Shown here piece after piece: positions 1 to 64,000 of a stretch of 64,000 nucleotides of DNA (positions are counted from its first letter, which is position 1; the number at the start of each line of letters is the position of its first letter). The stretch is from a virus. Both the position numbers and the translations under genes were made by a program. The stretch lies in the IMG/VR virus record IMGVR_UViG_3300034069_000823, positions 2,090 through 66,089 of that record; one strand, given 5' to 3'. Under the pieces are notes generated by a model that worked only from the letters and a program-made list of their open reading frames with translations, searched no databases and was not told where the DNA came from.

Positions 1-2
1 AA

Positions 3-3000
3 GATAATACTTCTTTCTCTTTAGTTAATGAAAAGGGTAATAAAAAAATTAGTATATATAATGAAAATAAAGAAGAAGTTTCTTTATTAGGTAATCCTAT
101 AGGATATTCTATTTTAAATGAATATTTAGTATTATTTTCAACTGATGAAAATGCTGATTATATTTATAGATTAGAAAGAAAAGATACAGAACTTATAGTT
201 AAAATTCTTTATAAAGGAAATCTTAACTTTAAAAAAGATAAACCTATAGAAACTTTATCTATCTTTGAAAATAAAGATATACAAAAAGTATATTGATTAG
301 ATGGTGTTAATCAACCTAGAGTAATTAATATATCAGCTACAGATTCTAATATAAGCACTTGAAATGATGATTCCTTTAATTTTGTACAAGAGCTTAAGTT
401 AAAAGAAACAATTAAAGTAAGAAAAGATTTAGTATCTTCTGGGGCTTTTACTTCAGGAGTAGTACAATATTCTTTTAGTTATTATAATTTATATAGACAG
501 GAAAGTAATATTTTTTATTCTACACCTTTAAATTATATTTCATATAATGATAGAGGAGGTTCTCCAGAAGAACAAATAGGTAATAAATTTAATATTACAA
601 TACAAAATCCTGATACTAATTTTGATTATATTAGAATATATGTTACACATAGAACTAGCTTAGATAATACAGTTACAACAAGAAGATTAATAGATATACC
701 TATTGATAAAACTTTAAGTAAGCAAACTTTATATTATACTGATAATGGAACTCAAGGAGAGGTTATAGATAATACTCTATTACTATATATAGGAGGAGAA
801 GATATTGTTCCTAAAACTATGACACAAAAAGATAATACCCTTTTCTTAGGTAATTTAAATTTAAAAAGACCAGTATTAGGAGATATAAATATAAATGGTA
901 AAAAGTTAAGAGATCTTCTTAATAATTATGATTTAAATCAATTTCAATATTATACAAGAGGAAGGCAAGATTATATTAATATAACTACTGATCAATCTAC
1001 TAAAGGTACTTATCCTTATGATATTGGATTGGGAGTTAATTCTACTGATCTAAAACATTTTAAATATTTAGAAACTTATAGACTTGGAATACAGGCTCAA
1101 TATAAAACAGGTAAATGATCTGAACCTATATGATTAAATGATTTAAAAATAACTGAAAAACCTTATACTAGCCCCTCTAATCAAATAGCTCAATTACCAG
1201 TACCTTATATATCTTTAAAGGATAAGAATATTATTGAAGGTATTTATAAAGCAGGTTATAAAAGAATAAGAACAGTAATGGTTCAATCTAGTATTGGAGA
1301 TAGGGATTGTTTAGCTCAAGGTATTGTTTCTCCTACTTTATTTAATGTAAAGGATAGAGAAAATAATGCACCTTTTTCACAATCTTCTTGATTCTTTAGA
1401 GCTAATCCTCCTTTTGAAGTTGGTGATAATGTAGATACCCTTAATACTAAAGACATTATGAATAATGATGCTAATGTATATGATGGTGCTTGACCTGAAT
1501 TTAGACATCATAGACCTATACCAGATAATATGAATAGAAACTGTGAAATTCAATTATTATCAGATAGATATTTAAAAGCACCTTATTATAAAAAAGATTC
1601 TGATTCTTTTACTAATAAGGAATTTGTTTCAAGGTTTGGAGAGAATTACTTTATAGATCAATCTTTAGTTACTTTTCATTCACCTGATATAGAATTTAAT
1701 GAATCTCTTCAAAATTCTTTAGATACAGCACAGTTAAAATTTAGAATAGTAGGTAAGATATTCTTAACAGGAACTGCTCAAGATATTGATATAACTACAT
1801 CTACTACTTCTTTAAATCCTAAAGATCCAGGTTTTTATAAATTACCAATAGGAACTAGAACTTATAGTGAGAATGGATTTAAACAATTAATAGCTGCCCC
1901 TCTTTACTGGGATGCTACTAAATTTGGAGACTATACAGATAAAGAAGTTACTGGTTTTTATGTGTTTCCATGACAAGCAAATAGATCTTTAACTGATGAT
2001 GGAGTAGAGCATGGTGTTGATGCAGATAAAGTAACATCAAGATTAGATAAAAAGAAAATGTCTAATTTAAAGTATTCAGCTTATACTGAGTATTTTGATT
2101 TAGAAAATATATGAGAAGCAGGATCTTCTGACAGTAAAGATACTAATCATCAAGGTATAACTCCTATAAGTATATTTAATTCTAATGAAGTTATTACTAC
2201 TAAAGTTCCAAGACCTTTAGGATCTTCTTTATCAGAGTTTAATTATTATGGAAATTATGATAAAGTCCTATCTCTAAGTAGAGTAAGAATACCTTCAGAA
2301 GATGTAAATGATGGTGATGGTAGATTTAATAAAAAAGTAAATAAATATAAAGGTTATCCTATTATAACTACAGATGAAAGAAAGACTGAAGAAATACCAT
2401 TTACTACTATGTATGAAGGTAAAATAGGTACTATGATGAATCAAACTTCTAATGATGTAAATTATAAAAGTGATCCTGTAAGAATTAAATATAATTCTAC
2501 ACCACATGCAGTATTTTCTTTTAATTACTATAGTTACAGTAATGGTGGATCTACTCAAATAATATTACCTTCTATTAATAACTTAAATAGAGCTGATAAA
2601 ATAGAAAATTCTTTATTTTGAGATAATGCTCCTATATCTTTATATCAAGATAATATAGATACTAGTACAGAACTTAATTGGTTAGATTATGATAATCCTT
2701 TAGGTCAACATCCTGAAACTGGTCAATGGTTATACCCTAGTTATAAAGGTAACTTTGGTACTATGTGACTTGGAGAACTTTATAGAGAAATACCAGATTC
2801 TGAAAGATATGGAGGTAAAAATCAAGAAGCTTTTGAAAATAATATATGAATACCTTGTAATATTCCTGTATCTTTAGAAGATAATGATACCTTGAAAGAA
2901 TCTATTAATTTAATATGAGAAGAAGGAGATACTTACAATCAAAGATATGATTGCTTAAAAACTTACCCATCTTCTATAGAAGATCAAAATTCAGTAGTAG

Positions 3001-4235
3001 AGATATTATCTTTTTTATGTGAGACAAGAATAAATATTGATGGTAGATATGATAGAAATAGAGGTAATTCAAGTAATTTAGTAGCAACTCCTACTAATTT
3101 TAATTTGATGAATATGATATATTCTCAATCTAATAATTTCTTTAATTATAGATCTCTAAATTATGATAAGTCTTCTTTAAATTCTTTTCCTAATAGTATA
3201 ACATGGACTAAAGAAAAAACAATTGGAGAAGACATAGATACTTGGACCAATATAACTATTGCATCTACTGTAGATTTAGATGGAGATAAAGGAGAAGTTA
3301 TAGCACTTAAAAACTTTAATAATGATATAATAAGTTTTCAAGAAAAAGGAATATCTCAAATTTTATATAATAGTAGAGTTCAAATTCCTACTTCTGATGT
3401 ACCTATTGAAATATCAAATAATTATAAAGTAGATGGTAAAAGATATATATCTAATAAATTAGGTACTAAAAATAAATGATCTATAATAGATACTTCTTGA
3501 GGATTATATTTTATGGATGAATTATCTAAATCTATTTATTTATATGGAGCAGAAGGTTTAGAAAATATATCAGATAGTTTAGGATTTCACTCTTGATCTA
3601 ATGCTAATATATTTAATAAAGAAGGATGAGATCCTTATAATTTTGATAATTTTGTAGCTTCTTATGATAGTAGACATAAAGATGTATATTTTACAAATAA
3701 AAAAGAATCTCTAAATTATTCAGAAATGAATAGACAATTTATATCGTTTTTTGATTATGGAAGTACACCTTTTATGTTTAACTTTGGAGATAAATTTATG
3801 GCTATAAAGTATATAGATAATAATCTTACTTTATGGGAACAGAATGAAGGAAGATATAATGAATTCTTTGGAGAATTTAAACCTTATTCTACTACTATAG
3901 TTGTTAATCAAGATGTTTTATATGATAAAACCTTTACAAATCTTGAATTTAGAGCTGATAGATGAGATACTGAAGGTAAGCTTCTTAATAAAACTTTTGA
4001 TACTTTAGAGGTATGAAATGAATATCAAAAAGGTATTGGAAACTTAGATAACATTTCTGTTAATCCTTTATCTTTAAAAAGAAAATTTAGAGTGTGAAGA
4101 GCTTCTATACCAAGAGATAAAAAGAACCCTTTAAATAGAATAAGAAATACTTGAATGTATCTTAAGTTATCTTCTAATAAAGAAGATTATAGTAAAAATA
4201 TTTTACATGATTTAGTTATTGATTATATCATTTAA
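3..4235 (+). CDS. Tail stabilisation/muzzle-type protein of crAss-like phages, 5'-partial, >=1410 aa; TGA read as Trp
   Basis: Track fragments 819, 1530, 2409, 3105 and 3726 are all in one frame, open from base 3 to TAA 4233-4235 if TGA=W (about 20 in-frame TGA). Readthrough gives KVYWLDGVNQPRVINI, GKWSEPIWLND and LKRKFRVWRASIPRD...RIRNTWMYLKL, typical of this crAss tail protein. Confidence 0.85.
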
Positions 4236-4246
4236 TAATTTATAAG

Positions 4247-6439
4247 ATGAATAAAAAAAAGAAAAGAAAAGGTAATATATATCTTTCAGGAGGTTTAGTT
4301 AATGCTATAAGTGGAGGTGCTAACTTATTAGGAACTATTTCAAGTAATTTAAATCCTGAAACTCCTAATGTTACACCAGAAGCCTCCAATACTCAAGCCT
4401 CTACTAATGATTCATTAATGAATGATTGGGAAGCTTGAAATCCTATGAAACATTATACTAAGAAAGACTTTGGTACTAGAAACTCTGATGTAGTTGGAGG
4501 AGCTATAGGAGGTGTTGCTCAAGGTGCTTTATCTGGAGCTTCTATAGGTGGTCCTATAGGTGGAATAGTAGGAGGTGCTTTAGGTGGAATATCTTCTATA
4601 TTTGGAAGTAATAAAAAGAAAAAAGCTTTAAGAGAAGCTAATAGAAAAGTAGATGAAGCTAATCAAAGAAGTATTAATAATTTTAATAATAAAGCAGATA
4701 ATATAGCTACTGAAACTAATTGAAATAATTTAGCTAATTATGCAGCTCTTGGAGGTATTTTACCTATAACTAATTCTGTAGAAAGACATTTAGCTTCCTT
4801 TGGTAATAATATATTTGCTTATGGAGGTCAATTTAGTAATGGAGTAACTTCTTTTAATACAGGAGGTACACATGAAGAAAATCCTCATGGTGGTATATTA
4901 CAAGGTGTAGGAGAGAATGGAGAACCTAATCTTGTTGAAGAAGGAGAATTAAAATGAAATGATTATATATTTTCTAATAGATTAGTAGTACCAAATACTG
5001 TTTCTGAAGTTAATTTACCTAAAGAATTAGCAGGTAAAACTTATGCAGAGGCTGCTGAAATTCTTCAAAAAGAATCTTTAGAAAGAGAAGTAGATCCTAT
5101 AAGTAAAGCAGGACTTAATATGAATCTTTCAAGGTTAGCAATGTCTCAAGAACAGGAAAGAGAAAGTAAAAATACAAATAATAGTTTTGAGCAAGGAGGT
5201 TTATTAAATAATGTATATGCTGAAGGAGGTTCTATGAATAATAAAAAGAGTTATACTGATGATGATATAATGAATTATCTTAAACAAAAGTTTGGAGATA
5301 AATGAGAGAAAGCTTTAGAAATAGTATCTTTAGAAGGAGGTTATAAAAATGGTAAATTTATAACTAATCAAAGACAAGTAAATAAAATGAAATCTGGTAA
5401 AACAAATACAGATAGAGGAATATTTCAAATAAGTAATGTATTTCATCCTAATGTATCTGATGAGGATGCAGATGATCCTTTTAAAGCAATTGATTATTCA
5501 TATAATTTAAGTAAACAAGGTACAGATTGAAGTCCTTGGGTATCTGCTAAGAAAGCTTCTTTTAATAAAAGTAAAGAAGTAGAACAGACTCCAGAAATAC
5601 CCTCAGTTGCTAATACTCCTTTTGTACCTAAACCAATAGAAAGTAATCCTTTTACTGTTAATGCTCCTACTACTTCTACTATTATTAATAATAATATAAA
5701 TAAAGCTCAAGAAACATTACCAGAGATTGCTCCTATAACTCCTTCTGTAAATAATAATACAGGACTTAATTTAGATTCAGATATGCTTAGGTATTCTCCT
5801 ATACTTACTAATGCAGGACTTACTTTATCAAATATATTTAGTAAGCCTGAAAAGATACAATTAAATAGAGCAAATGAAAGAGTAGGTGCAGGAAAATTAG
5901 GTAATTATATGAAATATAATCCTATGGATTTTGAGTATCTTGCAAATAAAATTAAACAGCAAGGAGCTTCTACAAGAAGAGCTATAAGTAATAATTCAGC
6001 AGGTAATAGAGCTACTGCTACAGCAGGTATTTTAGCTTCTGATTATAACTTAAATAATGCTTTAGGAGATACTTATACTAAAGTTCAAGATTTAAATAAT
6101 CAAAGAAGAAATGTAGTAGAAGAATTTAATAGAGGTACTAATATGTTTAATATTCAAAATGATATGCAAGCACAATTAGCTAATCAAAGAAATACTCTAT
6201 TAAATACTGAAATTGCAAATAAGGAGACTCTACTTAATTCTCAAGCTAATGCTAACAGAAGAAATTCTATTAGAGAAGGTATTGCTACTGTAGGTACTCA
6301 ATTAGGTCAATTAGGAACAGAAAATAGATGAATGAAAATAGCTCCTAAAATATTTGGAGGATATGATTCTTTAGGTAATTTTAATAAGAAAGCTTTTGGG
6401 GGAATATTACCTAAAATTTATAAAAAGAAAATAAAATAA
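4247..6439 (+). CDS. Virion cargo/ejection protein, 730 aa, with Gly-rich membrane segment and lysozyme-like domain; TGA=Trp
   Basis: Fragments 4247, 4445, 5120 and 5783 share a frame; 6 in-frame TGA; TAA at 6437-6439. Contains GGAIGGVAQGALSGASIGGPIGGIVGGALGG and FNTGGTHEENPHGGILQG...NLVEEGE...YIFSNRL. It follows the muzzle gene, as crAss cargo protein 1 does. Confidence 0.75.
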
Positions 6440-6440
6440 T

Positions 6441-8300
6441 ATGGAAGTAGGAATATATGATAAATCAGCATTTGCACAATACACTCCTTTATCTGCTCAA
6501 GAAATATTAATGCCTGCTCAATTAATGAGAGAAAAGCATGATAAGCTAGATGAAGAATATGGTCAAATTAATGATGAATTACAAAAGATTGCTTTTATAG
6601 CAGATAATGATCCTAATCCTGCTTTAAAACAAAAGTATAATGATTATTTAAATTCTCTAACTCAAGCTAGAGATTCTTTAATGGAGAAAGGATTAAATGC
6701 TAATTCTAAAAGAGACTTATTAAATATAAGAGGAAGATTTCAAAAAGATATTCAGCCTATTAATTTAGGGTATCAAATGAAATTAAATGATATAAATAAT
6801 TATAATCAAACTAAATTAAAAGATCCTACTTATATTGGACAAGATCCTTCCTTAAGAAGTGTATCAGATTACTTAGATAATGGTTTACAACCTTTTACTC
6901 AGAATGGTATTTCAGGGGCTTTAGTAACTAAAATGGCTTCAGATTTTCTAGCACCTTTTAGTAATGTGACAGACTCTACAGGATTAAAAGATTTATTATC
7001 ACGTACAGTAGGAACAGAAGAAGTTCCTCAATATATGGAATACTTTAAAAAGTTTGGTTATAAACCTGGAACTGAAGGACATAAGAAATTAATGGAACTT
7101 GCTAAAAATAATATTATAAATGCTACTGGAGTATCTTCTTGGGCTAATGAAGATCAATTAAATGCAATTAATGGACATATTAATTTAGCATCATCTGCTA
7201 CTATAGGAAAAGAACAATCTCAAGTAGTTAATAATAATGCTTGGATAATAGCTCAACAAAAAGCACAAGCAAAAGAGCAGGCTAATGAATATTCTCCTGA
7301 TGTATTATGGACTAACAATCCTAGGCAAGCAGTTCCTGTAGATAGAGAAGAAGAAAAAAGACAATTAGATAATTTAATTAAAAAGAGAGAAAATAAAAAA
7401 ACTGATTTAAGTAAAGCGAGAGATAAAATAATTTCATTAGGTGTACTTGGTAAAAACACAGAAAAAGAAAATATATTAAACAAGTTTGAACAGGGAGATA
7501 TAACTGAAGATGAATTAAGAGATTCTATATCAAAATTATCTCAAGGAAGTAAATGGAATAGTAATTTATTTTCAGATATAGTTAATAGTGTTTCTGATAA
7601 TTTATTTGGAACTGATCTAGATAATTATATAAAAGAAGTAAATAAAGATTTAACTAGAATATATGATCAAAGAGTTTCTGAAGATCCAAATCTTAGTTTA
7701 GAACAGTTTATGGAAGAAACTAGAAAAGATATTCAATATAAAAGCACTTTAATAAATAATCCTTATATAAGTAATAATACTGCTGTACAAGGCTATCAAA
7801 AGAACTTATTTGATAATTATATAAATAATATATATAATACAGATGCTATTGTACTAGATAAAAATAATAAAAAAGAAAAATTTAAAGATAAAAATAAATT
7901 ATTTAAAACTGTAAGAAATAATACTAATACAACACCTTCAGGTATAAATTTATTTAATCCAGATTTAAATGCTCCTTCAGCAGATTTTATTACTACAGAT
8001 AATGATGGTAATCCTTATAATATAAGTATACCTTTATCAAAAGGTTCTAATGAATATAAAATTATAGCTCCTTATTCTAATCTACTTAAAGAAGTAAATA
8101 AACCTTATGTTAAAGGTAGAAAAGTCAATATTAATAACCAAGAGTTTGAAATTGTTAGATCCTTTGAAAATGGAGAACCAAATTATAGTATAGTAGACAA
8201 AGATAATAATAGTATAGATTTAAAATCTATTGAAAAAGGAATACAAAGATCTTTAGATAACCTATTTAAAACTTCAAGTCAACCAATATCTAAATATTAA
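6441..8300 (+). CDS. Virion cargo/ejection protein, 619 aa
   Basis: Intact ORF, TAA stop, N-terminus FAQYTPLSAQEILMP; lies between cargo protein 1 and the giant proteins. No in-frame TGA. Confidence 0.7.
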   Translation: MEVGIYDKSAFAQYTPLSAQEILMPAQLMREKHDKLDEEYGQINDELQKIAFIADNDPNPALKQKYNDYLNSLTQARDSLMEKGLNANSKRDLLNIRGRFQKDIQPINLGYQMKLNDINNYNQTKLKDPTYIGQDPSLRSVSDYLDNGLQPFTQNGISGALVTKMASDFLAPFSNVTDSTGLKDLLSRTVGTEEVPQYMEYFKKFGYKPGTEGHKKLMELAKNNIINATGVSSWANEDQLNAINGHINLASSATIGKEQSQVVNNNAWIIAQQKAQAKEQANEYSPDVLWTNNPRQAVPVDREEEKRQLDNLIKKRENKKTDLSKARDKIISLGVLGKNTEKENILNKFEQGDITEDELRDSISKLSQGSKWNSNLFSDIVNSVSDNLFGTDLDNYIKEVNKDLTRIYDQRVSEDPNLSLEQFMEETRKDIQYKSTLINNPYISNNTAVQGYQKNLFDNYINNIYNTDAIVLDKNNKKEKFKDKNKLFKTVRNNTNTTPSGINLFNPDLNAPSADFITTDNDGNPYNISIPLSKGSNEYKIIAPYSNLLKEVNKPYVKGRKVNINNQEFEIVRSFENGEPNYSIVDKDNNSIDLKSIEKGIQRSLDNLFKTSSQPISKY

Positions 8301-8305
8301 AATAT

Positions 8306-11300
8306 ATGGCAAGTGTTTATGATGAAATAAATAAAATAAAAAGGGAGGGAAGTGATTATGATGCTTCCCTTACTGATTCTTCTAAAAGTAATGTTTCAAA
8401 AGAAACAATGAATGCTGTATTCCCTGCTTTAACTCAAGGACAGAAGAATATAAATAATTTTCAAACACCTTTTATAGGAGATAAAGTAGATCCAGATTTT
8501 GGAAATAGTAAATATGATAAAAATGTAAATTGGGAAGAGTTAGCTTATTCAGATAGAACTCTAGAAGATATAAGAGCAGAAAGACAACCTTGATATTCTC
8601 AATTAGCTAATAACTTAGTAAATACAGGAGTAATTGCTACAACTACTTTTGCAGATTCTTATGCAGGTACAGCAGCAGGTATTGTTAATATGGTATTTAG
8701 TCCTTATGATTCTAATAGTAAATTGTCTGATGTAGAACAAGGTGTAAATAAATTTGTTAATAATCCAGTATCTTTATGGTTAAATTCTATAAATAAGTGA
8801 GTAAAAACTACTAATCCTACATACCATTCTGATCAATATTCTCTTAATCAAGCTAATGGAGAGTGGTGAAAAAACTTTGGAACTTCTACTTTTTGAGGAG
8901 AAAATATTATAGAAAATGCAGGATTTACTTTAGGTATGGTAGCTTCTGGTAAAGCTTCAGGAAATATATTAAATAAAATATCTAATATAGCTGAAAATTC
9001 TAATATCATTAAAAAAGGAATAAATACTGCTATTAAAGAAGGTAAATTAACAGGTAATGCTGATAAAATATTTGAACAAGTTCTTTCAGGAAAAAGAAGT
9101 TTAGAAACTATAGGATTAGATAAACAATTAACTAATGCTGTTAAATCAATAAATCAAGCAAGTGCTATTAATAGAAATGTAGCAACTGCATTTGCTGTAA
9201 CAGGTGAAGCTAGACAAGAGGGTATAAATTCTTCTCAAGAGTTTGAGCAGGAGCAATTTATGAATTTAAACTCTTTACAAGGTCAACAAGAATTATTAAG
9301 AAAAACTATTTTAGATCTAGCTTCTCAAGATAATACAGAATATTTATTTAAATCAAATCCTTTAGAGGGAGATCCTTTACAGAGTATTAATCCTGAATAC
9401 TTAGATGTTATTACTGAAGCTTTTAATAAAAATAAAGCAATGGCAGAACAGGCTATTAAAGATGGATCTGCTAGAGTTGCAGGAATGGATTTTGCTCTTA
9501 ATTTTCCTATATTATTTGGATCTTCTTTATGGCAATTTGGTAAAACTTTTACAAGAGGTTATGACACTCAAAAAGGATTTTTTAATAATATTAAAGGAGC
9601 CTTAAGAGAACCTATTAATAATACTACTTTAGAAGGAAGTAAAAAAATAGTAAAAGAAGGTTCTGAATATGTATTTAAAAATTCTTTAAAAGATAAAATA
9701 GCTACAGGTCTTAAAATTGCATCTAATCCTTTAGTAGAAGGTAATGAAGAAATGTTACAATCTGTTGCTCAAGAAGCATCTTCTAAATATGCAGGAGCTA
9801 AAATTAATTCTTTTTTAGGATATAAATTAGATCCTAATGCAGAACAAAATAAAATAGGAGTACTTAATTCTATTTGAAATGGTATAATAGATACTTATTC
9901 AAATCCTGCTAGTTATCAAGAAGGATTTGCAGGAGTATTAATGGGAGGTGCAGGAGTATTAAATTTCTCTTTTTCTAAGAATGCAAATGGTAAAAGACCT
10001 ATAGTAGACGGAGGTGTTTGGCAGGATATAAGAGACGCTAAACAAGAAAATCAAGAATTACAAGCAGCTACTATAGCACTTAATAAAAGAGTTTCTGATC
10101 CTAATTTTCTTAACTATTACCAAGGTATAATAAGACATGATGCTTTTGAATCTAATAAAGAAGAAGCTTTAAATAATGATGATAAATTTTCATTTTTAAA
10201 TAATGACCATGCTCAACTTATTTCAGATATTATTATGTTTGATAAGGCAGGTAAAATACAAGATCTTTATGATAATATTGATAGTAATATAGAGAAGTTT
10301 TCTACTGAAGATAAGACAAAAATATCTGAAATTGCTGATGAATTAAGAGAATTAGCAGTTAATAAAGATACTGGTCAAGATATGTTTAGTAATAAAACAG
10401 ATGAAGAGATTGTAAAAGAATCTTTAAAATTTAATCAGGACCTTAAAGACAATGTAGACACTTATAGAGAAACTGTAAATAATCTTAAATCTATTATAGG
10501 TTCTAACTTTCAAGATGAAGATTCTTTTAATGAAATGGTTTATTTGTTTTCTCATATTGATAATTTAGAAAAAAGATATAAAGATTTACATACTAGCTTA
10601 ATTAAAAAGATAGAAAGTCTAAATATTCCTGAAATAAATACTAAATTATTTCCTATAACTTTGGATAATTCAGAAAAAAATCTTACCTTAGCAGAAATAA
10701 TTAATCAAGCTACTCCTTCAGAATTTAATGAGTTTCTATTAGGAAAATCTATGGAGGACCTTAAAGATTTTGACTATATGAATTTAGTTATGTCTTCTAA
10801 TAAAGCAGTATTAAATAACTTAAGTTCAGTTTTAAATACTATAAATAGTATAGCTAATAATACTAATAAAAGAGGAGACATAACAAATCAACAAAAAGTA
10901 GCTATAGGTAAACAAAAGGAAATAGCTAAATCTCTTTATAATACTCTTTCAAGAACCAAAGAAAGGGAAGGTATAATGAAAGATATTATAGATTTACTTA
11001 AAATTGAAGATAGTAGATCTAAGCTTACTAATACCTATAATATGTATGTAGGTCAACCTTATTTACTTAAGGAGCATTTAGAAACTGAAAAGGAAAAAGC
11101 TAGTCAAGAACAGGAAAATATAATAAATGGTTCTGTAATAGATGAATTAAAACAAGCTCCTTCAATAAGAGATATAAGACAATTAGTTGAAAGAGAAATT
11201 AATGAAAAGAATAATACTTCAGTCAATAAGATTATTGATGAAATGTCTTTATCTGATAATAAAAATTATTCACCTTTAGTTTCAGAATATAAAAAAGTAG

Positions 11301-13663
11301 AAAATCTAGGAAAACAAATTACTAATGATCCTGCTTATAAAAGTTTATCAGAAGATATTACAAATGGTGTAGATCAATTATATGATGTAGTAAAAAATAG
11401 GTCAAACACTTATGATGAGTTAACTAATCCTATTATAACACAAGATGATTTATCAGAATTAGGTAATAGAAATAATCTTTATACCCAACAAGAAAGAGAG
11501 GATATTAAAAATAATTTACTTAAAATACTTTCTAATATTAATAATAAAGATCAAAAATATAACAGTCTTAGTAAACCTTTTAAAGCTAATACTGAAGAAA
11601 AAGCTAAAAAGGAAAAAGTTGTAGAAAATACTTCTTTTGATAAACCTATAGGTAATATATCAAAACAAGAACTTACTAATATTAATACAAAAGATATTAA
11701 GGATAAATTAGATGATAAAAATAAAGTAATAGTCTCCACAGATAAAGTATGAAATAATGGAACTTTTGAAATAGATATAGATGCTTATAATAATTTGGGA
11801 GTTATTAAAGAGCAAACTAATCCTACTTATAAACCTGCTGTAGATTACTTAAAACAAAATGGAGCATTTAATTATATAAATAGTTCCAAGTTAAAAAGAG
11901 GAGATAAAATTTATTTTTATGCATCTGAAGATTACTGGAAAAATCTTATTGAAAATGGTGTAAGTGAGTCTTGGGTAAATGATAATAAACCTTTATTACT
12001 AGTAACTAATTCTGAAGATGGTACTATAACTAATAATAATAAAAAATATCAGGTAGTAGGTACTTTTAATTCTAAATTAAATAAATCTTTACATACTAAA
12101 GTATTAGAGAATCAAAGTAAAGGTATTGATGAAAATATATCAACAACTGTTGTTAATGTAACACCTGGAAGATTAGAATTTAATCAAGAGAAGTTACTAT
12201 CATCTTTAGAAGGTAAAACTCCTTGAGGAGAAGATACTGAAATACTATTTGGAATAGCAGATGAAACAGGTCAATTAACTACTAATCTAAGTTCAGTAGA
12301 TTATGGAGTTTTTAATATAACTTCTGATACTAATTATTCTAATTCTGGTAGATTATATTTGTTGACTAAATCAGCTTCTTCAGGAAATTATATACCTTCA
12401 GCAGTTAGAGTAAAAACTTTAAATGAAGTAGATTATTCTAAAGATATACCTTTATTTAATGAATTAAGAAACTCTGTAAATAAAATTACTAAAGCTTCTC
12501 TTACAACTAATGAAAATACAGTAGCAGATGCTGTTCATGATTTAAGAAATATTCTTTATGTAGGATCTAAAGCAGGAATTAAAATAGACTTTAAAAAAGA
12601 TTCACAATATAATAGAACTGATTATAATCTTGTAATAGATAAAAATACAGGAGAAAGAGAAGTAGTTAATATAGGATATTCAGAAACTCAAGAAGTTAAT
12701 TTAGAAGGTAAAGTAGATTATCAAAATATTAATAACTTTAATAAAGAAGAAGATATTACTAATAATATACTAAATGCTTTATCTAATATTAAAGCACCTT
12801 TTCAAGTTAATAGAAATTATATTAATGGTAAATGAAATGTAAGACAGTCTCTTGACTATAATAATGTATTAGTTCAAGCAGATATTCTTACTTCTAATCT
12901 ATCTAATAATTATGTAAGAGGAGCTTATTTTGTTGTAAATCCTTTAGATACTAATCTTACTGAAGTATTTAATACTAATACTACTGTTAATAAACAGAAT
13001 AATAGTCCTAGTAAAACTACAGTAACTAATACATATGATAATACTCCTAAAGGAAAACCTGTTAATATAACAGGAATTAATTCAGGAACTTATTATATAA
13101 CAGATAAGGGAGAAGTATTAAATACTAAAGGAGAATTAGTAGAAGATGTTGCTATTACTAATGTAGTAAAAATTAATAATTATATTAGTACTAAAACTCC
13201 TGAAGAATTAAAGGATATTAAATTCAAAGGAGAAGAATTATTTCCAGGAGGAAGTTTTCTTTCTAATAGAATGTATTATTTAATGCCTTCATCTCAAGTT
13301 TGAGATGCTACTACTAATACTTTATTTCCTAAAGATAGTATGTATGCTAAAGCAATTAATAACTTATTAGAAGAAAGAAAAAAAGAATCTACTAAAAATA
13401 CTTCTAATGAAGACTATAATTCTATTGAAGATGATTCTATTAGTGATGATGATGTAATAGTTAGTAGAGTATCATTATTTGATAATGAAGAAACTAGTCC
13501 TCAACCTGAAAGAAAAAGAAAAAGACCTTCTAAGGGAAGTGTATCTAAAAATATATTAGATGTTTCTAGTAACTCTTCTTTATCTAAAGAAGAAATACAA
13601 AATAAGATAGATAATAATAAAGATTATCAAAAAGACAATTGTAATGGAATTGCACCAATTTAA
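8306..13663 (+). CDS. Large ejection/cargo protein, 1785 aa (gene before vRNAP; positional equivalent of phi14:2 gp65); TGA=Trp
   Basis: Fragments 8306, 8936, 9941, 11795, 12359 and 13340 are in one frame, joined by 9 TGA; gaps were translated by hand with no TAA/TAG. Several Gly/Ala-rich hydrophobic segments in the N-terminal third. Confidence 0.8.
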
Positions 13664-13676
13664 TTAATAATAAAAT

Positions 13677-16600
13677 ATGGCACATTGTATTAATATTAAT
13701 AGTCCAGAATATATATCTTTAGCCAGATCAAGTAAATTAGGACAAAGAGAACTTAAAGCAAGAATTGCTACATGGCAAGAGCTTACTAATAATTATGATA
13801 GATTTCCCTCTATTGAAGAAGTAGAGGGACTTCTTGATAATAATTATTCAGAAGTTACAGAAGAATTTAAAGAAGATAAATACTTAAAAGAAATATTTCC
13901 TAATATAGATAATAGTTCCTTAAAAGATGCTATTTTAAATATTAGAAATAATAACTATTCTGATTCTTTAATTTCTTTAGGAAATTCTTTAAATAGATTA
14001 GATACAGGTAGTTCTATTCAAGATAGTTATGTAAAAGATTTTCAATATGCTTTTCATGCTTTAACTAATGAATCTGAGAAAAATAATATATTTAAAGCAG
14101 TTGCTAAGAAAGGAAGATTTTTTCAAGATCTTGCTGAATTATATGATGATTATATTACTTATCCAGAATCTTATAAAAAGTCTCTAAATTCTGATGTAGC
14201 TAAAGTATTTGATAGAATGTCAAATCTAAAGTCTGCTATTAATGATAAAGGTTCTTTATTAAGTAATTATTTAAGAAATACAGCAAATACTTCTTTAAAT
14301 AAATATCATAATGATAATCGAGTTTATAATCAAGAAACTAATAGAAGATTAGGTATTAAACATGAAGGAAAATCTCCTAGAGAAATAGATAATTCTATTA
14401 AAGATGCTATTCAAAAATTAAAGAGAAGTTATAGTGACAAGGTAGAAGTAAAAGTTTCTAATCCTAAAGATTCTAAAAATGGATTAGTTACTTATGTATA
14501 TGTTACTAAACCTAGAATAGAGGATTATAATGATTCTGTTAGTTCTAAAGTATTTAATAAAGAAACTTTAGATATACTTACAGAAAATAAAAATAAATTT
14601 TTTGAAACTACAAATGAAGAAAGTTCTGTAGCTCCTAAAACAACTACAGTAAAAAAATTACTTGAAAAGTTTGAAGGAAATGTAGCTAAATCTTTATTAA
14701 AATATATACCTAAAGAAGATATAGTTGTAACCTATACAGGAGATTTATTTTTAGATACTAAAACTTTAGAAGATGGTACTTCTAATTGGACTGAAGCTAG
14801 ATACTATCATAATAGTAATACTATAGATGTTTCTCTTTCAGGAATGTACCCTCAGACTATTATTCATGAAATAGTACATGCTTTAACTATTAATTATATT
14901 AAAGAAAATAGAGATTCTAAAAATGTAAAAGAATTAGAATCTTTATATAAATATGCTAAAGATAAATTAAAGGATGAAGATTGGTATGGTACTACTAATT
15001 TATATGAATTTGCAGCAGAATCTTTGTCAAGAAAAGCTTTTAAAGATAGATTAAAAACTATAGAACCATTAAAGTCTGAAAAGAAAAACTTATTTCAACA
15101 AGTTATAGATAAAATACTAGATTTTTTTGGATTAAATAAAAAGAGTAAAGAAAATTTATATCAACAAGCTTTTTCTACTACTGCTAGTTTAATAGTAGAT
15201 AATTATGAATATATAACTACAAGAGATCAATTACTTAAAGATAGAATAAATTCTATTACTGAGTTAGATGAATTTAATAGTGTATTTAGTGATTCTGTAT
15301 CTACTCTTAAGCCTGAAGATAGTCCTTACACATCAGCATTAAAGAGACTTAATTCTAAGTACTCTTTTCAAGAGATTAAAGATTTATCTTCTAATATTAC
15401 TTCTGCTTTTACAGATTTAATATCTTATTATCAAGAAGAAAATCCAGAATTATCAAGAGAAGAAGTTATTTCTAAAATTACTCCTCAAAAGTTATTTGAA
15501 GAAACTAGAGAACAATTTGAAATTGATTTAGAAGAATACACTGAAAATAATGTAAATCCAAAGTATATAGACAACTTACAAAAGATGTTAGATAATTTTA
15601 GTGATCTAGCTATGATGTCTACTCCAGAGATTAATTTTATTGAAGGTCTTAAGTTTAATCAAAATGATTTAGAAACTTATATATATGATGAAAAGCAAGA
15701 ATTAGATAATGGAGTATCTCAATCTGGAGATTTAAGTAATGAAGTAGACTTTCATGAGAATACTATTTTAGATAGTTGGCAAAGAAATTTTAAGTTTACT
15801 TCTGTAAATGATTCTTTGACTAATAAAGTTAAAAGAATTTTAAGAAGTATTGATGAATTAGATAAAAAAGGAAATCCTGTTATTGATAGTATAGGACATC
15901 CCAGAAAGTTAAATCTTGATATTATTAAGAATGATCTTTTAAAAAATATGCAAGGTGTAATAACTTCAAAAGATATGTTACCTGCTCTAGGTGTAATGGC
16001 TAAACAAAAACCTTGGGTAAACTCTATTATTAACTATCTTCAAGAAGATAATGAGTTATCTTCTCAATTTTATTCTGTTTTTAAGAAAGATTTTACTAAA
16101 CATGGTATAACTACTACAGTTCAAAGTAGTGAAGGTACAGTTTCTTATAAGACACATATTATTAATCAATCAAATAACTTATCTAATTGGATTGATAACT
16201 GGAAAAGTAATCTTGAAAATAGAATTATTTTTAATGATAATTATTCTGTTTATGATACTGATGGGTCTTTAAATATAAAAAATATTGAAAATAATATTAA
16301 TATACTACAAGATTTAGTTAAAGAATGGAATGGAATTGTAAAACAAAACAATATTGATTTAAGGAAAGATTTTTTATCAAGAAAGAATATAACTATTAAA
16401 AATCAATTAAATGCAGTAGGAATTAGTGTAGATAATAATGAAGTTAAGAATCTATTTTTAGATTCTTTGGTTGATACTAAAGAACTTAAAGATAAATTTG
16501 GAATAGATAAATCTAGTTTTAATTTAGATACTATATTAAATAAATTAGTATTAACTAATACTTGGGCTAAATCTAATATTAATAAAGATGGTATTAATTC

Positions 16601-19600
16601 ATTATCTTTAATACAAGAAAATAAGTCTAATTATAATTCCATTGCATCTATTATAGCTGATAATTTAGAAGATCTAATTGAAGGTTCTGTTCATGAAAAT
16701 GGTAAATCTTATTATACTTATTTACAACCTTCTTATTTATCAAAATTAACAAAGCAATTAAAAAATATAAAAGGAAATAGTAAAGAATTTAATGACTTTT
16801 TAGATACTCAGTTTAAACAATATGTAGGAACTATTTATAATGAAGATTCTAATAGATATAATATTTCTTGATTAAATGATTTAACAGATAAAAGAATAGG
16901 TTCTTCTAAAAGAGATTTATTTGATCATAAAGTAATTCTTAATTTTAATAAGACAGAGTATTCAGCTCTTAGTCCTATAGAATATCAAAATATGCTTTTA
17001 GTAGAATATTTTGCTAATAAAGATGTTGCTTGGTATCATGTGCCTATATTAGCAGAAGCTCCATCAGCAGAGTTTATTAAATTTGATAAAATTACACTAA
17101 ACTTTAAAGATAATATAGCAGATAAATTATTAGATTTATTTACTTATGAGTATAATAGAATTAAAGTAGTTAGAGCTAGAAAAGAAGGAATTAAAAATGG
17201 TACTATAAAATCAATAAATAACTTTGATAAAAATGGAGAAAAGTTTCATTTTTTATCTTTTCTAAATGAACATCTTTCAACTATTGATAGTATAGTAAAT
17301 AAAGAAGGTAAATTAAAAGATGTATTACCTACAGAATTATTTGATTTTGTAAAAGATGCTATAAAATATAATTTAGATCTTAAAGCAGATAAAGCTATTT
17401 CTTATATGAATAGTATAGGTCTTCTTGAAAAGACAGAGAATAATAAGTATATTTATTTAGATTCTTTAGGTATAAATCAAAGTAATTTACAAGATAAATT
17501 AGAAGAGTATTTTTATAATTCTTATTTTGCTACTGCTAATATTATTCAATTAACTTCTACTGATTTAGCTTACTATAAAAATGTAGAAGATTTTCAGAAA
17601 AGAAATAAAGAAATACATGCTCCAGGTACTATGGTAAATACTCAAGCTATGTATAAAGGTGAAAGAATAGGTAAAGATAAAGAATCTTATATAATTCTTT
17701 CTGATTATGAGCAGGAATCTACTAAAGAAGTATTAAATTACATAGATAGAGTTTTAAATAGTAATAATTTATTATCAGAAACAGAAAAAAAGAATATTCT
17801 TAGTAAGTACTATGCAAATAATGTTACTGATGCTCAAGCTTACAGGTCTTTAGATAGTGCTAAAACTGTAATAGCTATATCTACTGGATGGAATGATAAA
17901 TTAGAAAACTCTTATCAAAGACTAAAAAAAGGTGAATGAGATATTAGTGATTATAATAATATCATGCAAGCTTTTAAACCTTTTGTATATACTCAAACAA
18001 CAGTAGATTCTGGTATTTTGTTAGATCCTAATGATCCTTCAAAAGGAAATAGAATGATTAAAGTTCCTATGCAACATAAAAACTCTGAATCTATTTTACT
18101 TCCTATGCTAGATAAACAGTTTAAATCTACTAAATTAGGAGGTATAATGAAAGCAATGCAAGATAATAGTATAGATGTTGTAATGTTTGAAAGTGCAGTT
18201 AAAGTAGGTTTACAAGGGGTTTTAGATATAAATAACCTTAATAGTAGAGAAGACATTGCTAATTATATTTCTTCTTTCAAGGGAGATAATCAAGTATTTA
18301 AAACTATATCTTATGAAGATTATAAAATACAGCAACCTATCCCAGAGCATTTACAAGATACTTCTCAATTATTTGGTACTCAGTTAAGAAAATTAATTAT
18401 ATCTGATATAGCAGAAGATGCAGTATTTAAAGTAAGAGGTAAAGACTTTTCTAAAAAAGAATTATTATCTTTGTATAATAATTCTATTATTGAGAATACT
18501 ATTGAAGCTTTTGATGGTATAAAAGAAGAGTTTAAAGATACTAAATCATTACAAGCTATTATTGAAAATGAATTAATCAATAATTCAAGATATAGTAAAG
18601 ATTTACTTAATGCTTGTCAACTAGATAACAATGGAAATTTTGTACTTCCTTTATTTGATCCTTCTCAATCAGATAGAATACAACAGTTATTAAATTCTAT
18701 TTGGAAATCAAGAATAACTAAACAGAAGATTAAAGGAGGAAAAGCAGTACAAATGTCTAGTTATGGATTTTCAGATGATTTACATCTTAAATTTAAAGAT
18801 GTTGATGGAAAAGTTTCTATTGATTATATGGAATGTTATTTACCATTTTGGTCTGAAAAAATGCCTAAAGATTGGAATTTAAATGGTTTTATAGATCCTA
18901 AAACAGGAATAATGGATATTAATAAAATGTTGTCTGAAGGTATAATAGATGAAGAATTTCTAGAAGCTATATCTTATAGAATACCTACAGAGGATAAGTA
19001 TTCTATGTGACCTTTAAAGGTTAAAGGTTTTCTACCTAGAAATAGTGGAGGTAATATTGTTTTACCTAGAGAAATTACAACTATTACTGGTTCTGACTTT
19101 GATATTGACTCTATGTATATGATTCTTAAAGAATTTACTTTTAATGAAAAAACAGGTAAATTTGAAACTATTAAACCTGATATAAATAAAGATGTTTCTG
19201 AAATGAATACTCAAGAAAGAAATAATCTTTTAATAGATGTTATGAGAACTATATTAAGTCATCCAGATACAGCAGTAAAACAATTAAATCCTGGTAACTT
19301 TGATGGTCCTAAAATGACTGCAAGAAGATTAAATATATTAGCTTCTAATACAGAATATACTTGGAAACAATTAGAAAGTATGTCATTAGAAGAATTAGAT
19401 AAATTATCTTCTAAAGGTCAAATGGATATATTAGATTTTACTACTCAAGTTAAGCTTCATAAACAAAATATGACTGCTGCTAAACTTATTGGTATTATTG
19501 CAAATCATTCTACTAATCATGCTGTAAGACAAAATACTAATATAGAAATTAATTATAAGACTGAATTTAAAAAAGATCCTGAAAATAAAGGAAAGAAAAT

Positions 19601-21725
19601 AGAAACTAAAAATCCTAGATTTTATTTAAATGAAAAATTTTATACATCCTTGCATGATATATATTCTCCTGATAATAGTAGTTATATTTCTAAAAACTTT
19701 GCTTCATTTCTAGCAGCTTCTGTAGATGCAGTTAAAGATCCTGTACTATCATTTTTTAATTTAAATACTTTTACAGCAGATTCTGCTATGTTACTTACAG
19801 GACTTGGTTATAATTTCAATGAAATTGGATTATTATTAAGACAACCTGCTATAGAAGAATTAGTTGATTATTATGAAAGAAATTATAAGTCAGGTAAAAC
19901 TAAAGGTGTTGCTATTGATGATTTATTATCTAAGTATAAAAAGTTTTTAAAAGAGACTTTAAGTAGTAATTTAAATCCTGAATTAGATGTAAATCTATTT
20001 GATTTAAATAGTATGGCAGAACAAATTAAATTAAATTCTATCATTAAAGAATTTAACAGCCTTGAAAAAGAAGATAAAGATAAATTTATAGATGCTAATA
20101 AAAAAGATTTAGAGAAATTTTATGTATATCAATATCAAGTATTAAGTAACTATAAAAACATATTAGAAGTTGCTCAACATTTAGCAGAATTTGTTTCTTC
20201 TTCTAGGTCAGATACTGGTTCTGGAGGTGCAGGTCCTACTATTGCTGATACTAAATTTAAAATGAGAAAAGTTCTTAAAAACAAAGTTAATGCTAATCCT
20301 AATAAAGGAGAACCTCTATTAAAAGGTACTGATATTATAGAATTTATAGATAAAAATACTTTAAATAATAGTGATAAATTAAGAGAATATCTTAGAAAAT
20401 CTCCATTAGGATTTATACAAAGTTTTACTACTTTAGGTCTTCAAGCAACTGAAGATAGTTTATCCAAGTATTTTCCACATTATAATAAATATTTTGATTA
20501 TATATTTAATACAATGGAAGATTATTACTTGAAATCTAACAAATTATCAGTAGAATTAATGAATAAGATATATAGTGAATTTGTTACTTATTATATGTCT
20601 CAATATGAAGAATTCTCTAATAAAAATTCAGAGAAATTTATAAAAGATTTTCCAAATAAATTTTTAGAAATAAAAAATAAAGATGAAGATTTATCTTCTT
20701 TACAGTTAATAAAAAATATAAATTACATAAAACCATCTTCTGATGTACCTTATGCTAAATTAAAATTTATTTCTGGTGGAAGACTTTCTTCTAATGTAAG
20801 AGATACAATGATTACAGAATGGGAATCTTTACTATATAAGCCTGAATATAGAGATCTAGCTATTGATTTATTTAAATATAATTATTATTTAAATGGATTT
20901 AACTTTGGAGCTTCTTCATTTATTCATTTAGCACCTACAGCATTAAAATTAAATATACCTAACTTTGTTAGTAACTTAAATAAATTAATGCAAAATCAAG
21001 ATAATGACTTAAATAATAATCAGTTTACTGAAAATCAATTAAATATATTTATAGACCAATTCTATAGAAATAATTTAAGTAATAAAAAGTTAGTACCAGA
21101 GATAGAAGGATATAATGAAAAATCTTTTTTAGATAGTAAATCTAATATATTAGATAATACTAGTATGACTGGATATATTCAAGAATTTAGAGATATTTTT
21201 ACTAATAATGGTAATATTTTAAAATATGTTACTATGAAGATTAAAGGTAATAATGAATACTTTAAAATTACTAGTTCTGAATTAGATAAGAATGATAAAA
21301 TTTCAGTAAATTTTGAGCATATTAAACCTTTAGGAATTAAAAATAATTTTCTTGAATATGATTTTGATAATAGTTCCTTAGATTCTAGTTTATTAGAAGA
21401 TACCTCTAATGCTTCTGATAGAGAAGAATATAGAAATTTTAATCCTGATGTAGCAATAGATGTAGAATCTTATGAATATGATTCTAATCCAGATCCTTTT
21501 AATACTCAGAAATATCCTAATGAATTACAAGATCAATTTGATAATGCTTTTAATTTTATACAACAAGAAAATGAGTTTTTTGATAGTAAAAATTATGAAG
21601 CTTTAGATAATGATAATTCTTATGAAATTCTTAGTAGTGCTAATCAAGAAAGTAATAATCTAAACTCTTTAATACAAGAAGTAAGTAAAGAAGAAATTGA
21701 TAAATATAAAAAGAATTGTGATTAA
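13677..21725 (+). CDS. Virion-packaged single-chain double-psi-barrel RNA polymerase, 2682 aa, with N-terminal zincin-like domain; TGA=Trp
   Basis: Fragments 13677, 16992, 17964 and 19113 are in one frame, joined by 3 TGA. Catalytic GSDFDID (DFDID at 19095-19109), plus NVTDAQAY, SAVKVG, QLRKLI, YRIPTEDKYS and ASVDAVKDP motifs of crAss vRNAPs. Confidence 0.92.
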
Positions 21726-21726
21726 T

Positions 21727-24700
21727 ATGAAATGTCCTAATAAAAACAGTAAAGATTGGCTTAATATCTCTAATAAATATGGAGAGAATATAGCTTGGGC
21801 TTCTTATATAAGAAATGGGGAGGAAATTCCTCCCTTATCTTATGTAGATAATTGGGTTGAAGAAAAACTTGGTAAAGATAAATTAGAAGATATAAATAAA
21901 GAAACTAAACATCTGTTAGCAATTAAAGAAGTAATTACTTCTCAATTAGAAGAATTAGGTATAGGTGTTGGAGCTTTAACTGAATATGAAAGGAAAACAG
22001 GTATACAAGGTAATACTGTTAATGGAGTATTTGATCCCTCATCTTCTCAAAAGACAGCAGATGGTTTAGTAGAATTAATTAGAATAGCACAAAATAATAG
22101 AGGTCTTAAAGCACTTCCAGAAGAATTTGCACATTTAGTAGACGCTTCTCTAAATGGTATGGATAATCCTATATATAATAGATTAACTAATCTTCTTAAA
22201 GATAATAATATAGTTAAAGAAGTATTAAATCAAGAGGAAGAAGGTTCTTATGAAAGATATTCTTCTATATATAATAATAATGCAGATTTATTAGCTTCAG
22301 AGGCTAGAGCTAAATTAATAGCTAAGCATATTATTAGAGGAGAAGAAATTAAAGAATCTGCATGACAATCCCTTATGCAACGAGTTAAGCAATTATTTAA
22401 TAAGATATTTGGAAAAGCTGATTCTAATAATCTAAAACAAAAACTATATGAAATAGATAGAGAATATGGTAAGTTTTCTTCAGATTTAATGTCAGGACAA
22501 GTACAAATAAATATTGATTTTAATAATTTAAGAACTAAAAATTTATTATATAATGCACAAAAAAGTCTTTCAGTTGCTGAAGAAACCTTGAAAAAAGTAA
22601 TTGAAACAGAACATAAAAGATTAAAGATAGTAGAAGCTAATAAAAGACTTTCAGAAGATCAATTACAAGACTTAAAAGAAAGAGAAATTAATTTAAATAG
22701 GTTAGAAGATCTAAAAAATGAGAAAAGATATGATGAAGGTATTTTAGATTTTATAAGTCAAGCATATACAGATTTAAATACTTTATTAGATAAAATACCA
22801 GATCTTAAATTAAATAATAATATACCAACTTCTGAATTACAAAATACAGCTAAGTTTTTAAGAGAAATGAAAACTTTTATTGATGCTTATAGTACTAGAT
22901 TAGAGGATATTATTAAATATACTTTAACTGATGAGTATAAAAAAAGTAATATAGATATATCAGAACCTTTAAAAGATTTTACTGCTATATTACAAAGAGC
23001 AGAGATTCAATATAAAGAGGCTTCTATACCATTATTTTCTAAGTTTATTAAACAATTTACAGGAGATTTAATAGGAAAAACTATTAAAGGTAATAAAGTT
23101 ACTGAAGATTATATTGAAAATTTATTAGTAGAATCTCCTAAAGATATAGGTATATTAGATAGATGATTATTTTCTATGGCAGAATCTTCAGATTTATTAC
23201 TAAGACTTATTGAAAGACCTGTTAAAAATGCTAGATTTAAAGCTAAAGAAAAAACTGATGAAACTATAAGACAGTTACAAAAAGCTCAAGAAGATTTAGA
23301 AAAAGCAGGTTATAAAACAGATTTTATTTATGAAAGAAATTCTAAAGGTGAATTAACAGGAAGGTATATACAAGCTATAGATTGGAATAAATTTTATGAA
23401 TCACAAAAGAAACAAGAGGAATTATTAAATAATAAATATGGAAATAGAAGTAATTCATCTATTTGGTGAAAAGAATTTTATAAATGAAGAAACTCTAATA
23501 TGATTCAAGATGAGACTTCAGGGAAATGAGTACCTAAAGAGTCAATTTATTCAAACCCTAATTATACCTCTCTTAGTCCTGCTCAAAAAGCTTTTTATGA
23601 CAAAGTAATAGCTATTAAATTAGAGGCAGATTCTTATTTACCAGAAAATAAGATGAATCCATATTTACTTCCTCAAATAAGAAAAGATTTTTTAGAAAGG
23701 TTAAAAGAAGCTAAATCTCTAAAAGAAGCTAGAAAATTATTTGGATCTGGAATAGCAGATAAATGATTAGCCAGAGAATCTGATGATGAGTTTGGTAATA
23801 CTTATAGACTTCAAGATTTTGATGGAACTAAATTAGATTTACTTCCTGTATATTATACTACTAAATTAGATGATATGAGTCAATTATCTACAGATATAGT
23901 ATCTTCACTTGCTTTATATACAGATATGGCATATAATTATGATGCTATGAATAAAATAGTAGATATTATGGAAGTAGGGAAAGATATAATGGCTAATAGA
24001 AATATAGATGATACTATAGGAGGTAAAAATATAATTGAAAGATTTCAACATGGAGGTAGAACTATAGTTAATAAGACTATTAAGCCTAAAGGATCTTCTC
24101 ATTTTATGGATAGATTAGAATCTTTTTACTCTTCTCAAATATATGGAGAAACTCAAAAAGATCAAGGAAGTTTTAAATTACCATTTATAGATAGTCAAAT
24201 ATCTATAGCTAAGGCAGCTAATAACTTAAATCAATTTACAGCACTTAATACTTATGCTTTTAATTTACTTTCTGGTGTAGCTAATGTTACTATGGGAAGA
24301 ATAATGACAAGAGTAGAAGCTATTTCAGGTCAGTATTTTGATATAAAAGAATTAGCATGAGCAGATAAAACTTATTCTCTACAACTTTCTAAAGTAATTT
24401 CAGAAATAGGCAAAAGAAGAAAAACTGGTAAATTAGATTTACTTATGACTAAATTTAATGTTTTGCAAGATCATGAAAAGGCTATTAGAGAAATAGAGCA
24501 GAATAAAAAGAATATATTTGCAAGATTATGTAATTCTTCAGCTTTCTTCTTTTTAAATAATTGTGGAGAACATTATTTACAGACAAGATCTTTTTTAGCT
24601 TTAATGAAAAGAATGAAACTAAAAGATTCTACAGGAAAAGAAATTAATCTTTGAGACGCTTATCAAGTAACTAAAGGTTCTGATGGTATTGAAAGAGTTT

Positions 24701-25464
24701 CCTTAAAAGAAGGAGTTACTAAATTAGATGGTACTGAATTTACATCAGAAGATGTTGAAAAATTAACAAGAAAAACTGCTAGAATTAATCAAAAACTACA
24801 TGGTATATATAATAAAGAAGATATGAATGCTTTTCAAACTACAGCTCAAGGTAGATTAGCTATGATGTTTAGAAAGTGGATTGTTCCTTCTTTTAATAGA
24901 AGATTTCAAGGTGAAAATTATTCTTTTGATTTAGATGATGTAGAGCAAGGATATTATAATTCTACTTATAATTTCTTTAAAGTTTTATACAAAGATTTAA
25001 AAAATCATCAATTTAATTTTAGCACTAGATGAAAGGAACTTAATCCTACTCAAAGAGCAAATGCTTTAAGAGCTGTAGCTGAAGTAGGTCACTTTTTAGG
25101 ATTAGTAATTGCTTATGGTCTATTAAGTAATGCTTGGGATGGTGATGATCAATGGTATAAATCTTTCTTATTATATCAAATAAGAAGATTAAGAACTGAA
25201 GTAGGTGTTTTAGTACCTGGTCCACAAGTTTTACAAGAAGGTTTAACCATACTTAAGTCTCCTGCCGCAGGTATTAATTATATGCAGAATCTAATGAACT
25301 TATTATATATTACAAATGTATTAGAAGATCCTATACAATCTGGACAATATGAAGGATGGAATAAAACTCTTAGAGATATTGTTAAAGTAGTACCTTTTAA
25401 TAATACTATAAGAAGAGCTTTTTCTCCAGAAGAGGCTTTAAAATTCTATTCATTATCAAATTAA
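21727..25464 (+). CDS. Large ejection/cargo protein, 1245 aa (gene after vRNAP; positional equivalent of phi14:2 gp67); TGA=Trp
   Basis: Seven track fragments (21697 to 25282) share a frame, joined by 9 TGA; TAA at 25462-25464. ATG 21727 lies just after the RNAP stop. Hydrophobic C-terminal helices. Confidence 0.8.
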
Positions 25465-25483
25465 AGTTCATGATGAAATTTTT

Positions 25484-25568
25484 TATAAGGGTATAAAATT
25501 GTTACTCTTATACCATGATGTAAAAAAAAGTAAAGGGAATATCTTTTTAGACAATCTCTTTACTTTTT
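25484..25568 (+). terminator. Two hairpins at the convergent late/early junction; probable (bidirectional) terminator
   Basis: Stem TATAAGGGTA/TACTCTTATA (25484-25512) and stem AAAAAGTAAAGGGA/TCTCTTTACTTTTT (about 25525-25568). The G-U wobbles work on the plus strand; A- and T-tracts flank the second stem. Confidence 0.6.
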
Positions 25569-25572
25569 ATAT

Positions 25573-25866
25573 TTAATATAAAGTAATAATTACTTTATTA
25601 TCATCATAATTATATTCAATATCTGAAACAAAATACTTTTCTTTATCTATAATTACTTTTCCACTAGTAGGTATTATAGTAGAAGAATACACTACTTTAA
25701 ATATCTCATCTGAATGACTTTTTTTATATACTATAGTTGGATTATGCATATTTATTTGATTTATTTGATTTATTTGATTTACATTATTATTACTTTCTTT
25801 ATAAATAAGTGTACTCATAAAAGCTACAAATATACCTATTATTATATAACCTAAATTTGAATACAT
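25573..25866 (-). CDS. Small membrane protein with NQI repeat
   Basis: 97-aa ORF, N-terminal hydrophobic helix. Confidence 0.65.
   Translation of the reverse strand: MYSNLGYIIIGIFVAFMSTLIYKESNNNVNQINQINQINMHNPTIVYKKSHSDEIFKVVYSSTIIPTSGKVIIDKEKYFVSDIEYNYDDNKVIITLY
25751..25777. repeat. 3 x 9-bp perfect tandem repeat (TTTATTTGA)
   Basis: Read directly; encodes (NQI)3 on the minus strand. Confidence 0.85.
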
Positions 25867-25870
25867 ACTA

Positions 25871-26062
25871 TTAATTTATTTTAGGAGATTTACCTTCAAA
25901 AAACTTTCCAAAACCTATATAAGCCTCACACTTTTTATCTTTTATATAATCTAAAGAAAAATTAGCATAAGATTGATTATAAGGACATGGTTTTATATGT
26001 CTTCTTTTACAATTTCTATTACATTCTTCTTTAGTTGCTACACATATTGTTATATCATTCAT
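25871..26062 (-). CDS. Small Cys-rich hypothetical protein
   Basis: 63 aa with six Cys; tightly packed in the operon. Confidence 0.6.
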   Translation of the reverse strand: MNDITICVATKEECNRNCKRRHIKPCPYNQSYANFSLDYIKDKKCEAYIGFGKFFEGKSPKIN

Positions 26063-26381
26063 AATAATTTTTATCTTTATTAATATATATAACTATATTT
26101 GCTATATGATTTAAATGATAACTTTCTTGAGTAACAATATAACCAACAATATTAGGAGAATTAGTGTTAGTTAAAGTAGATATAATTTTAAATCTATCTA
26201 ACTCTTTTGTTATAGTCCAAATATTATTAGATCTAGAATTACTCATAATTAAAGTAATATCTTTCTTATCCCAAATAATAGGACCTAAAATGCTTTTTAG
26301 ATAAGTATTAGGATAAGGTACTTTATCATTACATATAGGTCTATAATATTCTTTAAACATCTCTATACTTATACATTCCAT
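26055..26381 (-). CDS. Hypothetical protein (TGA stop; alternative start 26360)
   Basis: ORF track; stop read as TGA at 26057-26055. Confidence 0.6.
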   Translation of the reverse strand: MECISIEMFKEYYRPICNDKVPYPNTYLKSILGPIIWDKKDITLIMSNSRSNNIWTITKELDRFKIISTLTNTNSPNIVGYIVTQESYHLNHIANIVIYINKDKNYYE

Positions 26382-26979
26382 CAGTTCTATAATTATAATT
26401 TTTAATTAATACCCACATATTATTTTTAACTTTAGATTCTCTTAATTCTATTACATATTTTATACCCTTTTCTTTATTACTATAAATAGTAGTACTTATA
26501 TTTTCATCTATATAAGAACACTCTTGTATAAATCCATTAAGTTTTAAAATATCTTCAATATCTATTTTATTAAAATTTAAAGAAGTATAATTAAGATCAG
26601 CACCTTCGTCTTTAATAAAGTCTTCTGTAATCATATAGTTTAAATGTTTATTACGAGTCTTACTATATAATTTCTTTAAAAAGTCTCTTATTGAAGATTC
26701 TTTATTATATCTTGTAAGATACTTAAGAACATTTTCCCATAAATCAATATATACTCTATCCTTAAATTCTTTATATAATTTATTAGAATTATATGTTCTC
26801 TTATCTATACGAGTAACATTTGAAAATATACAATAATTTTCATACTGACTTAAAATAAATACTCTTACACTTAAATTTATATATGATCTATATGGATTTA
26901 TTTTTTCTTCTATAAAAAGATTTAGTTCTCCTCCAGATATATTATCTAATAAATTTAGTACTGTTTCTCTTAAATCCAT
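26353..26979 (-). CDS. Hypothetical protein, 208 aa
   Basis: ORF track, tight packing. Confidence 0.65.
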   Translation of the reverse strand: MDLRETVLNLLDNISGGELNLFIEEKINPYRSYINLSVRVFILSQYENYCIFSNVTRIDKRTYNSNKLYKEFKDRVYIDLWENVLKYLTRYNKESSIRDFLKKLYSKTRNKHLNYMITEDFIKDEGADLNYTSLNFNKIDIEDILKLNGFIQECSYIDENISTTIYSNKEKGIKYVIELRESKVKNNMWVLIKNYNYRTDGMYKYRDV

Positions 26980-26980
26980 A

Positions 26981-27880
26981 TTATATTAAATTTAATTTTT
27001 TAAATTCTTCATATAAAGGTAATGCTAATTCTTTAGCTTGAGTGTGTGGTTGTCCTGTAGTTCCTAAGGCTCTAAGGTCAAAGAAATGTTTCCAATCAGA
27101 TACAAAACCTGTCATAATTAATTCAGTTTTAAGAGAATTAGGTAATACAGATCTAGCCTGTTGAGGTGTCCATCCATTGTCTAATAGAGTTAAATAGTTA
27201 GACTCTGACCAAGCAATACTTTGTAAAAAGTTACTAGCATCATTCCATTCTGAAGATTGAAATTTATCTATATTTTCATTATAGTTTAACTTTTCTAAAT
27301 TTCCAAATTCATCTGCTAGTTCATTATAGTCTAGCCAACAGGGTAGTATAAAAGTTAATTCATTTCCAAATTTATTCTTACTATAATTACAATATCTAGT
27401 AGATTCTTGTGCAAAGCTAAATGCTCTATGTCTTACAAATTCATTAGCTACACCTCTATCACAAATAAATTGAACAGAAACTCTTTTTTCATGCTTTTCA
27501 GTTGGTTCAGTACTATATTTTAAATCTTTTAACCAACCATTTTCTACTAATACTCTTAAATTAGTAGTAATACAAACGTCTCCTCCTTTATATGTAGTAG
27601 GAATAAAAACTTTAGTATATTTATTATAACAATATTTTTTATATTTGTTAGATTCAGGATCTAAATAATTTTCTTTTCTTTCTTTATCTATAGTTAAATA
27701 AATAGTACCATGTTCTAACATAGCATAATGATTATTTTTAATCATTTTTTCTACAAAACCTTCAGCAGAGTTTTCATTTATTTTATCTTCACTTTTATAA
27801 CATGTTCTTCCTGCTATTTCAATCATTTTTTTATAATCATCTGTGTGAAGTATTTCAAAACTAGGTTTAATTAATCTCAT
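26981..27880 (-). CDS. thyX: Flavin-dependent thymidylate synthase
   Basis: ThyX signature EFVRHRAFSFAQESTRY, plus AGRTCYKS and ARSVLPN. Start MRLIKPSF at 27880 is preferred because another ORF ends at 27891. Confidence 0.93.
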   Translation of the reverse strand: MRLIKPSFEILHTDDYKKMIEIAGRTCYKSEDKINENSAEGFVEKMIKNNHYAMLEHGTIYLTIDKERKENYLDPESNKYKKYCYNKYTKVFIPTTYKGGDVCITTNLRVLVENGWLKDLKYSTEPTEKHEKRVSVQFICDRGVANEFVRHRAFSFAQESTRYCNYSKNKFGNELTFILPCWLDYNELADEFGNLEKLNYNENIDKFQSSEWNDASNFLQSIAWSESNYLTLLDNGWTPQQARSVLPNSLKTELIMTGFVSDWKHFFDLRALGTTGQPHTQAKELALPLYEEFKKLNLI

Positions 27881-27890
27881 AATATCTTTT

Positions 27891-28052
27891 TTAAATTTCT
27901 TCAATATAATCTATTGTAACTTCATTTCCATAAGTAGCTCTTATTTTTTCACAAATTCTTTCATTTATGACTTCTTGAGGTGTGTTTTTATCTACTTCAA
28001 TTTTTTCACTACCTGACAAAGAAAAAACAAATTTAATCTCTTTATTATTCAT
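27891..28052 (-). CDS. Small hypothetical protein, 53 aa (not in track)
   Basis: Hand-translated MNNKEIKFVFSLSGSEKIEVDK...IDYIEEI; fills the gap exactly. Confidence 0.6.
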   Translation of the reverse strand: MNNKEIKFVFSLSGSEKIEVDKNTPQEVINERICEKIRATYGNEVTIDYIEEI

Positions 28053-28072
28053 ATTTATCTTTTTCAAGTGTT

Positions 28073-28297
28073 TTAACTTTCATAAAACTCTACATCTTCT
28101 ACATCTATATTATGAACATCTAATTGATGTTGTTTTATTTTATTAACAATAGTTTCATAAACATCTTTATTATTATAATTTTTTATAACAGATAATTTAC
28201 CACTATAAATTACAGTAGCTACATATTCTACTTCTACTAATTCTTCATTAAAAGGAGCAGAGGGATCATTCTCTGCCCCTAAAGGGTATCTACTCAT
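28073..28297 (-). CDS. Hypothetical protein with YPxGAxNDPxAPFNE N-terminus
   Basis: ORF track; motif resembles one seen in Bacteroidota phages. Confidence 0.65.
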   Translation of the reverse strand: MSRYPLGAENDPSAPFNEELVEVEYVATVIYSGKLSVIKNYNNKDVYETIVNKIKQHQLDVHNIDVEDVEFYES

Positions 28298-28300
28298 AAC

Positions 28301-28642
28301 TTAATATTTATCTTTATTTTTAGAAGTTAATTTATACTCTATATAACCATCATATTCTAATAATTTATTATCTATAATAGTTATCTTCCATGTATCACCA
28401 GGATCTTCTCCTGCTCCTATTATTTCTATATTTATTTTATTAGAATACTTAGTGAAAAATACCTGTACTATAGATTCTTGAATTTCACTAGTCCATTTAC
28501 AATTAAAGTAATCATACTCAATACCTAAAGATTCTTTCTCATCTATTTCTTTTATAAATTTTTCAAATAATTCTCTTTCTTCTATTGTAACACTATCACC
28601 TTTTTTTACTAGGTTAATAATTATATCTGAATAATATCCCAT
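28301..28642 (-). CDS. Hypothetical protein (MGYYSD...GEDPGDTW type)
   Basis: ORF track. Confidence 0.65.
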   Translation of the reverse strand: MGYYSDIIINLVKKGDSVTIEERELFEKFIKEIDEKESLGIEYDYFNCKWTSEIQESIVQVFFTKYSNKINIEIIGAGEDPGDTWKITIIDNKLLEYDGYIEYKLTSKNKDKY

Positions 28643-28644
28643 AT

Positions 28645-29016
28645 TTAAATTTTTTTTAAAATTAATTGTTCAGCAGTACTTTTCAATATACATACTTTAT
28701 TAGCTAAACTTCCTAAATTAGTTTCTCCTTTATTTTTTAATATTGTATAAATATTATTATCTATTTCATAATTATAAGCTAATACATCCCATTTAGTACA
28801 TAATACTAAATTATCTTTATGAATAGTACTTTTTAATTTGCCTATATTATTAAGATGTTCATCTTCTTTATAAGCAATTACTAGATCTTTAATTTTAAAA
28901 TTAGATTTAATTATTCCTAATTCTCTATTAGATACAAATTGCTTAAAAAATAGATTGTAAGCCTCTATTCCATTTAAAGAAAGAGACTCACATTCCTTAT
29001 AAGTTAAATAAGACAT
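28645..29016 (-). CDS. Hypothetical protein, 123 aa
   Basis: ORF track; TAATG overlap with the upstream gene. Confidence 0.65.
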   Translation of the reverse strand: MSYLTYKECESLSLNGIEAYNLFFKQFVSNRELGIIKSNFKIKDLVIAYKEDEHLNNIGKLKSTIHKDNLVLCTKWDVLAYNYEIDNNIYTILKNKGETNLGSLANKVCILKSTAEQLILKKI

Positions 29017-30071
29017 TATTTAATATTTATTATTACTACTCTATTTAAAATAGGATCTGAGAAAGGTTGTTCATAATCTCCATAAGAAATTATATTAGTA
29101 TTACTAACTCCTTTTGATTTTAAATAATCTCTAACTGCAATAGCTCTTTTAGTAGCTAGTAAATAATTATATTCAGAAGATCCAGTTTCTTTATCAGCAT
29201 AACCACTAATAGTTACACCTGCTACAGAATCTTTTACATACTTAACAATTAAATCTAAGGCAGCTAACTGAGTTTCTTCTAATTCACTAGAGTTTAAAGA
29301 AAAACCAATAGCTGTATTTAAAATAGGAGAATCTACCTCTTGAATAATTGTGATTTCTTGAGTAGAATCTTTTTCTAATCTACTTAATTCTATAGACAAT
29401 TCTTTTATTTTATTATTTTTAGATACAATTGTATTATGTAAGTCATTTATACTATTATTTAGAGAATCTATATCTTGTTGAGAATAGTAACTACCATAAC
29501 TAAAATGAGATCCTAATTTATATGTAATACCTCCTTTTAAGCTAATATAAGAGTTATCTAGTTTACCATATTTGGTTAGATAAGTATAATCTGAAATTAC
29601 ATTAAGTTGAATTCTATTTGACAGATTAAAATCAAAAGAAAGACCTCCTTTTAGAGATACACTATTTTGAACATAATCACCATAAGTATGATACCAACCT
29701 GGTCCTACAAAAGCTACTAATTCAAAGAACCTTGGAAAACCTTTGTAACCTGCTATAAGATTACTTAAATTCATAGTAGCATTTAATGATACATTAGTAC
29801 TATTAAAAGCAGTTCTTTTAGATTCTCCTGTTATAGCTTCTACATCTAATTCTCCACCAAATATAGGAGTTATATTATTTCCTGCCTTAACTCCTACAAT
29901 AGGATTAAATGTTCTCCATGTAAAGTGGTTATTTTTAAGATCCCAAGATTCTCCTCCATTTAATTGAATATAAGTATTATCTATAAACTTAGAATCATTT
30001 AATTTATTTACTTGAGCATTTAATGCTAAACTTCCTAATAAAACTGCTAAACTTAATACTATTTTTTTCAT
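29016..30071 (-). CDS. OmpA-family outer membrane protein (signal peptide, beta-barrel, coiled coil, peptidoglycan-binding domain)
   Basis: Signal MKKIVLSLAVLLGSLALNAQ; amphipathic strands ending YISLKGGITYKLG; OmpA_C motif GYADKETGSSEYNYLLATKRAIAVRDYL...NRVVII. Confidence 0.88.
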   Translation of the reverse strand: MKKIVLSLAVLLGSLALNAQVNKLNDSKFIDNTYIQLNGGESWDLKNNHFTWRTFNPIVGVKAGNNITPIFGGELDVEAITGESKRTAFNSTNVSLNATMNLSNLIAGYKGFPRFFELVAFVGPGWYHTYGDYVQNSVSLKGGLSFDFNLSNRIQLNVISDYTYLTKYGKLDNSYISLKGGITYKLGSHFSYGSYYSQQDIDSLNNSINDLHNTIVSKNNKIKELSIELSRLEKDSTQEITIIQEVDSPILNTAIGFSLNSSELEETQLAALDLIVKYVKDSVAGVTISGYADKETGSSEYNYLLATKRAIAVRDYLKSKGVSNTNIISYGDYEQPFSDPILNRVVIINIK

Positions 30072-30111
30072 ATTTATTTTACTTTATTATTTTTTAATTA
30101 ATTTGTAATTT

Positions 30112-30345
30112 TTAATCTTCTATATCAAATGCGATATAAAATTTACTTTCAATATCATCATATGCATTATTAAATATATCTTGATACTTTTCTTTATATA
30201 TACTAGGATCTTTTTCATCTTGTAGATCAGGTATAATAGTATTACCTCTATCATCTTCATATGATACTTCATCCATAAGACATTTTTCTGCTAGTTGACA
30301 CATCATTTCCATAAGAAATGACTTTTGATTATCAGTTAATTTCAT
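30112..30345 (-). CDS. Small acidic hypothetical protein
   Basis: ORF track, 77 aa. Confidence 0.6.
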   Translation of the reverse strand: MKLTDNQKSFLMEMMCQLAEKCLMDEVSYEDDRGNTIIPDLQDEKDPSIYKEKYQDIFNNAYDDIESKFYIAFDIED

Positions 30346-30357
30346 AAGATTTATAAT

Positions 30358-30630
30358 TTAATTATTTATTTCAACTATTAATAATTTATCTAAACAATTC
30401 ATTGCTTGATTACTTGACATTGTATCAGAAATAATATTACCATTTGACTTTTTACATTCAAATGTCATTTCAGGTGCATATAATCCTGCTGAAGTACGAG
30501 TTATCCTTTTTAAATGAGTAGTAATAGTAAATTTATCTCCAACTTCTAAGTCCTTAAAGAATTTAGCTTTTGTAGATTTTAATACTTCTTTAACTTCAAA
30601 TACATTAGATTTTAATTCTATTTTATTCAT
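30358..30630 (-). CDS. Hypothetical protein, 90 aa
   Basis: ORF track; ATGA overlap with the kinase gene. Confidence 0.65.
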   Translation of the reverse strand: MNKIELKSNVFEVKEVLKSTKAKFFKDLEVGDKFTITTHLKRITRTSAGLYAPEMTFECKKSNGNIISDTMSSNQAMNCLDKLLIVEINN

Positions 30631-31337
30631 TTTTCTTGTATATAATTTAATTTCAACATTATATTTTTAACTTGCTTTATTAGTTCTTCTATACTTTTAT
30701 TATTATCAATAATAAAATCGAAGTTATTAAACTTATCTAATTCAACTTCACTTCTATGAGTATCAGAATCTTTAGATATTCTTTCTACTTTTATTACTTT
30801 ACCTCCTTTACTTTTAATAGCTTTTACTTCATTTAAAAATCTAACATCTGTTATTAACCAGTAAGGATACTCAAATACTTTACTACTCTTTGTACACCTT
30901 AGATCAACATAAGTAGGTATAAATCTTTTATACTCTGAAAATAAAGCATTAATCCAGATATTCTCATGAAAATGATTTCTAAACACATCAGTTCCTAATT
31001 TTTGTAAACACTCTCTGTAAGTAAAATTCATTTCTTCAGATACTTTTAGATTTTTAAAGTTTTCATCTTCTAAATCTACTTTTGTACATCCAAAAATAAG
31101 ACAAACTATTTCTTTTAATTTATCTGAAAATGCTTTACATTCCCAAGAAGAACTACTTTTAATAAATTTAGATGTATTTACATATTCTAGACTTAGGTAA
31201 TATTTTACATAAGATATATCACTACCAAAATACTCATATAAAGTATTATTTTCATTGTGATATACATCTAAACATTGCCAAATATCAGCAACTGTATTTT
31301 TACCTGATTGTTTTTTTCCACTAATTCCTATAATCAT
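30627..31337 (-). CDS. Deoxynucleoside monophosphate kinase (TGA stop)
   Basis: P-loop IIGISGKKQSGKNT; RECLQKLGTDVFR; ITDVRFLNE; HRSE motif. Confidence 0.85.
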   Translation of the reverse strand: MIIGISGKKQSGKNTVADIWQCLDVYHNENNTLYEYFGSDISYVKYYLSLEYVNTSKFIKSSSSWECKAFSDKLKEIVCLIFGCTKVDLEDENFKNLKVSEEMNFTYRECLQKLGTDVFRNHFHENIWINALFSEYKRFIPTYVDLRCTKSSKVFEYPYWLITDVRFLNEVKAIKSKGGKVIKVERISKDSDTHRSEVELDKFNNFDFIIDNNKSIEELIKQVKNIMLKLNYIQEK

Positions 31338-31346
31338 TTTGTTTAT

Positions 31347-31967
31347 TTATTTAAAGTATAACAAAGTAGAACTATTTACTTTTATTTCTGGTTGTACAAT
31401 TTTATTAGTGTAACAAAGACCCCAAAATTTCATTTTATAAAAAGGAGGAGTTAATATATGATAGCCATTTACAGTAGGAATAATTTTTATAAATTGAAAA
31501 TTATCTTTTAAAAGAGATTCTAAAATTTCTAGATAATTTTCATAACTATCAAATCTATTATCTACATCTAAAATCCATATATTTTTATTAATTATACTTT
31601 CAGAAGATCCGCAAGCATGTAAAAAATTTCTAGAAATAGCTTTATAATTACCTTCAGTAAAATCACTTATAGACTTAGTAAGAGTTAATTTAGAAGCTTT
31701 AATATAACTCCTCTTATTTACATTAATATAAGCTCTAGCATTAAAAGTCTCACACATTAATTTTATTTTTTCCTCATAATAAGAAAGATTTTTACTTATA
31801 TCTATTAAAAAATGACTTATAAGATTATCTTTTTTATTATTTGAAACATTTTCATTTCCATCTTTCTTTCTTCTTATTATTTGTACAAAATAAAATTCAT
31901 CAGAAGATTCAAGAGGATGTAGATTAATACAATCCTCAATTAATTTAAAATTATCTATCTTACTCAT
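31347..31967 (-). CDS. Archaeo-eukaryotic primase (AEP)-like protein
   Basis: WILDVD (hhhDxD) and PTVNGYH (TxxGxH) match AEP motifs I and II. Confidence 0.45.
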   Translation of the reverse strand: MSKIDNFKLIEDCINLHPLESSDEFYFVQIIRRKKDGNENVSNNKKDNLISHFLIDISKNLSYYEEKIKLMCETFNARAYINVNKRSYIKASKLTLTKSISDFTEGNYKAISRNFLHACGSSESIINKNIWILDVDNRFDSYENYLEILESLLKDNFQFIKIIPTVNGYHILTPPFYKMKFWGLCYTNKIVQPEIKVNSSTLLYFK

Positions 31968-31971
31968 AAAT

Positions 31972-32133
31972 TTATTGATTTACTATTTTACCCCAAGACA
32001 TATCCATAGGTATTATTTTTATATTTAAAGACTTCTCTAAAGAAGTTCTTACTTGATTTTGAATTACTTCTATATCTTCTTTTAAATCTTCTGCAATATT
32101 TGCAAAAACTATATCTAATTCATTTTGAGTCAT
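31972..32133 (-). CDS. Small hypothetical protein, 53 aa (not in track)
   Basis: Hand-translated MTQNELDIVFANIAEDLKEDIEVIQNQ...SWGKIVNQ; fills the gap. Confidence 0.55.
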   Translation of the reverse strand: MTQNELDIVFANIAEDLKEDIEVIQNQVRTSLEKSLNIKIIPMDMSWGKIVNQ

Positions 32134-32329
32134 ATTTTAAAAGTTTATTATCTAATTCCTTAATATATTTATTCAATTCTTTTTTAGAATTCATTTTAAT
32201 ATGTATAGGATTCTTATCCCCTGAAATAATTAAAGAAATGTACCATGAATTAGTAGAAATTTTCTTTAATTCAGAGTATCTTTTTATAGTAGATAATTTA
32301 TATCTAACATCTTTTATTTTTATAAACAT
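32120..32329 (-). CDS. Small hypothetical protein (TGA stop)
   Basis: ORF track, 69 aa. Confidence 0.6.
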   Translation of the reverse strand: MFIKIKDVRYKLSTIKRYSELKKISTNSWYISLIISGDKNPIHIKMNSKKELNKYIKELDNKLLKYDSK

Positions 32330-32344
32330 AATTTTAAATTTTTT

Positions 32345-34477
32345 TTAGTGAATCCAATGATCTCCTATTGAGTACTTTGCAGGTATAGGTAAACTTTTAC
32401 AGTACTTATTAGCAGTTTCTTCCATTTTATTTTGAAGTAATTTAGGAAAAGTATCTTTTAATTCTTTAGGAAATTCCCAATTCGCCTCATCATGAGTTAG
32501 ATTATTGAGAAGAATTTTACCAAAATATCCATTAATAACTACCCATCTAAATACATTAACTTGAGATTCTTTAAGAATAATAGTTCCAGTTCCTTGAGTT
32601 ACAGAATTAAGAGATTTTCTATCCCACTTAGATGCCTTTTTAAAATATTCAGATACTTTAGTTGCAACTTCATCACCAGTACCTTTATGATATAATCTAT
32701 AATTTTCCCAGAATTGTTGATCAAAAGAAGCTCCTATAGCTTTCCACTTTTCCCAATCATGCCAATAAGTTTTATGTCCTGTTATAGGATTAAGTAATAT
32801 ATATCCATTTTCTCTTACAGATTTAGAAGAATTCTTTTTAAATTTAGCAATTCCTTTAAAACCATTATTATAAGCATCTGCAATTCTTTGAGCTTCTTCA
32901 AGACTACATCCCATAGCATTTTGAATAGCATAAGCAGTTCCACCAAATTGTTGAGAAAATCCTATAGGTTTAGCTCTCTTTCTAAATTCTGGAAAATCTC
33001 TTTCTATTTCTTCAGCTGTGTGTCCTCTTACTTCTTCAAAACAAAAACTAGCTACTAGACTATGCATATCTCCAGTACCATGCAAAAACTCATTAATCAT
33101 TGCTTGTTCTTCATATATATCAGCTCCTAATCTTGATTCTATTGCACTATAATCACAAGATACCCATAAATTACCTTTTTCTGCAACAAAACAAGATCTT
33201 GTAATTTTATCACTAGGAAGTTGTTGCATATTAGGATAAGAACATTTTAATTTTTTGTCTTTTTTTTTAGTAATTTTTATAGGAAGGTTTTTAAGTTTAG
33301 CCAGATCTGTATTAATCTGTTTACTACCAGAAGCCATTCTTGAAGTATCTGCTCCTAATTGTCTATATACAGTATGAATTCTTCCTGTCTTAGGATTAAT
33401 AGCATTAAGATGACCTTGACCAAAAGAAGATACTAGTTTTGCCATACCCTGATGTCCTGGAAAATAGTCTTCTTTACCTTCTTCTCCTTTTCCAAGATAT
33501 AATCTTAAAAATTCATCATCAATTCCCTTTTGTTTTTTAAGATGATCCTCAATTACAGTATCTTTATCTTCTCCTGTTTTTTTGTCTTGAATAGAAGTAT
33601 TAAATCCTAGTATTTTTGCAATTTTTATAACTTGAACAGGACTGGACCATAAAACTTTACATTTAAGATCTAAATTAAATCCATTAAATAAATCTCCTTG
33701 ACTATCAGTATAGGTATACTTCTTTTTTAATTTAGGATGATTTATAACAAAATTATCTAAAGCTTCTTTAGCTTCATTTAGATTTTGTAAATCTTTATCC
33801 ATTTTTTTCTTCCAAGCATTAACATCAAGTTTAATTCCACACCATTCCATGTAAGATACAACAGGAACAAAATCACATTCTAATTTAGCTCCTAATAAAC
33901 AATTATTTTTTTTACACTTTTCTAATTGTTTTTCCATAATATCTTCTAGATATTTTACATCATTGGCAGCATAAATAATAACTGAAGTGTCTAAACCCCT
34001 CCATATAATTTCTCCTCTTATTTCTTTATCTAAATCTATATTTAAATATCTTTTAGCTATTGCCTGAAGAGAATAACTTATACCTTTTCCAGTTTGAGGA
34101 TTATAATGAGGATAACCTAAATGTAATAATTGCTCTACAATCATAGTATCATACACTTTTAAAGGTACTATATTGTAGTTATACAAGAATTGTAAATCAA
34201 ATTTAAGATTCTGACCTATTAATACTTTTGTTTCTAATACTTCTTTATATAATTTAATATCAATAGTGGTAGTATCTACCACTATTTGAATATCTTCTTT
34301 TTTATTACCAAATTGAATACATAATATATCAGTAAGATGAGGATCTCTTCCTGTAGTTTCACTATCATACTGTATAGATTTCCAAGAATTTAATATTTCT
34401 AAAGACTCCTCAACTGATAATAATTTATAATATTCATTTTCAAATAATTGTTTTTGATTAGTTACAAGATATATCAT
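32345..34477 (-). CDS. polA: Family A DNA polymerase with 3'-5' exonuclease domain
   Basis: Exo motifs YDSET, GQNLKFD and YAANDV; polymerase motif A CDYSAIESR, motif B RKRAKPIGFSQQFGG, motif C THDE. Confidence 0.93.
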   Translation of the reverse strand: MIYLVTNQKQLFENEYYKLLSVEESLEILNSWKSIQYDSETTGRDPHLTDILCIQFGNKKEDIQIVVDTTTIDIKLYKEVLETKVLIGQNLKFDLQFLYNYNIVPLKVYDTMIVEQLLHLGYPHYNPQTGKGISYSLQAIAKRYLNIDLDKEIRGEIIWRGLDTSVIIYAANDVKYLEDIMEKQLEKCKKNNCLLGAKLECDFVPVVSYMEWCGIKLDVNAWKKKMDKDLQNLNEAKEALDNFVINHPKLKKKYTYTDSQGDLFNGFNLDLKCKVLWSSPVQVIKIAKILGFNTSIQDKKTGEDKDTVIEDHLKKQKGIDDEFLRLYLGKGEEGKEDYFPGHQGMAKLVSSFGQGHLNAINPKTGRIHTVYRQLGADTSRMASGSKQINTDLAKLKNLPIKITKKKDKKLKCSYPNMQQLPSDKITRSCFVAEKGNLWVSCDYSAIESRLGADIYEEQAMINEFLHGTGDMHSLVASFCFEEVRGHTAEEIERDFPEFRKRAKPIGFSQQFGGTAYAIQNAMGCSLEEAQRIADAYNNGFKGIAKFKKNSSKSVRENGYILLNPITGHKTYWHDWEKWKAIGASFDQQFWENYRLYHKGTGDEVATKVSEYFKKASKWDRKSLNSVTQGTGTIILKESQVNVFRWVVINGYFGKILLNNLTHDEANWEFPKELKDTFPKLLQNKMEETANKYCKSLPIPAKYSIGDHWIH

Positions 34478-34478
34478 A

Positions 34479-34781
34479 TTACTTCTTTATTAATTCCATA
34501 ATATAAGTTTCTTTTTCCTCTTTATAATGAATCTTTTTAATAATATAATTAGGATTATTAGGTACTGATTTTCCTTCAGTAAATATTAATCCCCAATTAA
34601 TCATTTTAACACTAAAATTATTATCTATACCTTCATAAGATACTAAAGTAGGAGACTTATCTCCTACTAAAATAGCTACATTAGATATAATATTTTTAGC
34701 ATCTAAAAGAAACTTTAATTTTAAATTAAAAGAATTATCCTTACATAATAATAATTCTTTAATAGTATTTGTTTTATCCAT
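34479..34781 (-). CDS. Hypothetical protein, 100 aa
   Basis: ORF track. Confidence 0.6.
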   Translation of the reverse strand: MDKTNTIKELLLCKDNSFNLKLKFLLDAKNIISNVAILVGDKSPTLVSYEGIDNNFSVKMINWGLIFTEGKSVPNNPNYIIKKIHYKEEKETYIMELIKK

Positions 34782-34792
34782 AATTAATAGAA

Positions 34793-35323
34793 TTACTTTT
34801 TAACCCAAACCACTAGTTTATCAAAATCTAAGACCCATTTAGCTTTACTAAAAAATTCAGATCCTAATAGACCTATTACATCTACTTTAGCAGCTTTACT
34901 AATTTGAGATCTTAAAGATTCCCAACTAGTCATTAAACTAAAAGGTTCAGTAAATTTATCTTTATTTATAGATATAGTTTCTCTAATAACCTGATAAGAT
35001 TCTTGACTTTCTCCTTCAATTCCTGATATTTTATTATTACCTACTATCTCTAGAAGTTCATCTTCTTTTACAAGACTTTTCATAGCCTTGAAAGAAATAG
35101 CATTAATATTAGCACCAGAATCTAATAAAAAATGTTTATACTTACCTCTAATTTTCAATTTAATTAAAGGGTAATCAGTATTTTCAAATCCTACTTTATT
35201 AAAGTCTATTTTGTACTTATAATCTATACTATTGGATTTATTTAATTTTTTAACTATAAAATAAAATCCTACAAGTATCAAAAGAATTACTCCTATTATC
35301 CATAATATTATTGCTATTCCCAT
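34793..35323 (-). CDS. Membrane-anchored retropepsin-like aspartic protease
   Basis: N-terminal TM helix; FLLDSGANINAI catalytic motif and C-terminal GLLGSEFF motif. Confidence 0.8.
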   Translation of the reverse strand: MGIAIILWIIGVILLILVGFYFIVKKLNKSNSIDYKYKIDFNKVGFENTDYPLIKLKIRGKYKHFLLDSGANINAISFKAMKSLVKEDELLEIVGNNKISGIEGESQESYQVIRETISINKDKFTEPFSLMTSWESLRSQISKAAKVDVIGLLGSEFFSKAKWVLDFDKLVVWVKK

Positions 35324-35345
35324 TTATTATTCATTTTTTATTTAT

Positions 35346-35864
35346 TTAATTTCCTGTACTACCAAAACCTCCTGTACCTCTTTCTGAATCTAATAATGTT
35401 TCTGATTCTATTAATTCTATATTAGGATAAGGTATTATAATCAATTGGCATATTCTATCTTTTAATTTATAAACCTTTAAATTAGTTATTATAAAGTCAT
35501 AATAATCCCTTTTATTTAAATAAACTGGTATAATACCTTTTTCTATATTTAAACCTTCTTTATGTACTTTTACATAACTAGGAAGTAACTTAAATTTAGC
35601 TACAATTTCTCCTCTATAACCAGAATCTATTACTCCTACACAATTAGTTAACTGCAAATTATATTTACTAATACTACTTCTAGGAAATATTAAACCTACA
35701 TATCCTTTAGGTATTTCTATTGCAATTCCTGTTGTATATACTATACATTTTGTTTCTTCCTCATAATAAGCTCCAGTTGCTACAAGATCTAATCCTGCAT
35801 CACCTTCTTTAGCATATTTAGGAATAATTACATCCTCAAACAATTTTTTAATTTTTACTTTCAT
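35346..35864 (-). CDS. dut: Trimeric dUTPase
   Basis: AGLDL, RSSI, GVIDSGYRGEI, RICQL and RGTGGFGSTG motifs. Confidence 0.95.
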   Translation of the reverse strand: MKVKIKKLFEDVIIPKYAKEGDAGLDLVATGAYYEEETKCIVYTTGIAIEIPKGYVGLIFPRSSISKYNLQLTNCVGVIDSGYRGEIVAKFKLLPSYVKVHKEGLNIEKGIIPVYLNKRDYYDFIITNLKVYKLKDRICQLIIIPYPNIELIESETLLDSERGTGGFGSTGN

Positions 35865-35885
35865 ATTATTTTATTTAATTTATTA

Positions 35886-38615
35886 TTAACCACAAGCACT
35901 ATCTCCACAATCTAAACATTTAGAACATCCTGCTTCTTTAATAACTGTACCTCCACATTTATCACATACTAGAGTTTCTTTTTTATCATTATAAGTATTT
36001 AAAACTCTACACATTACAGTTACAAAAGAATTAATATTACTATCTATTTTCTTAGCAGTTTTAATAACATAATGAATACTAGCACCTTGCCTTAGTAACA
36101 TTGAAGTATATAAAGTACATAGTTTTTCTGTTACATTATCTCCTTCTACTAATTTATCTATATTAATAATTGGTGATGAAAAACTATAGTGACCTTTACT
36201 TCTTTTAATAGTAAATCCTGGCACAGATTTTATATTAAAAGTTATTAGATCTTTTTGATATTTACTATAGGTTTCAGGATCTACTTTAACTACAAATACT
36301 TCATAAGGTTTATTTTCTAGTAGACCTACTACTATACAATAACACTTGCCTTCTATTTTAGCTAAATGTAATTCTGATTCTAATTCTTTTGATCTTTTAG
36401 GAGCATCATATTGTTTGAAATTATTAGAAGATTCTTCAGTAACTAATATACCTCCTCTACTACCGTCTCTATAAACTGTAATACCTTTACATCCTTTTTC
36501 AAAGGCTTTCATATAAAGATCACTAACTGTTTTTACAGTAGTATTTTTAGGAAGATTTACAGTAGAACTAATAGAACTTGTGATATACTTTTGAATTAAA
36601 GATTGAGTATCAACTCTTTTATTATAATCTATATCAGCAGAACTCTGTCCTTTATAAGGAGATTTATTATAAAGCATTAACCAATCTTCATAGGTAAGAT
36701 CTTCAATAGGAGTGTTATTATCTACTAAGAATTCCTTATTAATTTTATACCATTCCTTTAATTTAGGATGTATGACAGGAATAATTCTATAACCTATACC
36801 AAGTTCTATAACATCAGGTTTTTCATCACCTTGACAAGTAACTTTTCTTTTATATACTGGCATAAATACTGGTTCTATTCCTGAAGAAGTTTGAGTTAAA
36901 ATACTTATAGATCCAGTAGGAGCAATTGTAGATATTCCTGCATTTCTTCTACCATATTTGTGCATTCTTTCAGCTACATAAGGACAGATTTCATATAATT
37001 TAGTGTACCATTCATTTTTTCCTACTATAGGTACTTCTGTATCATTAGAATCTTTTCTTAAATTTTCTAATGATTTAATTAAATCCTTGGAATCTACAAG
37101 ATATTTGTAATGATAAACATTCTCTTTATTTTCATAATACTCTAAGGTATTATTCCAAAGTTTAAAAGGTCCTCTTACAATAGCCATATCAACAGAAGCA
37201 TTTAATTCTGCTATAAACTTAATTTGAAAGATTCTTTCTGTCATTTCAGGATCTCCATAAGGTAAATTTAAAGCAGCCAACATATCAGCATAAGCAGTTA
37301 TACCAGTACCTGTTCTTCTACCTTTTTCTCCAATTTCTTTAATTTTCCACCATAATTTAAACTCTTCAGATTCTTCTTCATAATTCCAATTAACATCATG
37401 TTTTTCAGCATAAGTAGGACTTATTTTAGCTAGTATTTTTTCTACTGCCTCTATTTCAAGGTCTACTAAATTATCTGCTAGCATTTGAGCCTCATAAAAT
37501 ACTTCATAGGCTAAATTTTCATCTAATTTAGAATCTTTAGTAAAAGGATCTTTTACTAAACTATATAAATTAGTAGCAATTAATCTACAACTATCATATC
37601 CACTTAAACCTAGCTCTCCACAAGGATTAGTACTAATTGGTTTTAATTCTTCATATACTCCTGTAGGATCATAGTTAATTAACTTATCCCAATTGAATAT
37701 TCCAGGCTCTGCTGTAAGATGTGCATTACTTACTATAGTATTCCATAATTCTTTTGCTTTAATTACTTTAATAAATTTACCAGAATTACTTGAGTATAAT
37801 TTATTATATTCTAGTTCTGTAAAATCTACTATATTAAACTCTTGGGGTATACTTATATCAGTATTACAAGGGTATCTTAAGATATAATCCTTATCTTCTT
37901 TAACAGCCTTAAGAAACTCATTATTAAGTCTAATACTAATGTTAGCACCTGTTATTTTAGTAAGATCTTTCTTTATACTCGCAAATTCAAATACATCAGG
38001 ATGATTTACATCAATAGATAACATTAAAGCTCCTCTTCTCCCCTCTTGACATATAATTTTAGTTACCTCAGAATAAAGATGCATAAAACTTACTGCTCCT
38101 GTAGAAGAACTAGCAGAATTATTAACTTTAGCTCCATTAGGTCTTAATTTTGATATATCTATTCCTACCCCTCCTCTTCTTTTATATATTTGAGCAGCGT
38201 CTCTTGCTGTATTAAATATACTTTCAATACTATCATCTGGAGATTCTAAAACAAAACAATTAGACAATGATGTATTATTATCAGATCCTAAACCCTGCAT
38301 TACAGAACCACCTGGAATAATAAAATTAAAGTGTTTAAATTTACTAAATATATAAGAAGATAACTCTTTAGTATCACAGAACATAGAGGTTAAAAATCTA
38401 TTACATCCATAAGGTGATAATGTCTTAAGCTCATCAGGAAAATTTTCTGTATATTTTTTATCTATTCTAGCAAATTCTTTAGCTAATCTTATATGCATCT
38501 TTTTAGGATTTTCTTCTTTATTTAAAGAATATTTATTTAAAAAAACACTACTAGCTAATTCATCATTATCAAAATAACTTAAAGTATATTTTTGTACTTC
38601 TTCTTTTTTACTCAT
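35886..38615 (-). CDS. nrdJ: Class II (B12-dependent) ribonucleotide reductase
   Basis: SLSNCFV, RRGALM, TNPCGE, TIAPTGSIS, GCKGITVYRDGSR; C-terminal CxxC...CxxC...C. No nrdB nearby. Confidence 0.9.
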   Translation of the reverse strand: MSKKEEVQKYTLSYFDNDELASSVFLNKYSLNKEENPKKMHIRLAKEFARIDKKYTENFPDELKTLSPYGCNRFLTSMFCDTKELSSYIFSKFKHFNFIIPGGSVMQGLGSDNNTSLSNCFVLESPDDSIESIFNTARDAAQIYKRRGGVGIDISKLRPNGAKVNNSASSSTGAVSFMHLYSEVTKIICQEGRRGALMLSIDVNHPDVFEFASIKKDLTKITGANISIRLNNEFLKAVKEDKDYILRYPCNTDISIPQEFNIVDFTELEYNKLYSSNSGKFIKVIKAKELWNTIVSNAHLTAEPGIFNWDKLINYDPTGVYEELKPISTNPCGELGLSGYDSCRLIATNLYSLVKDPFTKDSKLDENLAYEVFYEAQMLADNLVDLEIEAVEKILAKISPTYAEKHDVNWNYEEESEEFKLWWKIKEIGEKGRRTGTGITAYADMLAALNLPYGDPEMTERIFQIKFIAELNASVDMAIVRGPFKLWNNTLEYYENKENVYHYKYLVDSKDLIKSLENLRKDSNDTEVPIVGKNEWYTKLYEICPYVAERMHKYGRRNAGISTIAPTGSISILTQTSSGIEPVFMPVYKRKVTCQGDEKPDVIELGIGYRIIPVIHPKLKEWYKINKEFLVDNNTPIEDLTYEDWLMLYNKSPYKGQSSADIDYNKRVDTQSLIQKYITSSISSTVNLPKNTTVKTVSDLYMKAFEKGCKGITVYRDGSRGGILVTEESSNNFKQYDAPKRSKELESELHLAKIEGKCYCIVVGLLENKPYEVFVVKVDPETYSKYQKDLITFNIKSVPGFTIKRSKGHYSFSSPIINIDKLVEGDNVTEKLCTLYTSMLLRQGASIHYVIKTAKKIDSNINSFVTVMCRVLNTYNDKKETLVCDKCGGTVIKEAGCSKCLDCGDSACG

Positions 38616-38639
38616 ATTATAACATTATTTATTATATAT

Positions 38640-39728
38640 TTAAAATACTACTTCATTTATACCATTATTTAATATAGTACTTTTGTTGTAATTAAACTCG
38701 TTATTTTTTACATGCCAATAAACTAAAGCATAATATTTATACCATGCAAGGTGTGTATTTCCTTTATAGTCTTTAAAATCTTCTTGCTTATCATATATAG
38801 AGTTATTATATTTATATATTTGAGGATTTAAATCTATCTTATTAATAGGAAGAAACATAAAAGGAAGCACTTTAAAATCCTTGAAATATACATCTGTTTT
38901 ACAAACTTCTCTTATAATATAAGAGTATTTAGTAGCTTGTAGATCATAATACCAGTCTTGTATAGATACTATAAAGTCTTCTTCATTATGAGAAGTTGTT
39001 TTTAAATCTATAGGTTGTATAGTTTTATCTCTATAATTTACTATAATCATATCTACCATACATTTAATGGTATTATCTTCTAATAAAGAATCTTTCCAAT
39101 CTAAAGGATATATATTAGAATTTAGGTTATAAGTTATCTTAAACTTTAACTGATAATATAACTTTATTTCAGGATCTGAAGTATCAAATATCCAAGAAGT
39201 AAATTTATTTTTGTAAATTTCTCTTACACTATCTCTAGCATAAATAAAATCATCGAAATGTACTAATTCTTTTTTACCATCTTCCATTTCAGGAATTATT
39301 TTAAAAAAGTTATAGCCTGCCTCATATATTCTAGATAAAATAGTGTCATCTTTATATGTATTACAATAGGATAATTCTCTAGCACTTTGTAATATTAAGC
39401 TATGTGCTATTTTATCAAGATATTTAGTTTTTTTATCAGATTTTTCCCATATTAATTTTAGAACATTTATTACAGCATCAGGAGGTTTTATCCCTTGATA
39501 TATTACATATTTATTATAAAAGTTTTCTTTATCTGTCAAAAGAGTATCTACAAGACTTCCATGTCTTAAAGGAGCAGAATCAAGTACTTCAGGATTTATA
39601 TATAATTTTCTTAATCCTTTTATACCTAATCTAGCAAAAGTAGATAAAGTAGAATAAGAAATAGCATTATCATTTCTATACTGTTTTTCAGAAACTTGCC
39701 AACTTATATCTTTTAATTCTTTAATCAT
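38640..39728 (-). CDS. PD-(D/E)XK exonuclease (RecB/ExoVIII-like)
   Basis: KCMVDMI...PIDLKTT...YDLQATKY pattern. Confidence 0.75.
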   Translation of the reverse strand: MIKELKDISWQVSEKQYRNDNAISYSTLSTFARLGIKGLRKLYINPEVLDSAPLRHGSLVDTLLTDKENFYNKYVIYQGIKPPDAVINVLKLIWEKSDKKTKYLDKIAHSLILQSARELSYCNTYKDDTILSRIYEAGYNFFKIIPEMEDGKKELVHFDDFIYARDSVREIYKNKFTSWIFDTSDPEIKLYYQLKFKITYNLNSNIYPLDWKDSLLEDNTIKCMVDMIIVNYRDKTIQPIDLKTTSHNEEDFIVSIQDWYYDLQATKYSYIIREVCKTDVYFKDFKVLPFMFLPINKIDLNPQIYKYNNSIYDKQEDFKDYKGNTHLAWYKYYALVYWHVKNNEFNYNKSTILNNGINEVVF

Positions 39729-39993
39729 AATATTCTTGGTTAGGTGTATAATTTAATTGCTCAACATATTCATCTATTAAAACTTTTAGTTCAATAAGCA
39801 TTTCAAAATTAAGTATTCTATTTATTTTATCTTTTCTTTCTTCTTTAGTTATAATAGATTGTATAAGTTCCTGTAATTTATCAAACTCTCTTTTAGATAT
39901 AAAAGAAACACTAAGTTTATAATCATTAGTATAAAGAGTATTATCTTGTAATACTCTTTTAACTATATTATTTATTTTTCCTATTTTACTCAT
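39721..39993 (-). CDS. Hypothetical protein, 90 aa
   Basis: ORF track. Confidence 0.6.
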   Translation of the reverse strand: MSKIGKINNIVKRVLQDNTLYTNDYKLSVSFISKREFDKLQELIQSIITKEERKDKINRILNFEMLIELKVLIDEYVEQLNYTPNQEYYD

Positions 39994-40474
39994 TAATTAA
40001 TAATTTTATTTGTTCAATAGATTCTTTTACCTGTCTAACATTTCTTGGCTCAAAATAGTATACACCTTCATAATTTTCTGATAAATTTTCTTCTAAGTAT
40101 TTAAATAATAATTTTCTTTTATAAGGATATACATCATTAGCAAATCCTTTTGTTTCTATTAATATTAAATACTTAGTATTGTCTATTTTAAAATCAGGAG
40201 TAAGAGTAATAGATGTTATTTTTTCTTTCTCCTTTTTTTTATTTACAAATATATCAAAAGTTTTATTACTATTACTCTTTTGGTGATAGAAATTAACTTT
40301 ATTTAATCTGAATCCTTTAAATATTTCAAAAGTAATAGGTTCATAACTAAAAGGTATATTACTTAATTTAAGACATTTATAACAAGAGACTTCTAAAGCA
40401 CTATTAAATTGAATATTATCATAATAGTGCTTTTTAGCCCCTATTACTTTTTTATTGTTGCCTTGATAATCCAT
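39986..40474 (-). CDS. PD-(D/E)XK endonuclease, T7 endonuclease I/DUF1064-like (resolvase candidate)
   Basis: IQFNSALE...YEP...TPDF...IETKG; start MDYQGNNKK at 40474 preferred. Confidence 0.7.
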   Translation of the reverse strand: MDYQGNNKKVIGAKKHYYDNIQFNSALEVSCYKCLKLSNIPFSYEPITFEIFKGFRLNKVNFYHQKSNSNKTFDIFVNKKKEKEKITSITLTPDFKIDNTKYLILIETKGFANDVYPYKRKLLFKYLEENLSENYEGVYYFEPRNVRQVKESIEQIKLLINE

Positions 40475-40979
40475 GAAATTTGTATAGAATTTTATCTGCA
40501 ATTTCACTTGCAAATTGAATATCTTCCAAAGTTCTAAAATATCCTATATCTTTCAAGTGTTCTCTTGTAGGATGTGGAAGAGCAGTACAAATTAAGGAAC
40601 TTTCAAAACTAGGATGACACATATAAAGACGATCGCATTTTAATATGTGATCCTCATATTTTTGGTCAATAATTAAAGCAAGTTGTTTTAAATACTTCAT
40701 TTTAAGTATACTATAAGCATTATATAAATGGTTTCCATCTTCCCATTCTTTTAATTTGCCTTCTATATCTATTTCTCTTTTTTCAATAAGATACTTAGGT
40801 TTGTTAATATTACATGATACATTATATGCTTTAACTATATCTCTTTCCGTTTGGAAATCAAAAAGAATACTATTAAAACTACCAGTATGAAAATCATAAT
40901 CATATGCAAAATTAATTTTCATTCCTACTTTTAGTAATTGATCACAATAATAATATTTTACTTTTTTATTTAAATCCAT
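40452..40979 (-). CDS. Hypothetical protein, 175 aa
   Basis: ORF track. Confidence 0.6.
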   Translation of the reverse strand: MDLNKKVKYYYCDQLLKVGMKINFAYDYDFHTGSFNSILFDFQTERDIVKAYNVSCNINKPKYLIEKREIDIEGKLKEWEDGNHLYNAYSILKMKYLKQLALIIDQKYEDHILKCDRLYMCHPSFESSLICTALPHPTREHLKDIGYFRTLEDIQFASEIADKILYKFHGLSRQQ

Positions 40980-41671
40980 TGTATTTTTAAATTATTAGTT
41001 TGTTTTAAAATTTTATTAACTTGTATAAAACCATCACAATCAAATCCTTGATTGTTTCTAGCAAAATAAGAAGGGTGTTTATATTCAAAGATATAATTAG
41101 ATTTTTTATTAATAAAAGGTTTAAAATTTCTAGCACTATTACCAAATAATAGATAAACTATTCCACTATTTATACTTGATAATCCTATAAGTAATTCCTT
41201 AATAAAAGTGTACCATATATCACTATGACTTTGTATTTTATTTTCTTCAACAGTTAGACTAGAATTAAGAAGTAATACTCCTTGTTTTGCCCAACTCTCT
41301 AAAGTTATATCAAATTTATCATCATAAATATCTGGAAAAGGTAAATCACTTACATAGTTATAATTAGGAAAATCCTTAGTAATTTTATTTATAATTACTT
41401 GTAAGCTAGGACTACATATTTTAGTATCTTTAGGATTACCAAAAGCTAGTCCTGTAGCAAATCCTTTTTGAGGGTAAGGATCTTGACCAAGAATAACTAC
41501 TTTAAGATTATCATAATCACATAAATTAAAGCATTTAAAAATATTTCTTTTTTCTGGAAAAACATTTTTATTTTTATACTCTATATTTAAAGTTTTTAAT
41601 ATAGTAAGAATAGTTTTATCATCTATTAATTTTGAATAACCTTTTAATAAGTCTTGCTTATTCAATGACAT
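40970..41671 (-). CDS. ung: Uracil-DNA glycosylase, family 1
   Basis: VVILGQDPYP, GLAF, WAKQGVLLLN and HPS motifs. Confidence 0.92.
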   Translation of the reverse strand: MSLNKQDLLKGYSKLIDDKTILTILKTLNIEYKNKNVFPEKRNIFKCFNLCDYDNLKVVILGQDPYPQKGFATGLAFGNPKDTKICSPSLQVIINKITKDFPNYNYVSDLPFPDIYDDKFDITLESWAKQGVLLLNSSLTVEENKIQSHSDIWYTFIKELLIGLSSINSGIVYLLFGNSARNFKPFINKKSNYIFEYKHPSYFARNNQGFDCDGFIQVNKILKQTNNLKIQWI

Positions 41672-42837
41672 TAATCTACTACTTTATTTAAGTTACTTTG
41701 TATTTGATTTATTTTATCTATAATAATATTTCTATTTAATTCAGGTATAATAGGAATATTTAAAGTATATGTAGTAGTTTCATCATTATTTACAGTTAGA
41801 TTTTTATTTATAATAGTTAAAAAGTCATCTACAAAACCATCTTCTAATTTGTAACTTTCTTCATCATATAAAGATACTTCATGTATAGGATAATAAGCAC
41901 ATGTTCTCATTTTTCCATAAGAATCTTGAGGAGGAACTGCTACTACATCAGCAGGATTTACTAGTACCATTAATTTAACCTGTCCAAATTGGTCATTTTC
42001 TTTAAGCCAATCTAAAGAAGCTACATGTAAACCACTACTACAAGTCCTTTCCTGTCTACTATCACAGTCTTGTCTTTTCATACTAACCATTTCACCTAAT
42101 TTAATATTAAAACTACGTGTATGTGCATCTGTATATATAGTACAATTTTTTTCAGTATTATCTTTACATTTTAATTGATATAATTCCTCTATAGTTTTTA
42201 CATCTTCTTCTTTTTTTGTAGAGTATTTATATTCTCCTGTCAGCTCATCATGTATTAAATAATAATTTTTAGGACTTTTCTTTAATTTAGTTTTAATTTT
42301 TATGTAAGCGTCTCTTATAAATTCAATTTCTTTTGAATCTTGTGAAGCTACTTCTTTTACTTCTACCCCTCTAAAGGCTACAAACAATCCAGACCTTGAA
42401 ATAGTAAAACCATATTTAGTTAAAAACCAAAATAAGTTAGTTCTAGCTCTGCTATCAGGATTTAAAGAGGCTAAAGTCCAAAAGTTCACATAAGTTTCTA
42501 TTAATTCTTTATTATTTTCTTTTTCAGCTTCAACTATTCTAATAACTAAATCTTCAGGTAGTGATAACTCTGATACAGATCTTATATAAACAGAAGTTCC
42601 TGATATAGATAATATATTAGATTGTTCATTAATAAAATCTATAATTTCTTTCTTTTCTAAGTATTCTTCTTTTAATTTAGCCTGTTCAGGATTAAATAAA
42701 TTTCGTATAAAATCTTCATCATCTTTATTACTAAAAACCTTCTCTATAAATTCAAGAGGAGCTTCGTTTTTAGATAAAACTGTACCATCTTTTAAAACTA
42801 CTGTAATATTACCTTGTATTGCTATAATTTTTATCAT
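41671..42837 (-). CDS. rIIB: rIIB-like protein
   Basis: CSSGLHV...VNPADVVAVP...GKMRTCAYY C-terminal motif; directly downstream of an rIIA-like gene. Confidence 0.75.
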   Translation of the reverse strand: MIKIIAIQGNITVVLKDGTVLSKNEAPLEFIEKVFSNKDDEDFIRNLFNPEQAKLKEEYLEKKEIIDFINEQSNILSISGTSVYIRSVSELSLPEDLVIRIVEAEKENNKELIETYVNFWTLASLNPDSRARTNLFWFLTKYGFTISRSGLFVAFRGVEVKEVASQDSKEIEFIRDAYIKIKTKLKKSPKNYYLIHDELTGEYKYSTKKEEDVKTIEELYQLKCKDNTEKNCTIYTDAHTRSFNIKLGEMVSMKRQDCDSRQERTCSSGLHVASLDWLKENDQFGQVKLMVLVNPADVVAVPPQDSYGKMRTCAYYPIHEVSLYDEESYKLEDGFVDDFLTIINKNLTVNNDETTTYTLNIPIIPELNRNIIIDKINQIQSNLNKVVD

Positions 42838-42841
42838 AAAT

Positions 42842-45187
42842 TTAATATTTTAAGGTGTATAAATCTTCTTTATTTTTTGTTCTATGTTTTAAGGATTCTG
42901 GATTAGGTAAAAATAATTTTTTAGCTAAAATATAATCTACAGCTACTTGTATAGATTCTTCTGTTAAATCTTTATAATTCTCTACATTTAAGTGTAATAA
43001 AAATGAAGAACTTTTTAGCATTTTTAAATTAGATTTTAACAAAGCTCTAATATTCTCATCAAAATAATTTTTTTCTACACAAAGGTTGTAAATCTCTTCT
43101 TTTAAAGCAGCGTTTCTTGCTGAACCAAATAATAATACTTCGGAATAATCATCTAATATATTAACAACTTCAGCTAATTTAGGAGATATTCTATCTAAAT
43201 TTCTAATATAAGATAATTGTTTTAAATGAGGTAAATTTCTATGTATTAACTCTATAGTAGCTATCTTTTTTATTAATTTATAATTTCCTTTTATTAAATC
43301 TTCCATACACACAAAGTTTTTTAACACTTTTAATTTTTCTAAATTAGAATTAGCTACTTCTATAAATTTATAGTTAGATTTAGTATATACACTTAAAATA
43401 GAAAATAGTTCTCTTAATTTATCACTATTTCTTTCATCATAAATAACTAATTTACGAGAATTACGATTTAAATTAATATGTTCTAAATCTGTAGTTACAT
43501 CCCCTCCTTTAAAAGAGTATCTTACATTATAAACTGTTATTTCTTCATTATTTTTTTCTTTTTCACTCTTAAGTATTTTATTTTCAAGTCTTCTTTTTTT
43601 ATTTTCTTCTTTTACTTCTTCTATAAATTCTAAAGGTACTGAGTAATTATTAATTTCATTATCTAAGTCTTTAAATAAATTATCCAAGACATAATTTAAT
43701 ATTAATCTATATTCTTTTTTATACTGTGTGCTAAAACAATATAAAAAATTATAATACATATATCTTATTATTTTTATCTTTTCTTTCTTTATCTGTGAAG
43801 AAGTAATTAAGTGAAAATAGCTAGCAACCTTTTCAGTTCTTTCTTTTTCAAAAATATGACCAATATATCTTCTTGCATAAGTATTTAAATTCTGATAATT
43901 TGCATTATATAATTTAGGATATGTAACATTTTTTTCTTTATCAAATACTATCTTACTTACAGGAACTATTCTCTTGCTACTTTTTGATTTAATAACAGAG
44001 TTTGAAGATGATAATATATAAGAATATAATTCAAATTCATGATATTGTTCAATTCTACTTATTAAATGAATTAAAACTCTACCATCATATAAAACACCTT
44101 TATAAGTAAAATTTAAAGAAGCAGAAATGGGTATGTCTATATGAGGTTTATTTCCAAGATCATCACTTTCTATTAATGGTACTTCCTTTATATTATAATC
44201 TTTTATTTCATTTATATGTTTAAACTCTTTAGTAGAATATTCATCAATTATACTATCTAATTCTTTCATTACTAAGTCTATTTTGTCCTGTATAGCCTTA
44301 ATACTTTTTTTAGTAAAATTAACACTTTCTCTATTAGGAGTAACATCTAATTCTCCTATATCAAAATTTATATGTATTTTTCCATCTACTAATTCCTCTA
44401 TATCAGTATAAGCAAAATTTATAGAATTAGGATTTACATAATAGCATACTTTTCCTATTAATATAGGAAGATCATTTGAATAAGTTAAATTAAAATTATC
44501 TTTAACAGAAAAAGTTTTATACTTTTTTATTTTTAAATTATTAAAATCTTCTTCAAAATTTATTAATCTTCTAATATTAGTAAGATTTATAAGTATTAAA
44601 TTTTCAAAAAAGCATAACTGATTTTTAATAGCATAAATAAAATCATCAATATCAGAACTAGGTACTAATACCTTTACTTCTACTCCATTATGTTCTTCTG
44701 TTGGTACTTTAGATATTAAATCTATAGATAGACTATTACCATCCTTATACATAACATATAAATATTTTATATTATTATAGATAGAAGTAATATGAACCAT
44801 ATTTGAATAAGCTAAAGCAGAAAATCTTCCTATACCAAATCCTCCTATTTGTTCATTAGTATCTCTTTTAGTAGAACTACCTATATTTCTGTAAATTTTA
44901 TTAAATCTTTCTTCACTAAGCCCTACTCCATTGTCTCTTATAGCACAATAGTATCCATTTTGTTCTTCTCCTATTTCTATAACTACTGCATCTTTAACTC
45001 CTGCTTCAACATGAGAATCCCAAGCATTACTTACTGTTTCTCTAAGAAAAGATTCTATAGAACTAGAATATAAATTAGTAGATAATATATTTATAATAAA
45101 ATCAATATTATTTATATCAATACCTACTTTATTTGATAATACTTCTCCATATACTTCAGTATTGGAGTCTGTTTGATTAAATTGCAT
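42842..45187 (-). CDS. rIIA: rIIA-like protein with N-terminal GHKL ATPase domain
   Basis: RETVSNAWDSH, IRDNGVGLS, GGFGIGRFS, PTEEHNGVEV, LDVTPNRES. Confidence 0.8.
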   Translation of the reverse strand: MQFNQTDSNTEVYGEVLSNKVGIDINNIDFIINILSTNLYSSSIESFLRETVSNAWDSHVEAGVKDAVVIEIGEEQNGYYCAIRDNGVGLSEERFNKIYRNIGSSTKRDTNEQIGGFGIGRFSALAYSNMVHITSIYNNIKYLYVMYKDGNSLSIDLISKVPTEEHNGVEVKVLVPSSDIDDFIYAIKNQLCFFENLILINLTNIRRLINFEEDFNNLKIKKYKTFSVKDNFNLTYSNDLPILIGKVCYYVNPNSINFAYTDIEELVDGKIHINFDIGELDVTPNRESVNFTKKSIKAIQDKIDLVMKELDSIIDEYSTKEFKHINEIKDYNIKEVPLIESDDLGNKPHIDIPISASLNFTYKGVLYDGRVLIHLISRIEQYHEFELYSYILSSSNSVIKSKSSKRIVPVSKIVFDKEKNVTYPKLYNANYQNLNTYARRYIGHIFEKERTEKVASYFHLITSSQIKKEKIKIIRYMYYNFLYCFSTQYKKEYRLILNYVLDNLFKDLDNEINNYSVPLEFIEEVKEENKKRRLENKILKSEKEKNNEEITVYNVRYSFKGGDVTTDLEHINLNRNSRKLVIYDERNSDKLRELFSILSVYTKSNYKFIEVANSNLEKLKVLKNFVCMEDLIKGNYKLIKKIATIELIHRNLPHLKQLSYIRNLDRISPKLAEVVNILDDYSEVLLFGSARNAALKEEIYNLCVEKNYFDENIRALLKSNLKMLKSSSFLLHLNVENYKDLTEESIQVAVDYILAKKLFLPNPESLKHRTKNKEDLYTLKY

Positions 45188-45217
45188 AATTTTTGTTTTT
45201 TTAGTGAGATATTTATA

Positions 45218-46234
45218 TTATTTATTACTTATAATAGATTTAATTACTTCTATAAAAACCTCTTTGCCTTGATTTTTATATAAATCAGAAGGATCTTTAG
45301 ATAGATACTCTTGAGGTATTTCTATCTGTTTAAAATTATAGAGATTACTTATTTTTTTACCATACTCTCTACCATAATTATTTTCTTTATCATAATCATT
45401 GTCATATAAACAATATATAGTGGAAAATTTCTCTTGTAATATACTAACTACATAAGGTTTAGGTAAATATCCTTCAGCTTGTAAAGAAACTGATGGTATA
45501 CCTATATTTTCCCAAAGACATAAAGCATCTTTTCTTGATGATGTTATTATTAATTCATTTGATTTACTATTTAAAGCTTGACTCCAAAGATCCCATACAG
45601 AAGATCCATGATTATTTAACCATTTTAGTTTACTTGAAAAAGGTTGATATACTTTTAAAGTAGGAAGATTATCCTTATATTCTACATAACAATAAGCGTA
45701 TTTTTCAGAAGGAAAAGTTTTTTCTCCTATCTGTATATGACTAATAGGATATACTTTACCAAATTCTAACCATTTTTTTGTAATACCATATTTTAGCCAA
45801 AATTCTAAATCATAATCTTTCCAAGATCTTACTTTTACTTGTAAATTTTTTAATGTAGTTTTGGGTGAGTTATTTATTTTGTTTTTTGCATAATAAGTAC
45901 TTTTATTTTGTTTTATAATATATTTATCTATTTCCTTAATAGAAGGAAGATCTTTAAGAACTCTATCTCTTAATTCATTTAAAGAATTTATATTTAATTT
46001 AGCTTTTAATAAATCAGCAGTAAAACCTCTATCTCCAGTTGTAAAATCTTTATAATATATACCATTATCAAGATAAATAAGTCCAAAGGAAGGGTGATTA
46101 TCCTTCCTTAATGGACTATTTGTTACACATGGAATCTGGTTTATACCTGTATAATATTCAATTAAAGCTTCTTCAGATACTACATCAAGTATATCTTTAA
46201 ACAATAAACTATTATACCCTTCTGCAAATCCCAT
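45218..46234 (-). CDS. DNA primase (crAss-type, TOPRIM)
   Basis: SPLRKDNHPSF, YKDF, ITSSRKD, LYDND and KDPSD motifs. Confidence 0.8.
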   Translation of the reverse strand: MGFAEGYNSLLFKDILDVVSEEALIEYYTGINQIPCVTNSPLRKDNHPSFGLIYLDNGIYYKDFTTGDRGFTADLLKAKLNINSLNELRDRVLKDLPSIKEIDKYIIKQNKSTYYAKNKINNSPKTTLKNLQVKVRSWKDYDLEFWLKYGITKKWLEFGKVYPISHIQIGEKTFPSEKYAYCYVEYKDNLPTLKVYQPFSSKLKWLNNHGSSVWDLWSQALNSKSNELIITSSRKDALCLWENIGIPSVSLQAEGYLPKPYVVSILQEKFSTIYCLYDNDYDKENNYGREYGKKISNLYNFKQIEIPQEYLSKDPSDLYKNQGKEVFIEVIKSIISNK

Positions 46235-46249
46235 ATTAATTTATTTTTT

Positions 46250-47200
46250 TTAGTTTTTATAATCAGCAAATGGATCTTCAAATGAGTCTGCATCAGATTC
46301 ATTACTACTTTCACTAAAGTTAGTCATATTTACTTGATACTTTTGAAATTTAAAAGGATAAACTCCAAAATTAGTAGTCTTAAAAGATCCATTAGATTTA
46401 GCTTCTTGTAATTTAGCATCTACATATTTATAATCAGTAGCTCCAAATCTAATAGGTACATGAGTAAATACAGCATCATATTCTTTATTATCATCAGAAA
46501 CTCTTACACCTACTAAAAGTTTTATTTGATTTTTAGGTTGATGTTTAATAGCATTCTTAATAGGAGAAACATCACCAGAAGCTATTTTCTTAATTTCATC
46601 TAAAGTAAAGAATCCTTCAGCATCTGCTAGATCTTTTCCTATTTTAGGTAATCTATTTTTATTACTATCATAATAAACTCCTGAAGGTATTAGGATCAAA
46701 GCTCTGATAAAAGTTAGTAATTCAACTTCTCCAATTAAAGCAGGACGCATACCCTCAGTAAGAAAACCACTTTGTATAGCAGATGCAGGAAGAGCTTTAG
46801 TTTTAAATTCTTCTTCAGTTATCCAAGCATTTTCTCCATAGTTATTAATTACTCTTATCTTATTTCTATCTCTAGTATATTGAATCTCATTTCTAATATT
46901 ATAAGTAGCTCTTATACTATAATTAATACCTTTAGATTCTTTATGATCTGGATTAGATCTTAAATAGAAAGTTACTCTAGTACCTATCTTATTTTGATTT
47001 TCATCCAAGATACTATAATCAATATCTTTTGTATAATTTCTATCTGGATATTTTTCTTGAAGTTCTTCTTTGGTAAAATTAACTCCTTCAATAAAGAAAG
47101 GTGCTACTCCTATATATCTACTAAAACCTGTTGTTTCTTTTGTTTCTGTTCCTTTACTAAATGCCATATTGATTCCTGAAATTTTATTTACTTTTTTCAT
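46250..47200 (-). CDS. Single-stranded DNA-binding protein (crAss-type); alternative start 47167
   Basis: Position between primase and Sak4-like ATPase; acidic tail ESDADSFEDPFADYKN. Confidence 0.6.
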   Translation of the reverse strand: MKKVNKISGINMAFSKGTETKETTGFSRYIGVAPFFIEGVNFTKEELQEKYPDRNYTKDIDYSILDENQNKIGTRVTFYLRSNPDHKESKGINYSIRATYNIRNEIQYTRDRNKIRVINNYGENAWITEEEFKTKALPASAIQSGFLTEGMRPALIGEVELLTFIRALILIPSGVYYDSNKNRLPKIGKDLADAEGFFTLDEIKKIASGDVSPIKNAIKHQPKNQIKLLVGVRVSDDNKEYDAVFTHVPIRFGATDYKYVDAKLQEAKSNGSFKTTNFGVYPFKFQKYQVNMTNFSESSNESDADSFEDPFADYKN

Positions 47201-47265
47201 AATGTAATTAATTTATTAAAAATATTTATTTATTAAAATTTATTTATACTCTATTTATTTATTAT

Positions 47266-47637
47266 TTAATCCAGACTAATATTGTTATGAACATCTACTT
47301 CTTTAAATACTTTTTCTGAAGGAACTTTAATTTCAGAAAAATTAAAATTACCATCTAATTCTTTAGGACCTTCATAAGTAATAGGTTGTGATACTTCATC
47401 TTCAGAGTCCTTATATGAAAGTCCATAAGGTTTAAGTATATTATCTACTAAAGCTATATATCCTTCTAAATTAGTAGATAAATTATTTAAAGTAGCTTCT
47501 GCTGTACTTATATAAATATCTAACTCAGTTTTAACTTTAGTCATTTTATCCTCTGTAGATTCTATAGATTTCAACATTCTTTTAACATTACCTCTTTCAA
47601 ATGAATCTAACTTACTTAAATCAAGATTTTTGCTCAT
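47266..47637 (-). CDS. Coiled-coil hypothetical protein
   Basis: ORF track, heptad pattern. Confidence 0.65.
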   Translation of the reverse strand: MSKNLDLSKLDSFERGNVKRMLKSIESTEDKMTKVKTELDIYISTAEATLNNLSTNLEGYIALVDNILKPYGLSYKDSEDEVSQPITYEGPKELDGNFNFSEIKVPSEKVFKEVDVHNNISLD

Positions 47638-47676
47638 AATTTTTTAATTTTTAATATTTATAAATGTATTGATTGA

Positions 47677-48405
47677 TTATATTTTATAATATTTTCTTAC
47701 TGTATCATCTACAAGTCTAAGAGAATTTGGTATTAAAAAGTCTTTAAACATTCCTAAAGGAGATTTAGCTGTACTTCTATTCTCTTGAGTTTCAAATCTA
47801 TACTGATTATTTCCATCAGTACCCTTTAATACAGAACTATAAAGAACCGTAGTTAATTTAGTTTCTAATCTTATCTTTTCAAGTTTCTTACCATTAGTAA
47901 CCAAACATTTTGATTCATTACCATCAACATCAGTATAGATAGTTACATGACCTCCAAGATATACTATTATATCTTTTCTTAATTCACTATTACAAAAAGT
48001 AATTAATTCATAGATGTCTTGAGCTAAATCTGCCCATTTGTCATAACTTTTCTTTTTGATGTCATTCATTTCTTTATCAAGCATAATACTATTTATAGTA
48101 TCAATATAAATAGATTTAATATGCTCATAACCATTAGCTTTAATTAATAAAGCTTTAATTTTAGAAGCATCACTTTCCCAAAAAACATTTTTACCTAAAA
48201 CCCAACCATTTTGCTCTAGATTAGGAAAAGGAAGTTGTTTTTTATCAGCATTTATAATAACTGTACTTTTAGGATCCATTCCTAAATAACCTTTTCCACT
48301 ACCATCTAATAAACCATCTATAGCTATAGATCCATCTGGATTAACTATTATAGATGTTGTTTTACCTTTACCACTTTCTGAAAATATTCCTACTGCTACT
48401 GCCAT
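47677..48405 (-). CDS. AAA_24/Sak4-like P-loop ATPase
   Basis: Walker A SESGKGKTTS, Walker B IYIDT, GGH, and AKSPLGMF C-terminal motif. Confidence 0.8.
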   Translation of the reverse strand: MAVAVGIFSESGKGKTTSIIVNPDGSIAIDGLLDGSGKGYLGMDPKSTVIINADKKQLPFPNLEQNGWVLGKNVFWESDASKIKALLIKANGYEHIKSIYIDTINSIMLDKEMNDIKKKSYDKWADLAQDIYELITFCNSELRKDIIVYLGGHVTIYTDVDGNESKCLVTNGKKLEKIRLETKLTTVLYSSVLKGTDGNNQYRFETQENRSTAKSPLGMFKDFLIPNSLRLVDDTVRKYYKI

Positions 48406-48406
48406 A

Positions 48407-48673
48407 TTATTTTAATTTTAATTTATTTAAAGAATTTTTTACTTCACCTAACGAATCTATTACATTATTTTTTCTTTGAATTAATGTTATAACCATATCT
48501 AAAAGAAGTCCTATACAAAGAGAATCTAAATATCCAATACTAACTACATTAGGCAACAAAGCTACTAATATGTAATTAAAAGATATATAGATAATTAGTC
48601 CTAAGAAAGCAAGTACTAAAACTAATATAGATAGTCTAATGAATAAAATTAATATAAATATTTTATTTTTCAT
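48407..48673 (-). CDS. Small membrane protein
   Basis: 88 aa, two to three hydrophobic segments. Confidence 0.6.
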   Translation of the reverse strand: MKNKIFILILFIRLSILVLVLAFLGLIIYISFNYILVALLPNVVSIGYLDSLCIGLLLDMVITLIQRKNNVIDSLGEVKNSLNKLKLK

Positions 48674-48676
48674 AAT

Positions 48677-49876
48677 TTAATTATTTTGAGCTTCTAATGC
48701 CATTTTTTTATAAACTTCTAATTTAGGATCATTAGGAAGAGGTAATTCTTTAAAGAAATTACAAGCACCATCAAAGTATAAAGGACTTATAACTCCAGAA
48801 GAACCATTTCTATTTAGACATACTTCTAAAAATCTTAAATTATCTTTAAAAGTAAATACATCATAGCCTTCCCATTGAGTAATATTAGAGTTATTAACAC
48901 TCTTTGCAAACTTATAAGGACTAAACAATCCTAACATAACATTGCAATCTCTTTGTGTAGTTTTATTCTCACCCAAACCATCTGGAGAAGGAGTAATTCT
49001 ACCTAACTTAAAAGACTCATTACCTTCTTTATCAGCAGCTTGTTGTTGTACATCTACACAAGTAAATCCATAGATATTTCTTAAGACTACATTATCCTGA
49101 GAACTTGCTTTACCAATTGTTTGTCTTAAATCCATTTTAGATTCAGTAGAATATAAAGAGACATGATCTACAATTTTAATAACATATAATTCAGGATCAT
49201 TTGGAATATATCTATCTTTTACTTTCTTAGTTTTTTCAACAATTATAGTATCTTCCTCTCCTGTTATTTTATTAAATCCTTTTTTCTTCTCTGTAAACTC
49301 TACTGTTTTATAAGTTATTTTACCATTAGCTTCAGCAAATTCTACACATTTTTTGAATATACCATAAGGATTTCTATTTGTCTCATCAAAGATAATAACA
49401 TCTTCCAGAAAATCAAAGAATTCTTTATATTCTCTACTATCTAAAATCTCTAAAACTTCTTCTGATAAGGGATTATTTTCATTAAGAGAATTTAATTGCT
49501 TTGTGTCAATTCTAATTTTACCATTGCTAAAAGTATATAACCAATAACAAGTAAACTGAGACATCTTTTCTTGTATACTCATTTCCAAAGAAAAATAAAG
49601 AATTTTTACCCTTACCTTGTCTCTATTTTTAAAAGCATAATTAATAACTGACAATACAAACAGAAAATCTGCAATTTGAGTTTTACCTACTTTTGAATTT
49701 GCTGTTATTATATAGTTTTTAGCTTTTTCAATGCCAGGTAATTCTTTTCTAAATCTTTCAAAAGGAAATGGTATGCAATTAATACCTCCTGTGAGTATTT
49801 TTTGTCTTTTTTCCTTATATTCTTTAAAGAATCTTCTATGTAATCTTTCCTCTTTTATTTCTTCATTGTCATTCAT
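48677..49876 (-). CDS. dnaB: DnaB-like SF4 replicative helicase
   Basis: ANSKVGKTQ, YFSLEMS, IVDHV, VQQQ, TQRDCNVMLGL and NRNG motifs. Confidence 0.88.
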   Translation of the reverse strand: MNDNEEIKEERLHRRFFKEYKEKRQKILTGGINCIPFPFERFRKELPGIEKAKNYIITANSKVGKTQIADFLFVLSVINYAFKNRDKVRVKILYFSLEMSIQEKMSQFTCYWLYTFSNGKIRIDTKQLNSLNENNPLSEEVLEILDSREYKEFFDFLEDVIIFDETNRNPYGIFKKCVEFAEANGKITYKTVEFTEKKKGFNKITGEEDTIIVEKTKKVKDRYIPNDPELYVIKIVDHVSLYSTESKMDLRQTIGKASSQDNVVLRNIYGFTCVDVQQQAADKEGNESFKLGRITPSPDGLGENKTTQRDCNVMLGLFSPYKFAKSVNNSNITQWEGYDVFTFKDNLRFLEVCLNRNGSSGVISPLYFDGACNFFKELPLPNDPKLEVYKKMALEAQNN

Positions 49877-50268
49877 TTAAGTAAAGTTTTTATTTCTAAT
49901 GCTTTATATAATGAAGCTTCCATAGCTTTCTCATAAGTTGTAGACTCTTTTACTGATATATTTATTTCAGGATCTTTTAATAAATTTACAAATCCTGAAA
50001 ATATTCTCTTATCTTCATCTTTAAATCCTTTATATTTTAAGTGTGATTTTATTTGTATATACATATCCATACTATCTCTTAACCACTTATGAAGATGTGA
50101 CTGTGTAGGAGCAGCATAACATCCATCCTCATCAGGAGTAATTACTACTTCTACATTCATATATATCAACTCTCCCTTTTCATTATATCTATAATAAACA
50201 GGATAATTAAATCCTAATTGTTTAGCAAAACGTGCAGTCTCAAATTCTATCAAAGTATCTTTAATCAT
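49873..50268 (-). CDS. Hypothetical phage protein (ETAxxAKxLGF...APTQ family; TGA stop)
   Basis: ORF track; similar to 52807-53334. Confidence 0.65.
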   Translation of the reverse strand: MIKDTLIEFETARFAKQLGFNYPVYYRYNEKGELIYMNVEVVITPDEDGCYAAPTQSHLHKWLRDSMDMYIQIKSHLKYKGFKDEDKRIFSGFVNLLKDPEINISVKESTTYEKAMEASLYKALEIKTLLK

Positions 50269-50273
50269 AGTTA

Positions 50274-50867
50274 TTATATTAATTTATTTATAGGTAATCT
50301 TACTATAGGATCATTTTCACTTTCTTTATTTTCAATAAATGTTAGTAAATCATATTCAAAATTACCGTCTTCTTTCTTTTTACTAATGAAATATTTTAAA
50401 GTTTTCATCAATCTAGTATTATGTCCATAAGACTTTACATAATTTTCAGTAGCTTCAATTACAATTTCATCACTAAAATCTCCAAACTTCTTAAAAAAAG
50501 CTTGTAATCTTTCTTTAATTTCAGCAGAACTTCCCCTCCAATAATTATTAGTTCCTTCTTTCTTACCTGAAGGAAATAGCTCTCTTAATTTATTAGCAAG
50601 ATTCTCTAATCTGGTTTTCTGATCTATACTTATATTATCACCTTCTAATATAATTTTATTTAGTTTATCTATAGCCTTAGTAGTTAGAAAGTAATCTCCT
50701 TTTCCTACACCACCTTCTCCATAAGACTGTGATATATAAAATTTAGAATACATCAGATCATTTATTTCTTCTTTACTAATATTTTGAGATAAGGCAATCA
50801 TAAAACTAAATTGAGCTAATGAAAGTTTATGCTTTTCTAATAATTTAGTGTCTATGCATATTTTCAT
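50274..50867 (-). CDS. Conserved crAss-like protein, possible replication initiator/helicase loader
   Basis: LRELFPSG...LKYFI pattern; position upstream of dnaB. Function is inferred. Confidence 0.5.
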   Translation of the reverse strand: MKICIDTKLLEKHKLSLAQFSFMIALSQNISKEEINDLMYSKFYISQSYGEGGVGKGDYFLTTKAIDKLNKIILEGDNISIDQKTRLENLANKLRELFPSGKKEGTNNYWRGSSAEIKERLQAFFKKFGDFSDEIVIEATENYVKSYGHNTRLMKTLKYFISKKKEDGNFEYDLLTFIENKESENDPIVRLPINKLI

Positions 50868-50956
50868 ATTTTTATAAGATTATTATTATTACCATCATCA
50901 TTATTTCCTAAGAAAATAACTACTATTATCATTCCTATTATTATTCCCCATATCAT
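50864..50956 (-). CDS. 30-aa single-TM peptide (not in track; TGA stop)
   Basis: MIWGIIIGMIIVVIFLGNNDDGNNNNLIKI; ATGA overlaps at both ends. Confidence 0.6.
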   Translation of the reverse strand: MIWGIIIGMIIVVIFLGNNDDGNNNNLIKI

Positions 50957-52194
50957 AACTTAAATGTATTTAAATTTTTAATTTCATGAATATATCTTTT
51001 ATCAATACTTTCAAGTACATTGTTTAAATAAATTTCATCTTGAGTATTTTTATAATAAAAAATAAATTGAATAGGTTCATTACTTCTTAGTACTCTACCA
51101 TGTTTTTGTATAAAAGGTCTTATTTTACCATCTAATTGACTTATAATACCTACTTCTATATTATTTAAATTCTGACCCTCCACAAGCATACCTACACAAA
51201 AGATAGAATTAATATCTCCTTTTTGAAACTTACTTAATATACTCTTACTTTGTTTATTTTTAGAGTGTATTACATTATCTTTTCCTAATGTGTTAGCTTG
51301 CTCTATTGAAGAACAAAAGCATATTAATCTTTTATCTTTTACTTTTTCAAGGAGTGTAGATAAGTCATTTGTCTTAAGACCTCCTAAGAACTTTTTTCTT
51401 TCTAATCCTAATTTTAACCACTTATTTTTTATATGTATAAGATTATTTTTATAATATAAATTCTTATAAAAGTTTATTAAGGAATCATAGTAATTTAAAG
51501 TTTCTTTTTGGGTACACTTTATAGTAAGTTTTAAATTAGGATATTTTACAGAATTTAATTTATAGGTCCAATAATTAGACATATCACAAGTAATATTTAC
51601 TTTTTTACCTTTACCTCTTTCTTCTACTAAAGTAATATTCTTATTTGTATTATCTAAAGTTAAAGGTATTATGTAAATATATGGTTTTGGTATAAGACCC
51701 ATTTCAATTGCTTCTTTTACTCCTATTTTTGATACATAAATATTCTCTTTATTAGTTTTCTTAAAAACATTAAATAAAAGAGAATATTCTTCTGTTTCTT
51801 CTAAAGTAGCAGATAAAGCACATACTTTTTTTGTGTTTAATTTTTGTAAATAACTTATTCTAAGTTCAGATAAATGATGACATTCATCAAGAACTAGTAG
51901 ATCCCATGAAGTATTTTCATATTTTTTTAAAGATGCATAACACTCTATAGTTATATCACACTCTTTTAAAGCGTCAAATTTAAACAAATTATTAAACTTT
52001 TCAAACTCTTTTATCCAATTTTCTTTATGAAAATTTTCAGATACAACTAATAAAACTTTTCTAGGTAAAACTTCTTTTATTAATCTTATTGCCCCAAAAG
52101 ACTTTCCAACACCTGTAGCCCATTGGAGCAATATTAAAAACTTATCTTTGTTTTTTATTACTTCTTCTTGTATTTGATTTTTTATATTTTTCAT
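50953..52194 (-). CDS. Superfamily 2 helicase/ATPase (TGA stop)
   Basis: WATGVGKS, LVLDECHH, SAT, VEGQNL and QKHGRVLR motifs; start MKNIKNQ at 52194 preferred. Confidence 0.85.
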   Translation of the reverse strand: MKNIKNQIQEEVIKNKDKFLILLQWATGVGKSFGAIRLIKEVLPRKVLLVVSENFHKENWIKEFEKFNNLFKFDALKECDITIECYASLKKYENTSWDLLVLDECHHLSELRISYLQKLNTKKVCALSATLEETEEYSLLFNVFKKTNKENIYVSKIGVKEAIEMGLIPKPYIYIIPLTLDNTNKNITLVEERGKGKKVNITCDMSNYWTYKLNSVKYPNLKLTIKCTQKETLNYYDSLINFYKNLYYKNNLIHIKNKWLKLGLERKKFLGGLKTNDLSTLLEKVKDKRLICFCSSIEQANTLGKDNVIHSKNKQSKSILSKFQKGDINSIFCVGMLVEGQNLNNIEVGIISQLDGKIRPFIQKHGRVLRSNEPIQFIFYYKNTQDEIYLNNVLESIDKRYIHEIKNLNTFKL

Positions 52195-52270
52195 ACATAC
52201 AAACTTTTCCTCTTGGTAATCTAATAAATACTCCAGATTCTGTAGCAAAAATTAAGTTCCCTGTGTTCAT
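52142..52270 (-). CDS. Possible 42-aa basic peptide (not in track)
   Basis: MNTGNLIFATESGVFIRLPRGKVCMYEKYKKSNTRRSNKKQR; overlaps the helicase start. Confidence 0.4.
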   Translation of the reverse strand: MNTGNLIFATESGVFIRLPRGKVCMYEKYKKSNTRRSNKKQR

Positions 52271-52426
52271 AACTTTTAAATTTTTTTTATTTTATAAATC
52301 CTGTAATATATAAAACATAACACATAATTGATCTACCAAATGATAATTACTTAAATACAAAGAAAAAGAATATATTATTTTTATAATTACTCTTTTCATA
52401 TAAAATAGTTTTACACAACTAATACT

Positions 52427-52798
52427 CTAAGAAGTACTATCAGATAGTATTTTAATTCCATCATCCTCCATTAAGGCTGTAATTTTACCATCTTTAGTAA
52501 CATAATGATCTACCCAGTTAAATACAAATACTACAAATTCTCTTTGTGACCTTGAAAGAGTAGACTTCTTTTCGTTTATTAATCTAATATGATAATCAAT
52601 TACACTCCAATCTATTTGTTTACTATTCTCAAACATAGGATTTCTACAAGCTTCTTCTTTTAGATCTTTTAATCTACGAAGATATTTACGCATAATCCTT
52701 GGTTCTACTTTTGCTAAAGCGTACATATAATACTTAAAAGATTCTTCATAATTTTTAAACCTTTTAAGAACTCTAGCTTTTTCTAATTTTTCTGCCAT
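52427..52798 (-). CDS. Hypothetical protein, 123 aa
   Basis: ORF track. Confidence 0.65.
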   Translation of the reverse strand: MAEKLEKARVLKRFKNYEESFKYYMYALAKVEPRIMRKYLRRLKDLKEEACRNPMFENSKQIDWSVIDYHIRLINEKKSTLSRSQREFVVFVFNWVDHYVTKDGKITALMEDDGIKILSDSTS

Positions 52799-52806
52799 TT
52801 CTATAT

Positions 52807-53334
52807 TTATTTTATGTTTAAAAGACTAATGCAGTCTTTACAATAGTTATCTTCACTTAAACCTCCAGAACATTCATCACAGTATGGAAGTTTACAATGT
52901 TCACAAATATATTCAGTATAACCTGTACATAAATGACACTTAAGACCTTCATCTGTTTCTATTCTTTCTAGTATAAAATCAAGTGTAAGATCTAGTAATT
53001 CCTTTTCTACTAATTCTACATCTTTATTACTATCAGTAGCAATACATTGACAATGTGAAAGAGAAGTCATTTCTCCATAATATTGAGGTTTAACAACACT
53101 AATTTTTAACTCTAAAAAAATACCTATTTTCTGATATTTTTTTCTTATAAAATTAATAGCTTCTGATACTGTAGGAGCAGAAATATAATGAATATTATCT
53201 ATAAAATCCAATCTCTCTATCTCTCTACGTCTATATAATTTTAAATCATATTTTCTATAAATATATATAGTAGGCATGTTAAATCCTAACTTTACTAATC
53301 TATTTGCAGTTGTATATGTTACTATATTACTCAT
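52807..53334 (-). CDS. Hypothetical protein, paralog-like to 49873-50268, with C-terminal Zn-finger
   Basis: TTANRLVKLGFN...SAPTV; eight C-terminal Cys in CxxC pairs. Confidence 0.65.
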   Translation of the reverse strand: MSNIVTYTTANRLVKLGFNMPTIYIYRKYDLKLYRRREIERLDFIDNIHYISAPTVSEAINFIRKKYQKIGIFLELKISVVKPQYYGEMTSLSHCQCIATDSNKDVELVEKELLDLTLDFILERIETDEGLKCHLCTGYTEYICEHCKLPYCDECSGGLSEDNYCKDCISLLNIK

Positions 53335-53608
53335 TACTTTGATTTCTTTCTTTATTTAATTCTAATAGTAAAGCATTAGCAGATGCTACTGCATATATTG
53401 AGTTTCGATGTGCTTGCTGTCTATCCGCTCCACTTGCTAACATTCCTTGCATTGCCATAGCTGCGAATAGTTCTTTCTTAGTTAAACCTAAAGTACTTGT
53501 GATATAATTACCAGAAATGTTATTTAATTCTTTTGGAAAAGGAGATCTATAACTATCTTTTCCAGTCTTTTTTAATAACTGAGCAAATACAAAATCATCT
53601 TTTTTCAT
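53327..53608 (-). CDS. Hypothetical phage protein (GLTKKELFAAMAMQG family)
   Basis: Motif resembles the widespread phage 'LRDYFAAKAMQG' family. Confidence 0.65.
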   Translation of the reverse strand: MKKDDFVFAQLLKKTGKDSYRSPFPKELNNISGNYITSTLGLTKKELFAAMAMQGMLASGADRQQAHRNSIYAVASANALLLELNKERNQSNE

Positions 53609-53609
53609 A

Positions 53610-53792
53610 TTATTCTTTTTTTAATAATCCAAGTGCATAATTAAATCCTTCCATAAAGGAGGTCTCTCTTACAATAGAGTCTGTTTTTCTATTCTCAAGT
53701 CCAGAATGATTTTGATAAGTACATTTAACTTGAGTACTACTACTAAATTTTCTGGAAGCTTTGACTGCTTTATTTATTAAAGATGTATTCAT
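53610..53792 (-). CDS. Small hypothetical protein
   Basis: ORF track, 60 aa. Confidence 0.55.
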   Translation of the reverse strand: MNTSLINKAVKASRKFSSSTQVKCTYQNHSGLENRKTDSIVRETSFMEGFNYALGLLKKE

Positions 53793-53803
53793 ATTCAGAT
53801 CTT

Positions 53804-54298
53804 TTATGATATACTTGATTTTAATTTAGAATTTAATTCTTGTATTTTTTCTTCTATAATAATAATTGCTTTTTCTTCTGATATAGCAGTAACACAATTA
53901 TCTTCAGTTCCAAGTATAATAGTATCTTCTTTTTCTTCTAAAGTCATTTGATTAAGATTAATAACTATCATTGGACCTGTTAATAGCATTGTATTATCCT
54001 GTATAGAAAATTTATAAGAATCAAAACTTTCTTTTAATCTATACATTATATTCTGATCTAAATTTATAAAACGTTCAAAAATATTAATTAATTCTATTAA
54101 TTTATTAGAAGCTATATATAATAACCTTTCTAAAATATCTTTTTTATAACTATTTTTCTTTAAATCTCCATTTCTTTGAATTAATTCTGAGGATGCAAGT
54201 TCTTCTTTAGCCATTTCAAACCTTTTTTCTTTTAACTTTTTATTCATTTCTGCAAAATAGTCTGAAACGTAAGATTGATATAAGTCATTTTTTCCCAT
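53804..54298 (-). CDS. Hypothetical protein, 164 aa
   Basis: ORF track. Confidence 0.6.
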   Translation of the reverse strand: MGKNDLYQSYVSDYFAEMNKKLKEKRFEMAKEELASSELIQRNGDLKKNSYKKDILERLLYIASNKLIELINIFERFINLDQNIMYRLKESFDSYKFSIQDNTMLLTGPMIVINLNQMTLEEKEDTIILGTEDNCVTAISEEKAIIIIEEKIQELNSKLKSSIS

Positions 54299-54327
54299 AA
54301 TATATTTAATTTTTTTTGTTAAGTTAA

Positions 54328-54732
54328 TTACTCTACTATTTCATAGTCTTCGTCAAATAATCTAATATGTTCTTTTATTTTATCATTATATATCCAAACA
54401 TCCTCCTCAAAATTTTCTTCATGTAATTCTGAGTATTCTACTCTATCATATACTTTTTCTGGAATTAAACCAAAAAGATAACATAGAGAATTATTTGTAA
54501 TTTTTACTTTTTTAATTTTTGATATTGTATCTTTTCTTTTTTTCTTTTGCTCCTTATAATAGGAACAAGATTCTATATTTTTTACTACTTCTATATTAGT
54601 AGAAAAAGGGAAACTCCTTCCTTCTAATCCACAACATTTACATTTAAAAGTATCATAAGGGTACCATTTTTTAGAAGCTAAAGTTGGATCTTGTTTTTCA
54701 AATTGATGATAATTAATTTTTACATATTCCAT
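54328..54732 (-). CDS. Hypothetical protein with CxCC motif
   Basis: ORF track. Confidence 0.6.
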   Translation of the reverse strand: MEYVKINYHQFEKQDPTLASKKWYPYDTFKCKCCGLEGRSFPFSTNIEVVKNIESCSYYKEQKKKRKDTISKIKKVKITNNSLCYLFGLIPEKVYDRVEYSELHEENFEEDVWIYNDKIKEHIRLFDEDYEIVE

Positions 54733-54736
54733 ACTA

Positions 54737-55126
54737 TTAAGTTGTTAATTTAAAATATTCCATTAACTCTTTTTCTGTAGCTTCTCTAAAATTATCAACA
54801 TTACAATCACTTAATGTGTAATAATCATCAATATATTTTTTATAATCTTCATATTCTGATTTTATAAAAATATAATCATCAGTAAAGTATTTATTTATAT
54901 TACTATCGTCTCTAACTGCTGTAAGTGCTTTGAAAAGTGGAAGATTCCCCACACAATTTGTTTCAACTCCATTTCTATATATGGAATCAGTAATAAATGC
55001 ATAATTATTACTTGTCTGAATCCACCCTTCTTCTTTTTTAGTTGGATATTCTAATGTATAACCTAAAAGTTCTAAATGAGTAATAGCTTCTTTACTATTT
55101 TCTATATAACAACTGTATTTAAACAT
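54737..55126 (-). CDS. Hypothetical protein, 129 aa
   Basis: Start MFKYSCY at 55126 avoids overlap with the upstream gene. Confidence 0.6.
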   Translation of the reverse strand: MFKYSCYIENSKEAITHLELLGYTLEYPTKKEEGWIQTSNNYAFITDSIYRNGVETNCVGNLPLFKALTAVRDDSNINKYFTDDYIFIKSEYEDYKKYIDDYYTLSDCNVDNFREATEKELMEYFKLTT

Positions 55127-55143
55127 AATTTTATTTTTTTTAA

Positions 55144-55404
55144 TTATCTGATGATCCATTTTTCTCCTTCCTCTATTTCTGTAAGATAATACCAAGAATC
55201 TTCAAAACTTCTCCTTCCTCCACCATTAGATAAATGTTCTACTGAAATTATTTGTTGTTCAGTTGCTTTTTCTAAGGGGCATTCATATAAGAAATTACAT
55301 AATTGTTGCAAGTTAGGTTTTTCTAAATAAGCTGTCTCAAAATATGATAATCCGTATTGCTCGTAAGCATTTACTTCACTTGTTATAACCCATATAGTTT
55401 TCAT
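55144..55404 (-). CDS. Hypothetical protein, 86 aa
   Basis: ORF track. Confidence 0.6.
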   Translation of the reverse strand: MKTIWVITSEVNAYEQYGLSYFETAYLEKPNLQQLCNFLYECPLEKATEQQIISVEHLSNGGGRRSFEDSWYYLTEIEEGEKWIIR

Positions 55405-55441
55405 AATTATTTCTTTTATTCCTTTAAAATTTTTTATATTT

Positions 55442-56335
55442 TCAATCTTTATTTGTTCTATCTTTTAACCATCTTTGAGTTGCCCACAATTGTCCACAGC
55501 CTCCTCCAATATCATCTTGACCTGCTGGATCAAAAATTCTTATTGAATATCCTACTTCTAACATTTTTTGAGAAAAATCTTGTATTAACTTTTGTTGTCT
55601 ATTTTTACTCTCATGTATAGTTTCGTCTGCTTCACAAATAACAGATAGTGTGCATTCCCAATATTCAGGATTAAATATTGACAATAGATTTAATACATCT
55701 TTATCTGATGAATTATTTTTATGTACACAATAATTAAAAAAAGGTCTTCTTCCTGTCTTTTTCAAGAAGTCTATACCCCAATTGCTAATGTCTTTTAAAC
55801 TCATAGTCCTTGTAGGTATTAAATTTCTTCTGGCTTCATCTGTACTTTCATGAACTGAGAATTGAAGACCTATTTTATCTATTTTAGATGCTAATTCATT
55901 AAATACGTATTTAGACGTATTATTACCTTCTGGGGCAGATGTGCTAACAAGCAAACTTGCATTTGGGTATAGTTTATTTAAACTTACTATTGCTGATTCC
56001 AAGTTTCTATAATTATGAAATGGCTCTCCCATACTCATAAACATAATTTGAAGTTTATTTATATCTAATGGATTACAATCTATTAATTGTAAACATTCTT
56101 GAACTTGATAAATAATTTCTTTATCTGTTAAGTTTCTTATAAACTGTTTGCCTGTGCCACAAAAACTACAACCTACTGCACATCCTGATTGAACTGAACA
56201 ACAAATAACTGTTCTATCTATATATTCAGGATATTTATAGAGAACTGCCTCTGCTACTGCATCTTTGGAGGTAAAAACTAATTTTTTTACTCTTGTATCT
56301 GATGATTCTAACACATCTACCTTAAAAATACTCAT
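55442..56335 (-). CDS. RlmN/Cfr-family radical SAM RNA methyltransferase-like protein (TGA stop)
   Basis: CCSVQSGCAVGCSFCGTG (CxxxCxxC plus upstream Cys), MSMGEP, FSVH and DIGGGCGQL, all in class A radical SAM methylase order. Confidence 0.88.
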   Translation of the reverse strand: MSIFKVDVLESSDTRVKKLVFTSKDAVAEAVLYKYPEYIDRTVICCSVQSGCAVGCSFCGTGKQFIRNLTDKEIIYQVQECLQLIDCNPLDINKLQIMFMSMGEPFHNYRNLESAIVSLNKLYPNASLLVSTSAPEGNNTSKYVFNELASKIDKIGLQFSVHESTDEARRNLIPTRTMSLKDISNWGIDFLKKTGRRPFFNYCVHKNNSSDKDVLNLLSIFNPEYWECTLSVICEADETIHESKNRQQKLIQDFSQKMLEVGYSIRIFDPAGQDDIGGGCGQLWATQRWLKDRTNKD

Positions 56336-56346
56336 CTTTTTATCTT

Positions 56347-56541
56347 TTATTTTATCTTTTTTGTACTATACTGAACATCAATATGTCTGGTATATGAAAA
56401 TTTTTTACCACATTTACTACAAAGTAGTGTTTCATAATCACTTGGAAATTGCCAACTGTCAATATGTGTATATCCACAATAAGGACATACTATTTTTTCT
56501 ATATATTTATGATTAATATTTTTACTCATAGTTTTCGCCAT
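56347..56541 (-). CDS. Small Zn-ribbon protein
   Basis: CPYC...CSKC. Confidence 0.7.
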   Translation of the reverse strand: MAKTMSKNINHKYIEKIVCPYCGYTHIDSWQFPSDYETLLCSKCGKKFSYTRHIDVQYSTKKIK

Positions 56542-56740
56542 ATTCTTTTTGTATATATTCTCCCCAATATATTACATCATCTACTTTTTTACGTACAGAT
56601 GCTTTTTCAAGATATTCTTTAGGTATTTGTTTTAATACTTTTAATAAGATATTAAATTCCTGTTCAAAAAATACAGCCCTTCCCTCTTGTTTTATTCTAA
56701 AATGAATAATTTCTTCTACTAGTTTTATATCTTTATTCAT
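56522..56740 (-). CDS. Small hypothetical protein
   Basis: ORF track, 72 aa. Confidence 0.6.
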   Translation of the reverse strand: MNKDIKLVEEIIHFRIKQEGRAVFFEQEFNILLKVLKQIPKEYLEKASVRKKVDDVIYWGEYIQKEYGENYE

Positions 56741-57221
56741 AGTAATTTATAGTATTTATATTAATAAATTCATCTTCTGGTAATCCAAAGACATTATAAT
56801 GATTGTCAAAGAGATATTCAAATAAAGGGAGTTGATACAATACTTGACTTCCTTCACTAAAAGCTCCACCATCTTCATACAATGTTCTAAAACTTTTAGT
56901 TGCTTTATCATATAAAAACTTTTCAGATCTATGCCAACATCCACTTTGTCTTACTTCAAATTTCTTCTTAGGAAAAGCTATTTTTGCTAACTCTATAATA
57001 TCAATCTTACCATTTATTTCTTTGTATAAGTCTGACATGGGACGAAGTATTAGTTTCATTTTTTCAGAATCATATACAAAGAAAGAACTACCTGTATATA
57101 TTTTTATATCTGAACTATCTAACTCAATACCTTGTACTTTAAATATATTGTTAAACCTGTCTTTGATTTGTATTGCATTATTTCCACCTATTGGGTAATG
57201 CTGTAAATATTTTAGTTTCAT
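56733..57221 (-). CDS. Hypothetical Bacteroidota-phage protein (KLILRPMSDL...HYNVFGL type)
   Basis: ORF track. Confidence 0.65.
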   Translation of the reverse strand: MKLKYLQHYPIGGNNAIQIKDRFNNIFKVQGIELDSSDIKIYTGSSFFVYDSEKMKLILRPMSDLYKEINGKIDIIELAKIAFPKKKFEVRQSGCWHRSEKFLYDKATKSFRTLYEDGGAFSEGSQVLYQLPLFEYLFDNHYNVFGLPEDEFININTINYYE

Positions 57222-57967
57222 TATTTTTTATTTTTAGTAGTTTTTACTTTAGTATGTTCTTTATTTTTAACAAACGCATAATAATCGAATATACCTCTTA
57301 GGGTTGTTAGATTATGCTTAAAATTAACTTTATAAGTAGGGTATAACCATTTACCACCAGTATACCCATATCTAATACCATTATCATCAACTTTAAAATC
57401 AAATAATTTACTTAGATAATAATGTTTTACTTCATTAGTTAGTTCTATATCTAGATTTAAAATGTTATCTTTATTTATATTATTATTATTAATATTATTA
57501 TTATTAATATAATTTTTTAAATCATCAACATGAAATACAATACCAGTACTATAAATACCGCAATCATCATATGTTTTAAATTTTTCATGTGGTATATCTA
57601 TATCTATAAACCATTTTACTTTATATAGTTCTTCGTCTGTTAAATTAGTAATATTACTTAGTAAAGTTTCTTCACTAGGACACCATATTGCTCTTATATT
57701 AACTATTGGTACATTATACTCAACTATTTCATGTTGATTACATTCACTATAACATTTTATACCTTTTGCAGTTATACCTACTTTTATAAAATATTCTTTA
57801 TAAACTTCAAATCTTTTACTTAAGGCTCCTTCAACTGTTACAATATTATCTGTACATCCATATACAATTATTAAGTTATTTTCTGATGCTTTATTTATGA
57901 TATATCTTGAAAATTCAGTATCATAGGAGTTACCATTTAATAGATTTGCTAATTCTTTTGCTTTCAT
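57221..57967 (-). CDS. Hypothetical phage protein (LIIVYG...IPHEKF...GIVF type) with Asn-rich linker
   Basis: ORF track, 248 aa. Confidence 0.65.
   Translation of the reverse strand: MKAKELANLLNGNSYDTEFSRYIINKASENNLIIVYGCTDNIVTVEGALSKRFEVYKEYFIKVGITAKGIKCYSECNQHEIVEYNVPIVNIRAIWCPSEETLLSNITNLTDEELYKVKWFIDIDIPHEKFKTYDDCGIYSTGIVFHVDDLKNYINNNNINNNNINKDNILNLDIELTNEVKHYYLSKLFDFKVDDNGIRYGYTGGKWLYPTYKVNFKHNLTTLRGIFDYYAFVKNKEHTKVKTTKNKK
57479..57508. repeat. 2 x 15-bp tandem repeat (ATTATTATTATTAAT)
   Basis: Read directly; encodes (INNNN)2 on the minus strand. Confidence 0.8.
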
Positions 57968-58039
57968 TATTTATTTATTTTATTAGTTATTATTTTATTC
58001 CCTCTATATTTAATACAGAGAGAATATTTATTATTTAAA

Positions 58040-58285
58040 TTAATAATCTTCTAAAAATATTGTTCCCTTAGGATATGCTAACTGAAGGTCTGCTGTATCA
58101 GTTCCCATTTCATTTAAAGGAAAAAACCCAATTTCTGGACATTCCTCATCAATGTATAAGTCTTCTTCTGTTACAGTAACATATTCCATTTCTTTTACCC
58201 TTTCATCTACTATAACCAAAACTTTTTGTTTTAATTGATCTTCTGAAAGATTTTTTAGCGTGTCAAGTAACTCTTTGTAATTCAT
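58040..58285 (-). CDS. Small acidic hypothetical protein
   Basis: ORF track, 81 aa. Confidence 0.6.
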   Translation of the reverse strand: MNYKELLDTLKNLSEDQLKQKVLVIVDERVKEMEYVTVTEEDLYIDEECPEIGFFPLNEMGTDTADLQLAYPKGTIFLEDY

Positions 58286-58292
58286 AATTTTT

Positions 58293-58808
58293 TTATTTTA
58301 AGATTGTGTATTTAATATTTATTACTCCTTTTTCAAGTCCTTTTAATTTAAGCATTACTACATAAGATAAATCAAATTCTCTTCCTTTAATAAAAGGACC
58401 TCTATCATTTATTCTTACAATTACTGATTCATTATTGTCAGTATTAGTTATTTTTACTTTAGTTCCAAATTTAAGAGTTTTATGAGCAGCTGTATAACTA
58501 TACATATTATAAACTTCTCCATTAGCAGTTCTTCTACCATGAAAAGGTTTACCATACCATGAAGCTTTTGCATAATTAAAAGTAGTTCTTATACTATCAT
58601 TTCTTTTAATATTAGTAAAAGAATTACCTTTTAAAGGAGTTTTAGTATTATTTATATAGCTTGTAGAGCATGATACTCCATATAATAGTATTACAAGAAT
58701 TGCCATTATAAGTGTATATACTAATTTATTTTCTTTTCCATACTTATATAATAATATTATATATACTATAATACCTATTATTATAAAAACTGTTTTAAAG
58801 TTTAACAT
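58293..58808 (-). CDS. RlpA-family (DPBB_1) lytic transglycosylase-like protein, membrane/lipoprotein anchored
   Basis: ASWYGKPFHGRRTANGE...TAAHKTL.FGT.V...VRINDRGPF..GR.FDLS; two hydrophobic segments and a lipobox-like YGVSC. Confidence 0.9.
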   Translation of the reverse strand: MLNFKTVFIIIGIIVYIILLYKYGKENKLVYTLIMAILVILLYGVSCSTSYINNTKTPLKGNSFTNIKRNDSIRTTFNYAKASWYGKPFHGRRTANGEVYNMYSYTAAHKTLKFGTKVKITNTDNNESVIVRINDRGPFIKGREFDLSYVVMLKLKGLEKGVINIKYTILK

Positions 58809-58834
58809 AATCTATTACTTTAATTTAAAAAGAG

Positions 58835-58860
58835 AGTCAGGGAAAATATACTCCCTGACT
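58835..58860 (-). terminator. Probable intrinsic terminator
   Basis: 9-bp stem AGTCAGGGA/TCCCTGACT; followed by CTCTTTTT on the minus strand. Confidence 0.7.
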
Positions 58861-58885
58861 ATTATATTTATCATAAAAATAGAAT

Positions 58886-59332
58886 TTAATCTATAATTTC
58901 ATATTTATAAGGATTACCTTCTGCTATTCCATTAAGATAATATTCTATTTTAAATCTTTCACTTGCTTTTTCCCAAGCAATTCCTTCTTTTTTCTTATTA
59001 TAATCACCAGGTATTCCACCAAAAATCCAATCATAATAAACCTTTTCACTTATAGTAGTTTTTCTTTTTACTACTTCTTGACTTCTAGGAGTAAAATCAC
59101 TAGGAGATAAGTATAAGTTTTTAGGCGTAATATAACCTTTTCCATCTGGAGCTAATCTTTCAAACGGACTAGTTTTTATCTTGTGTAATTCTTCTTTATC
59201 TAATTTCTTACTCATATTACCTGTTAGTTTCCCTTGATAATAAACAGTTAAAATTAGTTTTGCACTACTTCCAGTAAGTAACTGGTTGCTCCCTCCTTTA
59301 ATAAGGTCAGAAGACTGAATTTTCATATTCAT
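58886..59332 (-). CDS. Hypothetical protein, 148 aa
   Basis: ORF track. Confidence 0.65.
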   Translation of the reverse strand: MNMKIQSSDLIKGGSNQLLTGSSAKLILTVYYQGKLTGNMSKKLDKEELHKIKTSPFERLAPDGKGYITPKNLYLSPSDFTPRSQEVVKRKTTISEKVYYDWIFGGIPGDYNKKKEGIAWEKASERFKIEYYLNGIAEGNPYKYEIID

Positions 59333-59350
59333 AATTAATTTAAAAATATT

Positions 59351-59629
59351 CTATAAAAGAGTATTTCCAAAATGGTGATGTTCTATTTTTTTAGCTACAT
59401 CATCATATTTATAAGAAGTTTCATCTATAAATTTAGCTTCTGTTTCTTCTCCAAATAGTCTTTTGTATTTTTCTAATCTTCTAGGATTATTATCATGTAA
59501 ATCCTTCTTTGCCCAACCTGCATGAGAACAATAATGTGATTCTAATATTTCACCTGTTTCAGGATCAAATATATGAAATAATTCTTCATGATCTACTGTT
59601 GATTCAGGATAAATTATTAATGTCTTCAT
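59351..59629 (-). CDS. Hypothetical protein (LESHYCSHAGWAKKDL motif)
   Basis: ORF track. Confidence 0.65.
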   Translation of the reverse strand: MKTLIIYPESTVDHEELFHIFDPETGEILESHYCSHAGWAKKDLHDNNPRRLEKYKRLFGEETEAKFIDETSYKYDDVAKKIEHHHFGNTLL

Positions 59630-59658
59630 ACATATTTATTATTTATAAGTAGTTTAAA

Positions 59659-59678
59659 AAGCCTCTAAAAAGAGGCTT
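59659..59678 (-). terminator. Probable intrinsic terminator
   Basis: 8-bp stem AAGCCTCT/AGAGGCTT with a 4-nt loop; T-run downstream on the minus strand. Confidence 0.7.
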
Positions 59679-59693
59679 AATAAATTTTTTTTA

Positions 59694-60065
59694 TTATTGA
59701 AGCATTGCCTTCAATTCATCTATAGATTTATCTTCAAGAGCTTTATCTTCTTTAGCTACAATAAGTTCAAGAATTCTTTGATTTTGTGCTTTCTTATCAG
59801 CAATAACTTTAGCTTCTTCATTCTCAGATTTCTTAGTAAGATAAATATCTTTTAGAATATTAAACCTAAGCTCATTTTCAGTATCAACTACTTTAGTATC
59901 ATCTAAAAATGCAAGTTCTTCATCCTCTATATTTTTAAGTATCTTTTTAACAGATTTAATAGCACTTGATAACTGAGTTAAATTTAAATCCCATAACTGT
60001 TCAACACTTAATACTCCTTGACTAGTAAAAAATCTTAATTTTAATTTTGATGCTTGTTTAAACAT
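59694..60065 (-). CDS. Conserved phage protein (KLRFxTxxGxLSVEQLWDL), 123 aa
   Basis: ORF track; coiled-coil C-terminus. Confidence 0.7.
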   Translation of the reverse strand: MFKQASKLKLRFFTSQGVLSVEQLWDLNLTQLSSAIKSVKKILKNIEDEELAFLDDTKVVDTENELRFNILKDIYLTKKSENEEAKVIADKKAQNQRILELIVAKEDKALEDKSIDELKAMLQ

Positions 60066-60083
60066 AATTATATAATATTTAAT

Positions 60084-60521
60084 TTATTTTTGATCTACTA
60101 TTTTAATTGGATAACCTAATATTGTTTCTATTTCAGAAATAGTAATTTCCTTTTTATCTTTATTATGACTATATATTAAATTTGGAGAATTAAATCTTTC
60201 TTTATCTTCGAAAAAATGTAAAGATTCTATATTATCTATTCCTTTCCTAAGGAATAATCCTAATTCCATATTAGAGGAAGGTCTATAAATATATAAAAGT
60301 TTTCCTTTCCCCATTTTAAAATATTTTATTACCTTCTCTATACTACTATGTATAGGAAACCAAGAAGATCCGCTTAAAATAAATTCATATTCCTTAATTT
60401 TAGATCCTGAAGTATTAGGAAATATTTGACCTATATGAGTATGTTTGGCATCAATTCCTGCTCCTGAGTAAATAGACTTAAAGGCTACTATATCTCCTGC
60501 TTGTAATGTTTTTTTATCCAT
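60084..60521 (-). CDS. Hypothetical protein, 145 aa
   Basis: ORF track. Confidence 0.65.
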   Translation of the reverse strand: MDKKTLQAGDIVAFKSIYSGAGIDAKHTHIGQIFPNTSGSKIKEYEFILSGSSWFPIHSSIEKVIKYFKMGKGKLLYIYRPSSNMELGLFLRKGIDNIESLHFFEDKERFNSPNLIYSHNKDKKEITISEIETILGYPIKIVDQK

Positions 60522-60533
60522 TTTTTTAGTTAT

Positions 60534-62663
60534 TTAAAATTTAACTTTTATTATTCTATTATGAGTACCTTTTAATCTGAGTATTACTTCGTCTCTTATA
60601 GTAGCATTAAATCCTAATCCTGACAATTGTTTATCAGTTGATTCTACCATTGTAGTAGCACTTAGAACTTCCATTACTTTCCTATGATCTAATAATTCAG
60701 ATTTAAGGTTTTCATTATGGAAACTTCTTATATTATCAGGTGCTTTACATCCTTCTAACATAAAGAAATAGTGTTTATTACCAACCTTATTATCATTCCA
60801 ATGATTAGGAGATAAACAAACTAAACTAACCTTATGAAAGTTATTAGTTTCAAGATTATATAATTTTTGAGATATACTGTTTGAATCACTTATTGGTAAA
60901 ATAGGAATAATTTCAATTTCACCATCTTTAACTCTAATAGTACATACATCTATTTTTGAACCTTGACGAAAGTATTTATTATAGTTAAATGTAACTACTT
61001 CACCATTAGAAGTTTCTACTTCAAGAGTAAATCCATAATTACTATCCTTTTGCAAGTAATTACTAACAAGTACTTTATAATCTCCATTTTTCAATTTTGA
61101 TTTATCAGTAAATATCACATTTTCAACTCTCTCTTCTGGTGGAAAATTACCATCACAACCTTGAGCATCAAGATCTAACATACCAAAACAAGGACTTAAT
61201 TTTCTTCTGTTAGAATAATAAATTAAATATTCTTGAGGTTCAATAACCTGTAAATCATAATCACTAATAGTATTAGGAAAATGTAATCTAATATTTATAC
61301 ATCCTTCAGTTTTTCCTCCTCTTTTCTTAACTGCATCTTTAATTAGTGATTTACCTGCTAAATTACCATTAAATGTCCAAGAGTAATTATTATTCCATTT
61401 AAAGATATTCTTACTATCTTTATTATTTGCAGTAGTAAGAGTAACCATATTATCTACATGAGAATTAAGAAGAAAAGCTTCAACTGAAGTACAAGAAGGT
61501 AAAATATCCTTCATAAATTTATCAATAGTTACTTCTTCAACTTTATCAAATTCACTTCTTTTATGTCTTGTAGAAGTAGCTTTAATATTATCAAATATTG
61601 ACACTTTAGGTATTTCACCATTACCAGAATTAAGATGAAGTATCTCAGAGGCTTTAATATCATCAATGGTAGCACATCTTCTTATAAAAGATTCTTCATA
61701 ACCATTTTCTTCAACAAACTTTTGAGCTTCCTTAATTTGTTTTTGAGTAATAGGAGCTTTTGCTTTCATATAATTAATAGGATCAACTCTTTTATTCCAA
61801 TTTTCACAGGCTTTATTAAGTTCCATCCCTTGACTAAGTTCAGCACATAAAGTACCAATTAATTCATTTCTGAATTTAGAAATAGTTAATTTATAACTTA
61901 CTTTCCAACACCAATTGTCTTTTTTGCTATTTTCAATAGTGTCATATCTTTGCTTAAAAATAGATATTCTTTCTACTTTATCAAGGTGAGTAGCACCATC
62001 TAATAAAGAACCTTGATTTATAAGATCTCTTACTAACATAAGAGTATCTAAAGATATTTCATCCATAGCTCTTTTAAATACATTCTTAGCGTCTCTAAAT
62101 TCTCCCATTATAGATTCAACTGATTTACCAGTCATATCAACAAATTCTTTTGGAAGCATTAAATAGAAATGATTAAAGGTTCTTATCTCATTTGGTTTAA
62201 CAACACCAAATTTCTCAGCTTCTTCTTTAGTATATCTTTTAACATTTTTATCTATACCTAATTTAAACTGATTATTTTGTTTAGTAGTTTTTTCATAAGG
62301 TAAAGAATTAAGTTCATTAAATGTTTCAAAGAATACATCTTGAATAGGATTATTACGAAGTAAATTACTCATAGCCTTACAGGAACTTTCATATTCTTCT
62401 GATGCCTCTATATCCCAAATACTCATGAGTTTATTATTCTCATCAATAGCTACTATATTACCATATCTTCTAATAAAGTTATTACAAAGATTACAGTTAT
62501 GAGTAGAAGATTCAGGATCTCTGAATATAGGATTATCCTTATTCATAAAATTCTTTAAATAGCAATCCCAAAGAGTACTACCAGTAATGCTACTTCTAAA
62601 TAATTTACCAGTCTTACACATTAAGTTAAACTGATTTTGTAGAAGTAAATTTAAGTGTTTCAT
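60534..62663 (-). CDS. Large conserved uncharacterised phage protein, 709 aa (HNCNLC; YfaP/TerD-like LDLD...VENV segment)
   Basis: ORF track; motif recognition only. Confidence 0.7.
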   Translation of the reverse strand: MKHLNLLLQNQFNLMCKTGKLFRSSITGSTLWDCYLKNFMNKDNPIFRDPESSTHNCNLCNNFIRRYGNIVAIDENNKLMSIWDIEASEEYESSCKAMSNLLRNNPIQDVFFETFNELNSLPYEKTTKQNNQFKLGIDKNVKRYTKEEAEKFGVVKPNEIRTFNHFYLMLPKEFVDMTGKSVESIMGEFRDAKNVFKRAMDEISLDTLMLVRDLINQGSLLDGATHLDKVERISIFKQRYDTIENSKKDNWCWKVSYKLTISKFRNELIGTLCAELSQGMELNKACENWNKRVDPINYMKAKAPITQKQIKEAQKFVEENGYEESFIRRCATIDDIKASEILHLNSGNGEIPKVSIFDNIKATSTRHKRSEFDKVEEVTIDKFMKDILPSCTSVEAFLLNSHVDNMVTLTTANNKDSKNIFKWNNNYSWTFNGNLAGKSLIKDAVKKRGGKTEGCINIRLHFPNTISDYDLQVIEPQEYLIYYSNRRKLSPCFGMLDLDAQGCDGNFPPEERVENVIFTDKSKLKNGDYKVLVSNYLQKDSNYGFTLEVETSNGEVVTFNYNKYFRQGSKIDVCTIRVKDGEIEIIPILPISDSNSISQKLYNLETNNFHKVSLVCLSPNHWNDNKVGNKHYFFMLEGCKAPDNIRSFHNENLKSELLDHRKVMEVLSATTMVESTDKQLSGLGFNATIRDEVILRLKGTHNRIIKVKF

Positions 62664-62665
62664 AA

Positions 62666-62968
62666 TTATTTATTTAAAAGTATATATTCAAAAAGTTCTT
62701 TTATAGAATCAAATTGGTACAAATATCTTCCTGCATCTAAAGCACTACTAATAGCTTCTTTAGGTGTATCACTAATAAATCTTGCTATTATTCTGTTTTC
62801 TCTAATAGAAATAAAACCAAATTTATTACGTCCAATTTTTTTTAAAATACAAAAATCACAATCTTTTGTATTAAGATCATAACCAATTAATTTCGAATTA
62901 TTTACTGGATCAATTTGAGCAACTGTTATAAATTCTGACTCTTTTAGTTCTTTTATTATTCTTTTCAT
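62666..62968 (-). CDS. Hypothetical protein, 100 aa
   Basis: ORF track. Confidence 0.6.
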   Translation of the reverse strand: MKRIIKELKESEFITVAQIDPVNNSKLIGYDLNTKDCDFCILKKIGRNKFGFISIRENRIIARFISDTPKEAISSALDAGRYLYQFDSIKELFEYILLNK

Positions 62969-63079
62969 ATGTATATTATTTTATTAAAGAAAATAATTAA
63001 GGAAATAACTCTGGTTAGAAGTTTTACTAATTATAAGTTCACCATTCCACACTTATAATTAAACCTTAATTACTATTTA

Positions 63080-63529
63080 CTATTTAACAGGATTAAGACC
63101 TGCTTTAGAAGCATTATATATTATCTTATTATTATCAGAATCCAGAACAATTAAGTCAAAATTAAAATAAGAATCCTTAAGGTTCTCTTTTTCATTCATT
63201 ACTAAACGCATATAGTAAATACCAGTTTCATTTTGACAAACTAATATCATTCCTGATTTTTCTAGTCTAAATTTAACTATATGAAATAGCATGCTTTGTT
63301 TATCTTTATCATATTTTATAGATACTATTCTTTTTTGAAAATCAAATAGTACAAAAGTTGTTCTAAGAGAAGTAATATCTTCACCTTCTTTAGGAACTAA
63401 AGTCATTATTTCATATTTAAATACATTTAACCAATCATCTGACTGATTAGTACCTGCATAACTATTAATAGAAATGATAGAAAATAGTACAACTAATAAA
63501 GATAATGTTAGGTTTCTAAATTTTTTCAT
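63080..63529 (-). CDS. Secreted/periplasmic hypothetical protein
   Basis: Signal peptide MKKFRNLTLSLLVVLFSIISINSYA. Confidence 0.7.
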   Translation of the reverse strand: MKKFRNLTLSLLVVLFSIISINSYAGTNQSDDWLNVFKYEIMTLVPKEGEDITSLRTTFVLFDFQKRIVSIKYDKDKQSMLFHIVKFRLEKSGMILVCQNETGIYYMRLVMNEKENLKDSYFNFDLIVLDSDNNKIIYNASKAGLNPVK

Positions 63530-63588
63530 GTTTTTTGTTTTTAAAATGTTTAGTTTAATTAAATTATTTGTTTAGGTTATTAAAATTT

Positions 63589-63738
63589 TTATTTATGATA
63601 TATACAATCTTGTAAATCAGTATAATACTCTAATTTCTCTATAGATTTTTTTAATCTTTGAGTACTATTATAATTATAAATACATATTGCTACAATAAAT
63701 AATATACTCATTAGAGTATATACTAATTTCTTTTTCAT
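63589..63738 (-). CDS. 49-aa membrane-anchored peptide (not in track)
   Basis: MKKKLVYTLMSILFIVAICIYNYNSTQRLKKSIEKLEYYTDLQDCIYHK. Confidence 0.6.
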   Translation of the reverse strand: MKKKLVYTLMSILFIVAICIYNYNSTQRLKKSIEKLEYYTDLQDCIYHK

Positions 63739-63763
63739 ATTTAAATTCTTTTGTTTTTAACTT

Positions 63764-64000
63764 TTAACTTCACCACAGCATTTAGCAATCCATCCTACAA
63801 CATATTCAAATGGCTCATGTGGTTTTATATCAGCACTAATATGATCAAATAATAATTTAGCAGCATGAGTTGCTTCATGAGCTACATTTTTAAAGTCAAT
63901 ACTTTTTGTATTATTAAATTGTATTACTACACCATATTGTCTAGTATCTTTTTTAATAACATTATAGGTAAAAGCATCACTAGATTCTGTAAGATCTCTA
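63764..64000 (-). CDS. HExxH zincin-like protein, 5'-partial
   Basis: Hand-translated ...KNVAHEATHAA...EPFEYVVGWIAKCCGEVKS-stop. Confidence 0.6.

Follow-up and report, generated by a model that had tools for sequence, protein, structure and literature searches.

Paired terminal cysteines suggest a head-to-tail linked chain of three giant cargo proteins in crassviruses

Results and discussion

Three giant cargo proteins encoded in this crassvirus genome, denoted here as D, E and F, carry cysteines at the ends that face each other and none at the two outer ends, and this arrangement recurs across the order Crassvirales. From the sequences we consider it probable that D, E and F are joined head to tail through Cys-Cys links into a pseudo-polyprotein, most likely by disulfide bonds. 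The two links would be D Cys1779 to E Cys4 and E Cys2681 to F Cys3, giving a D-E-F chain of ~5,700 residues.

Gene block and genetic code

In the window, which is the whole stretch of 64,000 nucleotides analyzed, genes D, E and F directly follow the genes of the muzzle protein, cargo protein 1 and cargo protein 2, as assigned by Pfam on the three upstream genes (Table 1). D corresponds to crAss001 gp47 by its position and by common homologues in BLAST cross-checks, E matches crAss001 gp50 ('putative RNA polymerase') at ~40% identity with 95% of the query covered in a tblastn search against phages, and the homologues of F include crAss001-type gp49 proteins, with 33-38% identity to most of them. 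D, E and F are orthologous to gp47, gp50 and gp49 of crAss001 and to gp67, gp66 and gp65 of phi14:2 (GenBank tags gp078, gp077 and gp076), respectively. E contains the catalytic DFDID at residues 1807-1811 (nt 19095-19109), in agreement with the DFDxD motif of two-barrel RNA polymerases, and HEIVH at residues 397-401 (nt 14865-14879). By analogy with these phages, D, E and F are the three giant cargo proteins of the 'RNA-polymerase module', which would be packed in the capsid and ejected into the host; gp47, gp50 and gp49 are present in crAss001 virions (PMC10172136), and proteomic evidence of virion presence and of ejection into the host is limited to crAss001 and phi14:2. The window shares with the modules of these two phages the gene block (muzzle, C1, C2 and the three giants), DFDID and the terminal-Cys pattern, whereas it differs from them in that all three genes are collinear, TGA encodes Trp and the tails and heads are clade-specific.

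The open reading frames of D, E and F require TGA to be read as Trp, with nine, three and nine in-frame TGA codons, respectively. This reading is justified because TGA aligns most often to Trp when D, E and F are compared with their crAss001 and phi14:2 orthologues (at 14 of the 37 positions, far above any other residue), all six late genes end with TAA, and TGA and TGG are used 45 and 44 times in the late genes. The GC content of the genome is ~25%.

Table 1. Genes and terminal elements of the cargo block in the window
Feature	Coordinates	Strand	Basis	Remarks
Muzzle protein gene (crAss_MUZ + MUZ_C)	819..4235	+	Pfam PF25731 (E 1.6e-193), PF25729	Opens the conserved crassvirus cargo block
Cargo protein 1 (C1, crAss001 gp45-like, crAss_CARG1)	4247..6439	+	Pfam PF25725 (E 6.9e-45)	730 aa, 0 Cys
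Cargo protein 2 (C2, gp46-like, crAss_CARGO2)	6441..8300	+	Pfam PF25712 (E 1.1e-27)	619 aa, 0 Cys
Gene D, gp47-like giant cargo protein	8306..13663	+	ORF, homologues, crAss001 gp47 counterpart	1785 aa (TGA=W); first proposed chain member
D C-terminal tail ('donor')	13583..13660	+		SKEEI...QKDNCNGIAPI; Cys codon 13640-13642
Gene E, virion RNA polymerase (gp50-like)	13677..21725	+	Homology, motifs	2682 aa; middle proposed chain member
E N-terminal module ('acceptor')	13677..13850	+		About 45-58 aa; Cys4 codon 13686-13688
E C-terminal tail ('donor')	21684..21722	+		SKEEIDKYKKNCD; Cys2681 codon 21717-21719
Gene F, gp49-like cargo protein	21727..25464	+	Homologues	1245 aa; last proposed chain member
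F N-terminal module ('acceptor')	21727..21876	+		Cys3 codon 21733-21735

Cysteines and conserved elements at the facing ends

Within the window, Cys makes up 0.16% of the late + strand proteins, compared with 1.49% for the - strand genes. D contains a sole Cys, as an earlier note on this DNA had pointed out, which lies at residue 1779 (-6 from the C-terminus), and its head has none. E contains Cys at 4, 1647, 1720 and 2681 (-1), and F at 3, 935 and 946, with none near its C-terminus. Internal Cys are not conserved, the relatives P0041 and P0006 and phi14:2 having none. Cys occurs in the first 8 residues of 4 of the 55 ORFs in the window, E and F among them, and in the last 14 residues of 5 of the 55, including D and E.

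The same note described SKEEI...K-x-N-C tails on D and E, preceded by long acidic low-complexity linkers, and C-x-N-x-N-S-x-[ED]-[YW] heads on E and F, and proposed that they are docking motifs. The motifs and linkers are present: the D tail (SKEEIQNKIDNNKDYQKDNCNGIAPI) follows a linker rich in Ser, Asp and Glu (about 13343-13582), the E tail an acidic Asn-rich one (about 21294-21671), while E begins with MAHCININSPEY and F with MKCPNKNSKDW. SKEEI occurs three times in ~19,800 residues, and two of the three are the tails of D and E; the pattern of terminal Cys and SKEEI in D, E and F exceeds chance. The last ~25 residues of D are the best-conserved stretch of its final 80 (alignment A5, three relatives), and the Cys of the E tail is the sole invariant column of the last 80 residues (alignment A4). 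At the other end, Cys3 of F is an invariant column in 18 full-length homologues (alignment A1).

Conservation of the terminal Cys in orthologues, described below, supports the proposal of the note, within limits as to the motifs. Judging from the homologues, the SKEEI...KxNC tails and CxNxNS heads are a clade-specific version, and SKEEI is not general. In the alignments, the head motif is only the start of an N-terminal module of ~45 residues with an invariant Cys and Pro: M1, C4 and P44 are invariant in 18 virion RNA polymerases at 10-57% identity (alignment A3), as are C3 and P35 in the F module (alignment A2). E and F have homologous N-terminal modules (hhalign probability 94.9%, E 4e-8), and modules of this type are confined to N-termini and missing at fusion junctions. 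The F module is predicted to start with an extended Cys-bearing segment, which is followed by two short helices, a Pro35-containing loop and another helix, and pLDDT of residues 1-45 is 90-94 in the AF2 model. Foldseek against the PDB gave no match to the F module at E<=0.001, the best VIA Z being 4.6. For the one pair submitted to complex prediction (E 1-75 with D 1736-1785), the score was 0.26 compared with a mark of 0.34, which weighs neither for nor against docking. The conserved tail and N-terminal module are compatible with docking and no proof of it.

The terminal-Cys pattern across Crassvirales

The pattern can be written as a rule: in proteins otherwise poor in Cys, the facing ends, and only these, have a Cys, located within ~8 residues of the N-terminus or ~14 residues of the C-terminus. 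In the window, D (-6), E (4 and -1) and F (3) follow it, and the outer ends are bare. We counted dereplicated, independently called homologues, using the first 8 and last 14 residues. A C-terminal Cys was found in 14/16 gp47-like proteins, an N-terminal and a C-terminal Cys in 81/88 and 86/88 gp50-like proteins, and an N-terminal Cys in 30/32 gp49-like proteins, whereas the Cys content of these proteins would predict about 1-4% in a comparison that is uncorrected for shared ancestry. The outer ends, predicted by the earlier note to be bare in a linear chain, had Cys in 0/16 gp47 N-termini and 0/32 gp49 C-termini. Among 80 Steigviridae-like IMG/VR loci with paired genes, the terminal-Cys counts were 73/73, 74/75, 77/78 and 79/80, the three misses being artefacts, and exactly one Cys was present in 76/79 gp49 and 48/52 gp47 proteins. 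All exceptions examined were artefacts of gene calling (miscalled start, recoded stop or contig end). The note had named a lack of co-conservation of the terminal Cys in orthologues as refuting its idea; co-conservation is present and extends from the closest relatives of the window through crAss001, phi14:2 and Intestiviridae to Suoliviridae, as -/C, C/C and C/-. In phi14:2 (KC821624), the three proteins comprise 5,398 aa and exactly four Cys, all terminal: the only Cys of the gp47-like protein is its final residue, the virion RNA polymerase has two, at 3 and 2179 of 2180, and the gp49-like protein has one, at 3. Considering shared ancestry, the independent evidence lies in a few separate fusion and split events, described below, and not in the raw counts.

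These data bear on whether chance, composition or repeated junction DNA (a promoter, a translational-coupling signal or a duplication) produced the motifs, with no role at the protein level. A GC content of ~25% makes peptides rich in Lys, Glu, Ile and Asn, such as KEEI, easy to obtain, and an exact match of 12 nt is common to the D/E and E/F junctions. However, 12 nt is the longest match that the junctions share, so the resemblance of the D and E tails is not a DNA repeat. The terminal Cys is kept at 22-50% identity in more than 130 dereplicated proteins; internal Cys are not conserved. Moreover, crAss001 shows the same terminal-Cys pattern with gp47 on the opposite strand, apart from the gp50 start, and therefore the pattern cannot be a gene-junction DNA element. 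The conservation data refute this explanation, and we assign it a negligible probability.

Natural fusions and a split

In several lineages the three modules are fused, always in the order 47-50-49, and the fusions drop the junction Cys and retain the outer ones. In one locus (L003), a gp47-like protein with a single Cys at -5 is accompanied by a gp50+49 fusion of 3,866 aa with a single Cys at 6. In another (L004), a gp47+50 fusion has no N-terminal Cys and retains the Cys at -2, and the only Cys of the gp49-like protein is at 5. All three modules are fused in L005, and this protein of 4,488 aa contains no Cys. At the family level, gp50 and gp49 are fused in Intestiviridae (p-crAssphage relative, crAss002, cr8_1), where only the gp47-C/gp50-N pair is present, and gp47 and gp50 are fused in Suoliviridae (cr118_1, cr56_1, cr130_1, cr7_1), where only the gp50-C/gp49-N pair is present. 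Conversely, in a close TGA=W relative (L097) the gp47-like gene is in two parts, and the four proteins have six Cys, two extra. There the C-part starts with MSNC, and the only Cys of the N-part is new and lies in a non-homologous extension; this new donor Cys is 292 residues from the C-terminus and not terminal, which counts against the chain reading. On the basis of these sequences, the fusions and the one split match the expectation for a pairwise link.

Alternatively, each terminal Cys could serve its own end, through attachment to the portal or capsid interior, as a packaging or ejection signal, or by covalent modification, with no pairing between neighbours. Capsid-targeting and ejection signals at protein ends are known from other phages, and a fusion removes the termini and hence any function bound to them. 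This explanation leaves several facts unaccounted for: the gp47 N-terminus and gp49 C-terminus never carry Cys, the Cys number shifts by twos in the fusions and the split, the triple fusion has none, and the obvious partners C1 and C2 contain no Cys in the window. We consider it quite unlikely.

Chemistry of the link

The upstream terminal Cys and the downstream near-N-terminal Cys superficially recall extein/intein junction residues, and the natural fusions show that a polyprotein joined by peptide bonds functions. The ends might thus be remnants or parts of a trans-splicing or ligation system, like a split intein or native chemical ligation, that yields a peptide-bonded polyprotein. Such a system would place Hint halves, each tens to ~100 residues long, beside the junction Cys, but only 2-6 residues precede the N-terminal Cys and 0-14 follow the C-terminal one, far too short for intein halves, and Pfam on D, E and F found no family and no intein or Hint domain. 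In addition, crAss001 virion proteomics lists three separate proteins of 262.5, 276.9 and 154.5 kDa (PMC10172136). Trans-splicing appears very improbable.

The loss of pairs on fusion and the bare outer ends indicate joint action of two Cys and not its chemistry, so that the paired Cys could also bridge neighbours through a shared metal (a clasp with Zn or Fe, comparable to the Rad50 zinc hook) or other thiol chemistry. A metal clasp could form in a reducing cytoplasm, and His adjoins Cys in this clade (MAHC in E and CPNKSH in several F homologues). However, each partner contributes one Cys at each junction and no CxxC is present, whereas a zinc hook or zinc knuckle has CxxC or a Cys/His pair per partner and four ligands. 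No second ligand is conserved across families, as seen in CITTNS and CAIIPQ of crAss001 and MACK and MSCK of phi14:2, which have no His. Furthermore, crAss001 virions demonstrably use disulfides, with many between subunits (PMC10172136). A metal clasp or other thiol chemistry therefore seems unlikely to us, and a disulfide would be the most likely link. Against a disulfide, the cytoplasm of the hosts is reducing, and so is the gut lumen for gut phages.

A possible redox-cleavable chain

How such a disulfide-linked chain might work can be outlined. While still in the reducing cytoplasm, the short conserved tails of D and E would each dock on the ~45-aa module that begins the following protein, and D, E and F would then be packaged as a 1:1:1 unit. 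The apposed thiols would oxidise in the assembled or released virion. Upon infection, the chain would pass through the portal and tail largely unfolded as one thread, with order and stoichiometry fixed; the joint would be nearly linear because the overhangs past the link are so short. The host cytoplasm would finally reduce the links and free three separate proteins. We give about an even chance to this full picture, in which cargo of ~0.6-0.7 MDa, RNA polymerase included, is tied by docking and disulfide locking, threaded in fixed order and untied by the reducing host, with fusion and Cys link interchangeable across the order. Against a chain, the D and E tails are alike, as are the E and F heads, and sequence leaves unexplained how mis-pairing, such as E polymers, would be avoided.

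Crassvirus polyproteins in which the RNA polymerase is fused to its neighbours are mentioned both by Drobysheva et al. and in the GenBank records annotated for p-crAssphage relatives. They contain the same modules in the 47-50-49 order, and the Cys-linked chain would be their non-fused equivalent; in contrast, they are joined by peptide bonds, with no junction Cys and no N-terminal module there, whereas separate proteins appear to be joined here. The fused forms may be cleaved after packaging (Drobysheva et al., bioRxiv 10.1101/2020.03.07.982082), and if so, permanent linkage is not needed for function. Disulfides between virion proteins at the tail and portal vertex of crAss001 (Bayfield et al. 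2023) come from the same virus order and presumably involve the same chemistry, but those lock a symmetric lattice and are seen in cryo-EM maps, while the proposed cargo links would run end to end and are suggested by sequences. PMC10172136 and bioRxiv 10.1101/2020.03.07.982082 do not mention cysteines or links between the three proteins, and in the literature searched we found no description of a Cys link of crassvirus cargo proteins. A published account goes no further than proposing that the order of cargo exit depends on packing and mutual interactions.

PKS/NRPS docking domains resemble the proposed arrangement in that a helical element at the N-terminus of protein n+1 recognises a short C-terminal element of protein n, giving a linear order. 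They differ in being non-covalent, without a conserved Cys pair, and in acting in catalysis, compared with packaging and ejection in crassviruses. Pfam on D, E and F and Foldseek of the F module against the PDB yielded no homology to known docking-domain families, and the analogy would cover how the link may work, not family membership. The ejection proteins of podoviruses (T7 gp14/15/16, P22 gp7/16/20, and the N4/DEV virion RNA polymerase with two partners) are, like crassvirus cargo, several large internal proteins that exit before or with the DNA, partly unfolded and in a defined order. To our knowledge, no covalent end-to-end concatenation of them is known.

Podovirus-like phages must bring megadaltons of internal protein through a narrow tail, correctly ordered and in suitable quantity, and the order-wide rule points to a concrete answer to how they do so, in which three proteins may travel as one covalent thread. 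It would also explain why the same three modules form fusions in certain families and individual proteins in the rest. For annotators, the rule helps to verify gene starts, stops and recoding in these giant genes. The first start given by the ORF finder for F is an in-frame TTG at 21697, and the homologues favour the ATG at 21727, one base past the TAA stop of E.

Terminal cysteines of the three giant cargo proteins

The three giant cargo proteins of the window, D (gp47-like), E (gp50-like, the virion RNA polymerase) and F (gp49-like; all named after crAss001), carry Cys at the ends that face one another. The earlier note had proposed that Cys-bearing C-terminal tails and N-terminal heads chain D, E and F head-to-tail. 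As it stated, the sole Cys of D is residue 1779 (codon 13640), within the tail SKEEIQNKIDNNKDYQKDNCNGIAPI; translated E begins with MAHCININSPEY and ends with SKEEIDKYKKNCD, and F starts with MKCPNKNSKDW. Linkers rich in Asp, Glu, Asn and Ser were likewise found before both the D and E tails, and the outer ends are bare, with no Cys in the D head or the F tail. The SKEEI tail it described is present in D and E, which hold 2 of the 3 occurrences in ~19,800 window residues, but it fails as a general motif because tails vary between clades. Cys makes up 0.16% of the late proteins of the window vs 1.49% in the - strand genes, a ~9-fold depletion, and cargo proteins 1 and 2 (C1, C2) have none. Among the 55 window ORFs, Cys occurs within the first 8 residues in 4 and within the last 14 in 5. 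A DNA repeat was rejected as the source of the motifs, since the D/E and E/F junctions share no repeat >12 nt.

The block is a standard crassvirus cargo array, as listed in the table. Its + strand genes (1-25464) read open only with TGA as Trp. The six late or virion genes of the window contain 45 in-frame TGA vs 44 TGG codons and all end in TAA, and where D, E or F has TGA, the crAss001 and phi14:2 orthologues show Trp at 14 of 37 aligned positions. Judged from these codons, the TGA=Trp reading of the late genes is sound. ARAGORN found no tRNA, hence no suppressor, within the window, and the - strand genes (25600-64000) are intact under the standard code. No family in PHROGs or Pfam matched D, E or F.

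Cargo array of the window, with motifs and gene junctions
Feature	Position in window	Strand	Basis or remark
A, muzzle protein	819-4235	+	Pfam
B, cargo protein 1	4247-6439	+	Pfam
C, cargo protein 2	6441-8300	+	Pfam
D, gp47-like, 1785 aa	8306-13663	+	homologues
D/E junction	13661-13679		genes 13 nt apart
E, virion RNA polymerase, 2682 aa	13677-21725	+	~40% identity to crAss001 gp50
HEIVH motif of E	14865-14879		residues 397-401
DFDID motif of E			residues 1807-1811
In-frame TTG overlapping E	21697		probably not the real F start
E/F junction	21723-21729		TAATATG; F ATG one base past E TAA
F, gp49-like, 1245 aa	21727-25464	+	homologues

The stop/start spacing between E and F suggests translational coupling. 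HEIVH, a zincin-type HExxH, lies within the first third of the polymerase chain; a Pfam search of E residues 250-700, which contain it, gave no match. A zincin-like domain has been reported on a neighbouring protein in phi14:2.

Conservation across Crassvirales

From the sequences compared, the confinement of terminal Cys to the facing ends is order-wide, and the co-conservation in orthologues that the earlier note had named as a check was found across the order. In crAss001, gp47 and gp49 have a single Cys each, at -2 (ALRCNS) and at position 5, respectively, and the two ends of gp50 bear Cys5 and one at -8. Considering that crAss001 gp47 lies on the opposite strand, a DNA element at the junctions cannot cause the pattern. 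The three phi14:2 proteins contain exactly four Cys in 5,398 residues: the last residue of the gp47-like protein, Cys3 and Cys2179 of the polymerase (2,180 aa), and Cys3 of the gp49-like protein.

The genes of further homologues had been called by others' pipelines, so that their selection was blind to the Cys idea. In the dereplicated sets (n=32 gp49-like, n=88 gp50-like and n=16 gp47-like), the first 8 residues contain Cys in 30/32 gp49-like and 81/88 gp50-like proteins and the last 14 in 86/88 gp50-like and 14/16 gp47-like proteins, where ~1-4% is expected from the proteins' own Cys content; the sequences are kin to one another, so that binomial P values for these counts overstate independence. 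The control ends, the gp47-like N-terminus (0/16) and the gp49-like C-terminus (0/32), have none in these sets. N-terminal Cys occupy positions 3-7 and C-terminal ones lie 0-14 residues before the end. They are conserved down to 22-30% identity, and internal Cys are not conserved. A single F fragment as query retrieved no related loci from IMG/VR; with the full-length gp49-like alignment (A1) as query, 80 paired loci of the crAss001 type were obtained. Here, the four terminal Cys are present in 73/73, 74/75, 77/78 and 79/80, the three misses being artefacts, and exactly one Cys was counted in 76/79 gp49 and 48/52 gp47 proteins. Chance, or a DNA element behind the terminal Cys, is refuted by these conservation data and retains next to no probability. 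Many distant gp49-like and polymerase homologues (P0033-P0039, P0072-P0112) have extra Pfam domains, such as PF12705, PF18760 and PF08719, and some contain several helicase-type families as well; the terminal Cys are kept in these homologues nonetheless.

The exceptions that were inspected, or were decisive from sequence, are artefacts of contig ends, in-frame recoded stops or miscalled starts. P0099 lies at a contig end and has an in-frame stop; P0091 has an in-frame stop (Gln under TAG=Q) and its true start, MINIC, lies upstream; the start of P0145 was miscalled, the true one being MSEISC; and the starts of P0072 and P0116 were extended upstream. The gp49-like calls P0020 and P0032 are N-terminally truncated, judged by BLAST alignment starts, and loci L040, L048 and L067 are explained by truncation or the wrong genetic code in the gene calling of the present analysis. 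Two gp47-like proteins, P0162 and P0163, lack the C-terminal Cys and resemble recoding artefacts. Such an artefact was rejected for at least P0163 (locus L097), as the TAA stop is genuine and the gene is truly split. GenBank places the starts of several giant genes in L090, L091 and L002 too far upstream, among them the gp50+49 fusion of a p-crAssphage relative, crAss002 gp33 and the bajarodcaudo gp49-like gene; an M-x(1-5)-C head lies 18-34 residues inside these annotated proteins, and thus marks the likely true start.

Natural fusions and a split gene

Fusions of these crassvirus proteins are already known (Drobysheva et al.), and the module order in the fused lineages is always 47-50-49. 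In L003, each product contains just one Cys, at -5 in the gp47-like protein and at position 6 in the gp50+49 fusion (3,866 aa). In L004, the gp47+50 fusion (3,608 aa) lacks an N-terminal Cys and has one at -2, and the gp49-like protein, encoded separately, has its only Cys at 5. The triple fusion of L005 (4,488 aa) contains no Cys at all. Six further fusions (P0071, P0109, P0110, P0121, P0115 and P0128) keep the outer Cys and have a Cys-free junction linker; P0121 has one Cys ~86 residues upstream of the end of its gp50-homologous region. Only the gp47-C / gp50-N pair is left in Intestiviridae, where gp50 and gp49 are fused (p-crAssphage relative, crAss002, cr8_1), and only the gp50-C / gp49-N pair in Suoliviridae, where gp47 and gp50 are fused (cr118_1, cr56_1, cr130_1, cr7_1); these exemplars are very divergent with an imprecise internal junction, and the statement covers their termini only. 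Were each terminal Cys to serve an independent role specific to its own end, the asymmetry of the outer ends, the pairwise Cys changes and the Cys-free triple fusion would be left unexplained, and we consider such roles quite unlikely.

L097, which is closely related to the window and likewise reads TGA as Trp, presents the converse case: a genuine TAA stop divides its gp47-like gene in two. The C-part starts with MSNC and ends with KKNCPEIKP, and the N-part has one new Cys within an extension of 330 aa that is non-homologous. Cys4 and Cys2688 are the only ones in the polymerase, and Cys3 is the only one in the gp49-like protein, giving six Cys across four proteins. The new donor Cys is non-terminal, 292 residues from the end, so the rule is less cleanly supported there, and the N-module HMMs detected no module at the new N-terminus of the C-part. 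A 73-aa ORF with a CDSC motif lies exactly between the gp47-like halves (L097:5186-5407); this ORF might encode a further partner with which the new Cys pairs, or be a mobile insert.

Head modules and tails

The head alignments of the gp49-like proteins (A2) and the polymerases (A3) each show an invariant Cys followed ~30-40 residues on by an invariant Pro, and hhalign shows the profiles to be homologous to each other across 49 columns (probability 94.9%, E 4e-8). In the AlphaFold2 model of F residues 1-45 (pLDDT 90-94), the extended segment with the Cys packs against a pair of short helices and the beginning of another. For this N-terminal module, Foldseek gave no PDB match at E<=0.001, the best hits of the VIA wide search were HMG-box-like three-helix rows with Z 4.6, below the tool's meaningful level, and nothing usable came from the ESM Atlas feature search. 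The module HMMs match N-termini only and never fusion junctions, and by BLAST the initial ~100-185 residues of gp49, or ~230-285 of gp50, are missing from the fused proteins. As such, the head module is dispensable exactly where a peptide bond substitutes for the proposed link.

Tails are conserved within clades and differ between them: an acidic stretch and then K-[DNK]-N-C in the window's clade, SQEERDQAVKCIAF in one crAss001-like group, and G-x-IS-[FI]-x-C in Intestiviridae. SKEEI is thus the local form of a layout that is found more widely. Protein trans-splicing at the junctions is highly improbable, because the few residues beyond each terminal Cys could not make up intein halves and Pfam showed no Hint domain in D, E or F. 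Complex prediction of E 1-75 with D 1736-1785, using the window's own sequences only, scored 0.26, where the mark is 0.34, and the score counts neither for nor against the pairing.

A proposed pairwise link and its probable chemistry

The simplest account of the sequence data would be that the facing Cys act in pairs, joining consecutive proteins, because no Cys is present at the outer ends, Cys are lost or gained two at a time when genes fuse or split, the triple fusion is Cys-free and the head is lost on fusion. The link is most likely a disulfide, considering that each partner offers one Cys, that no second metal ligand is conserved and that many inter-subunit disulfides have been demonstrated in crAss001 virions (PMC10172136). 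The same topology could arise through another bond, by a metal clasp or a different thiol chemistry; with one Cys per partner, this seems unlikely. In the proposed course of events, the tail would dock on the head in the cytoplasm, the three proteins would be co-packaged as one unit and the link would be oxidized within the virion; a near-linear chain could then be threaded via portal and tail, and the links reduced in the new host. No thioredoxin gene was found in the window's own record, a 67.8-kb fragment that is ~67% complete. In crAss001 the three proteins, of 262.5, 276.9 and 154.5 kDa, would together make up a chain of ~694 kDa. Such a chain would have to be oxidized at some stage even in phages of anaerobes, and the likeness among tails and among heads would leave room for mis-pairing. 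For the fused polyproteins, Drobysheva et al. have suggested later cleavage.

Neither the cysteines nor an inter-protein link is mentioned in the papers describing these proteins, namely the virion atlas of crAss001, the preprint on the phi14:2 polymerase and the survey of polyvalent proteins. The window contributes a TGA-recoded clade in which the tail/head motif pair is clear, and its analysis shows that the head modules of the two proteins are homologous and are absent at fusion junctions, and brings in the split-gene relative L097.

Insertions in related loci

In L004, from an uncultured crassvirus, a ferritin-family gene (Pfam PF00210; L004:20834-21325) separates the gene of the gp47+50 fusion from that of the gp49-like protein. 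The polymerase is present as two ORFs, broken beside or inside conserved motifs, in 9/78 crAss001-like loci (L002, L011, L014, L015, L026, L027, L069, L076 and others), and no Cys gain was found at the breaks of these genes, which are interrupted by endonuclease-type inserts. In bajarodcaudo virus 1, the polymerase breaks after GSDFD and an annotated endonuclease occupies the gap. The breaks fall within conserved codons, as would suit an intron or a comparable element and not two proteins, and the interruptions look like intron or homing-endonuclease insertions.
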